Positions 1 to 64,000 of a stretch of DNA of 64,000 bases are shown one piece after another (the first letter of the stretch is position 1; each line of letters starts with the position of its first letter). Below the pieces are notes generated by a model, which saw only the letters and a program-made list of their open reading frames with translations, made no database searches and was not told the origin of the DNA. The stretch is from the NCBI GenBank assembly GCA_002633005.1, contig NMRA01000392.1:1-64000 (forward strand). Direction: 5' to 3'. The translations under genes and the position numbers were made by a program. This DNA is from Phoronis australis (lineage: Eukaryota; Animalia; Phoronida).

Positions 1-1067
1 TAGGGTAAGGGTTAGTATTATGGTTAGACTTTGGGGGAGTGGTTAGGCTCAGGGTCAAAGTCAGGGTCAGGGTCATTTTCAGGGTCGGAGTCAGTCCCAG
101 GTTCAGGGTCATGGGTTAGGGTGAAGGTTATAGTGAGGGTTAGGGTGAGGGTTAGGTTGAGGGTTAGGGTGAGGGTTAGGTTGAGGGTTAGGTGAGGGTG
201 AGGGTGATTGTTATGGTTAGTGTTTTATTGTTAGGGTTAGGGATATGGTTAGGGTTAGGGTTACTGCTATGGTCAGGGTTAGGACTAGTGTTAGGGTAAG
301 GGTTAGTGTTATGGTTAGTGTAAGGGTTAGGATTAAGGTTATGGTTAGGGTTAGGTTTACGGTTGGGACTAGGGCTAGGGTTAATATTAGGGCTAGGGCT
401 AGGGTTAGGGCTAGGGCTAGGGCTAGGGCTAGGGTTAGGAGTATGGTTATTTTTAGCGTTAGGGTTAGGGTTAGGCTAGGGTTAGGCTTAGGTTTAGAGT
501 TAGGGTTGATTTTACTGTTATTGTTAGGGATATGGTTACGGTTAGGGTGAGGGCTAGGGTCAGGGTTAGGGCTAGGGTTAGGGTCAGGGTTAGGATTAGG
601 GTTAGGGAAAGGGTTAGGGTTAGGAGAATGGTTATTGTTAGCGTTAGGGTTAGGTTAGGGTTAGGTTTAGGTTGAGAGTTAGGCTTAATTTTACTGTTAT
701 TGTTAGGGATATGGTTAGGGTTAGGGTGAGGGCTAGAGTCAGGGTTAGGGCTAGGGTTAAGGTAAGGTTAGGGTTAGGGTTAGCTATTAGGTTTAGGCTT
801 AGGGTTAGTGTTAGGGTTGAGGCTAGGGCTAGGACTAATGTTTGGGCTAGGGCTAGGGCTACGTCTAGGGTTAGGGATAGGGCTAAGTCTAGGGATAGGG
901 CTAGGTTTAAGGCTATGGATAGGGCTAGGGCTAGGGCTAGGGTTAGGGCTAGCGTTAGGGTTAGGGTTAGGGCTAGCGCTATTGTTAGGGCTAGAGCTAG
1001 GGCTAGGGTCAGGGCTAGGGCTAAGGCGATAGGCTAGGGTTAGGTCTAGGGTTAGGGTAAAAGCTAG
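1..1067 (+). repeat. Degenerate telomeric-type array (TTAGGG with CTAGGG, TCAGGG, TGAGGG variants), part 1
   Basis: Continuous hexamer repeats NNAGGG read directly from the sequence; the array probably continues left of the window. Confidence 0.95.
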
Positions 1068-1304
1068 AAAAATAATTGCAGGCGGTCTGATACACGTTGT
1101 ATCAGACGTGCGCAGGCCTCGCATGTGGGCCCATTGCACTGATCACCTGGAAATATTTTTATGCTTTATTAATATATGGTTAAGACCGAGGTGAGGAGCT
1201 AGAAACCTGGCTCAAGGGTTTAGCAGTGTGACCTGGTGGGACTCGAACCCACGACCTCGAGTAAAGAAAGCGGGCACTTATCAACCAGGCCACACTGCCT
1301 CCTC
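1068..1304 (-). mobile_element. tRNA-derived SINE, copy 1, inserted in the telomeric-type array
   Basis: Minus strand begins GAGGAGGCAGTGTGGCCTGGTTGATAAG (A-box-like) and has GGTTCGAGTCC (B box); homologous copies at 32444 and 49384; imperfect TSD agggtaaaagctag/aggttaagggctag. Confidence 0.9.
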
Positions 1305-1524
1305 AGGTTAAGGGCTAGGGCTAGGGCTAGGGCTAGGTGTAAGGCTAGGTCTAGGGCTAGTGTTAGGGCTAGGGCTAGGGCTAGGTTTAAGGCTAGGGCT
1401 AGGGCTAGGGCTAGGGCTAGGGCTAGGGCTANCTAGGGCTAGGGCTAGGGTTAATGCTAGGGTTAGGGTTATGGTTAGGGTTAAGGTTAGGTTTAGGGTT
1501 AGGGTAAGGGTTAGGGTTAGGGCT
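1305..1524 (+). repeat. Degenerate telomeric-type array part 2 (CTAGGG-rich, then TTAGGG)
   Basis: Direct hexamer repeats between the SINE and the LINE; one N at 1432. Confidence 0.95.
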
Positions 1525-4404
1525 AAAAAAACAGTGCAGGTTGTCATTTGCGGTGCATCAGACGTGCGCAGGCCTCATGGTTGGGCCCTTTGCACAAAAC
1601 ACCTGAGCAAAGGCACGAGACCCCAATGATGGCTCCTCGTGAAGAATGTTTTCAAGTCTGCCAGTATCCTTTAGGAGTACGGACAGACGTTTCCATTTGT
1701 TGCCATGCACTATATGTTGTAGGCGTTTAACAGTGCCATGCAGCAGGTTGCTCCTTAGCCTATAAAAAACTGGGCAAGACTCTACTCAGATTCTACCTCA
1801 GTACCACACTCAGGACACACAGGGCTCCCCATATGCCCAGAAATGTGTCTGTGTCGGGCTAGGTTGCAGTGGCCCGTCAAAATTTGCATGACGTGTCTTA
1901 TACCCAATCTATCTAGACTCAGAAGGCTTTTTGAACCTTTTGGTTCGATCACGTTGGGAAAATTCTCCTTGGTCTCTCTGCAGGAGTTAAATGATGCCCA
2001 CTGGGCTGCTGACTGGGTATGTTGCGTATACTCACCCTGCAACATCCGTAAGATACCGGGATAGCAGGTTCAGGCACAAAATTCAGAACGCTTGCTCCTA
2101 TCTTTGCGAGTCTGTTTGCATTCTCATTGCCATCAATTCCCACATGGGCCCTGACCCAGCGTATATTGACGGTTCTTTCAATTGCAAGCTTGTTAAGCTC
2201 ATTAATACAAGCATTAACACAACGAGAGTTGACCCTTAGCTTCTTTAGGGCTTTTATTGCTGCCTGGCTATCTGAAAAGATGGTAATTGGCCGATTGCCA
2301 AGTTTAGTGTTATATTGTTGTGCCAGTTGACCAGCTCTAATAATTGCAGTGATCTCAGCCTGAAACACCGTGGCAAGATTGCCTAACGATACCCAGTTTT
2401 CTGCATCTGCAACAGGAAGGCTTGGAAAGTAGACCCCAGCACCTGTCTGGCCATTTTCCAGTTTAGAGCCGTCCTTATAACAAACCACCTCATTCTTGTG
2501 TTCTGCGGTAGGCCATCCATCGCCAATTTCCGTGAAGAAATTGTTTGTATGATTTAAAGGTGTGACCTGGACATCACTAGGCATGTTCCATAGTTGCCCA
2601 GTCTTGGCCATTAGCTTATTGCAAACATTCATGTGGCTTCTGTGTGCAACGGAGTCAGGGATGTTAGTTTTCACCCACTGACCATTATATTTGAGACGAA
2701 GTGCGGCACATGCAGCTTCACCCTCAAGGTACATGTTCAGTGGTGGTAGACCGATTAGCATTTCTAGGGCTGCAGAAGGCGTTCCTGGAAAAGCAGACTG
2801 AGGTTATGCACAGACAAGCTAGACGTTGCAGCTGCCTAAGTTTGTTGATAATTGTAATCTGTTTTAATGCCGTTACCCATACCGACGAAGCATAGGACAT
2901 TATAGGTCGGATAACAGCAGTATAAATCCAGAAAATATTCTTGGGGACATTCCCCAAGTTTTACCCACCGCACGACTACATCTCACCAATGCAGATTTGG
3001 CTTTTGAGATTTTTTCTGTAATATGCGGGGTCCAGGAAAAACGATGGTGTAAAATGACACCTAAGTAAGTCGCCTTGTCTACAAGATCAAGATGTTTACC
3101 ATTCAGCGTTAAAGGCCGCATTCAGCATTTAAGCTTTCAAGTGAACATAATCACCTTTGTTTTGCTACCACTAATTTCTAAGCCAACTGACTTTGCCCAT
3201 GTGGCTGTTGTATTCAGTGCTCTTTGAGCAAGATGGCGACATGTGTCAGGATCGATGCTAGACACACTGAGAACAATATCATCTGCATAGGCTTGAACAT
3301 ACAAGCTTGGACCCATGTCAGTAGATAATTGTCGAAGCAAACCATCCATAATCATGTTAAAGAGGGTGAGTGAGGCAGCGCCACCCTGAGGTGTTCCTCT
3401 GGTTATGCGAACCGGCACTCTCACATTGTCTAGACAAGCAGTCACAGATTGACTTCCAAGCATGTTAATGATCCACCTGGTAAGACACCTATTAAGGTGG
3501 TCCAGTGCAATTCGGATCGCATCATGCTTAATATTGCTGAAAGCACCAACAAGATCAATGAAGGCACAGAAGGCAAATTGTTTATTAAAAACAGCCCTTT
3601 CCAGTCTAGCAACCAGATGATGTAGAGCGGTCTCCTTAGAGAAGCCAGGCCTATAAGCATACTGATTGTTCTGAAGTTTGTTCTGTATTCCTTGTTTATC
3701 AAGATGCCACAGAATGAGCCTTTCCAGTCCTTTGAGAAGAAAGGATGTTAAGGTTATAGGCCTAAATGATTCAGCCAAAAGGTGTGAGTTCTTCCCTGAT
3801 TTAGGAATGAAGACTACCCTAGCTTCAGTCCAAGTCTTAGGGATATAACCTAGTCTAAGACTGGCTGTTAAAGTTGCTGTGAGTATTTGGAATAGTGGTA
3901 TCCCAGCTTCTTGCAACATTATAGGATATGTCATGTCTAGTCCTGGGGACTTCCATGGTTTAAAAGACTTTAGAGCTAACCCCACGAGATGTGGTGTGGC
4001 TATGTTTTCAACAGCAGCATAAGCTAATGGTTCACACTCCTCGGAGTCCGTCACTTTTGAATATTGGTTCGACAGGTTTACACTATCAGGATAGTGCTTA
4101 CCCATCATGACTTCGAGTGTTTCCTCGGTGGAGCGTGTGCATGAGCCATCCTCTTTTTGAATGACCTCGAGTCTGGAGGAGTGATTCTTCTTAAGCAATT
4201 GCATTAGCCTTGTAGATGCAGAGAGGCTGTTAGTTTGCTACAGAAATTCCTCCAGTAATTGCGCTTTGCTTTGCGTGTGGCAGACTTAAACATACGATAG
4301 GCAAGATGATATGCATCCCAACACTCGCAGTGTCAGTCCGAATTGCCGCTCTGTGAGATTTACGTGCCTTACCCCGAAGTGCTGCCAGTTCTCTGGTCCA
4401 CCAA
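1525..4404 (-). mobile_element. 5'-truncated non-LTR retrotransposon (LOA/R1 group; RT + RNase H + C-terminal Cys motif) inserted in the telomeric-type array
   Basis: RT motifs KSPGLD, FRPITLTSFLLKGLERL, AFIDLVGAF, GTPQGG, QAYADD; RNase H motifs DGSK, TVFQAEITAI, FSDSQAA, WVRAHVGIDGNENANRLAK; ILTGHC...CPEC; putative TSD agggttagggcta/agggttaggacta; no endonuclease domain present. Confidence 0.9.
1782..4204 (-). pseudogene. Disrupted ORF2 (reverse transcriptase 3137-4204, RNase H about 1949-2761)
   Basis: One protein split over ORFs 3137-4204, 2900-3121, 2724-2957, 1949-2761 and 1782-2045, implying several frameshifts or stops. Confidence 0.88.
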
Positions 4405-5467
4405 AGGGTTAGGACTAGGGTTAGGGTTAGGTCTAGGGTTAGGACTAGGGTTAGGGTTAGGGTTAGGTCTAGGGTTAGGCTTAGGTTTAGGGTTAGGGTT
4501 AGTGTTAGGGTTAGGTTTAGAGTTAGGGTTAGCGTTAGGGTTTGGATTAGAGCTAAGTTTAGCGTTAAGTTTAGAGTAAGTGTTAGGGTTAAGGTTAGGG
4601 TTAGGGATAGGGTTAGGGTTAGAGTTTGGGGGTGGGGTTAGGGTTATTATTGGGATTTAGATTAGGGTTATGATTAGGGCTAGGGATAGGGCTAGGGCTA
4701 GGGCTAGGGCTAGGGATGGGACTAGGGCTGGGGCTGGGGCTGGGTCTGGGGCTGGGGCTGGGCCTGGGACTGGTAGGGTTAGGTTAGAGTAAGGGATGGG
4801 CTTATGGTTTAGTTTGGTGGTAGGGCTATTGCTATAATTGTTTTTAAGGTTAGGGTTAGGGTTAGGGCTAGGGTTTTGGTAAGGGTTATGGTTAGGGATA
4901 GGGTTAAGTTTGGGGGTAGGGTTAGTGTTATTGTAATTGTTAGGCTTAGGGTTTAGTTTCGGGGTAAGGATATGGCTATCATTGTGGTTAAGGTTATGGT
5001 TAGGGTGAGGGCTAGGGTTAGGGTTAGGGTTAGGCTTAGTTTTAGGGTTAGGGATAGGCTTATTGTTAGTGTTAGGGTTGGGGTTTGGGTTGAGTTTGGG
5101 GTTGGTGTTGAGGTTAGGGTTAGGGTTTGGCTTAGTCTTAGGGTTAGGGTTTGGCTTAGTCTTAGGTTAGGCTTAGGTTTAGGGTTAGATTTAGGGTTAG
5201 GTTTAGGGTAAGGGTTATTATTTAGATTTAGGGTGAGGTTTAGGCTTAGGGTTAGGGTTAATATTAGGCTTAGACTTAGGGTTAGGGTTAGGGTTAGGGT
5301 TAGGGTTAGGGTTAGGTTTAGGGTTAGATTTAGGGTTAGGTTTAGGGTAAGGGTTATTATTTAGATTAAGGGTGAGGTTTAGGCTTAGGGTTAGGGTTAA
5401 TGTTAAGCTTAGACTTAGGGTTAGGGTTAGGGTTAGGCTAATGGTTACGTTTATAGGTTTAGGGTTA
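4405..5467 (+). repeat. Degenerate telomeric-type array part 3
   Basis: TTAGGG and variants, including a near-perfect run at about 5276-5315; ends abruptly into unique sequence. Confidence 0.95.
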
Positions 5468-7586
5468 TGATGGACTTGCAGGAGGAGGTGACAGATCCCA
5501 TAGGAACAATTTGTTTTCACAGCTTTTCTGTAGTGGAGTCGTTCTCCGTCGATCCCTTTCACGGCCCTTGCTCCGGTCGTCGAAGATTCAGCCCCAGCCG
5601 GTTCGTCCAGTGAACATCCACGGGCAGAAGGTGCGTAGGAGTTGCTATTGGATGTCCGTAACTGTTAAGAATATTATTAATATGTATCCTATAACCGTGA
5701 ATTATTACTTGGTCTTGTTTTTTTTTTAATTTGGTAGGTGCTTTGCATATCTGTCCCAGGCGGCCACATCCCCGCTGTCACTTGTGAATAGCGTTGCAGT
5801 CGTGAATAAATACCGGTTTCAATTATATAAAAAACTGGGATTTTTTGCGTTTTAGCAAATCACTCAAAAAGTGTTTGGTCTCGGATTGTTTGTAGACAAA
5901 GTTTCTTTCACTGGCTGACAATTGAGCATTGCACAAAATTGTCTCCTACTTCTCTGAGCCTGAGCTTGGTGTTACTAGTGAGTGAATAAAGGTATACAAG
6001 GGAATGAATGAGAACCACTTTGGAATAATCGACAGTGAAGTGTAAAGAAGAGGACGAAAGAATCGCAATTTTATAATTTAGACTTTCTCACCTCGGGGCT
6101 GGGGGGATGACTCTATAGGTTATGGAACAGGTCAAAGGCTTCATTTTCGTGCTCAAGGCCAAGTCAGCTCGGACCCATATCAATTTACACATTTGTTCCA
6201 GTTTTATTTTGCAAGGCGATGCTTGAAATGGAAACAACCATTTCGTGTCTATGTACATTGACCCAATGTTGCCATTATGTATAAATAAAATATACAAAAA
6301 ATATGGTACAAATGAAATATGGTACATGGCCTGGGTACGTGTTGACTTAGGTAGGAAACGCCTGGTAAAGTTTCTGGGCATCCCATTGGATTGGTGATTG
6401 CCCATATACATGTAGCATATGGAGAAGTTTTAAGAAATTTTTACTGTAATATTTAAAATAAGGGTGACCCTTTGCCTTTGAGTGGAAACCCTCAGCTTTT
6501 TAAGTTGGTTTGCCCCATTGGCATTGTCTAGTTTGATTAATGGTATGTGGGTGCCGATAGTGTTCAGATTAGGAGAACAGGTCTCACGACTACTTACAAA
6601 ACAGTCCCCTCCATCAATGAATCAAGGCAACTATCTTGTGTCTTAGGGCCAAATAAAAATTAAACAACTAATGTCCACTGCCTTGGGTGTAGCAATATTC
6701 ATTTGTCTGAAAAGTAAATATATTTACTATATATGATCAAATTGTATGAAAAATATATAGGTTATGATGTTCCAAAGTTTGTTTTTTTGGAAACAGATTT
6801 GATTTTTGTTTTGTTGTAAACAGATCGCTGCTCAAGTGGGATTTACTCTGAACAATAAAGCGCGTCACGTGGGATCAGGCCGTGCTCGGCAAACTTCGCC
6901 CGAGTGCCGCTGTTTGTCTAGATGACAGGATCGTGCTTACGATAAGAGGAGGCTTTATGTTATTCATAAACCACGCGCGTGGTGGCTACAACAAAGGGTA
7001 ACAGAAGTGAATGTCTATACCTAAGCATAAAAGTCTAGCCCTAAGACCTAAGTAAGTTTCATGTTATGTATATAGCAACGAGAGAGCCCCCAAAAAGTAG
7101 TGCGGTGTGAATGCCTTAAACTCGGCCAAGAAACAAATAGCAGAAAATTGAGATTTGTTATTCTGCTATTTTTGGTTTAATTGCAACAATAATACGGTAG
7201 AAGTGTAGGCATTTTCAAATTTTGAACTGAAAGCGATCGTCAAATATGGAAATATGTTGTTCATCCAGTGTCCACTTTGATTGTGGATTGGTGGATTGAC
7301 TATCATGCGTGTACACGTTTGAGCGTTTCTGTTCTTTTAAATTCAGTACAGGCTGACGGTAGATTCATCACAGGCAGTCCTCCGTCGTGCTTAAAGCCAG
7401 ACAATCAACTACGGTGTTTTCTCAGTTACTGAGAATAGACCGTTGAGCATTTTCACGTTATGCTAGTAGGCCTAGACCTCAACTTTGGTCAATGAAAATC
7501 TTCTCTAGTCAATCAATGTCAATGGTGCACAACCCTCATAATGCAGACTTCATACGAGCCACAAACTTGATGGAAAAGATTTCCAG

Positions 7587-8735
7587 GGTTCCATGTCACT
7601 GTGACGAAGGTTCAATACCCCGACGGTCCAGTACTCCGAATGCCCATTACTCCGAAGGTTCGTTATCTTCTGAAATTCACTACTTTAAATTTCCACTATT
7701 CCAAAACCAAGGCCCGGTCTCTAATCTTTGTACTCGAAACGAACTGGAAATTGTTTTTGGTAATTTCTTTGCTCCTTTTGTGCGAACTCAAGATAAGTGG
7801 TTATCAGATTGTGCTCGAATAATTATAGTTTTTACATATGAGTTTCTAGCCCAAGTTTGCACTTTAAAAAAAACCCTTATACGAGTGCTACAAACTCGAA
7901 TAAAAACTCGAAATTTCGAGTTCAAACTCAAGCTTTTAAGTTGAATTTGTCAACTGCAAACTAGGATTAATAAATCATCCACGTAAGTCATTCTGTAATC
8001 GAGCATAGAGTAATAGACACATATCTTAAGTTCTCACAAAAGTAGATTAAAAAATGCCAAACATTATTTCGTGTTCCATTTCGAATAAAAAGATTCGAGA
8101 CTGGGCCCAAAACTCCGGCAGTTCACTACTCTGGTTGACTTGTGATCACGAAACATTCTCAAGCAGAAACAACTTCTGGGGCACGGCTGCGGTGGTGGTT
8201 TCAAATTTAAGAAGATTAAATGGGACTCCCCGACTTTTTGAGGACTGGCAGGGACAGGGTGGCCTATTAACTTCATTTAGTTTCGACCCGGCCGTGTGCG
8301 TTGCGCTGCGAGATCGATCTTGTTATGGATTTGATGAATCGTGTCATGGCTGATAATTCATCAGTATTCCTACTTCATATCATTTTAAAATGCAAGTGCG
8401 TATTCATTTTAAGACATGCGGGCAACTTTGCATGTACGTGAAATCTGACTACCGTTTCTAGTTGTCGGCTGGCCAGCTGGAGACGATGGTCACTGTTTTC
8501 ATAAAATCCAAACAAAGTGTTTTAGCGCCCGGGCGTTGTTTTCGGTATAGGTGCGTCTAGTAGCCGAAATATCGTTTATTTTAGCATGTATAAGTTTAAA
8601 ATTTACATCTGAGCTTGAAACTTTAGATATTTTTGGAGTGGTGATTCTTCGGAGTGATGAATCGTCGAAGTACAGTGAACCTTCGGAATAGTGAACCTGT
8701 CGAGTAGTAAACTTTCGAAATAGTGGGATATCCCC
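7587..8735. mobile_element. Foldback/MITE-like non-autonomous DNA transposon with modular subterminal repeats
   Basis: Flanking direct repeat atttccag (7579-7586 and 8736-8743); inverted tandem units of the type tactccgaagg / ccttcggaatag near both ends. Confidence 0.55.
7711..8107. mobile_element. PIF/Harbinger-like MITE nested in the foldback element
   Basis: TIRs ggcccggtctctaatctttgtactcgaa / ttcgaataaaaagattcgagactgggcc; 3-bp TSD caa. Confidence 0.65.
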
Positions 8736-9299
8736 ATTTCCAGCGATGTAGGCAACTTGAGTAACACAACCAGATAAACAATTTTGTTAAGTCATTCGCC
8801 GACTAATATTCATATTTCCATCTGAGTATGCAATGAGGTGTAATCACTCATTTAAGCATAACTGATTTGAAACTTTGGCAGGAAATAATGCGAGAATATT
8901 CTCTTTTTGGACCACATTACATCCTAATTTGTGTCCCGTTCTTTACGAGCAACCGTCACAGCATTCTCGTTTCTGGTATTACGAATTCCGTCTCATCTCA
9001 TGAACACGAGTCGTCGTTGTGTATACAGATTTCCCTTCCCCCTAATTAATCAGCTGCGTCAAAGGACTTGCCGATAACTCTACAGTGTCGAAGTTTGCAA
9101 AATACCAAGATCCACCGTTCTTTAAATTCGAACCACCCCTGCTCAATGCTGGCCACGAGCCTGAATAGAATATATGTATTTGAGTAGAGAGATAGGGGCG
9201 TCTAAGAAAGTCGCCCCTATCGAACGACCAAACTTCTGCATGCTACTGCCCCACCGCTAAAAATGTCTGTAAAGTAGCTTTTGTTGCATTCAGAATGTT

Positions 9300-9910
9300 G
9301 TTCGACATTACGCAAATAGTTTCAAGCGGTTACATGGTGGGTTGATCTAGCTCTACTCAGGTACTTGGGCGAGTCTGGCGGGGATAACACACCACTAGAT
9401 TTGTCGTGCAGTATTTATTCTTGATACCTGGGCTTACGGCGAGTATTTTGCAACTGGTTTCATGCGGTTACCTCATGGTTGATCTAGCTCAATTCATGTA
9501 TTTGAGCGTGTCTGGCGGGCCTAACCCACAACTACATTTGTCTGGCAGTGTTTATTCGTGATACCTGGGCTTACGGTGAATATTTTGGAACTGGTTTTAA
9601 GCGGTTACCTCTTGGGTTGATCTAGCTCAATTTTTTACCCTTTTTGATAATCCTTTGGCAGGGGCACCTCCCTACTGAAATTGTCTGGCAGTGACCAATT
9701 TTGATACCGTCGATTACATAATAGGTATCCAAGGCAGTTTGAAGTGGTTACCAGAAAAGTTGATCTACCTCAATTTTGCCTGAGTGTCATTCTCTTGGCT
9801 CCCCTGATCACACTCACCAGAGCGAACCTGCCAGACGGCCATTTCCAAGCATCAGGATACCCATAGAGCACTGTGGCACCAAAGAAAAATGGTTACCTTT
9901 TCATGCCCAA
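9300..9910. repeat. Degenerate tandem repeat, unit about 138-145 bp, 4-5 copies
   Basis: Anchor (G/T)GGTTAC at about 9326, 9464, 9601, 9744 and 9889, followed by GTTGATCTA in the first four units. Confidence 0.8.
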
Positions 9911-12177
9911 AAAGCTCTGGGATCCCGGTTTACATTGATGAGATTCGGACTCACAAACCTTTTTAAAAATACTTGAATAAATAAAATTAAACTTGGAAAG
10001 GTTGTCTTCGCACTTTTTTGGTGTTTTTACTTTCCAGTAGTATTGAGCAAGGAATTTTTGTTCTTCAAAACTGAATCGATTGCTTGTCCCGTTATTCGCG
10101 TTCACGTCATGACAGGCGTACCAACGTTAAAAAAAAGATGTAACCATACAGTTGGCCCGAGCAGAATCTCAGTGATTCACGGGAACTGAATTTGAATCCC
10201 AGGCATTCAGGAAATGTGTAAACTTTTGGGTAAACACTATCCCTTTCCCCAGCCACCAGAAACTGGACTACCGGTCGTGTTTCAACTAGGCATTTTGAAA
10301 CGGCCCCAAAGGCACTATACCAAGGACTTAGGGACCTCACCTTTTCAAAAAATGTACACGTGCAACAAAACAGAAGGATGTCCATTATAGGTCAAAATAA
10401 ATGAAAAATAATAAAGATGTCCTTAAAAATAACTTTCCGGGGATTACCGCTAGACTAGTGCTGGGATCCAGCAGATGCCGAGACAGAGGCCCTCCACACA
10501 CTAGTGAAACCCCGGAGTCAAAATCAGATAGGCCTACGGTACAGCTACCAAATTGAAAAGTACGTGTCTTGGAACAAATATATTTGTGTTTAATAACCTT
10601 CGAGTAATCCAGCAACATTGTTAAGTTTAGCTGCTCGTGTGTCGTGTGGCCGTCCACACAGTTTGATCCATTGTTTACACAGTCGACAACACTTTTCGGC
10701 TTAGGGAATGCCCAAAATGACGGGATATTCTTCTCGAGCTGTATAATGGCTGTCAGAATTACACACGGCATATCAACGCCGTTTCACCATTCTGATCGCT
10801 AAACTTTTTGTGCTATCGATTAAAATAAGCTTTACCGACAACGCCAATGTTTGTCAGGTAACTATGGCGGCTTGGAAACGCAGACGAAGGTGTGTCAAGC
10901 ATGCTGCGTTCTGATTGGTTAGTTAAGCCGTCGTCAGTCATAAGCCTGGCGATAGGTCAATTCCCGCGTGGATTGCCAAAGTTCCGGACATGATGTGTTC
11001 GTCTCTGCGAAAAAAATCTTTGAGAAGGGCAAAAGGAGTCCCATTCCCGGTTCCCAGTGCCAAATTCGGTCCATTCCCACTGCCAATATTCCAGACAAAC
11101 GGTATTTTCGCCCGCACTTCCCGAATTACGGCCACAAAAACTCATGATTCCCGAAAAAGCCTTGCTCCTCTTCTTTCTGTCAATGCAACATCGAAAACTT
11201 ACTAAATAATTACATCGCCGTGGCATCCCAGAACTCCTTATATAAGTGGTACAACAGCAAAGCAGAGTCACCAGTGTCGTCACACTTAACGCAAAAATGG
11301 TAGCTTACTTTCGCGAGATGAATGTCTTGGATGATAATTATACCTCTTCGGGTGTCGAGAGAACGTCCTGGCGAGATGTCTTGTACTCCTTCTTTACTTG
11401 TTTTGGTGTTCCATTTTCAGATGAAACTACTAACTTGTACTCCTGTGTCACTTTTTTCTGTAGACACCGGTGACCTAAATTCGTGAATATAAGCATAAAA
11501 AGCAGCTGATTGTCATACTATCCAATGTACCGTTAGAAACTGCTCATGTGATGCCTTGGACATATATCAGCATGCGCAAATATACGTGTTTTGCCAATCT
11601 TAACCCTTGCTTGTCTCCGTAAGCACATATCGCCGGCCCGATTTTGAATGAGGCCCTAAAGTCGTGACGGTTTCGTTTAGACGGAAATGCACGAAGTAAG
11701 ACCACACAAATCAACTACAGTGCTTACAGTTACTCTAGACGACATAAAAACGCATTGTATTGTTTATTAAATCAGTTTCAATTAAAATAAATTGTTATGT
11801 GTTTTGCACCCAACTTTGATGTGTACATATATTTTCAATGAGGCTGTTTACGAAAAACGCTACGAACCCAGTATCAGTTATTTCTCTGTATTTTATTACC
11901 TTGGCCTTACAAAAATTGATCGACCCTGGGACATTTTGATACATTGTTCAAGCCACCCCTGAAGCGCTTGTTACAGCAAATCTGAACAATGTTTAGTTTC
12001 GAAAATATATTCTGAAAATGCACAAAAAGTGGATTAGTGAAATATGTTGTTTTAAGATACATTTGTAAAAAGAAGCCACTCACTCACTGTTTACTTTCCT
12101 ATTGTGAATATCAACACGTCCGGGTATTCGTTTGGCGTTTTTAAGCAGACGAACGCTGGAAACTTCAATGCTAGATG

Positions 12178-12740
12178 CTCGCTGGTTCCCTGCGTGCCGC
12201 TAGATGGGGCGGTAGCCGCGCCAGCACGCAGGTATCACTTAAATTTCCTCTGTAAATTTTTTTACACCGGCGTTTCTGATTGGCTAGTCGAATTCTCAAC
12301 AGGCAGCGCTTTGCGCAAACAAACTGGCATGACTGATGGACTGAAGTGTAAATGTGGTCTGTTGTACAGACAAATCGGTGCTTAAAATTATGTTCAGGAA
12401 ATGTGAAGCCTAGAAATTGTAATATTGAGCCTTTTCGGAATACATCTTTCTACTGTTGATGACTTTTGTTTACGATAGTGTCCTTATACAGTATGAATAA
12501 CACACCGGTTAAATCGGCCACATAATATGTGTTTATTGTGCATGTATGTGCTTCAAGCACGCGGCTATTAAACATCACTTCAGAAACGACAAGGCTAAAA
12601 ATCGTTCACAGTCCGCCATTTTTTCACGGTGTTGTAAAGCTAACCAATGACTGCCAAGATTACATCGACCAATGCTAAAGCACATGCCACTAGGTGATAC
12701 CTGCGTGCTGGCTGGGCTAAGCACGCAGGGAACCAGCGAG
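12178..12740. mobile_element. MITE with perfect 9-bp TSD (MuDR- or Academ-like)
   Basis: TIR ctcgctggttccctgcgtg / cacgcagggaaccagcgag plus inner inverted repeat gccagcacgcaggtatcac; TSD tgctagatg on both sides. Confidence 0.85.
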
Positions 12741-12980
12741 TGCTAGATGTAGCGGGAGAGCGCAGAAGCGGAAATAAGATCGTTCACGACTTTAGGGCAC
12801 CCACGACTTAACGACCTCCCACAGTATACTATCGTCACCACACAATATCTGTTCCAAAATGAAGAAATTTGGCAATTACTGGATTCTCTAACGTTGCATC
12901 TCTAACTTGCAACTTTGTCTCCACATCAAATTGACAAACATGAGTGCTATTTGCTCGTTTTGGCCTTGCCATACTGTTAA

Positions 12981-13879
12981 ATGCGAAGGCAACCTTTTTT
13001 CATGTCATTTTAGCAAAAATTAGGTTCGTTGCTTATCCCAGACATATTTTCAACTTAATTACAGCTTTTCGTAATTTAACTAAATATTCGTTCTCTACTC
13101 CGGAAGTGACGTTTTGGGGGGCAAGCATTTCCTGCCAATTTATTTTCATATAGTCTGACGATGAGAGCTGTCACGTCAGTCCTTGATCTACCTCCGTTGT
13201 GATAAGGTCGGTCGTCGTTTGCTTTTGTTTACGACTCAGTCAACATGCCACACTGTTGCTGAGTACCGGGATGTACTCATTATGGCCCAAAGCCTGTAAG
13301 CAGCCGTGCTGCGATGTTGAGTAGTGGAAGTGAATACAGGTCCAGTCAGTGAACAGTACAGTTCGTCGTTCAATGAACAGATGGGTGAGCCAAACTTTTA
13401 TAAGTTTATTGTGGACTTTTTTAAAGTATTGGAGCTATTTAGAAGGTGCCAGGTGCCTGGCGAGGGAGTCACATGGCGGGGTGTAAGCAGTCTGTGTGCT
13501 CAGGTCACTATCCAGTGGGAGTGTGTCGCGGTACACTCGGGCAAATGGGACAGTTGTTCCTCTGTCTGTGAGACAATAATGAGTACATCCCGGTACGCAG
13601 CAACAGTGTGGCATGTTGACTGACTCGCAAACAATAGCAAACGACGACCGAACTTATCACAACCGAGATAGAACAATGACTGACTCGGCAGCTCTCACGG
13701 TCAGATTATATGAAAAGAAATTGGCGCGAAATGCTTGCCTCCCAAAACGTCACTTCCGGAGTAGAGAACGAATAATTAATTAAATTACAAAAAGCTGTAA
13801 TTAAGTGGAAAATTTGTCTGGGATAACCAACGAACCTTATTTTTGCTAAAAAGGACATGAAAAAGGGTTGCCTTCGCCT
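12981..13879. mobile_element. Kolobok-type family A, palindromic non-autonomous derivative
   Basis: TTAA TSD; about 300-bp inverted arms; homologous to the element at 27430-29110. Confidence 0.85.
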
Positions 13880-14422
13880 TTAAGGGAATACTCGTGGTAT
13901 CGATCAAAGCTAAGTAGACATCAGCTTCAGACATACACTGTGGGAGCCACACCTAGCAAACCGATGTTAATGCCTTCGTGGTTCCTTGTGTTGGCTATTT
14001 TAATATCAACATAGATCTGTTGATACGTCGGCCAAGTAGGGTTTGTATAGGGCTGTTTACATTTCGACCACCTGAGTGTCATATATATAATAGAGATATT
14101 TATTTTCATACTTAAAGTCCACTTGCACCATCTAACAAGATTATAGAAGTATAAGCAACTTACAAAAACTTTATCTGAGACTTTCTGCATGTAGAAGACG
14201 ATAAAAGATACATTGCATCAAACTTCGTTACATGTACATATGGGGAGAACAAAAGGAAACCTCGAAAACAATGAGAGGGTTACACATAATTTTATTCATA
14301 CATACATATGCAAAATTGATTAAATACACGACACTTGTCGTTATCAACAGTCTTTATTCCGTTCCGTTAGTATCCCCGGAACAAAGTTCTACACTCATCA
14401 GAACATTGTTGAAGCAACTGAC

Positions 14423-14472
14423 CATACATACAAGCATACATACATACATACATGCATACATACATACATATA
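14423..14472. repeat. (CATA)n microsatellite
   Basis: Direct tetranucleotide repeats. Confidence 0.9.
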
Positions 14473-15455
14473 TAGACACGATAGCATCATACGAAAGGAT
14501 TCACGCAACATATAAACTTATATTTTTTAAGAATTTGTGTTGTAATTTGGATTGTGATCGTTTTACTAACTCTGAGTTGACAAAATAATCCTAGAATTGA
14601 ACTGATTGGCATTGAAAACATAAATAATAATTAAAAAATCCACTTCCTTCTGTAAAATAGAATCTCACCACACGCGTCAGCCAACTTGTTGACTTCTGAA
14701 AAAGCCAACCCAAAGGCAGGTGGCCACTCCGACTCAGTCTAAATCGGATTAGAACATCAAATTTTTAAAAAATGTCATAAAATTGCTGTAAGGAGAGGGT
14801 ACAAAGTTACCCGGAAGTTTTAAGTTCGGCTACCGATCTATTTCTGACATAATGAGGCGACATGTTATACGCTTTTCCGGTATACGGTGATAGGGTGATT
14901 GCTGGACAAGGCTCTTGTACAAATTTATTACAATGGAGTATTTCCCAGAGCTTTTTCATAAATTCTTTGGCATCAAATTGTCACTGTTCTGCGATGGTAT
15001 ATCCGAACGACTTGCGCAAAAATATTCAATTCCTTAAAACGTCCGTGAATGAAAAATATTGCGTTTCGTCCCTGTATATAACTCGGTCCGTCTTGCACAC
15101 CAGAATTAGAAATTGTGTCAAACGAAAGACGTTATTGTGCTCTCACAGCGCTAAAGAGTTGTGTGTAGACAAAATTCCCTACCAAACTCTGCAAAAGGGT
15201 GCATTTTTCGATAAAATTCCCCCACAAAAGGGTTCCCTTTGGATATTCGATACCCTACAAGTTCCCTTTTTTCAACTCGCATAAATTTGCAGAAGATTTT
15301 TAACACTATCTATACTTTTAGACTTTTGATTGCTGCAGATGTACAAGTACTCACACAACATGGTATCTCTGCTTGTACTCTTAAGACCGAATGGGTTAAA
15401 ATTCATTTGTCCAATAATCATTACAAAAGGGTAACGTTTATGGAATTACATAAAA

Positions 15456-15607
15456 CAGGGGCGGATCCAGGATTTTGAGTTAGGGGTGGGTGGCAGGTCA
15501 GAGTATTAGCCAGAATTTTGCCCTTCAGACATTCGCACCCCCGAACTGCCAAATGGAATCTGGGAAAATTTTAGGGGGCGCCATGGCCCCCTCTAAATCC
15601 GCCACTG
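15456..15607. mobile_element. Small hAT-like MITE
   Basis: TIR caggggcggat / atccgccactg with G- and C-rich subtermini; half copies near 17780, 26490, 41130 and 48830; 8-bp TSD not clear. Confidence 0.55.
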
Positions 15608-15802
15608 TAAAACCTGAGAAATGGTGACTTTTTCATGAGAACTTCCTACAAACGAGACCACTATCTAAATCAGTGGTCTAATTCTACAGCTGTTCCTGCT
15701 GAAGTGCAAGGCCCGCCTAGTTGCGAGACACTCTTTACAATCGTTGTCGCGGACTAGGTCTACAAATAATATTGTAGGTATCCAACCATTGACGCTGTCT
15801 AG

Positions 15803-16617
15803 TATGGCGTGTTATATGTTGCAAAATTCAATGTTCAAAAAAATTAGGTTTGATATAGTTATATGTATTCGATATCTTATATTCATATTTGATCTTCTTA
15901 TATTTATATTTGATCTTCTTATATTTATATTTGATCTTCTTATATTTATATTTGATTTTCTTATTTTATTTATATTTGATCTTCTTATATTTATATTTGA
16001 TCTTCTTATATTTATATTTGATCTTATATTCAATGTTATCTACATTTATGTTTCATAAGATTATATGTATTCAATGTTCATTACAATTGTATTCAATGTT
16101 TTGAAAATTTCTGTTCGATGTTCATTATATGTATTCCATAATGTCAAGTTTTCGTTCGATGTCTTCCGGTTATATTCGATAATAGAACTCTGGGTAAATT
16201 GAAACGACGGCCGTGATTGGTCAGCTGTGTTGAGACGTTATTTACCCGTGTTCACAAATATCGATGAAATGGGCTAAATTGTCGAAAAAATGAGGAAGAA
16301 ACTCTTCTTCGGTAGCCGCCATTTATTTAATTCCAGGAACCAATCAGGGAAGTCGTTTCATAATACCCATAATTCCGTTATTGAACATATCAAAAGAAAC
16401 ATCGAACACATATAACGAAACATCGAACATATAAAACGAAACATCGAACATATATACTAAGTTATCGCACATAAGTATTTTCATTATGGAATACAAATAT
16501 TTTGACATCAAATGTACAAACTATAAGATCAAATATAAATATAAGGTATCGAATACACATAATTACATCAAACCTAATTTTTTGAACATTGAATTTTGCA
16601 ACACATAACACGCCATA
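15803..16617. mobile_element. IS3EU-like non-autonomous DNA transposon with internal 21-bp minisatellite
   Basis: About 100-bp TIRs starting TATGGCGTG / ending CACGCCATA; 6-bp TSD gtctag; (atatttgatcttcttatattt)n at about 15870-16030. Confidence 0.75.
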
Positions 16618-17598
16618 GTCTAGTATAGTCACCTAGTGATCAGAGTGAATACTATAAGCCGACACACTACGCAGTTGTCACTGAACCAGGCGTGCGTTCC
16701 AAGGACGCGACCGAGAACCTCGCAAAATATGGTTAGCGTAAATAAACTATTTGAGGTGAAAATTAACGTATTCTTCGAAATAAATCCGCTTGACTTTCAA
16801 AAGGTTGCAATTTAGTAAAATCGGTTGTTTAATTTATTTAATTCTCAACCGCATATGTGCAATACACAAGCCCAAGTCGAAACAGTGGACACGTGGAGAA
16901 GTATTTTTGCTTCTTATTAGTGCGAGTCAGTGTTGGCACATAAACTAAATACACCCAGCTGTCTGGTGAAACCTATCACTAATGTGGTGGAAAAGTGGAA
17001 TATTAAAATAAGGGCGGCGTAGAGTACGTAGTCCAAGGCCCGTTGTCTAATTTCCAAACTCGAAATCGTACTAGAAATTATTGTTTGTCTAATCTTAAAG
17101 CAGGTGGATTTTAAGCCCAAGTTAGCGCTTGATGACAAAATTCAAGTTACAGACTCCAGTAAAACTACAAATTCCGAATAACAGTTTCAAATTTCGAGTT
17201 CAGACTAGAATTTATAGTTTTAATGCTGACGCCATCAAGAGCAAAAAAGGATTAAGCAGTCATCCAAGTAAATACAAAATAATAGACATTTATCTTGAGT
17301 TCATATGGTAGTTAAACGGAAATTGTAGGAAATAATATCTAGTCCGATTTCAAGTACAAAGGTGAGACTTTGAGCTCAGGTTGTCCAGCAAACGCGTGAC
17401 AGACCACATCAAATACAAACTAAACACGCCTAATTCATTCCAACTAGTTTGCTGAGCGCTTCATTTGTCCAGCGGCTAGCGAGTGGCAGTTTGGTGATGA
17501 CGTTACTCTCATATCTCTTGTATGTGACAGGCATGGTCTCAAGACATTATTAGCAAACTCAGGCAAACAGTACTTTTGTCCAGTCGAGTGCCATTCGT

Positions 17599-17705
17599 TC
17601 ATATTCTTTGAGACAATGTCGCTTCCACGCTACTCTGTCTCCTAGTTTGCAGCAAGTTGTGTTGAACGCCAACTTTTTCAGGTTTCGACGGCTTTCGTGC
17701 CTGCA
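17599..17705 (-). CDS. stum: stum/Spec3-family protein, predicted terminal exon 3 (LQARKPSKPEKVGVQHNLLQTRRQSSVEATLSQRI*)
   Basis: Strong acceptor ctctttttcag, phase-1 compatible with exon 2, open frame to TGA; no recognisable homology support. Confidence 0.6.
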
Positions 17706-20700
17706 CTGAAAAAGAGTAATACCGTAAAATGAATGACGACATTATGTCAACTTGAGTTCAATACCCCCTTGCCCCCCCCCCCTAAACCCGCCACTGGTAT
17801 CCATTCCGCTTTCCCATGTTCAAGCCCAAGCACAAATACAAAATGCTTTCTTTTTCTCGAACATTTGCTCAGTTGATCCGCTTTCACAAGCAAAACATGG
17901 TTTGGAAAAGTTCCTATGGAGCCTGTTTCGGGACCGTTTTACTTATCTGGCCACATGTAGGAAGAATGTTGACAAGATGTCATTCTTTTCTCAAAATTTG
18001 GTCCTTCCTTATAAAAAAGGTAAAAATTTGAACCCCATTGCTTGTTAACTGAGACTTCTCTTACGGTAACCAAGCTGACGACTCACCTTTAAGACCACGA
18101 CTAAATGAGGGTGCTACTGTACGATTGGCAGATGCGAGTTTCCCAGAAAACCCGGCTGCTACTTTTATCTGAACCCTTGACCGCATACTCAGTCGTATAC
18201 GACAAACTCGGATACCAGGCAATGGCCTTATAAACTATATAATGCATTTTGCGGAAACATTAAACAATGCAAACACCCCCGAACACATAAATAAATCCTG
18301 ACCTATAGTATACTCGAATATGAGACCAACCATTTCTTCAGATTTACGTTTAGACATTATTTTTGTCTAGTCTTTATAGTCAATCACTCGTGACAGAAAC
18401 GACACATAGTGTCGAAATTAGTAAAACATTGGCTGGCAAAACACCATTCCATGAAAATATTTGAATGAATATTAAAGCGAACGAGCAAATTTTGAAAATG
18501 GCGACCATAGTCTCATCGAAATAATGTGGTTCCTGGGAAACAACACCCGAATGTACAGTGTAAGGTCAGGTGACCTAGTAGTCAAATATAATCCCCCTCT
18601 TGTCACATTGTGGATCCGCCGGTGTAATATGCAGGGTTTTATGATGCGGCATCGGAGTGTATGATGCACTAGCTTTACAGTTACCGAAAGACGTCTAAAT
18701 CCCCATTAGCCTATACACGACCTAAGTCATAAGTCCCGTCCACATGCAGCAACTTGCACTTGTATGTGCGCGCACATGTATCCGATGACTACTGCAAGGC
18801 GGAAGTTGTCGCTCAGTGCATGGCAATGAAGAGCCGATGCAAATACAGCGCGAAACAGAAGACCCGTACATGTATGTATGTAAGGTGCCACTGAACAGTT
18901 AGGCTGTAGCCACAGGGCATTTTCAAGTCTAGTCCCTAGAATTTAAATACAGGGCGTGTGTCAAGTTTGGCGGGCGGTTTGAGGAATTTGTTGAAAAAAA
19001 TTGCCAGGAAACTGTTTTTGAATGAGAAAAGCCAAGATTTTTAGCCGTGGCCCACTTTCCATACAAAATGGTGGCTGTCGCTTGTTTTCCAACCACTGTC
19101 GCCTGCTAACTGAGAAAACGGGTGCGATTTCGCCGGGTGGCTGTCAGACAGATCAAAATTGCGAAAAAGTAGGTGGTAAAAGGCGTACTATGACGACATT
19201 TTTAGAATCAAGAGAGAGCGAGCATTCTGAATCTGCTGTCAGATTTTTTCTAGCACTTGCAGGGAAGTAGTAAATTTGGGGAGACAAGTGTCAAATTTGG
19301 TGTTTTTTGTCCTATTTTTGTGTGCCGGTATTTTTCCCGATGTGTATTAGCCGATTAAAAACCTGTAGCAGAATTAAGTTTCAGTTATCATGGGTAGTGC
19401 TTTTGAGTTGGAAACGCCAAAAAAACTTTTGTATTTTCCGACTCTCGATAGGGACGTGAGATAAGGACTCTTTTCCACTTGGGTGTGTGTCGGAAGCCAA
19501 AACCCTGCAATAACTGTAGTGAGCCTCCCTGCTGCACAAGCGCGAAGCTGATAATTACTCCCGCCTTGCGCGAGGTTAGCAGCAATACTGCCATTAGAAG
19601 TGGCGCAAATTACACTATAAAAAGTTACTCTATCACGATTAGGTGGAGTAAGTTGCTACAAGTGAGATAAGTTTCACTAGTTTAAATACCGCCCAGACAG
19701 TCCCTAAACATAGCGACAGCTCATTCCAGGAGTAACTTGCTCTAGGGTAAGTCTGTGTGTGGAATAATAAATACCTAAACCAATATCGGAGTTTGTAGAC
19801 AAGGCTTCAGGCAGCGTCCGCCATGTGCTTAATTATGGTCTAGAAGTGAATTTGCAGGCTTACGTAAACTTTCTCAGTCTGACAAGCACTAAGATGAGAA
19901 TATGATTGATGTTCATTTAACTCTCATCATGATTGTCTCATCACGTAGAACGAATTAACAATGTCTGCTTATATTCCTGCGAAGAATTATCAACAAATAA
20001 CTCATGGTTTGATGATATTCAAAAAGTCAACTGGCTGGAAGCCTGAAATTCCGGTAATATCAAAATGAAATGAAAAACAGACACCGCCAACTGTAAATAC
20101 ATAAGACTATTATATACGCTCCAATTCGATCTTAAAGTGGCAGTGTCACAGGGAAAATTGGTTTTCCGATATCATCCCCAACACGGAATCGAATCCACAA
20201 CATCAGCTGTCGCAGCCCAACACTCTGCTAGCAGATCGAGCTAAGATCAACTTTATTAATCTAGTAATTTTACTAGCGAAGTTTCTGGCCTTGATTTCAG
20301 CAAATTAATAGCTAGTGAATAACGTCAAGAATTGGCGATTTATAATAAAATCACAAAAATACAAAGCTCTGGTCAAAAAAGCAGCAGCTTCAAGAAGTTT
20401 TTTTCATTAAAGAATAAACCATAAAACGCGTTTCTGCCGAAAAAACCGTCCTTTTGAACATGACAGAAATGCAGCTGTGATTTCGAAGTATTTGCTTATT
20501 GTTAGGAAACAAAATGTAGGTTGTCTGAGACTCATTACTTGGTCAATTTTTGACTTAGATACAAATCGAGAGTGTACTCTACCTTGAATTCTCAATATCA
20601 TTAAAATAAGTAGAGATCTTTTCATACAACGCTCCTAATTTCAAGAAAAGACGTTGTGTGCACGCAAACCGCACTGTGGTGTGGACGCTACGCTGGACGG

Positions 20701-20851
20701 GGGGGGGGGGGGGGGNNGGGGCAAGTAGTTCTGGGGAAACTTGTAGTGTGTACACGTTTAAGCGCTTAACCAGTGTTACGAGGTCGCTGTAACAGAGCAA
20801 AAATAAATACACACATTTGTGCCACAAACATGTAAAAGAGAATAAACTTAC

Positions 20852-21031
20852 ATGACAGAGTGACGAATGTCATTCCCCAAAATATACTCCATATCCAGCC
20901 GACTATAATTATGAATAAAATGAGCTGCAAAAACGATGACACCAAGTTGAGACCAAACGCTCGCAGTCGGTTGTCCCCTAGCCTCGTCGTCACTCCAGGA
21001 CAAAACACGAGTGGTGCACAGAATAAAGTTC
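20852..21031 (-). CDS. stum: stum/Spec3-family protein, exon 2 (GTLFCAPLVFCPG...LQLILFIIIVGWIWSIFWGMTFVTLS)
   Basis: Spec3/stum signature GWIWSIxWG; acceptor ttatttttag, donor gtaagt; 180 bp, phase 1-1. Confidence 0.9.
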
Positions 21032-22739
21032 CTAAAAATAAATCACAAGGGACTTAGATTACGGTCTGTTATTACATGCAGCATGTTGCCTTTAAATATC
21101 CCATTCACCGGTTGATCCTCTCGACTTTCACTTTACGAAAATATATGAGCTGACAATGACCAGTTACTTAGATATTTTAGACATGTTTACAGGTACTCGT
21201 AACACTAAAAATCTATTCCAATTGATGGCAAGCAACTGGCTGGAAGTGCCGTTTTTGATTCATGTTTGTGAAAACGTTCACAACCGGCGTTCATGAATAA
21301 CATTCGTATTTAGGCATTATTATTTACAATCCAACACGAATCAACTTAAAACAATGATCACAAAATGCCACTCATGAGAGTGAGAAGGTGAAGATTTCTT
21401 GAGCGCTTTGAGTGTTTACCTCCAACTAATGAAATCTCCGTTGCTAGCAACTGCCTTCACTTTTCAGTCATCCAATACCGGGGCAACCGTTAGCTTTCTC
21501 AAGCCGTATCTAATCAACTTTTGGAATATTTCATTTACCATAAGTTGAATTTTGAACCTTGAAGCCAAATTTTATACGAACGAAATTCACTACCTCTGAA
21601 GTGTGGGACACAGTGAGCAAGTTCTGAAAATGTCAGCCGATCAGAGAAAGCTGCGCTCGCTCTCTTTTCCTAATCTGATAACTGTGCTCTCAGAGGCCCA
21701 AACGCCTGTGTCCCAGCTTCGCTACATCACACACTTTGCGATTTGACTTGAACAATGACGCCGCTTTCGCAGTTACTTTCATTATAGGTGGCGCTGTGTC
21801 AGAGGGTAGGAGTGACGCATTGTGTGACCAACAGGTGACGTGGATGACGGATTCCACATATCACAGTCCGCAAATATCCAAGGTGCAACTTGCCGACAAT
21901 ATCAAAATTCAAATTTCCAGAACAATTATTTTCTGTTTCATTCTGATAGAAATCTACTAAAATAGTTCAAAATAACAATATAATTAATTATAATATGCTA
22001 AATTGACCAAAACGTTTTCAAACTAAATAACGTTCCGCTCTAAAGCGTCCTTATATATAGCGGGCGGTCAAGCTTGCCGTAACTAACTTTTGCTTTTACC
22101 GTAAAGCTTCTTAAAGAAGCCGGCCGTTTATTTTACTTGGGTAGACCATACCTCAGTTTGAGACCAGCGTGTTTCAGAAATCTAACATTTATTAAGTAGC
22201 CCAAGTCTGCGATGACAAGGAGAAATTTCCGCGAACCTCCAGTACCCCCCGCCTTCTATTGGAAAATTAGTTTTTATTTACAGTTTCATGATTCTTCCAG
22301 TTTCCCACTTTTCGATCCCATCTGGATAAATTTGCTGTTAGAGCGGACCAGTATTGGTATTACGGCCGAAGTAGGCACTGTTGGTATTGTTCTTGAAGAT
22401 GGACTTAATGAATTACCTTTAACCTGCTGCTTCACTAAAACAACTTAAGTCAGCTGTGCCCGTTTTTTATGAGTTTGCTACAAATCGTCAGTTGTCGCCG
22501 TCGTCTGCCACACATTGGCCGAAATCAAGACCGATGTCTTTTCCAGTAAAATACGCTTAATCTCTGTCATTTATCGTCTGAGATTTCTGGATTTAAAGCG
22601 TTAGACTGCGACCGCAGCCTTGGTTTCGATTTTGCGCTGAGATTAGCACGGGTAATTCGACGTTGATTATGATTATTCCATGTTCATATACATTCAAATA
22701 CGTAACCAATATTATTACAAATCTTCACCAGTTTACATT

Positions 22740-25120
22740 AGTCATTAACTGAGACCACGTAATACCCGAGGCCAAGAATTAACTTGTAGACTGTGAATGT
22801 CTGCGTGGACACGATGCTCATGTATTCCGAATACACTAAGGATGTTGCACAGTATTTGAATCGTTTGTTCAACTGTTCGTTCCCAACACGTTTTTAAGAA
22901 CTTGTCTTACGAAACCGTAAAGCACCCAGAGTGGAAATTAACAACATTGAAGTTCCTCAACCAGATCAACCGTACTTGCGAGGATATCTATTCCTTATGT
23001 AGACAAACTTTCTGAACAATTACGATCTGTGTTCAGGACATTTAAAGGAGTATGCCACCCAAAAAACAACCCATTTTGTATCAATTTAGATGGAGTCAAG
23101 TTCTATTCGATAACGGCACGTTCGGTTGCGTTACCTGACACCTGACGGCAGACGGAGGTATTGAAATTATCCAATGACGTAATTGGTTTCACAGGCAGTC
23201 TTCTCAGCAGTTCACAACACGGGTTACTGGTGTCAGGTTATCGCTTGAATTCATCGTTTAACACCAATAAATAATCGAACTTTGATGTAAAACCCTTAAA
23301 AATACACCGAGTTCTTATAAAAACGTGTTGTTTAATTTCGCTGTTACGGATTTATTTTTATTTGGACACACCGTAGCCTACAAAGTTCGGCAGGCCAACT
23401 TACCAAGATCCATAGCAGGAGTTTAAGGTCTGTTCGAAGATAAATTCGAAGTATTCTTCCGTGAAATAGAGACAGGAGAACCCAGAACTGTGCTGTTTAA
23501 ACTTATGATTTTTGGAGTTCTAAACACACAAAACGCTTGTTATCCCGGCCGACCAGGGCTCAGAACTCGATCAGTCCCGTCGCGGCCGGACTGACTCGTT
23601 ATCCCGGCCAGTGGCTCGGAACCCGATCAGGCCCGTCGCGGCCGCCGGGACTGGCACGAACATAAACCAGCTTGAGTTGGAAACTAAACCGACAGAAAAA
23701 CTATAATAGTGAGCCAAAGAAATAATGGGAATTAGCCACGAAACTGAAAATCTAGGCCTACTTACTAATTGTCGGTTGCCGCAACGTCGGGTTCCCCTTC
23801 CAGACCGTCGAGGCAAAGGTTGTACAGTAATAATGATTTGAATAATGTATTTAGTGTATTTCTGAATAAAGATTCCCCTAACATGTGACCATAGATATGA
23901 AATCGGGTAGTTGTTTCACAACAGCTTTCTGTCAGCAAACACTGAATTAGCATGCGCTCACACGGCCTCGGTGTCCGGTCATTGCCGGCATCAAAACCCG
24001 GTAATTACCGCAGTGGTTTATTCAATACTAGCTTCTCAACATTTGCACTCACAAATACTGCAAAGGCATTACAAATTGTATCTAATGAGACAGACTTTGT
24101 TTCAGGTTTATATAAGCATTAGTTAGGATGAGAATAATTCATTTTGAAACAGAACGCAGAATAATAAACGTCTACATGGCATCTCGCCCGGCGCCAATCA
24201 CGACTTCGTTAGTCAAGAGCTCATCCGACGAAGACTTCACGGATAGTATCGGTAGGTTTCACAGCTATCAATTCGAGCCGAAATACACTATCAAGAAATA
24301 CTAGAGAGGCGCCGTGAACATGCACAGGCAACGGGACGTATGAATAGTTCTTTGGTAAGCCGGAATTCGTCAGAGAAATCACTGTCGACGAAATGCCGGC
24401 CACAGACACGGAGATGTTTCACGGCCTCATACTTCCTATATTATTAGCGTACTTTTCATTCTTCACTACCACGAGCCACTTCCTAAGCATTTCAGGCTCT
24501 CGAAGAAATCGGAAAAACGATATACCCGCTTCCTTTGCAGCTTAATAGTTCGGACAAGCGGGAACCAGTGCACCGCGATATAGCGGCATTCACTCTGCAG
24601 ACGAACCACTGACGTCGCTGCGTCGTTTCTCACCTTCCTCACAGGTTAACGCGACACCTCTCGGCAAGGTGAGGTCGACCGTATAAGAGGCGATGTATAT
24701 ATAGACCGATTAAGACGGTAAAAAAGACAAATTAAATCGGGTGGCATTCTCCTTTAATATAACCACGTCACCCAAGATAGGTAACTATAAAATATTTGAC
24801 CACGTCTTGCAAACCGTTTGGCACTTTGAGACAAAAACTCGTGGACCCTAAGAACAAACTACCTGAGGGAAAGATAGTTAGTGTGGTCTATGGATTACAG
24901 TGTGGAGAGTGCCCTGAAACTGGTAGGTGAAACTAAGCAGTCCTTGAAACCACGGTTGTCCCAACATCGTCGGCCTAACTACGGTGACACATATGACTGC
25001 CGTGTATACCCACTGTCAGGGATCTGGTCACAGCTTTGGCCTTTACAATGTACTAATCCTTGACAAGGAGTTAAGTTGAACGGGGAGTCAACGAGCGTAC
25101 ATGTATATATAATCATACAA
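22740..25120 (+). mobile_element. Degenerate Penelope-like retroelement fragment (RT C-terminus + GIY-YIG endonuclease), split by a Kolobok insertion
   Basis: ISIPYVDKLSEQLRSVF before 23045; KPFGTLRQKLVDPKNK..VVYGLQCGEC..VGETKQSLKPRLSQHRR after 24754; outer limits approximate. Confidence 0.75.
23046..24753 (-). mobile_element. Kolobok-type family B non-autonomous element with THAP remnant
   Basis: TTAA TSD; TIR aggagtatgccaccc / gggtggcattctcct; decayed THAP on the minus strand from ATG at 24589 (SFFRF..EPEMLRKWL..RVCGRHF). Confidence 0.82.
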
Positions 25121-27684
25121 GCACCCAAGGGGAGGGGGTGCTCGGGCGAACTGGACAAAAAAGGTCCACCTAAGAGAAACAAAAACTCCGAAAAGTAGAA
25201 AACTAGACAAAAGTCCGCTAAAAAGACAGGAACTATTAAAATTCGACGAATGCAAAATTCCTTGATGAAGGTAACCCCTGAATTTTAGTAAAAGGTCCAC
25301 ACTCTCAAAAATTTGAGCGCCCCATTTTTAAGCTGGGTGCGCTCATGTATAAGAAATATTTGAAAATCCATTTTTGAACTTGGGACAGAATTCTGACTAA
25401 AGTTTCCCGCCGATTTTCTCAACTCCGACGAATCAACCAGAGGTCGCACAAGCTTGAAAAAGCCAGCAGACGCTGGCGAAACATTGCCCGTTCATCTCAC
25501 GTAAGTTCAGTAACGACTCATAATTTTCTTCGTATTATACTCGTACTGAATGAGTCATAATATACATCGATCTTGTAAGTTCTGGTTATTTATTTTGAAA
25601 GAGACGAAGTCAAAGTGAAATAGCATAATTTGGGACTTTGTTTTGATATTTAAACTGGTTGGCGTTAAAATTCATTTTGTACAAATTCTTAAAAAGAATA
25701 AAGCCGACGGAGTATCTTTAGCTGTCTATGAGTAGTAAGATTAATGACAATTACTTTGGTTTTTGGCCTGAATTATCTCAAAGATCAAAACATCCCATAA
25801 CTAGAGTTACTCCTAAATGTTGACCAATATTCAAAATTCATGTTTCCACATGGCTCAACAAACTGTTGCTACAAAAGAAAATGATTTATAGATAACTATT
25901 TTCCCAACTCTTCAGAATTAGCCGGGAGTGTGTTGCAACACGTTCTGTGGTTCAAATGTTAGTTGTGACAGCTTCCACTGTTTGAAGCCAAAGAACATCA
26001 GTGGCAAATCTAGGATATCGCAGGGGGTTCCACATTTTGTCGGTAGACAGCAGCGCAAATCGTGACTGTAGAGGTGCGTAGCGCAGGACGGGAAGGGCGA
26101 AGGTGGGGAAGGTTTTTTTCCTCTTCATTCCACAGTGCACCCATACACTATCGATAATTTATGGTGGAGCAAACCATGGAAACGGAGTGGTAGTGCGCAG
26201 CGCCACAACCGGTCGCCAGGTATAGCACGATCATACAGACCGGTAGCGAAATTAATTTCCTTAGTTACCCTTATAATTGCTCCTGGACGCTTGAAATGGG
26301 GTCTGAGCCTCACCCCCACCCCCTCTCACGCACACACAAACTAAAACTCCCACAAATTGTCAAATCTTGTTTCGGCTGCATAATAATAATTACCAGTTTT
26401 AATTAATAAACTCAATATTTCCTCACGCTTTTGCTGCTTTATTATTATATTTATGCAAGAAGCTGACCCCTGCCTCCCCCCTCTTAAATCCGCCTATGAA
26501 CATATGTTGAATCAGTATCAGGTTACCTTCAGCCACTTAAGTGTCGTCAAATGAAATCTCAATATAAGTCGGCAGGGGAGCAGGACCGCAAGAATCGCGA
26601 GAGGTCGGAGGTGCCGTGAGTTAGTGTCCAGAGTTTGACCAAGTTGAATTTTATGCGTACCCCGCAGCCCGCAGTAATTTGCACTCTTGAAGACTCTGTG
26701 ATGTGCACTGATGTGATATGTGTTTGCTTTTCTACTTTTTACTTCTACGTGCATCACAATTTCTGCATTTCATACTTTTGTTAAACAATTCCCTCATTTT
26801 CCCTGCTTTTTTGAAACTGCTTGAAAGACTGTAAAGTCACCACTAAGCATAAATATCAGGTATATGCTGTGGTAAATGTAATTCAGAGTAGTTTCATATT
26901 CTGCCACCAGATGACAGTACAAGGAAAAGTTTACATTGGAGCAGTACATGTACTTTGTACACCTATTGATGAGATGGAAATTTTCAAACTAAAATTACCA
27001 GGTCAAAATACTGACGACATATATTTTCAAAGCTTCTACAATCAGTTCCCACTGACTAGAATGTATGTTTAACGGACTGAAATCTCAGATTGCAGAACAT
27101 AATGGTTTTGATATTTATTATTGAGAAGCGTTCATCAAGAGATCGATTATGTGACAACAAAGAAAAGAAAATCACTAGCAGTAATTGTAACCTAATAACA
27201 TCATCCGGCTATTAGTTGGGCAACTCGTTTCATTATCATCCAAATTCGTCGTCAATGATATTGACTCAGCTGAGCCGACACATTTGAATTGTTAGGCCAT
27301 CTACTACCATAGGTTAATTAAGAAATTGAGAACAACTGAAAAACTGAATGTGTTTGTGTTTTAATAAGTATCCTAGCAATAGTAAAACCAGGAGGTCCTT
27401 TTTATCAAAGGTCGCACGCCTTGTCTTAAAGGCGAAGGCAACCTTTTTCCATGTCATTTTGAGCTAAAATAAGGTTGGTTGGTTATCCTAGACATATTTT
27501 CCACTTAATTACAGCTTTTCGTAATTTTATTAATTACTCGTCCGCTACTCCGGAAGTGACGTTTTAGGAGGCAAGCATTTCGCGCCAATTTCTTTTCATA
27601 TAGTCTGACTGTGAGAGATGCCGAGTCAGTCATTGTTCTACCTCGGTTGTGTTGAGTTCCGTCGTCATTTGCTAGTCAGTCAAC

Positions 27685-28692
27685 ATGCCACACTGTTGCT
27701 GCATACCAGGATGTACTAATTATCGGTTCACGCGCGCTTTGGGAGTACCTTTGCATCGCTTTCCGATGGATGACACACTTCGCCGTACTTGGCTCGTTCG
27801 TGTGAAGAACCCAGCGTTACCCGTCCACGCAACGTACAAAGCAGTGGAGAATTACCGTGTGTATGGCAAGCACTTTCTGCCGTCCGATTACGAAAGGGAT
27901 TTGTACGCTGAACTGATGAAGGTCCCTGCGAAACAACGTCTGAAGAAGGATGCCATTCCGTCTGTGTTGATTCCCGGCAGTGCCCCGTCGCCACCCCCGA
28001 GAAGTGCGTTTTTGAAGCGAGAAGCCTCGCGAGCTGTGGCCAGTACAGTGACTGGAGCCAGTGGAGGCACTTCATCTACTGTCACCCGTGCCTCCGAACG
28101 TACCCCAGAGCGTGCAATTCCTGGAACCAGTAGTGATTCGCCCTGTGCTGTTTTCTCCAGCCCAGAGCCTCTAAGCAGCCCTGCAGCGATATTGAGTAGT
28201 GGGAGTGATTACAGGCTCAGTTCGACACCCAGTGAAGAGGACAGTTCGTCGTCCAGTGAACAGATCGGTGAGCCAAACTTTGATAAGTTTATTGTGGACT
28301 TGTCTAAAGTGTTGGAGCTATTTAGAAGGTGCCAGGTGTGTGGCGAGGGAGTCACACGACACGATGTAAGCAGTTTGGGTGCTCAGGTCACCATCCAGTG
28401 GGAGTGTGTCGCGGGACACTCTGGCAAGTGGGACAGTTGTTCCTCTGTCCGTGGTATGCCGGAGGTCCACTTAACCGTGTCCAGTAGTGGCTTGGCCTCG
28501 TCGAACTCTGAACAGCACAAGCATTCCATTGAGGTAGGCATAACAACGCACACAGTGCATTTGCACCAAGATGTGTCACCACGTCTGTCCTCAGTAGCCG
28601 CCTCGTTTCTCTCAACAGCTGCCTGTGCCTGTGCGTACTCTGCCTCGTTATACTCGGGCTCAAACATGTACCCACTCACTGAATGTCTGTGA
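27685..28692 (+). CDS. THAP-domain protein (N-terminal part of a Kolobok-type transposase; DDE core deleted)
   Basis: MPHCCCIPGC..LHRFP..RRTWL..RVYGKHF..LKKDAIPSV THAP signature (Y at the third Cys position); later CQVC..CVAGH..W motif; the C-terminal ~70 aa are antisense read-through. Confidence 0.75.
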   Translation: MPHCCCIPGCTNYRFTRALGVPLHRFPMDDTLRRTWLVRVKNPALPVHATYKAVENYRVYGKHFLPSDYERDLYAELMKVPAKQRLKKDAIPSVLIPGSAPSPPPRSAFLKREASRAVASTVTGASGGTSSTVTRASERTPERAIPGTSSDSPCAVFSSPEPLSSPAAILSSGSDYRLSSTPSEEDSSSSSEQIGEPNFDKFIVDLSKVLELFRRCQVCGEGVTRHDVSSLGAQVTIQWECVAGHSGKWDSCSSVRGMPEVHLTVSSSGLASSNSEQHKHSIEVGITTHTVHLHQDVSPRLSSVAASFLSTAACACAYSASLYSGSNMYPLTECL

Positions 28693-28778
28693 AAAAATTC
28701 CTCGTCACCACTGCTGTGAACAAGGTCTCCGTCACTCACACTACTGTCACTGTGATACGGGTCACCGACTCCAGCCAT
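28383..28778 (-). CDS. Truncated P2X7-ballast/nanor-like (KolX-type) Cys-rich protein
   Basis: YMFEPE...WCKCTVCVVMPTSMECLCCSE motif; ATG at 28778; truncated at the deletion junction near 28480. Confidence 0.72.
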   Translation of the reverse strand: MAGVGDPYHSDSSVSDGDLVHSSGDEEFFHRHSVSGYMFEPEYNEAEYAQAQAAVERNEAATEDRRGDTSWCKCTVCVVMPTSMECLCCSEFDEAKPLLDTVKWTSGIPRTEEQLSHLPECPATHSHWMVT

Positions 28779-29269
28779 TTTCAGCTTACAACACACTAAA
28801 CAATCCCTAAATCCAACGTAGTTGAATTCTCTACTAACCTATCTTGCCGCAGAATACTCGCCGATGGAAAGTGGTGGCGACAATTGTTGAAAACGGCACA
28901 AACCAAAAGTAGAATAGAACAGATTGGCACGGTAAAGTCAACGCAAAACCAAGTGGCGGGAAACGCTTGCCTCCTAAAACGTCACTTCCGGAGTAGCGGA
29001 CGAGTAATTTATAAAATTACGAAAAGCTGTAATTAGGTGGAAAATATGTCTAGGATAACCAACCAACCTTATTTTAGCTCAAATGACATGGAAAAAGGTT
29101 GCCTTCGCCTTTAACAATCGCAACTTTTATCTTGCACACAGTTCATGAAGTCCCATGCAGCGCCATCTTTGAGACACATTCTTTTGGTTCATATTTTATC
29201 TAGAGTTGGAACCCTTCGATTTGGTTTTTTAATACGGCGATTTAGCGTCCCTAATCTTGAACCTTTGGT

Positions 29270-29840
29270 TAAGAGTGCAGATTATCTGATGTTTTGCGGT
29301 GCATCAGACGTGCACGGGCCAGGCGTACAATTCAGATCAAAACCAGATGAGCCTATTGCATGAAACACCTGAGTAAAACTCACGAGAGCCTCGATATCGG
29401 TCAACAGACAGGTTTTTCCATTTGTTGCCAAGAACTATGCATCAATGTTGCCATCCAGGGGCTTGCCCTTTAGCCTATGAAAAACTGGGCAACACTCTAA
29501 CAGATGTTCAGGTTTTTCAACATCAGTACCACATCCAAGACACATTGTTCTGCTCACAATCGTGATGTGCATGTGCCTGTCGGGCAACGTTTTTGTGATT
29601 TGTTGGAATTTGGAAAATGTGTCTAATGGTCAATCTATCAAGACTCGAATGGGTTTTTGAACTTTTTGATATATTGGTCATATTGGGAAAGTTCTCCTTG
29701 GTTCGCCTGCAAGAGTTACAGTGAAATGTCCATTGAGCTGCTGACGAGGAGCCTACCCAGTTGCGTACACACTCCTCTTGCAGCATCTGTTAATATCGAA
29801 ACAGCAAATGGAGGTACATGGTGAACCTGCTGCTCCACTA
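29270..29840 (-). mobile_element. Decayed 3' fragment of the same LOA/R1-group LINE family
   Basis: Aligns by eye with 1530-2100 (NSCRRTKENFPN, SLDRLTIRHIFQI; shared 3' end gcggtgcatcagacgtgc). Confidence 0.8.
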
Positions 29841-32443
29841 CTCCAGTTAATTGATAGCTTCAACGGGAGTATAAACAGTAACTAACTTGATTCTTCCAGT
29901 TTGAAGTTTGCCTGATCTAATTAGTTAACATGTATCGCTGTTTGACACTTTAATAAAGGTGGACATTAAATGTGAATAAGCTCAAGATGCAGGAAGCATC
30001 ATTTTATGACGATGCATATGCAAAACCGGCAGCACTAGCCCAAACTGGCTGCTTCGCGACAGTAAAAATATACCTAAGCTAAACAAAAGAGCGCAGATCT
30101 AAAAGTTATACTGGTAAACAAAATAAAATATGTAGGGGTAGAAATATATATCCTTAGCATGCAAAGAAACATAATTACAATACTATGGATTATTTTCATT
30201 CATTTTGTAGAACAAACATAAGTTTAAAACTCTACACTTACATTATGCCCCAGTTCAGGTCCTCAGCAGTCGCTGACAAATCTTATGGCGCATAGCTGAT
30301 TTTGTTCTAGTTTATTTTAGAGTTTTCTTTAGTGCAGGAGCGCCAAGCTAATGGGCAATGATTGAAGTTACTGAGTATAAATGCATGAAATATGGTGATT
30401 TTGCTATTTGTGGTAAGGCATTTCGTCGGCTTTCTGATCTCATCTCATTAGGACTGTCAATTAAGATCAGTCCTGCACATTTGTTTGGCTAACTGCATGA
30501 TCTATTTTGCAATTCAGCTCAGCTTGTCTCATTAACATTTCCTGTTTTCATAAACTGAGGCAAATGTCCTGAGGTATTCCACAAAGATGCACGGCCATAA
30601 CTTTGATAATGGCGAGTCAGTTTCGATCGGTAAAACATAATTAATCATGATTTAAACTAGTTTGTTTTCTGTCATTAAGGTTTTGAATGAAAATATCACC
30701 GTCAAAAGCTTATCACTGCCTGATATCAATGTTGCGTAATGACTTAAGAATTTTGAAGCAGCACAATTATTTCCTCATTATTTCCATCACTACGAGTGAC
30801 CCGCACTTTTGCACCCCTATAAAAGGCGGTCTAATTCGACAGACCCAGTATATAATTTGCCATCTTCCAAAACAGTGCGACAGTCGTAAACTGCTCCCAA
30901 AGTGCCAAACTATATAATTCACAATCAAACAATATCAGACCTATTGTTGATCAGAGAAAAAACGCAGCATTCGCAACAAGCTAGGTGCCAACGAAGGTCT
31001 CAACTACGATGTAGTGCACAGCCTGTGAAAAACGAGCCGCAGGTGACGCCGAATGCCTATGAAGTGACGTGATGCCTATGGGATGTTGCACTCCTCATAT
31101 GTAACTTTCCAACAACACTCATGATGGAGTCTTCGGCCAAGTTGGGACACAGAAGCTATTGCGCGTAAAAAACTGATATATCAGCGAGGTACAGCCATTG
31201 GTGTTAATAGACTAATTTTGCTGTTATAAAGCAGGCCCAAATAGGAAAGTAAACAATGTGGGGATGGAGCAGAAATTACTTTGACTTCGCCGAAACGTTT
31301 GCACTGCGTTCACTGCCCCCATGGAACAAAATTTCCCCTTACTACCGGCGACCACTTCGGCCCCCTTAGTCGTTGCCAATTTCGCACCTTCCCGTCATAG
31401 TGAGCAAACACCGGGAAGGTCATGTTTCAAAAACATATCATCACAGAGTGTCACGTTTAGACATGAAAACGTTACACGCGTTGCGCGTTCAGGATATGAT
31501 TTTTACCATGCATCACCACCTAGGAATTTAGTTGACTGAACAACGTCTTGGAAACTTCGGTTATAATTTCCCCTATATTTCGGAGACTGAAAATGCGGCA
31601 TAAGGAAAAAATTCCAGTTTGGAGATACGCTTTGGAAGTACACTTTGAAAGAGTAAGATTCCGTACGCTGCCTTATGGGTTATTTCGACATTTTTGGATA
31701 GTCAGCCAGATAAAATTTGCAAGGTTTTCTACATAAACTTTTGATGGCATCACATATCACAATCACATCCCGTATATCTGGTTCCAGTCAAAGAAGCCAC
31801 TTGTGATTGGTGTGATTGTTTATTTAAATTAGTCATTATGTAAATTGATAAGCTCAGTTACACAGAGATTTTGTTACGAATGACTATGTCGTTGATATGG
31901 TTTAACTTTGAAGTATAGGACGGTGTCTAATTATTCCAACTGCTCTAATATGACAAAGCGCAAAGGCAGTCTGTGACTGACTCTGAGAGTCACATTCGTT
32001 CAAGTGATTCAACACGATTCGCTTTGGGATTTGTCTGTGTTTTCTGATTTCACTGCATTCACAAGTTGTTAGTTAATCTCATGACTCTCGTGTACCGTGA
32101 ATAATCACCTGTTACCATGCTAAGAATTTGCTGTGTTGCTGAGATGGGTTGGGTATCGTTGCCATGGTAATCAGGTATTTTCATGATCAAGATTACCAAT
32201 TTTAGGTTTGATGGCAGTCATGTTATCACGTTAGAAGGCAGGCAACCATGCCCAAATCATTTTAGTGACCCTCCTTAAATCCTAAGGGACTTGCCAAGCT
32301 TGAACGTGCGCTGTTGCCATAGTAACCAGATATTTTGGAATAACAACAGTGCAGTAAGCTGCACACGCCTTATACCAATGAAAGTTTAAAGACTATAAAC
32401 AGCCTAAAGCAACCCCTTCTCGTTCTATCAAAGATGTACCATA

Positions 32444-32685
32444 TTAAAAAAATAACTGCAGGTGGTCTGATACTCGTTGTACCAGACGTGTGCAGGCCGC
32501 GCATGTGGGTCCATTGCAGTGATCACCTGGAACCATTTCTATGGTTTATTAACATATAACTAAAACCGAGCTGAGGTGCTAGAAATCTGTCTGAAGGGTT
32601 GGGCAGTGTGACCCAGTGGGTCTCGAACCCACGACCTCGAGTAAAGAAAGCGGGCACCTATCACACTAAGCCACACTGCCTCATC
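32444..32685 (-). mobile_element. tRNA-derived SINE, copy 2
   Basis: Full-length homolog of 1068-1304; perfect 13-bp TSD aagatgtaccata. Confidence 0.92.
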
Positions 32686-33229
32686 AAGATGTACCATAAC
32701 TAGTGGAACACTTTTAAAACCTAAAAATGGTTGTCAAGGCAACTTACGTATAGAATCATGAAAATAACATGTTCAACACTATAAAAGCTGCGTCCACCTA
32801 ATGCAATGGATTTCCATAAATTAATAACTAAAGCCATAGTTTTATGACAGGCATGTCAAAACCAGCAGCACTTGTTTGAAAATCAAAGCAAATAAGCCTG
32901 TCACTTACTTGTTCTGTTGCATAAAAACTACTACTTAAAATGCACTATACACAACGAAATTAAATGAATAAATCAAATACTATTTTAGTTTTAGGCATGC
33001 CATAAATACCAATAGCTGTAGCATATTTTTTCAACTCCAATACAGGATTAGTGTGACAGCGTATCGGAAGCGTTCAAGGAAAGACCGGTGGTGCTGTTAT
33101 AGTAGAGGGTTCACAATAGTTTTCTGGATTGAAAACACAAATCTTTTGTATTAGTTTTTGGCGCAAAAAATGCATTCTTTCTAAGATATGTTGTATTACT
33201 AAATAATTTCATAAGGTTGATAGAGAACA

Positions 33230-33492
33230 CATAGATTAATTCTTATTGACACAACAAAGCAAAAACGCTGTACCTTGACAGTTTCGGCTACTCACAGCAG
33301 CCATCTTCTATGTTCATAACTGGCTCAGTTATGAACAGAGACGATGGGGAGTATAAATTGTGTAAAATTTGGAACAGTGTCATCACCTCGCCACCTAGTG
33401 TCCAATAGCTTCCGAAGATGGCTGCTGTGAGTAGCCGAAACTGTCAAGGTACAGTGTTTTTGCTTGGTTGTGTCAAAAAGAATTAATCTATG
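33230..33492. mobile_element. Short MITE / inverted repeat with 78-bp arms
   Basis: Arms 33230-33307 and 33415-33492, termini CATAGA..TCTATG; no adjacent TSD. Confidence 0.7.
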
Positions 33493-35653
33493 AGATATGT
33501 TGTATTGTATCCCGCCTTTGCATGTCGCCACGGTTACACACACGGTCGTCTGCAAATTACGGGGATGCTTCCTACGGCCCTGTGAAGTAGGGCTACCTGA
33601 ACGAAGTTTGTTGAAACTCTTACAGTGTACGCTTCAGTTTTTATCGAAGCAGTAATGGTGACTTACAGTTGCAATTTGCCCTGTTTAGTTGAATAAAAAG
33701 CACGAAAATCGAACGCTCCCTTTACTTTCTTAAAATCGGTCTCATAATATCCCTTACCATGACAGGATTCTATCTTCGTTACCAACTCAAGTCAAAGGCG
33801 TTACGAATGTGCTCCATTTTCAAATAATTCGCAATTTTAGGCTTAGTCATGCACTCCCAACACTCTGAATCGTTTTTGAATCGCTGATGGTTTCGATGTT
33901 CTTATTGGTAAGCAAATAGAATCATATCGCAGCAAGGTGTTATTACTTTGAGTTTATAAGAACAAGATGACTAACTAGATTTTCGTTTTCAACCAGCTAA
34001 ACAGGGCGCAATGCAGCTTTAAAAACAGACTGTGCAAAAGCTTAATACTATTCTTTTCCATTATTTTAACGGAATCTTTCACTTCAGTTTGGCCTGTTCA
34101 CAAAATTGTTAAAAATCCTACAATTTTCGACAGATTATATACCAGGGTACATGTTTCCAACCAGTCGGAAGCGCAAATGTTGTACGCACGTCGTTATTAA
34201 CTGCTAACCAGGCGGTATAACATTATTTCTGCTTTCAGCCTACAATGTACGTACAATTGGTTCGTTTTTGCCGTCTTCAGTCATAAACAAATTCAAGGGG
34301 TTGTATGCCGTTAAAATTGCAAGACACGACTGTCCTTTATAGACATCTCAACCCCTGTGCTTTTTGCGTAGTTTCAACGCTTTCGCTGTTTTTGTTGTGA
34401 TACCAAGTACCGTCAAAATACAACTCTTTTCTTGCCAATTGAAAATATATGCCAAAATCTCGCCCAACGCGATTTGTTTTGTCAGTGGAAAAGTTGATTA
34501 CTGATATTGCTCGATAAAACAAGTGGAGACCGGGCGGGGATTACGAAAATGGTGACGGAGGTGCGACACTCGTTTTTCACTGCGACCAGTTGGCCTGTTC
34601 TACGTGTTGCTATGTAATTTTTAGAAAAATACTATGGTAAGTTCGAAAAAGGTTGACAAAAATGAGTCAAACTAGAGCTACAACTGAGCGTACTACGACC
34701 TTCATAGACCGCGCCCTAGTGCCGTTATCATTATTTTACAGGTATTTGTAGAAAACATTAGGTCACCTTTTTTGGAGCAGCGCGTTGGCAGAATAACGTG
34801 CTCTAGTTCAGGCTACAAACCCATCCCGCAAAAATGTATATTCTCAAGTCATTACCAACACGAATATACCCCGGCCTACACTAAACAGTTCTCGGCGGTT
34901 AGAAACCATGTTTAAGGTGTAAGCGGAAAGACAAATTAGTAACACTCGTTAGTACTCAAGGTTAAAAATATCCTAGGCAGGTCTTGTAAGTCTTTTCGTT
35001 TGTGCTCGTACGCCGCGGTAATATTTCTTGAACGTATTGGAAAAGAGTTACCTACGAAGTTATCATTTTGATTCCTTCTCTGAAAACACTTTGTCCGTCA
35101 CCTCTGCAGGCAATGTACTAGTACGTTCGGAAAGTTGCACTTGATATTGAAATATGATCAGATTTCGATCAAAATTTTGATCAAACAATCCCAAATCTTA
35201 CAGCAATCGTTTGGTATTTCTGATGATGGTGGCTGTTAGGTTTTATCTTTGGTGGTTAACTACATTCATAACGTTGCTTGAAGTCGAATGCTCAGTTGAT
35301 TAAACATTAATTTAAAGCATTCACTATATATATGTGGGGACCGGAACCAGGCACTTGTTTGGAATTAAAACAATTATTGCAGTTCATTTGAAATGTTTGA
35401 GGCTTTTAGATTTTCTTTGTCAGCAAATGTATTGCTCTTGAACGGGACTTTAATCACAAAACTTAAGCTGGTTCTCAGCCGCCGGTCCCTGCGAGTGTGA
35501 ATCTCAATACATATGTACAACAAAACAGGTGTAAGGTCAACCATTGGCAAACACAGGTCGAAGAGGCCATAACGAAAATATTTCGCACATGGAATACCCG
35601 CGAAACTGAGGCATATGGAAAAACAAGTAACCAATCATTCGGACATGACTCAC

Positions 35654-35861
35654 CTATGCCAGGTGCAACGAGATTAAAGAGGCACAAGATGAGCGCCACA
35701 GGGAGGGGTAACACAGGAATCGCATTATGCATGGGTCCGTGCCTTTCCTCAACATTTACAACTTCCCAGCGGCCAGTAGCACCGGAGTGATGAGTCAGCC
35801 CACGTTCTTCGGTTGCAGACGAACTCTGTCCCGCAATTTTTCCGTCTTTGGTCGACATCAT
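35654..35861 (-). CDS. stum: stum/Spec3-family protein, coding exon 1 (MMSTKDGK...HGPMHNAIPVLPLPVALILCLFNLVAPGI)
   Basis: AIPxLPxPxAxxxCxxNxxxPGxGT family signature, completed across the splice to exon 2; donor gtgagt. Confidence 0.88.
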
Positions 35862-37439
35862 TTTCCACCAAAAAAGACAGTCGTGAGATATACACAGTCC
35901 TTGATAAACACTGCACAATCCAGCGTTCAACTCTGTGCGATTAAACTCCACGACAGATCACGCTCATTAAAATTCCTGCGTTATCTACTCTCTAGTCAGA
36001 TTAAGGTGACATCAACGAAAAACACTGGTTTTAAGACAACGAGGTACCATTGTTTAATGCTTTTAACACTCGAGCAATAATCTCTCTTTCGTCAAAGTTC
36101 CAGTGCCAAATGTGCAACCTCTCTTTGGAAGACGTTCTGCCAGTGCCAAATCAACAAAACCATACAGCGCGCACAGATCCCCAGGCCAACATATCCGAGA
36201 ATGACGGATTTCACCAACTGTCAGTCTCGACCAATCTGTCTTAACAGCATGCTGGTTAATGTTATTTGAGAGTTCATCAGTGTGTTGACTGCAAGGTTCA
36301 TCTCTATTTTAATCCATTGGCGGCATGACAGATTTGTTATGTTTTTCGATTCCCCCACCGACGTTGTCATAACCTGCAATGAGTGAGCAAGATTCGGTCA
36401 CGCCGTGAAGTTCTTGACAGCGGCGATCGACCGAATGTGAGGGAATTTGGGGCGAGCAGAAGCCGCGCCTCACGTTAATTGACGGACAGTAGTCCATTAG
36501 TAACTTCTGAGCTCGATTGATTGGCGCGATGTGGAGTTAGTGCATGAATTGAAAACATTAGCAGTCACTGACCCCGTATTCTTTCTGGAAAAAGTTAAAA
36601 CCCTGCAACGTTGCCAGTAATTTAGCTTGGAACTGTGTTTCATGATACACTGATCGAAAGCATGTGGAACTGCCAGTTATTTTAAGATTTTTACCACGTT
36701 TATAGTATCGGATTGAAAATTTCTTGTGGAGTAATGTGTTTTCACACTCATCAGAAACGTCAGTTGCAATATCCAGTCCACGAATGCACTTCGGGATTTA
36801 GCCGAATGAGCTCCATGCATCACCAAAACTAATACAAAGCGCCAAACATAAACTTGTACCTTTCTGCACGTAAAAACTGGTTTCTTCTACGCGTGCTGCG
36901 GTTACGACAAAGGTCATCTGTTCAACGTGTCAAGTAATCACGTTGAGTATTTTTAATTCTGTTATGACAAAAAGCATAGATGTATTTCGTCACTTTTTGA
37001 AACTCTAGTCGGTGGTGTGGTATTTTAAATGCCTTTTTCCAAAAAGCGAATACACCCGAGACGAGCAAAAACGAAGCGGACTTTTTTCATTCACCCATCG
37101 TTTGGCAAATCATGACATTTCAAACCTTGCTTACCCCATGCTTATGTGGGTACGTGCAGCTTTTCAAAAAAACGACATCTTAGCTTAAATTGGTGTGGAC
37201 ATGTGTCGTTTTTAGTTGGTGAGGGCAGGTCTCACATGAGTCCGGTTACTGAACAGAATCAACTATGGTTTTTTGCCTAGTCAGTGCCGATTGCCACTCC
37301 CGAGCAAAAGTCAACATCAACTGTATTTCTGATGCATATTATGGTCAGAAGCATGTTCTCGTTTCTTGCAAAATCAATAGCACCACCATTAAGATGCTCG
37401 CTCGATGGAAACGGCATGAACCAGACTAGCACTGAGAAA

Positions 37440-38745
37440 CGTAGGGCATTCTTCTTTTGCATAACTTTGCATGCGATCTACAACCTTTTACAAAGCTGGT
37501 ATGCCTTGGGATCTTTCCGACAAGCAGTTTCATAGTTTTTATCAGACATTTGACGAAGCCCAGAGACAAACGAGTCTGGTGTTCACTATATGCTGGAAGA
37601 AAGTTAAAGGAGAATTCCACCCAAAAAACCAAAAACTGACTCGATGGGAAAGATATTCCCTAAGGCTCACACGTGAACACCTTGGCTTGCTACTAGACCG
37701 TAAGCTTACATTTACTACTCACTGTCGCGAACTCGTTCATAAAGTACAAAAATTAATCGATCCAATTAGAATTGTCTCTCGTGATCTCAACTCCATGCAT
37801 TTTGAAACTCTGTTCAAGTCTTTTATACATCCACATCTAGATTACTATGACTTAATCTACCAATCAGCAAACGCAGGCATACTTCTTTAAGCAGCTTCAT
37901 CCAACACAATCAAGGTTCTAAATAGTCTCAACTGGAGCAAACTAGCAACCAATTGTAAACTCCACCTGTCCATACATTCAACATCTTAAACAACATGAAC
38001 AATTATTCAAACAAAATCCTCTTTGACTCCTACGAAAGACTTAACGTAAGACCACGACTGCGGCAAAGTTCCCTCAGTCAAGCCTTCAGGAGATCTGCGA
38101 TATTAACTTGCATTGACAACTGGATTTCCTTACCATCCAAAATAAAAGAAAGCACTTCAATCGTCCCTCTCAAAAATAACTTTAAACTGCATACCACTAC
38201 TCAAGACTTGCCAGTCCCAATGACATCATCCCAACTTCCTCGCAACCATGAAACAATCCCATACAGATAAAGATGCGGACTATTCCTCCTGTGGAGACAC
38301 TCATTTTTTCTCTGCTTCTGCGGTATGCGGGGAGCAGAGGGCACAGCTTTACCAGACACTCGAACAATACCCCAATCCTTACAAAAAATATTCAGATCTT
38401 CCTCAAATGTATATCAAAGTTTTTTTTCTAAATGCATGCAAAGAACTCGACCGAAATGAAAATAAGATTTTATCCGAAATAGTATCAAAATTTCTTTTTG
38501 ATATTAAATCTCTTTGTGTGAGTCGATAAAATCGTTTTCATGTAAAATAACTTAATGTGTATGAAAATGATTTATTTATATTCGTAATTATATGTCAGTG
38601 TAATCTTAACATCAGTTTATTAATTTATGTATTTGTGTATTATTGTATATAGATTTCTTTGTATTTATTTAACCCAGATACAACGCCTCTTGGCGCTTTC
38701 TGGGTCCGTATATTTATTGTACTGAATAATAATAAACATTCAAAA
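37440..38745 (+). mobile_element. Heavily decayed CR1/L2-group LINE 3' fragment
   Basis: EHLGLLLDRKLTFTTH, LFKSFIHPHLDY, WISLPSKIK motifs; AT-rich 3' UTR with terminal hairpin and aataataaa. Confidence 0.65.
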
Positions 38746-39000
38746 AAGTGGATTCATCTGACGTTTAGGAGTTGAACAAAATTATATTGGTAAACGTTGC
38801 ACAACTATGTAGTTCAGCCCGGAAAAACCACAAAAATCGCCCGGAGATCTTGTCATTTGCAGTAACGTGGACAACGATTCCATCATTTGTACACCTTCTT
38901 CGCACTTACACGTTGTATGTGTCAAAAGAGCTACGCAAATTCATTGCCTATTCCGAGATTTTGTCCTTCTTCAGTCCCGTTCTGAAGTTGCTGCCATTAA

Positions 39001-40985
39001 AGAGTCAGAATGCTACCCAAAAAAACAACCTATTTTGTATCAATTTAGATCGAGTAGTTCCACTCGATAACAGCAAGTTCAGTTGTTTTGCCTGACACCT
39101 AACGGCAGACGGGGGTGTTCAAATATTGACCGGTTCGAACGCAGTCTGTTGTTCGCAACACGCTTACTGGTGTCAAGTTATCGCTTGAATTCACCGTTTT
39201 ACACCAAGAAATCATCAAAATTCGATATAAACCCCATACAAATACATCGAGTTCTTGAACAAACGTGTTGTTTATTTTACTGTTACGGATTTATAGGTAT
39301 TTGAACGTACCCGTAGCCTACAGAGTTCGGGAGTACATGACGACGTTCTGTCGTTCAGCAAACTTTTCAGACGTGAGGGGTGCTGAGCGTGCGACAACAT
39401 CTGGCTCCTTTGTTAACTGCCCAGCATAGTCTTTTGTCCTGTATGATAACAATCACTCAGGCTTCAAAGGGTTACTGAAACCTGGTAGAACGAGGCCTAG
39501 TTCCAACACCGGGTAGAGGTTTTCATCAACAATGAATAAACAAGGTAACCGAAGTGTCGTGTTTTCACCGTTTGTTAATAAGCATTTTATCGGCATTTGT
39601 ACTCGTTCCATGAAAGATTTATCTTCGATTGAACTCCAGCAAACATTATTGCACCAAGAAGTCGAGAGGAACTCTCGAGCTGGTTTATTCAGTAAAGCCG
39701 CTCATTTTGGAAGTATTGACATGCGGCTTTTGAGGATTACTCGTTCTGGATTTACCCAAAAATGTATACGCATCACTGAGGAACGGATACCAGCGGCCCG
39801 TTAAATTAATAAAGTCGCACGCTCGGCGTAGCTGACTCTATAAGCGTGAACGCCAGCGTTTTTATGAAAATAACATTTCTCGAATTCGGTGGGTATACCA
39901 GTAGGCCTACTGAATCTTTTGCAATTGTACATACTAGTGATTCATTTTTCTTAACTCTTCAAAATCTTGTTTGTGTACCATTTTGCACAAACTCAAACGA
40001 TCGACTTCGTTTCATTACAGGAGATTTTTGGTACTAGTTGTGAGAACTAGCAGTCAAAATTGCAGATTATGTGGTTGCACGCTATTACCGAACGCGTATG
40101 AACACAGTCAAACCCAGTGCGCTCGTACGTAATCCGTTTGGACAGAATAGATTGTCTTAACTTCTGTTGTAGTTGGGCCATATTGGTGATTCAAAAACTA
40201 AACAGTATCAGCATTTGACAAGGGTTCAGAAATGCTATTGGTTACGTTCAAATATGTTATAAATTAACTTTCATTTTTAGCAGCACAGCCCAGTCAGGCT
40301 AGATACGATCTGAGTGGAGATTCGGCAATCATCGAACAAAAGAGCAGAGCCGGTCCTCCAACAGTAAATGCCAGAATGGGAGTTAATCAGACGTGTAAGA
40401 TGCTGGCTATAGGGGTCATCTTACCAACTTGTTGTTGGGCTATAGAATCGAACAAGTTGGCAGCAACGGGAAAACGCCGTAATGAGGCCAATTTACCATG
40501 GTCGATATCGCGGGGTTTGGGTCTATTTCAGTTGGTGATAAATTCAGTTCATTCTTCAGTGAAATACAGACGGGGGAACATAGCTGTGTGCTGTAGGCTA
40601 CTCTTAAACTTGCGATTTTTTTAATTCTAAACACACAGAACGCTTGTTACTCCCCACCAGTGGCTCGGGACCCGATCAGCAGGCCCGTCGCGGCCGCCGG
40701 GACTGGATATCACGAACATAAACCAGCTTAAGTTGGAAACTAAACCTCCAGTCACAAAACGAATATAATAGTGATCCAAAGAAATAATGCCTAGGTTAAT
40801 TAGCCACGAAACTGAAAATCTACTTACTTGTCGGGTGCCCCGAAGTCAGATTCCCCTTCTACAGAAACGTCAGGGCAACGCCGGTTGTACAGTAACAATG
40901 ATTTGAATCATGTATTTGTATACCTAAATAAAGATTCCCCTAACATGTGACCATAGCTTATAAAATCGAGTTATTGTTTCACAAC
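39001..40985. mobile_element. Kolobok-type family B partial copy interrupted by a ~1.15-kb TIR element (about 39331-40485)
   Basis: 39001-39330 and 40485-40985 match consecutive parts of 23046-23920; the insert has imperfect TIR catgacgacgtt..aactt / aagtt..aacgccgtaatg. Confidence 0.7.
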
Positions 40986-43900
40986 GGGGGGGGGGGGGGG
41001 ANAGGTTTCCGAACAGAAGGTTCACATTCCCGGCCCCCGCAACTTTCGGGCCGCCTACGCACATACAATCGCGCTTTGCCCATTTCCCCGAGGCAACATG
41101 TTGGGCCCCCCTTATGGTATCCTAGATCCGCCACTAAAGAGAATGATTAGGTTCCTTTCCGTGTTGTTTCAAATGAAATTGATCATCGGGACACTGCGGC
41201 TGGTACTTAGCGCTTTGTAATTTAGATGCCGGCTCTAGGTGTACTTGTCGAGCCATGTTGTCGGCGTGCACCATGAAATGTGGCCATGTACGTGACGACG
41301 GAGTCTTACAATGCGGTATGAAAGTATAAGAACCACGCAGCATTTAAGTCGAGCTAAAATCACTACTTCGGATAGAAGCAAGCAATAAACGCCATTAGGT
41401 CCATGATTCTATTGTATGTAGGAAGGGTAACTCGCCCGGGTACATTTCCAAAACATGTTTTTCTAAGATCGATGGTGCTGCACAGAGCTTATTTTTCGGC
41501 TCTTTTTATTTTTATTCTCCACATGTGGAATATGTTAAGCATGTCTTTTTGTATGCATTCTTAAGAGTAGACTTTTGCGGCCAAATGGTTTAAATATGTA
41601 CCTCATTTTTATCTAGTTACAAGGTTGGCAAAATCTCTAGTATGGTGCTGAAGAGGTTTTCCAAACAGTGCTCAGACCAACATTTTCAGTCAGTTTCTTC
41701 GAAAGGACACGTTGTTCTGCAATTATTTTCATATTGAAATGATATATTTGTACACTTGTCCATCGGCCCAATGCACAACATAAATATACATGTATAAACA
41801 AGTGCTATGCACACCCGTCAGCAACGCATAGTGTTCCTCTTTAGGATACGCAACGTACAAATTTCACAACTGAGAGGTTCATTTACAAGTTAATAAATTT
41901 AAACAGAGGATGGTCTGTCCACATGCCCTCACTTAGAAACGCAGCTTTAATTGAGAGAAAGCGTCGCAAACTAACCAAGCTATTAACACTAAAGTGTACT
42001 TAATCTTTATTCCAGTCGAGAAAACTGAAAAAAATACTTGTAGATATCGCACACACGCGCGCGTGTGTGTGTGTGTGTATGATCACAGGCTGCGCTGCTT
42101 GCAGTTTTGTACATTTTCAATCGTTCATTTGCATGTTTTCCGAACCGACGAGAATTAATATGCATTTTGTTGAGTAACTCTTTTCTCACTTTAAGTGCAG
42201 TGATTGTCAAGCAAAAGTTCACAGCAGAAAGTACTAGTTTCGTCTCTACAGGGACATCTTTCCACAGGAACGTTGTATTGAACAAAATGTGTTCAAAAGA
42301 AAATTCTGTCAAATATTCTATTTTTCTTTATATTTTCTTCTCGTGTCTGCACATACACGTTTCTCACTAGAAGCGACATCAAACATTTTTTGTAAAGTAT
42401 TTTGACATTTTTTTAACCGTTAATGCAATACACGAAGTGCAGAGCCTTATGAAACTTTCACCATAGCAATTTGAACCTCCATGAAACGACTGGTATCTCA
42501 AGTCTGACAAACACGAGCAACGACCTATTTCCGTCAACTTCCAGGATACCTCCGTTACCATGGATTGAATTTCTGAAATACCTATCAAAGTATGAACAGT
42601 AGTAGACCCATAAAACTATATACTAAATACATAGTGAAATTTAAAATCTTTGTTAATCACATAATCTGGCAACTTGATGTACTTAAAAGCAATGCTCAGA
42701 TGTTAGTAATCACGATTGCGTTTTTTCTAAAAAGATTATTATTCATGGATCGTGGAATTTTTCACAACACAATTTTTGCACCAAACTTGCAAATTCTGTT
42801 TCTTTATTATATTAGCAACATGTATAAACCTTTGTCTGGCATTTTCTTTTAAGAACTTCGCATTCAAAAATCAAAACTTTTTTCAACGAAATTCTCGGAC
42901 TAAAGGGCCTTTAAAAAGTCTCAAATACGCTTTCCTAGCTAACAGACGTTCACAAGTTTCATGTGGAAAATTAATGTTTGTAGAAATTACGGCAATCCCT
43001 GTGAAAAATAATGCTTTTTAGGATAAACGCACTCACATCGCGACATTATTACAGATTCTGCAGGTCTACTAAATACTTGTTACTTCAGAAATTCTGTCCT
43101 CGTTAAGGAAGGCATCCTATTACCTTACCACAGAGCGGAGCCCCTAACACTATCCATACCACAGAGCGGAGCCCCTACCACTATCCACAAAACACCACGC
43201 AAAACTTCAGTGCAAACGTAGCACTGAATGGTTTCGCTTCGTAGAAACTGTTGTGCGGCCCGTGGCAAAAGTTAATTAGTTAGTGTTGGGACACACATCA
43301 CAGATGGACTGGGTTATGGCAATTGAAATTGCACTACTGTCCTATCGACCAGTAGCCGCAGCAGCAACTGATAAACCTACCACGCATTACATACACATGG
43401 TTATAGTTACTGGTATTTGTAATAAGAAAAATAACAGTATTTGTTGAATAAAATACAACACATCTCTCAAGAAACCAAACAGAAAAGTTTCACTAATTCA
43501 AAGCATCAACAACAGGATAACTATAAATAAAAACTAGGTGTTGTTTCCTATAATACATACGGGACAAGCTACAGGTTAGTTAAACTATACTTTCCACTTG
43601 ACCATGTTAAAGCTGAAAACCAGTCAGCTGCTACAAAGTTTTGATTAATGTCATCCCTTGATTCAATTTCTTCCTGGCTTTAGCTATAAGTAATTTCTGA
43701 GTTAGAGAAGGGCAGACAACTTAATTACAGTCCAGTCTCAATAACTGAATGGGACTGACCAGTGAAGGCCGTGGTCTCCAGCCTTGTCCACTGGAACTGT
43801 CAGTTATTCTCAATCACAGAAATCACTTCCAAGGTGAGTTTAGGAACTAATTGAGACCAGTTTGGCGACAGTGATCTAAATCAAAAGTTAGTTAACAGAA

Positions 43901-46900
43901 GCGGAGTTTAACCAGCTTTGATGGAATTCATGGTCTTGTAAATATAGCAAGCCGGACATTGAACAATGATTTCAATTACAGTAACAGTTCTGCACTTTGG
44001 ATGCCCTCTTCCACTTGGGAACTAAAGTTCTACAGACAGAAAATTAAATTTAGAGGTCATTTTTGTTGTGACCCATTCAAAGTTTTCAGGTACTACACTT
44101 TTTCGTGATGACGAAACATTCTCAATTTCCAGTCACTAATTACAACTTCTAATTATCGGGAAAACTGACTGCAATGTGAAATTAATGACACAATCAATTT
44201 TTCTAAATTACTTAATGGCTTCAGATGTTTTACATCCAATGGTGCATTTAGTCATGTCAATTGGAAGGGATGCGGTAGTTCCCTTCCCTTGACCTGGACA
44301 TATGAGCATTGGTTTACCCTATTACTATTCATGCAATCACAAGGCGGCAAAACAACCCAAAGCTACAGGTGAAAAAGTAGGACTGAGTACCAGTGCCTAG
44401 TCAAAATTAAAACCTTTCACCCAACAGCTGACTTTTAAATAGACAATTATTCACAACCTTTATAAGGGTACTCATATAACAGCAAGTGTTAAATAACTAA
44501 ATAACTTCAAACTATGAGCTGCACAAGCTTCTTGTAATTCTTTATAGGAAAAATTCGGATGACCTGCGTTTGGGACCTAATCTTTTTATTCCAATTCAAA
44601 CTCAAAATTATTTTTTACATTTTCTGTTCTACTTTTGGTATGAATGCAAGATAAGTGTCTATTATTTCATGCTCCACTATGTTATGGTTTACATGGACAA
44701 CTATGCAATTCTACTTTGCACTTGATAACCCCAACATTAAAGTCATCAGTTTGAGTCTGAAGTTGAGTTCAAGTTTGAAGCAAGAACCTAGCTGTCATCA
44801 AGTGCGAATTTGGACCACACAGTGGTTGGTATAACTCATAACATACTGAAGAACAGAACAATAAAGTTCATATTAAAAGAGAATGAAAATGCCAATGGCA
44901 TTTACAAATTACACCCCACTCACCCCCATCCAATGTAGACAGGGCATTACCATACCCTCTGTGTTTCCAATGCATTTAGTCTAATATGGTGGAAATAACT
45001 ACAGGCCCATTGCTTTCTAAAGATTCCCATGCCCAATTCACTAGTGCATGTCTTTATGAATAGGTTTGACTTACTGCTTGACTGGAATAAAGCACCTCAC
45101 TATTCTTATGGCATGATATTTTCCAGTTCAATTTAGACTAAAAAGATTAGATCCCAAGCACTAGATGAGTTCAGTGTTCAACCTTAACACACGATCAACA
45201 ACAAACTTCACCTGTATATACAGTAGGTGAATGAAATGGCTTACAAGACGCTTGTGCTATCTCTTAACTATGTTCCTTTATAAGGATGTATGATCCAACA
45301 ATCATGGAAATCTTCAGATCATTAGCCAGTAACAACATTTCAACAAGAAGCAACTACTCGCTTCACAATATAATTACAGATGTCAGAAATCAGTAGACAA
45401 ACAGCTGATCTAAATGGACTATACACAAACAATTTAATGCCCGGTGCATTGGCATCTTTGAAAACCACCCCTTTGGTTCACATTTTGGAGTGAAACCTTT
45501 TGTTTTGATCTTCAATAAATAAACACAGAACTATTAATTTGCCACAGGTTTGCATTTCAGCTTGATGATCTAATTACTACTGCATGGGGCTATGTTTTAT
45601 AATTGCAACAGACCAATATCAAAGGCTAAGTCAAACTGAGACCTTGACATTGGGAGTGAAAGGGTAGAATGAATTGTTTTCAAATTTTACAGATATGGCA
45701 ACATTTAAAGAGGCTATAAAGCCATGTTCTGTCCAAGAAGCAAACTTTTGATTTGGACCACTTATCACTATAAAACTGGTCACAACCTCTTCCTTATTAA
45801 TATGAGAAGTGATTTCTGGGTTTTCAAAGAACTACCAAGCAACAATTTGATATTGCTTGAGACCAGGCGCATAAAATGACAAGCAGTGACAAGTCAACTT
45901 TTAAAGCCTGGGGTCTGTTTCATGAAAAGTGACTTACAACTCAAGTCACAAATTTGGTCTTATGGTTCACATAAGTATTTCTGAAACACATTTGAGTCTT
46001 ACTTTAGCAAAATACAAAGTCTCTGACGGCTGTATAAATTATATTTAGGTTGTCATGTACTTAATAACTACAGGGACAAACCTTTAATCAGTGACTGTGA
46101 AGCGAAATCTCAAGACAAAATTTCGCTTTCATGAAAAAGACCATGGGTCTCCAGCAATTACAAATTTTCAGTTTTTTTAAATCCTTGATATCACCTCCAG
46201 TTTGACGAAAGGAACAATTTGGGACCATGTCCCAAAGGTATGTTGGTTTTTGTGATGGAAGGGGATTTATTGTCACTTTAAAGGAAGGATACGTTCAGGA
46301 TTACATAAATTACTATGAAATGAGTGTTACAGTTCAGGGTATATGATGAAAGGTCCAAAGCAAAGCAAACCAAACTGAGATGACACAGCAGGAAGTCACC
46401 TTAATTGATTTTACAAAAAAAAAAAATAAAAAAAACAGCAAAACATTTGCTTAAAGATAATTGAAGACAATGAAACGAAGGTCGAGTTCCATATCACAAC
46501 TGAGAAAGCCTACTGATAGTAAAAAGCACATTCAACCAAGAAAGCAATGCAGCTACACATTAAAGACAATTAGGAAGAGCATCAACAAACTGTAACATGT
46601 TAAAGTTCATTTTCATACGCAGCTACATAGATTAAGCACTAAACAACAGTAGAAAAATATCAATGACTAGTAACAATGCATACACAAATTGACCTAGTGG
46701 TACAGAAGCCGAGAGATTTCAGCATAAGTGACCATCTGTGCAACAGTTTTAAATACATAACAAACTATACGCAAATGCTTGGCCATTTTCACTTGGTATG
46801 ATAGAGCAAACTATAGCCTGTCACAGCAGAAAAAGATACATGGTGTAATTACGAGTTAAATATTTTTTAAACAATTACCAACAACAAAGAAATTGTTTTG

Positions 46901-47798
46901 GTAAATCACATAAGCTTAATTGCAATGATAGCACCTGATTGAGCCAAATTAACTCTAGTGCACAGTATCATTGAACATGACAATAAGATTTAAATGCCTG
47001 TCGCTAAACAAAGTTACTGATGAGAAGTGTTCCCACGCGTTTGAAATTTGGCTCCAAGTGAAAAAAGCCACTGCTATACAAATATCACATGTTTCACATT
47101 AAGCACTGTCCTATTTATGGTGGTATTTTAAACAATTTCCATTCTCAGTTCAGTAACTATTTACACTTCAAGGTTACATCAGGTTTTCTCCAAAACTAGG
47201 TGACTTCATTCAAAATTTTGTCTTTAATTTAATGAAATCTCCACAGAATTATTAGCCACATCATTTCAAGTTTAATTCTTTAAAGCTGTCATAAACTTGT
47301 GTTCTTCCAAATGAACATTTGATTTAAATCATTTTCCACTACAAAACTGGTCTCGATGCATTCCTCACTTGGATGGAAAGAGGAATCTGTGCATGGAATG
47401 AACGGGCATTTTGTATTGAGCTCGTGCTTGACACATAAAACAATACATTAGTGACAAGCTGACCTGCTGAGCTTTGTCTAGAGCTGTAACAAGTAGTCCG
47501 TTGTTTTTAAGTCCAGAAATCACCATTTAAGAAGACAAAAAGATGAGGCCATTTTGTCACTATACTCAGCTGAAGTCAAAATAGTTTTCAATGGAAGGCA
47601 CCATTATACAGCTATAACCAAAACAAATGTCACCAGGGACATCAATCATCAATCACACTTAGTCTCATAGCATTCACTAACTTCAAACCACTAAACTATT
47701 CTCATAAGACAGTTGTGTAACAGATAACATCCTAGTGGCTTTCACTAGCCCATGGATCACCCATACAACACTTATATACACATCCTTTGATGAATAGA

Positions 47799-48040
47799 CT
47801 AAGGATTGGCTCCTAACATTTCTAACAAGAGTTTGTGCATAGTAACCCGACCGTCGTTCTTGACTTCAAACCAGTAGCCCCGTGCGAGGATCTTCATATG
47901 GGTCAATATGGGTAAGACCATAAGCAAGTCACCCACACGCCGCGGGTTTCCGCCATATTGTTTGGTGGTGTATTCTATAAGAGCATCATGCAATTTGTCA
48001 TGTGCTGTCTGAACTATTTCTCTGTTGTCTACTTTGATAT
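47799..48040 (-). CDS. ERR: Estrogen-related receptor (NR3B), last coding exon (LBD helices 9-12)
   Basis: PRRVGDLLMVLPIL..VTMHKLLLEML AF-2; acceptor ttttgcag; stop TAG. Confidence 0.92.
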
Positions 48041-48851
48041 CTGCAAAAGAAAATGCCAGCAGACACTACATTTAATCAGTTTAAATAAACATTTTCAAAT
48101 CACGTTTAAATTATATTTTTAACTGTACAATGAAGTGGGGTACATTTTAATTTCTTACTATGGCCAATTTGGAAGGTGCAAAATCAATGTTCACTGTTTC
48201 ATTGCTTCTGCAGCTCTCAAGGCTTAGGTTAACACCAAGTTGCAGGTTCATAACGTATATCTTATGAGTACCACTCCAAATTCTCCCGTTTCATTCTATA
48301 ACTCAATACGTACCACCAGCGAATGAAAACAGGATGCAGACGACAACATACATGCACTGGTGGCACGTATTTCACCGATCTTGCCCGACTTTTGCCGAGC
48401 TATTCTGTCTGTTTACTACCTGTTGTAATTTAAGCACGTTTGATGTGTGCTGACTGCGGTGGTGGCAAATGTTCTGATTTCATGAAATTAACGGTCCACA
48501 ATTCTGAATCCAAGGTAATGAATTTAGGAAAAATGTTAATAATTTAAAATTTGGAAGTCAACACAAGCTTTGAACAGAATTTTGGGGTAATTATTGTCTG
48601 ACTTTGAAACTCGCAGCGGCGACTTTGAGGCAACTTTAGATTTTTCAAGGTCGCACTGACAGCCTGAAGGTCTCCAAATTCAGTGCTGACCTGACGAAGA
48701 TGACATTTTAGTCTTTAGTATTATAAACTGGAAATCGGTGGTAGAAAAAAACACAGGCATGCTGTTGTGAGTTACATCAACATTTTCCTTTGAAAACTGT
48801 GGTTGGTGTCCCTTATAACATCCTAGATCGACCACTGTACCCATTCCTTAC

Positions 48852-49124
48852 CAGTATTCATAATAACTAAAGCCTTGAGCAACACAAACTCCTCCCTGGT
48901 CACGTCGAGACTGGTCAGATTGTTGGCAAGTTTAACGGACAGATCACACAGCTCTGAGTTGGTGCCAGTTCTTCTGAGCTCCTCCTCGGTCAATGCAAAG
49001 TCACTGGCGAATACAAGCCTGCCACAGAAGGGTTTGGACCGGTAGCACATATTGAGACACAGTACGTCTAACCAGCCAGCCTTGAGAAGTGACATCTGGT
49101 CAGATAGGCTTATGCCGATAAAAC
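48852..49124 (-). CDS. ERR: Estrogen-related receptor, LBD exon
   Basis: GFIGISLSDQMSLLKAGWLDVL..EEFVLLKALVIMN; canonical AG/GT, phase 1-1. Confidence 0.93.
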
Positions 49125-49383
49125 CTGAAAAGTAACAAAAAGGTCAAATTTATCAATAACAAAGAAGTCAGTTTGACCAAAAACAGAATGTCTGGAGCCC
49201 AGACACCACGGCAACTTTACTGACAGAGGTTAAATTTATACTGTTGTAGATATTCATCTGTCTAAGAGAAATCTATTAGCCATATTTTATGAAAATCCTC
49301 CAAGGAACTCCGAAGATGCCTGAGGTTTGGGAGATACAGCAGCGAATACCCAGATGGAGATAACCGCAATATACAATCATATA

Positions 49384-49613
49384 TAAATAGCCATTGCAGG
49401 TGGTCTGGTATGTTGACGTGAGCAGGCCGCTCAGGTGGGCCCATTGCACTGATCATCTGGAACTATTTTCAGGTTTCATTAAAGTTAAAACTGATCTGAG
49501 GAGTTAGAGACTTGACTCAAGGTCTAGCAGTGTGCTCCAATAGGAGTCGAATCACAAGCTTGAGTAAATGAAGTGGACATCACGTATCCCACTCAAGGCC
49601 ACACTGCCTCCTC
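49384..49613 (-). mobile_element. tRNA-derived SINE, copy 3 (more diverged), in an ERR intron
   Basis: Homologous to copies 1 and 2; TSD atacaatcatata/atgcaatcatata. Confidence 0.82.
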
Positions 49614-49832
49614 ATGCAATCATATACATGGCTGCGTAAAAACAAAAAAGAGTCCAAAACAACTCATACGCGAGTGAAGAATCTTTATTTGGTTGTATTT
49701 GCTTGAGTTATGCACCAGATTTTAATACAGTCACAAACACACTCGCATGCACTGCAACAGACAAAACCGAATGTGCCTGCTTTGCCCACACTTTGTGCAA
49801 AACACATTTAAACAGGAGACTGCAGTACAAAC

Positions 49833-49991
49833 CGTCTAGTTGCTTTGCCCATTCTATGGTGTCCACCAGCTCCCGGTCGGCCAAGTCACTGAGAACCGAC
49901 ATAAACTTGAGTGTGTTCAGCGGTTGATGATCAGGATTAGCTTTGAGTGGCTTGGGTTCAATGGCCATCAGCCGTGTAAGGAGATTACCCT
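49833..49991 (-). CDS. ERR: Estrogen-related receptor, LBD exon (helices 1-3)
   Basis: LLTRLMAIEP..LSDLADRELVDTIEWAKQLD; acceptor tttcag, donor gtttgt. Confidence 0.92.
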
Positions 49992-51938
49992 CTGAAACTA
50001 ACGGGCCAATACTACATTAAGCTGAGAGATAAGTGGTTGAAGTTGTATAGCACTCAGTGAGAGGTCAAGGACACATCCATCACAGCTGAGGCAACAATGA
50101 ATTTTGCAAAGTAACTTGATGTCAATTTTCCTATTGAAAAAACATTGTTTCATGCCAACTGAAACAAAATTTTGAAATTTAAAGTCCTTCCTAACTTAAG
50201 AGCAAAAGCATGGGTCAAAGCTCAAGCTTTTTACTAGTAACTGAACTCGAAATCATTTTTGACATTTTTCATTCTACTTTTGTATGCACTCTGATTAATA
50301 AGTGTCTATTATTCTATGTTGAAGTACACTATGATTTATGTGTATGATTTGTATAATCCTGATATGCACTTGATGACCCCAATATTTATGCTCTAAGCTT
50401 GGGTTTGAAATCTCGTGTTTATACACAAAATCTAAGGTTTTTACACAAGTTTGTAGGTCAAATTTTGAGGCCAATTTGGACTAGACATTCATTTAGCCAA
50501 ATGTCTACAAAACTATAGATTTTAACTCAATAAAAGTATGTATTTTCTGGAAATATAAACCCTGTAGAATTTGATTTTTGACTTTATACCAATTTGCTAT
50601 TAATTGAGACATGTGGCCACGTGGTTTTAGTAAAATTTAGCAAAAACAAAAAGTTACACGGCATAACAAAACAACGGTATCAATAACACGACCAAAGTTT
50701 GTTTGACATCACTGTTTAAGATGAAATCTCAAAAATGCTGCAAGTTTTCTAAATTATCATTTCGTTTTCGTTTTGCCCTATTTTCCATAGCCCCTTATGC
50801 AAAAGTGGCAAGTTTTAAAAATAATTCCTACTAAACAGGCTTTTGGAAAACGATGCACAAAGCACGGTATGCCAAGTTCCATATCTCAACATGAAGCAAC
50901 TTCTACGCTAACATTTGGTTTTTTTTCAACATATGGGATGGTGTTCTGACGTCAATGCTGCGCCGTCCGGTCAAAACGCCACCAATAACCCAGAACAACG
51001 ATAACGTCACTAGCCAAGCTGAAGTCCGTGAGATGCAGACGCAATGTCACTACTTTTTGTAAGTTTTTATTCCAGTATTAGACTGTAACTTTATCTATTT
51101 GGGGTTTTACCTCATGCAAGTTTAAGCCAGACTGTAACTAACCCGTCCAAATCGATACGCTAATTGATATGCGTGGCTTTGGCCGCTCTTCTAAAGACAA
51201 CTTATTCGCTAACTTCGTTGATTTTAAAAATTTGAAGATGGCTAATATTTACATTTCAACTTTAAAACCAGTCATGATGGTGCTTTGCCTTACTTATTGT
51301 TTGTTTTTCTTATTTTGAAACTGGTACGCTAAACAGGCGCGTTGGTTACAACTGCAATTATCTCTTCCAATGCACATTTGTCCAAGCCCATGAACGGCGA
51401 CTAGCTCACTTCGATTTGTGACGGCGACATGAAGCCGAGGAATTCTCTGGATTACTGTGGGGTGAACAGTGCACACTTTCTTGTCTAATTGCGTCCAAAT
51501 AGCTTAAGATTTGCTCAATGATCTGATAAGCCACTTATGACATATGATGTTCCGGGGTTTGTCACACTTGGGCCGTTTTCGAGGGTCCTACATAACGTTA
51601 ATGAGCAAACCATAATGTGGTCAAGTACAGAATAACAAAGACTTATATTGCGCTTATATCAAAGTAGACGAGAATATATTAAAAATCTTTTTGAGAAAAA
51701 AAGAGATTAGACCTAGGCCATGGTCTCAAGCAATAATGGTTATTTGGCTCTTACCAAGCCCAAAAATCATGTCTACTTCGAGTAAGGGAAATGGTGCGAC
51801 CAATTATAATGCTAAGTGGACTAAATCAAGTTATTTTTGAAAGCTTTAGACAAGTTATCCTAAACTACTGCCATGTACAAATCTGAGAGCCTGTTCTTCC
51901 AGGGAACAGCCTTTGAATTTTAGTCCGTTATGCAATAC

Positions 51939-52052
51939 CTTCCAGGCAAATCTTTTTTGGGATGGGAGGTGGACTTTCTGCCGATGTGGTGGAGCCGAGG
52001 CTTAGTCTCTTGTACTTCTGCCGACCGCCCCTCACCCGATCCATGCGCACAC
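51939..52052 (-). CDS. ERR: Estrogen-related receptor, CTE/hinge exon
   Basis: GVRMDRVRGGRQKYKR ERR signature; acceptor tttcag, donor gtattg. Confidence 0.93.
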
Positions 52053-52534
52053 CTGAAATGAACAGAACAGGGATAAATGCTCACTCAGCTAACTTGACAG
52101 GCAAGGAACAGTGTGAAGTTGGTCATGTCCCAAATTTAAAACTGGACACACCGTGGACACACCGAAATTTGATTCTTGGTATTAAAGCTAGTCAGAATAA
52201 ATCAAGCTCATAACTGTAATTTAGCAAATGGAAAATTAATTTGGTTCTTATACAGTGATGAGTAAGTCGCACTTAACAATCAGAATGGAATTCTTTATCA
52301 ACAAAAGATTAATGAGTAAGTCATTCAAATCCCCATCAGTGATCACTTAATTTGCAGACAAAAGGTGAGGTGTCCATAGCTTCCAAATGAAGACAATAAT
52401 TTACAACACAACTTTCAGGAACCAATTGAAACACATTTGAACATTTTGCATGACTTAGCCTCATGGTCTTCACATTGACAGCACCTGCCCACTTTTTAGG
52501 TTTATTTGAACCTATAAAGTCAGCATGAACTTAC

Positions 52535-52651
52535 CTTCTCGCAGCATGCCCATGTTCAAGCACTTCTGAAAGCGACATGCTTGGCAAGACTTGCGTCGTC
52601 GCTTAGTTATTTCACATTGACCATTGCCAGGACATGTGTATTCTATGTTTC
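52535..52651 (-). CDS. ERR: Estrogen-related receptor, second zinc-finger exon
   Basis: [39 protein letters not shown]; acceptor ttgcag, donor gtaagt; the first zinc-finger exon was not found in the window. Confidence 0.95.
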
Positions 52652-52800
52652 CTGCAATTAGACAAGTTTTGTAATTAAACCCTATAGCAACATAAATCAA
52701 ATCTTTCACTATCAAACTCAAACCACATAACTTGGACATTTGTCATGGTTACACAATTCATTATCACAGGGTTTGGCAAGAAAGTTGAAGGATTGATGGC

Positions 52801-54142
52801 ATCTAGAGTCATATGGAGTTAATGATAACGAACTCCTTTGGTTTAGAAACTACTTATACGACCGTAAACAGGCCACCAAATACGGTGGTATACTTTCTGA
52901 CTACTCAACCGTAATCACGGGGGTACCTCAGGGTTCCATTTTGGGCCCTCTATTGTTCACTATTTTTGTTAACGACCTCCCTACGGACCTCCACAACAGT
53001 GTCCCAGTTTTATACGCTGATGAAACTGCAATTATGTCCACAGCTGGGTCGGTAAAAGAACTCGTAACTTCTCTCAACAATGAGCTAGCCATTATCCATG
53101 ACTGGCTGATTCAAAATAAACTCACTCTTAACGTTAGTAAAACCAAGTCAATGCTGTTTGGAACCCACCAGAAATTAAAACAACAAAAACTATCCCTTTC
53201 TATCAACGGTTCTCCCATCGAGAATGTTGACAAGTTTAAGTACTTGGGCCAAACTTTAGATCCCAATCTTAAATTTAATATGCACATAGATCATATCACA
53301 AAGAAATTATCAAAGAAAATCGGTGTACTTAAACGTCTAGGCAAATTTCTTAATGTCCGTACTCTTAAGACCCTTTACCATTCTATTATTCAGCCTCATA
53401 TTGATTATTGTTTACCGGTTTGAGGGCACACTAGTGACACACTTGTAAACAAAGTCCTAGTAATCCAAAATAGAGCCGCCAGGGCTATCCTGGGTACTAA
53501 AATTAGGGACACTAGGGTTGACGACTTGTACTCCAAGCTGGGATTTATGAAAGTAAGACAAAGAAATAAATATCTCTCTGCCTGTTGTATATACAGATGT
53601 ATCAATGGCTTGGCTCCTGCATATCTCAGCAGTAAATTCAATAGCAATCAGGCTGTCAATTCTACACGTTCTTCTGTTGCTGGCAATGTTTCTTCTACAA
53701 AAATTAAAACGGGCAAGAGATCTTTTATCTATGCAGCTGCTATAATATGGAATTCTTTTAGCCCAGAAATTAAACAGTCCAATTCAATTACTACCTTTAA
53801 AGTTAATGTTAAGAAGTGGCTGTAATTTACTTAACCTTTTATACCCTGCCTGTCTTAATCATGTCATTTTTTCATTGTCGTAAATACTCTCATTGTCTAG
53901 AGTCATCTCTTAATTTATTTCATCTGTTTAGTTAATTTTTTACCATTATTTGTCATTTAGTTATTGTCTTAATTCTCAACCTTAACTGTTTTAATTGTAT
54001 CTTTGTTACGTATATTTCATTGTTGTTTTATTACTTCATTGTATTATATTACTGTTTTTCTTGTTGAGGGCCCTCTTGGAAAGCAGTGCTATCACTGAAG
54101 AGGCCACCCTCATTTTAAATATCACAATAATAAATAAATAAA
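52801..54142 (+). mobile_element. 5'-truncated CR1/L2-group (Crack/Daphne-like) LINE in an ERR intron, antisense to ERR
   Basis: GVPQGSILGPLLFTIFVNDL, LYADET, KYLG, QNRAARAI; in-frame stop at 53421-53423; 3' hairpin and (taaa)n tail. Confidence 0.88.
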
Positions 54143-54252
54143 TCAAGGGATGCTGGAATGACCTCCAATTGACTTACTAAAATACTGAACCACATCTCAA
54201 ATTCAATCCTTCTTTTTGCAGACTGAGATAAAATACATTAAATGACTGACTG

Positions 54253-56945
54253 GCGGCATTTTTTCACTCAGGGTGCAAATCTAGATTTTTTATGTTATGC
54301 AATCATATTGACAGATTTCCTTCACTTCCGGCAGATATTTGTATGATGATCTTGGTATAGCACCGGTACCTATGACATTTACGCATTTTAAAGTACGAGA
54401 AAATGTTAATTATGGCCAGATTAATCCTTAATATAGCTGAAAATAGCCAGAAATCCATCATTATTTTGTTTCACCGAAACATTGCATGTTTTTAATTCAC
54501 ATGGCATTTAATTAAACCACACATTTAATTGAAATTTAATGTTTTTTTAATGACCTTAAGATATATTTCTTGTTTTTCTTCAGGTGATTGCAGGGATCTG
54601 AAATGTCAAACACAATTTTCAGGCACACTTGCAATATGATATCAATGTTATGCAAAAACACTAAATTTGCATTGTGCTCTTTCTCTTACATACATGGCTG
54701 AAAAAGAAAAGCATTGTGTTTTGAAGTGTTTTTAATGGTTGATGGTATATAGAATTTGATTTAGAAACCACATATTTATACCAGATGTCCTGGTGATTGG
54801 ATTCCTCAACCAAACACTATCCCCGTCACCTAAAAAAACTCATTCTCCGTAGTCCTGTCTGAAATCCAATAAATTCTTTCATCAACAAGAGCAACGCAGA
54901 GCGTTGAAATGCGCCCACAATTGCACCGCATACGGTATCCTTCTAGGGTTGTTTATTGGTACCACAAAGTGGCCAGTAGAGGGCATATATGTAGTATGTT
55001 GTACTTAGCAAAATGGAAAGGCATGGTCATTGTCTCCTCAATAGGCTAGGGGCAAAATGTGAGTAATCTTCATAATACAAGCACATCCTATACACCAGTT
55101 GCTTAAAGCACCACAGAAAGAATTAAAAACAAATTTACCAATATACGAGCACACCATTAGAATGCCAGAAACAAATTTCTACTTGGAACTTTTCCTTCAT
55201 AGTCACGAAGTAACACAAAGTATACACCTGAAGACCTATGAAAATACAGAGGTAAATGTAAAATACCAAAATTGCTACTAGAGGCAAATACTAAAATTGC
55301 CACTAGAGACATACCGGTAGTCAGAATCATCCTAAAGTCGTCATCGTCCGTTGTCAACATCACATCAATACACTTGCTAAATTTAGTAAAGATCCTGCAA
55401 ACGGTTTGGGAGATACAACCATGGGCGCAAAAAAAAAAAAACTGCCACTAGGAGGTGCCACAGTAGTCCAAATCGTCTGAAAATCATTGTCAGCTGTCTT
55501 CCTTATAGTAAGCACATACACGGCAATTTTCACAATCATCCTTTGAGCGGTTTGATTGATAGAGGGGTGGACGCAAAAATACAGACTCGAAAACAGTAAA
55601 AATGGCCACTAGGTGGCGCAAACTATGTCGAATCTATCTGAAAACGGGAGGATAGCGTCATCTCACTATTAGGTGCCTACATACCAAATTTCATGAAAAT
55701 CCGTTCAGGACTTTTGAAGATACAAAGGTAAGCGTAAAAAACTAAAATTGCCACTAGGGGGCACACCGGTAGTCGGATCCGTCCGAAAGTTCGCACATGC
55801 CGTCCCATTCATGAATGGAACATATGTGCCAAATTTCATGAACGTATGTCAAAGGGTTTTGGAGATAGAGCAGCGGACGCCGGACACCAGACGCCGGACG
55901 CTGCCCGGACGGACGGACGGAGATGACGGCATAATGCGTCCACATATAAATATGTGGGCGCATAATAAAAGATTTTTGATACTGCAAATTGGGAATCTAG
56001 AAGCGGTCTTTGGCCCACAAAAGTATTAGACAAATTCCTGGATTTAAATTGATCATAAGCAAAAATGCCTTTTGTATTCTCCGTAGCCCCTGTATTCTTC
56101 GTTGCCCCTAACTTTGAATTGTTAGTACATGGTTTGAAAAAACTTGTACCTAGGTGCATTTACTGACAAAATGGAGCCAAATAAACTCTCCAACACAAGA
56201 AAAAATACAATTTTTTTATTTATGGGTGGGATTTGAGGCAAGTTTAGCTATAATTACTTTTTCAGTTTAAACTCATAATTAATAAAACATGAATGTTCTT
56301 TGGTCATTCAGAAGTGTTGGTATTAACAAGTAAATGAATTCTGTTGCATTTGCTCAAGTATTCATACACTTATAAACAGGTATCTGCATATTTTGTATCC
56401 TCTGTAGCCCACTGACCCTGTTCTAAGTGAGACTCATGTATACAATGTTTACTGATGATGAAACGTGTTTTCGTGTATTTCTTTGATGGTAGTTAATGAA
56501 ATTAGGCATTCCTTTTGACAGTGATGTGATTCTGATGATAGTTAAGTGCTGAGTATGTCTAAAGATTATGTAAAATCATTATGTTTTATTTGTATACTCA
56601 CACCATGTGAAGCATACACAGGTGTGAACCTATTTTTTATATTGCTGTTCAGTGATTAAGTACGAGTTACCAATAATAAACTTTCTTGTTCCTAAGCCAG
56701 ATTTAAGTTCTTTTCTAAATGGATGTGACAATACCAATGACGTATTCTCCGTAGCCCACACTTTTCTTTGTTATTTCAACAGGCCAAATCTCAAAAACTA
56801 AGACTACAGATACTTCACAAAAATTTAACCTGATATTCCATATGCCATGTTGATTCCAATAAACGAAGTCTCAAAGCTGAAATGAAAATTTCATAAAATG
56901 CCATTTCTGAAACAAAAGTGTGCACCCTGAGTGAAAAAATGCCGC
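54253..56945. mobile_element. Non-autonomous TIR element hosting a nested Helentron-like insertion
   Basis: 25-bp perfect TIR gcggcattttttcactcagggtgca / tgcaccctgagtgaaaaaatgccgc; internal repeats ttctccgtag(t/c)cc; TSD not evident. Confidence 0.6.
54884..55968. mobile_element. Helentron-associated (HINE/DINE-like) non-autonomous element
   Basis: aacaagag start, subTIR aatgcgcccaca, about 150-bp tandem core, (ggac)n microsatellite, terminal hairpin atgcgtccacatataaatatgtgggcgcat. Confidence 0.7.
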
Positions 56946-59900
56946 AAGTTTTTGAAAGGTTAGGCTACTAATACACACTTGTGAAAATAACTAGTGTCTT
57001 ATTGTCTGTCTTCTTGATTACAAAATACTGGTGCACCCCAAGAGATAATCTCTTGAAAGTTACGTACCCTAAGAAGTCATTTCACCAAACATTTTTAAGT
57101 CTCGTTTGCATGTTACCTGTTGGCAACATCACGTGACCTAATGAATAAAAGTCTGAAAAGATTTCTGCCAGACTTATATACATTAGGTCATGCAATGTGG
57201 CCAACAGGTGGCGTGCAGACCAAGACTAAAAAATGTTTGCTATCTACATTTCCAAGCAGTTTAAGATTTACGCATTCATACTCCTTAATTGCTCACACTG
57301 TATCCCAGCGGTAGATTATCGCATCAAATGAAAGAGAACACACAATGTTCAGACATTCGTGATCACGTGACAGCATATTTTCCTAAAAAATCCCATTTTT
57401 CACAGAGATGGCCCTATTTTCCATAAACAATTTTTTGCTCGAAACTTGCAAATTCTGTTTCTTTGTTCTATTTTTTGTTCTATTAAGTACAAAGCGGTGT
57501 CTGGGATTTCCTTTTAAGGCCTCTTAGCCTGAAAATCCCGTCAAAAATGATGTCAACATTTTCGAAAAAAACGGATGACTTGATTTTTGGCATCATGTTT
57601 CTCGGGCTGTCAAAGGCCTTGAAAGAAAATCCCAGACACTATTTTGTAGCAAATAAAACGGAATTCGCAAGTTTTAAGCGAAAAAACAAATATGTGGAAA
57701 CTACGTTGGTCTCCATGAAATATTGTTATTTTTTACAAAAAATGCAGTCACATGAAAACAAACCTCTGAAAATTGTTTTCATGCACAAAATAAGATTCTC
57801 CGATTCCTAATGACTTTAAAAATATAAAGTTTTATGGGTTCGTTATTAATAGCAAGGTTGTTTAAAAAAATCTTTGGTAACCAAGGTAGACAGTGACTTT
57901 AAACATCTGTGGAGTCGCAACAAATGACATTTTGATATTAATGGCAAACAATGACAATATTAACAGTGACTCAATTGGGCTCTGAGTGACAGTGTATCGT
58001 CAACACAAAGGTGTGGTGTTTTCATCAGACAGGTGTGTTCAATCCCAGTTATGTCTCAATGTAAATGAACCACAACAGAAAGCTTCAAAAATAAGCTACT
58101 TTCATTTGCTTGTAAATAATACTCACCCACACACAAACATGTTTATTTACAATACATGCCCCTACCATGTGAAGCTGAACTTGTTTACTTTCACTTATTT
58201 ACTTAGGTCACTACTACAGAAAATACAGTTAGAAAAAACAATACAAATGAAAATAAATAAAAGTAAAAGTGGGAAACACTGATAGCACAAAAACACCGAG
58301 ACATTTCTATTTTGGGCTGAAAAAAAAACCAATGTTCCATAAATTTCATATCTTCATACAATAATATGGTGTGAGTTTGCCAATGATCAAGTCACTGCTA
58401 CATAATGAGAGATTCTAACAGCCTGGCAAATAAAGCATGGCAAGCAAAGTTTTCTAAAATTTGAACAAAAATAATGGCCAAAATTGCCATTCTTTCATTT
58501 TCAAATACTCACTGTAATGCCAAAAATGCTCAAAATTTCATCATAAGTTTTTTTAATAGTCGTACCATATAAAATTTTCAAATAATCAAAGACAAGTAAT
58601 TTAGTAATGTCTTGTTCTTGTTTACTACATATTGAGTTATGTTCTGAAGAAACTGTGTTCAACCTTTCATAAATTAATAATATAATCTTGTTCCTCATGA
58701 TAGGTTTAATAATGCCGGAACCATTCAATAACCTACATTTATGCAATGTTCTCCAAAACACCGTTGGAAATTGTTTTTAAAATGTTCCACTTTTGCATGA
58801 GGTGCTATGAAAAAGACTTCCATGTATTTCATGAATGAACTCGATGAAATGAAGTGATATGTTAGAAAACTATGACAGCGTTTCTTAGATCTCATCTTGA
58901 GCACTTACATCCAATAATATCTTGTAAATGTTAATAATACCACTGTTTTGTTATCAATGTACCTTTCTTTTCTGCTAAAATTACAAAAAGACATGGTCAC
59001 ATAGCCTGAATGACAGAGTGGTAACAGGTAAAAAAACAAAATCTTCAGGGTTGCTAACTTTCAGAAAATATATACTCGCCTTGTACCAAGTTAAAATCTA
59101 AAGTTTTGTAGATATTGGTACATGTGGTTACAATACATAGACTTGTCAACAAAACCTCAATTATTTTTGTCTGCATTGTAACTGATTGTTGAACAGTGAA
59201 ACTTGATTCACATCTGAATGACAACTTGTGCCAAACTAATTTTAATGTGAAGAAACAGTTTACAGCTGGTAAGTACCCCAAGGGTGCACAGCATTGTGGG
59301 TAAATACCAGATTCAAACAGGTTGTAGTAAGTGGCTACTGTTGTTCAGAGACAACTTTTCAATGACCTTACAGCTGCCAGCAGTGTTGAAGACAAAAGAA
59401 CTAATTCTGGGGGGAGGGGGAAATGACAAGGATTTAAGTCAGGAGTCACTGAGTTCATGGACATTTCAGAAATGAATGACTTTTTCCTCAGTAAACATTT
59501 GACACTATTAAGTGACAAGACACTAAAGACCAAGCTTTCTTGCATAACAGCACAGATGTCAACAAAAGCATATACTGATTGTATAATTTTCCGTATGATC
59601 AAAAGAAGGCGCTGCTGTCTCATTGCATAAACAATTTTTTACCCAACTAATTAAATATACCACCAAATAGCAATGTTTTAAGAAAATTTTATCACTGACA
59701 TTAAACGCGACTACGAAATGTGCATTTTGAATAACCCAGGTTTTCTGTTTTCATTTTCTCTGTTTCATTTGCATAGACCAACAAACCAAATCTTGTGTGA
59801 GGGCTATTGTGTCTCATGTGCTGCCTCAGTTAGTCATAATGGTAGACAGTACATGGCACCTGTACTGAATATGAACAGGTGGAAAAACAGAAGGGTTGTC

Positions 59901-62302
59901 ATCTTAGTCAAGATTCAGGATAGGAATAAATATGCCACAAATGACTAAAAGCCACAAAATTATGTGACCCCAATCAGGTTCCAGGTACAAAAATAATTTG
60001 AATTGTCACACAAACCATCTGCCAAGTTGAGCAAGTGCGTTAACTAAAGCATGAGAGTTGATTGGATCAATCACACAGTTGAAGCACCAAAAACTAACCA
60101 GTGAAATACTGTCAACAATCATGTAACTTTTAAATTGCCGAGCAGTTGTGGTTAAAACAATGAAAATACTTCCTGTAAGCACCGAGTATGTGCTAATAAG
60201 CAGGTAGCAGACAAGTTACTCAGAAATGAAAAGCAATTCATTGACAAGCTGCGCCTATATTGACATATTTTCCTACCTCATTGTGGGTTGTGTAGGATAA
60301 ACAACACTTGTGGAAGAAGAATACACAGCACAGCCCTACTGGTTGCTATTAATAAGAAATGTTATTTCATGAATTATGTGTTTATTCCACTGTAAAGCAA
60401 ACAGGTGGGTAGAACAACCTCACCAGTCTGATAAGCACGCGACCATTGAAAAATGAAGAGCATTTAAACACACTTTAATGGACATTAATTTTTATTCCAT
60501 ACCTGTCCTGACAATTTATTTTTGATAAATGTGGCTGTCATTGATCATAAACTACTTGCTTTGATGTGACACTGCAGTTTATGAATGAATTCATACTATT
60601 ATAACAAAATGTTATCATTATGATTATTAAAATTATAAACAATATCACCATATTCGTCTGACTTAATGCCTAGGGTGCTTAAATTTAGAAGGCACGCCTA
60701 AATTAAGGAAGGTTATTCAAAAACAAAAAAATTGAGAAGTTGGCCAGTGGATGCTTAAAAGAATGGTTGATTCTATCAATCAGCAGAAGACTTCATCATT
60801 TTTACATACCTAGTCAGTTATATTAATATGCGCATGAGCCAAAAGAACAATTTCACATCTCCTGAGCCATCTCACCAAATGATGGTGAGGTTCTAATGTT
60901 GTTGAGTACGTTATCGAGCTAAAATTCTCTTGAGACGGGCATACAAACTTGTAAATCAGCCAGTCTCTTTTTAAGAAGTCTCATTCATATAAATTTGAGT
61001 TGAACATAGATCTGAGTATGTGCAAATTTTGGGGGTGGCCATCAAGATGAACATGAGCGTTAAGTTGGACGACTTTGGTATGTTACTATGGTAAAATCTC
61101 ACCAATTTTTAACAACACTGTAGTTGCCAAAAATGCCCTTGATCATTTTTCAATTAAGGCTCGCAGCTAGCTTTAATAATTGTGAATGCCCACAGTTTGT
61201 CAAAGCTTTGTCTGACGGCAGCAGCGGTTCAAAAGACAGTACAAAACAAAAAGCACATAGTAATTTGTTGCTACAAACATTTCATGAAAAAATGAGAAAA
61301 TGAGATTTCACTCGTCAGCCACAGAATCCCAAGTTGAAGAGATTTTACTGAAACAGGGCTGGGATGCACATAACTGAATGGATTTGATTGATGTATGCTG
61401 TCAAATGCATTGTTCAACAACACATGACATGTGATGATGTTATGTCACTGTTGTTTAATCCAGTGTACAACTTAAATGCAACTGAGGGCAGGGCTCTATT
61501 CCATGACACTAGTTTAGTTTTTACTTAGACCCAAATAACAATGCTGTCATTCTATCACAGACATAGCCCTTCTTGAGCAATGCAGTTGACACCATGACAA
61601 CAATCCAACTTGAGACTTAAACATTCATGAAATATAGCTCTGATGTATCTAAAACACCTTGGCAACAAAAAAGCAATTAGAAAGTGAAGATGACACTGTC
61701 ACTCAAATCAAATCATATATTTAAACCATACGAAATTTTTACAAGAATGTCAAACTGTGAAAACCTTTTTAATAAACACATACAAGTACTATAGCAGGCA
61801 AGGAAATTGCTTTGCTAAAAGGGCCTAATAATGAAGCCTTGCCAATTACCAGAAGCACTGATCAGGAATATAAATGGAAATCCGTTCACAAGGGAATAAT
61901 ACAGTACAAGCCAGCAATATTAGATCAGGACTGGTTTGAAGTGACACTGATTCCCAGCTACAGACGTTTTAAGTGATTATTGATCACAGTGAAAATCATA
62001 AAAAATAAGTGGTGAAAGAACAGCAGTATCACAATTCAAATCTTCCCTCAATCTTCCCTCAATCTTCCCAACTGAACAGTAAGTGCAACCCAACGCATTA
62101 AACAGCCCTCATCACCACACACTCCTTTTAATACATTTAACAAGGAAGGTGCATGGAGGAAAGATTCAACAAGGAAAAAACATGGTGAAGAGAGATAAAC
62201 ACCCATTGAATTATAAAACAGATACATTTTGTCTACTTATTTGTTACAGTGAAGTCTCTTGCAGGTTAGACATCAGAAGTGAAGCTGTTGTGTTGACATT
62301 AA

Positions 62303-64000
62303 AGGAGAATGCCACCCAAAAAACAACCTAATTTGTATCAATTTAGATCGAGTAGTTCTACTCAATAACGGCAGGTTCGGCAGGTTCGGTAGGTTCGGTT
62401 GCGATACGTGACACCTGACGGCAGACGGAGGTGTTGAAATTATCCAGTGGTTTCACACGCAGTCTGTTCAGCAGTTCACAACACGGATTAGTGGTGTCAG
62501 CTTATAGCTTGAATTCATCATTTAACACTAACCAATCATCAAACTTCGATGTAAAACCCTTAAAAATACACCGAGTTCTTCTAAAAACGTGTCATCCCTA
62601 TTACGGATTTACTGGTATTTGGACACACCGTAGCCTACAAAGTTCGGCACCGCCTACCATTAGGTCCGTAGCAGGAGTTTGGGGTCTCTTCGGAGATAAA
62701 TTCGAAGCACTCTTCCGTGAAATGCAGAAAGGAGAACCTACATCTGTGTTGTTTGTACTTGTGATTTTTTTAGTTCTAAACACACAAAACGCTAATGTTA
62801 TCCCGGCCAGTGACTTGGAACCCGATCAGGTCCATCGCGGCAGGACTGACTCGTTATCCCGGACAGTGGCTCGGAACCCGATAAGGCCCGTCGCGACTGG
62901 ACTGACTCGTTATCCCGGCCAGTGGCTCGGAACCCAATCAGGCCCATCGCGGCCACCGGGACTGGCACGAACATAAACCAACTTGAGTTGGAAACTAAAC
63001 TTCCGGTCACGAAAAGTAATAGTGAGCCAAGAAAATAATGTGCCGCATGTAATTATTTATGTGAATTAGCCACAAAACTGAAAATTTACTGAAAATTTCG
63101 AGGGCCGCGAAGTCGGGTTCCCCTTCCACAGACCGTCAGGGCAAAGGTTGTACAATAACAATGATTTGAATAATGTATTTGTATTTCTAAATAAAGATTC
63201 CCCTAATATATGACAATAGCATATAAAATCGAGTAATTGTTTCACAACAGCTTTCTGTCAGCAAACACTGAATTAGCATGCGCTCACATGGCCTCGGTGC
63301 CCTTGAGTCGAATTACCTTGTTGCTGGCATCAAAAGCTGCCGGTAACGCAGTGATTTATTCATTGCTGGCTTCTCAAACTGACATTTCGGCACTCAAGAG
63401 CACTCCAAGGCATGGACAGACATTGTTTCAGCTTCATATAAGTATTGGTTATGATCATGTTAGGACGAGAAAAATTCATTTTGAAACAGAACGCAGAATA
63501 ATAAACGTCTACATGGCATCTCGCCCGGCGCCAATCCCGTCTGACTTGGTCAATAGCTCGGCATCCAACGAAGACTTCACGGGTCGGATCGTTAGGTTTC
63601 ACAGGCTATCAGTTCGAACCGGAATACACTGATCAAGAAATACTAGAGAGGCGCCGTGACCATGCATAGGCAATGGAACGTATGGATAATTCTTTGGTAA
63701 GCTGGAATTCGTCAGAGAAATCACTGTCGACGAAATGCCAGCCACAGACACGGAGGTGTTTCACAGCTTCATACTTGCTTTTAACAGCATACCTTTCATT
63801 CTTCACTACCGCGAGCCACTTCCTAAGCATTTCGGGCTCGCAAGGAAGTCAAAAAAACGATTTACCTGTTTTCATCGCAGCTTCATAGTTCAGACAAGGG
63901 GGAACCGATGCTCCGCAATATAGCTGCATTCACTCTGCAGACGAACCACTGAAGTCGCTGCGTCGCTTCTCACCTTCCTCCCAGGTTAACACGACACCTC
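62303..64000 (-). mobile_element. Kolobok-type family B copy, running off the window end
   Basis: ttaa|aggagaatgccaccc terminus; colinear with 23046-24660; three ~57-bp internal repeats at about 62795-62955. Confidence 0.85.
63633..63929 (-). pseudogene. THAP-domain remnant of Kolobok family B
   Basis: MQLYCGASVPPCLNY..GKSFF*LPCEPEMLRKWL..LRVCGWHFVDSDF with an in-frame TGA where the other copy has CGA. Confidence 0.75.

What the first reader, a model, noticed from the sequence alone, without database searches (positions are those of the whole stretch)
1068..1612. SINE-LINE partner pair: a tRNA-headed SINE carries the 3' end of an RNase H-bearing LOA/R1-group LINE
Seen: the SINE 3' tail (CAGGTGATCAGTGCAATGGGCCCACATGCGAGGCCTGCGCACGTCTGAT..CCTGCA) matches the 3' terminus of the adjacent LINE (CAGGTGTTTTGTGCAAAGGGCCCAACCATGAGGCCTGCGCACGTCTGAT..CCTGCA). 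Three SINE copies (1068, 32444, 49384) and two LINE ends (1525, 29270) share it, and TSDs are 13-14 bp where visible. Known: stringent SINE-LINE pairs share 3' ends, mainly documented for CR1, L2, RTE and I/Nimb partners. Inference: this SINE is mobilised by a LOA/R1-group enzyme, a pairing I do not recall being described, and in a non-insect host.
Basis: partly seen in the sequence, partly recalled or inferred. Interest (0 to 1): 0.8.

Follow-up and report, generated by a model that had tools for sequence, protein, structure and literature searches.

The report
SINE riding a LOA retrotransposon tail
A short, abundant jumping repeat in this (likely non-insect) animal ends in the same 80-base tail as a LOA-like retrotransposon, a tail predicted to fold into a three-armed RNA shape that distant LOA-like elements also carry, so it likely borrows that element's copying enzyme, a partner type not listed in the papers searched.

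Summary
Observation confirmed. Three copies of a 230-242 nt tRNA-headed SINE share their last ~80 nt with two LINE ends (76% over 89 columns, E 3e-10). Public reads show both are dispersed multi-copy families whose coding strand ends in a T-run. The LINE is a 5'-truncated RT-RNase H-zinc knuckle element. Its named relatives are Lian-Aa1-type and other insect elements, so it is LOA or LOA's sister lineage; no R1, Tad1 or I reference was available for the tree. Its main arm recurs with compensatory changes at the 3' end of distant LOA-like elements, and SINE-LINE differences fall mainly in loops (p 0.001). This fixes the direction (LINE to SINE) and supports stringent mobilisation, which is inferred, not shown. 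Novelty is smaller than claimed: R1-group partners are in print (fungal Tad1 pairs, butterfly Flambeau/R1), and LOA is known outside insects. A LOA partner, the conserved fold and the T-ended LINE were not found in ten searches; Repbase, Dfam and SINEBase could not be checked. Interest 0.48.

The parts
1068..1304 (-). SINE copy 1, full length (237 nt), inside a degenerate TTAGGG array
1228..1304 (-). tRNA-like head of SINE1: A box 1292-1281, B box 1249-1239
   Evidence: Rfam tRNA clan E 0.08; boxes and relaxed ARAGORN
1150..1227 (-). SINE body of unknown origin, no match to LINE1
1079..1149 (-). LINE-derived tail of SINE1, predicted three-way junction (closing helix P0, arm P1 with a 3x2 internal loop, hairpin P2)
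   Evidence: fold z -3.98; pair table
1103..1144 (-). P1 motif in SINE1, found by a model built only from distant LOA-like 3' ends
   Evidence: rank 3 in window, E 0.09
1068..1072 (-). terminal T-run, the only run of 4 or more T on the SINE1 sense strand (possible Pol III terminator and priming end)
1525..4404 (-). LINE copy 1: 5'-truncated LOA-like element with RT (3137-4237), RNase H (1949-2803), C-terminal zinc-knuckle region (1717-2003), 3' UTR and 7-nt T-run; broken by stops and frameshifts
1525..1605 (-). LINE1 tail shared with the SINE; P1 motif at 1559-1600; this copy likely lost 7 nt of P2/P0
29271..29774 (-). LINE copy 2: 3' fragment of a sister LOA-like family; P2 intact, P1 with longer loop and mismatches
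32444..32685 (-). SINE copy 2 with exact 13-bp TSD
49384..49613 (-). SINE copy 3, more diverged (166 of 213 identical to SINE1), 13-bp TSD with 1 mismatch, between exons of an ERR-like gene

Best explanation
This is a dispersed tRNA-headed SINE family whose last ~80 nt are homologous to the 3' end of a LOA-like LINE, and it is likely copied by that LINE lineage's ORF2 protein through a predicted three-way-junction RNA signal. Shown: shared tail, multi-copy families with sharp ends, TSDs, T-run ends, and the same motif at the 3' end of distant LOA-like elements. Predicted: the fold. Inferred steps: Pol III transcribes the SINE from its A and B boxes and stops in the terminal T-run; ORF2p binds the junction, nicks DNA with a staggered cut of about 13 bp, and primes reverse transcription at the U-rich 3' end. 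The working partner may be LINE1's family or a sister LOA-like family of the same genome.
For: Tail similarity is far above chance and starts exactly at the 5' strand of the closing helix. SINE1 and LINE1 differ at 5 of 46 paired and 11 of 23 unpaired positions (Fisher p 0.001); LINE2 11 of 48 against 11 of 23 (p 0.03); decayed SINE copies show no such skew (SINE2 p 0.73, SINE3 p 0.10). At three stem positions broken in SINE2 (32491, 32510, 32519) 90% or more of the contig depth in run X1 carries the pairing letter. The P1 arm recurs downstream of ORF2 in distant relatives: 7 of 9 pairs change on both sides, 95% of cells pair against at most 41% for slid controls. A model built from 10 foreign loci finds 4 held-out 3' ends at E below 0.001 and ranks LINE1 and SINE1 second and third in the window. 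9 of 14 foreign ends fold unconstrained into the same three-way junction. Both families end in a T-run, whereas 14 of 14 foreign ends carry 3-5 nt tandem repeats. Both families are present in runs of three organism labels. Known: L2 ORF2p binds a 3' stem-loop (PMC4176376, abstract); SART1 (R1 clade) moves a reporter carrying its 3' UTR in trans (PMC7265360, passages).
Against: No mobilisation or binding test. The loops differ between SINE and LINE1, and in L2 elements the loop gives specificity (PMC4176376, abstract), so LINE1's own family may not be the driver. The foreign-built model is weak in the window: E 0.018 and 0.09, an unexplained site at 13944-13986 scores higher, and SINE2, SINE3 and LINE2 are missed. 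The foreign motif set was picked because it fitted (12 of 25 ends) and holds close kin. Fold z-scores are mostly modest: -0.3 to -4.0; LINE1 alone -0.8, SINE3 +1.2. LINE2 has only a short T-run. No RNA start or end peak was seen. No intact LINE copy is in the window and no genome is held.
Confidence: 0.8

Rival explanations
1. The tail is a LOA relic, and the SINE is now moved by an unrelated LINE, for example the CR1/L2-type element also present in the window.
For: SINE and LINE1 tails are only 76% alike. In run X1, 750 contigs lay on the 0.45-kb SINE stretch against 289 on the 2.9-kb LINE stretch. Another RT clade is present at 52797-53423.
Against: Stems are kept while loops drift, family letters restore pairing, and the T-run end is shared with the LOA-like family but not with its foreign relatives.
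Confidence: 0.1
2. The LINE is not LOA proper but a sister lineage or another R1/I-group clade; the mechanism stands and only the clade name changes.
For: The tree had no R1, Tad1, I, Nimb or Outcast reference, and its only outgroup is long and 33% filled. An AU test does not reject the three named insect proteins forming a clade without the window RT (p 0.24). Names in the protein collection are transferred labels.
Against: The best tree joins the window RT with the Lian-aa1-named protein at 100/99 against the dipteran ones. RNase H plus C-terminal knuckle fit LOA (PMC2790886). The P1 motif is shared with loci that group with the named insect proteins.
Confidence: 0.12
3. The pair is a telomere-repeat-targeting system like SART/TRAS, since SINE1 and LINE1 lie 220 bp apart in one TTAGGG-like array in the same orientation.
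For: 2 of 5 window copies sit in the array; the nearest full-length relative has an endonuclease closest to TRAS1 and R1Bm among solved structures.
Against: 3 of 5 window copies lie in unique DNA, and the flanks seen in reads are unrelated and AT-rich (SINE loose-end agreement 0.43-0.50; no TTAGGG among the LINE loose ends shown).
Confidence: 0.04
4. The direction is reversed or accidental: the LINE picked up a SINE end, or the match comes from nested insertion.
For: SINE1 and LINE1 are neighbours.
Against: Distant LOA-like elements carry the same motif after ORF2. A second LINE family has the tail, and reads show further LINE variants that diverge just upstream of it (loose ends at 1607-1608).
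Confidence: 0.02

Closest known systems
Stringent SINE/LINE pairs of the UnaSINE1/UnaL2 and ZfL2 type (PMC3747384 Table 1 read whole; PMC4176376 abstract)
   Same: tRNA head, LINE-derived 3' tail with stem-loop structure, TSDs, inferred trans-mobilisation.
   Different: Partner is LOA-like with RNase H; the tail is predicted to be a three-way junction; both ends are T-runs, whereas UnaL2 ends in TGTAA repeats. None of the pairs in that table has an R1 or LOA partner.
Fungal Mg-SINE/MGR583 and SINE2-1_BG/Tad1-24_BG (PMC3747384 Table 1)
   Same: tRNA SINE with the tail of a LINE from the R1/LOA/Tad1 group (grouping recalled; MGR583 as Tad1 clade is recalled).
   Different: Fungal Tad1 clade, not LOA; tails could not be compared here.
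Flambeau SINE of Dryas iulia (PMC6685494, passages)
   Same: SINE reported to have 3' similarity with R1 LINEs.
   Different: Insect, R1 label, data not shown in that paper, and the same passage also links it to Zenon tails.
LOA clade LINEs: LOA, TRIM, Bilbo, Lian, CiLOA (PMC2790886, passages)
   Same: RT followed by RNase H; a Lian-aa1-named protein among the named hits; dispersed, 5'-truncated copies.
   Different: Deep lineage whose nearest protein is 51% identical and unnamed; ends in a T-run where 14 of 14 related ends have short tandem repeats; carries a SINE.
T-tailed plant SINEs (p-SINE, Au, ZmSINE2; PMC3747384 section 4.1 passage and Table 2)
   Same: SINE ends in oligo(T); that review proposes unidentified partner LINEs recognising poly(U).
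   Different: Here a candidate partner that itself ends in a T-run is in view; hosts and LINE clades are unrelated.

Membership tests
tRNA-derived SINE (SINE2) | Short (under 700 bp) non-coding element with internal A and B boxes in a tRNA-like head | tested here: met
   230-242 nt; boxes in 3 of 3 copies; tRNA similarity weak; source tRNA not assigned
tRNA-derived SINE (SINE2) | Many dispersed copies with common ends and TSDs | tested here: met
   750 contigs laid in X1; unrelated flanks at 32446-32447 (39 contigs) and 32682 (41 contigs); clear TSDs at 2 of 3 window copies
tRNA-derived SINE (SINE2) | Transcription by RNA polymerase III | tested here: inconclusive
   RNA reads lie on the SINE with about 2-4 fold strand skew but no start or end peak; library strandedness unknown
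Stringent SINE/LINE pair | 3' end homologous to a LINE of the same genome | tested here: met
Stringent SINE/LINE pair | Shared 3' RNA structure kept while sequence drifts | tested here: met
   computational only:
Stringent SINE/LINE pair | Mobilisation in trans that depends on the tail | not testable with these tools
   needs a cell assay
LOA clade | ORF2 with APE endonuclease, RT and RNase H | tested here: met
   RT and RNase H in the window; the endonuclease is cut off in this copy and is inferred from the sister protein P0004
LOA clade | RT phylogeny inside Loa, apart from R1, Tad1, I, Nimb and Outcast | tested here: inconclusive
   groups with a Lian-aa1-named protein at 100/99, but no references of the neighbouring clades; AU p 0.24
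R1 clade (site-specific SART/TRAS/R1) | Insertion at one repeated target | tested here: not met
   dispersed, unrelated flanks
Conserved-domain SINE superfamilies (CORE, V, Deu, Meta, Nin) | Central domain homologous to the named consensus | not tested
   no reference sequences available; SINEBase supplements unreadable

The most novel reading that the evidence does not exclude
The first SINE served by a LOA-clade retrotransposon, which exposes an undescribed three-way-junction RNA signal conserved at the 3' end of LOA elements across animal phyla. In this lineage the LINE swapped its tandem-repeat end for oligo(T), so that Pol III transcripts, which end in U, are ready-made templates: the poly(U)-reading partner LINE that has been proposed for T-tailed SINEs but not identified.
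Probability: 0.4. Interest if true: 0.62.

Novelty: new variant of a known kind. Interest (0 to 1): 0.48.

Why it matters
SINE-LINE pairs mark which RNA feature a retrotransposon enzyme reads. This pair points to a compact 71-nt candidate recognition element for the LOA clade, for which I found no template-recognition study in the papers searched. It comes with natural compensatory changes that say which pairs to test. A T-ended LINE matched to a T-ended Pol III SINE would make the proposal of poly(U)-recognising partner LINEs directly testable. The general principle, a shared tail, is long established, which limits the surprise.

Tried and rejected
No whole genome is held, so no genome-wide consensus, copy count or dating. 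Viral contigs gave no relative of the RNase H or RT. A 16-nt tail word hit 35 viral loci, with alignments of 11-20 nt except one of 27 and one of 41, taken as chance. None of the 80 metagenome loci matches the SINE or the LINE tails by BLAST beyond 22 nt: the conservation is structural. Rfam has no family at gathering score in 5 of the motif-bearing loci. Two misaligned motif copies (L055, L059) were dropped before the model was built. A model of the whole junction was abandoned because P2 and P0 did not align in register. The host was not identified: the ligand-binding exon search gave nothing, the Atlas was uninformative, and the 41-residue DNA-binding exon gave annelid (88%), mollusc (80-85%) and vertebrate (78-85%) ERR names. 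The run search listed no RNA holder. Read depths are not copy numbers and are used only for their shape. Short tail words and the name Loa were absent from the supplement of PMC5786205; SINEBase supplements could not be read and may bear on whether the SINE is catalogued. Earlier scan findings held nothing on this pair.

Full report
Observation. SINE1 and LINE1 share 76.4% over 89 columns, E 3e-10 within the window. The local alignment score of 65 compares with a mean of 21 and a maximum of 30 in 200 dinucleotide shuffles of LINE1. The SINE's head and body have no counterpart in LINE1. TSDs are clear at SINE2 (13 bp exact) and SINE3 (13 bp, one mismatch), ambiguous at SINE1 and LINE1 because both sit in a degenerate TTAGGG array, and not found at LINE2. 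The head has A and B boxes in 3 of 3 copies but only weak tRNA scores.

Both are families. No genome is held, so I laid four of the ten listed public runs on LINE1 and on SINE2. On the SINE, 750 contigs of run X1 lay with sharp ends and unrelated flanks (39 contigs at 32446-32447, 41 at 32682, agreement 0.43-0.45). On the LINE, depth falls from about 1,080 in the 3' UTR just upstream of the shared tail to 24 at the 5' end, the gradient expected from 5' truncation; depths are not copy numbers. Pieces of both families also occur in runs labelled organisms B and C (SINE 11 and 6 contigs, LINE 19 and 7). Loose ends show A-runs on the plus strand at the LINE end in DNA and RNA runs, so the coding strand ends in T. 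A 7-nt insertion behind 1541, in 28 of 72 RNA reads and one deep contig, suggests LINE1 lost part of its last hairpin, which LINE2 still has (inference).

The LINE. LINE1 runs from 4404 to 1525, starts inside ORF2, and is broken by stops and frameshifts. It has RT and RNase H domains and a C-terminal zinc-knuckle region. All 120 listed homologues of 225 found carry RT, most with endonuclease and RNase H domains. The few informative names are a Lian-aa1-labelled beetle protein, Bactrocera, Musca and the rotifer Seison. In a tree of 33 rows (22 of the 120 proteins, 9 of the 80 loci, the window RT and the window's second RT as outgroup) the window RT joins the Lian-named group at 100/99. An AU test does not reject the three named insect proteins as a clade without it (p 0.24; the quick tree of 63 rows agrees). 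The endonuclease of its sister protein P0004 matches TRAS1 and R1Bm among solved structures. No R1, Tad1 or I reference was available, so the placement is LOA or its sister lineage.

The tail is predicted to be a conserved structure. SINE1's tail folds unconstrained into a three-way junction (z -3.98); single decayed copies fold less well (SINE2 -1.5, SINE3 +1.2, LINE1 -0.8, LINE2 -2.2). The homology begins at the first strand of the closing helix. Against that structure, SINE1 and LINE1 differ at 5 of 46 paired and 11 of 23 unpaired positions (p 0.001), LINE2 at 11 of 48 and 11 of 23 (p 0.03), while SINE2 and SINE3 show no significant skew. Of 80 related loci from metagenomes, 25 showed sequence past the ORF2 stop. 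A pattern written after seeing them matched 12 of 25, against 61 of 843 background windows; that count is partly circular. A covariance model from 10 of them (two dropped as misaligned) found 4 held-out 3' ends at E below 0.001, all on the coding strand downstream of the RT. In the window it ranked LINE1 second (E 0.018) and SINE1 third (E 0.09) behind an unexplained site, and missed SINE2, SINE3 and LINE2. Over 16 sequences, 7 of 9 pairs change on both sides and 95% of cells pair, against at most 41% for slid controls. The window's elements change two pairs of the outer helix on both sides relative to most others. 9 of 14 foreign ends fold into the full three-way junction, with mostly modest z-scores and several close kin among them. 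All 14 end in short tandem repeats, none in a T-run.

Mechanism. Shown: homology, family status, TSDs, T-run ends, motif conservation. Predicted: the fold. Inferred: Pol III transcription ending in the terminal T-run (the only such run in SINE1; SINE2 and SINE3 have an internal one), binding of the junction by the LOA-like ORF2 protein, and target-primed reverse transcription from the U-rich end. This follows the L2 model (PMC4176376, abstract seen) and the trans-mobilisation of 3' UTR reporters by SART1 (PMC7265360, passages). Because the motif is old in LOA-like LINEs, the SINE took it from the LINE. The loops differ between SINE and LINE1, and at least two further LINE variants diverge just upstream of the tail, so the working partner may be a sister family. 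Telomere targeting is unlikely: 3 of 5 copies and the read flanks are ordinary DNA.

Host. An ERR-like nuclear receptor gene spans part of the window. Its DNA-binding exon is closest to annelid and mollusc ERRs among named rows, with no insect among them. With the TTAGGG array this points to a non-insect bilaterian; the phylum is not established.

What is known. PMC3747384 (tables read whole, other passages) lists its SINE/LINE pairs with no R1 or LOA partner but two fungal ones, one named Tad1, and proposes unidentified poly(U)-reading LINEs for T-tailed SINEs. PMC6685494 (passages) reports Flambeau with 3' similarity to R1, data not shown. PMC11481361 (passages) gives CR1, CR1-Zenon, L2 and Nimb partners in bivalves. 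PMC5786205 (parts 1-2 of 5, passages, supplement searched) mentions LOA only for ribozymes. PMC2790886 (passages) reports LOA in Ciona and Daphnia. Also seen without a LOA pair: PMC8010984, PMC3531059 and PMC4758252 (passages), PMC3272025 (abstract), PMC5753468 and PMC10294476 (one passage each). Ten searches turned up no LOA-tailed SINE and no LOA 3' structure. The library lacks most subscription papers, and Repbase, Dfam and SINEBase were not searchable, so the SINE may already be catalogued.

Verdict. A real SINE-LINE pair of a known kind with three features not found in print here: a LOA-like partner, a 3' fold conserved across distant LOA-like elements, and T-run ends on both partners. 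New variant of a known kind; interest 0.48.

Noticed in passing
window 41-5437: Degenerate TTAGGG/CTAGGG array with the G-rich strand on plus and unique DNA to its right, so probably interstitial rather than a chromosome end; it hosts SINE1 and LINE1 in the same orientation.
   Followed up: partly
window 13944-13986 (-): Top window hit of the LOA 3' motif model (E 0.016), followed by another hairpin, with no LOA coding remnant upstream; chance or a very short old LOA end.
   Followed up: partly
window 48826-52655 (-): ERR-like nuclear receptor gene with a conserved DNA-binding exon and a strongly diverged ligand-binding domain; SINE3 lies between two of its exons.
   Followed up: partly
window 27426-29114 and 12977-13883: Element with long terminal inverted repeats carrying a THAP-domain ORF (27676-28692) and an opposing ORF; a shorter relative with the same arms lies at 12977-13883.
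   Followed up: no
window 52797-53822 (+): A second non-LTR RT of another clade (24-29% to the LOA-like proteins; CR1/L2-like by recalled motifs), used as outgroup.
   Followed up: partly
window 23028-24660 and 62289-64000, fragments at 38989-39333 and 40485-40985: A 1.7-kb repeat, 79% identical between its two long copies, not classified.
   Followed up: no
window 32560-32660, run X8: RNA reads on the SINE are skewed 2-4 fold to one strand, and one variant accounts for 214 identical loose ends, suggesting a single highly transcribed copy.
   Followed up: no
loci L005, L006, L008, L020, L027, L054, just after the 3' motif: These LOA-like elements end in ACCT or AACCT repeats; the five-letter unit is the complement of the insect telomere unit TTAGG (unit recalled).
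   Followed up: no
window 20769-21053 (-): Open frame with a hydrophobic stretch resembling stum-type membrane proteins (resemblance recalled, not tested).
   Followed up: no
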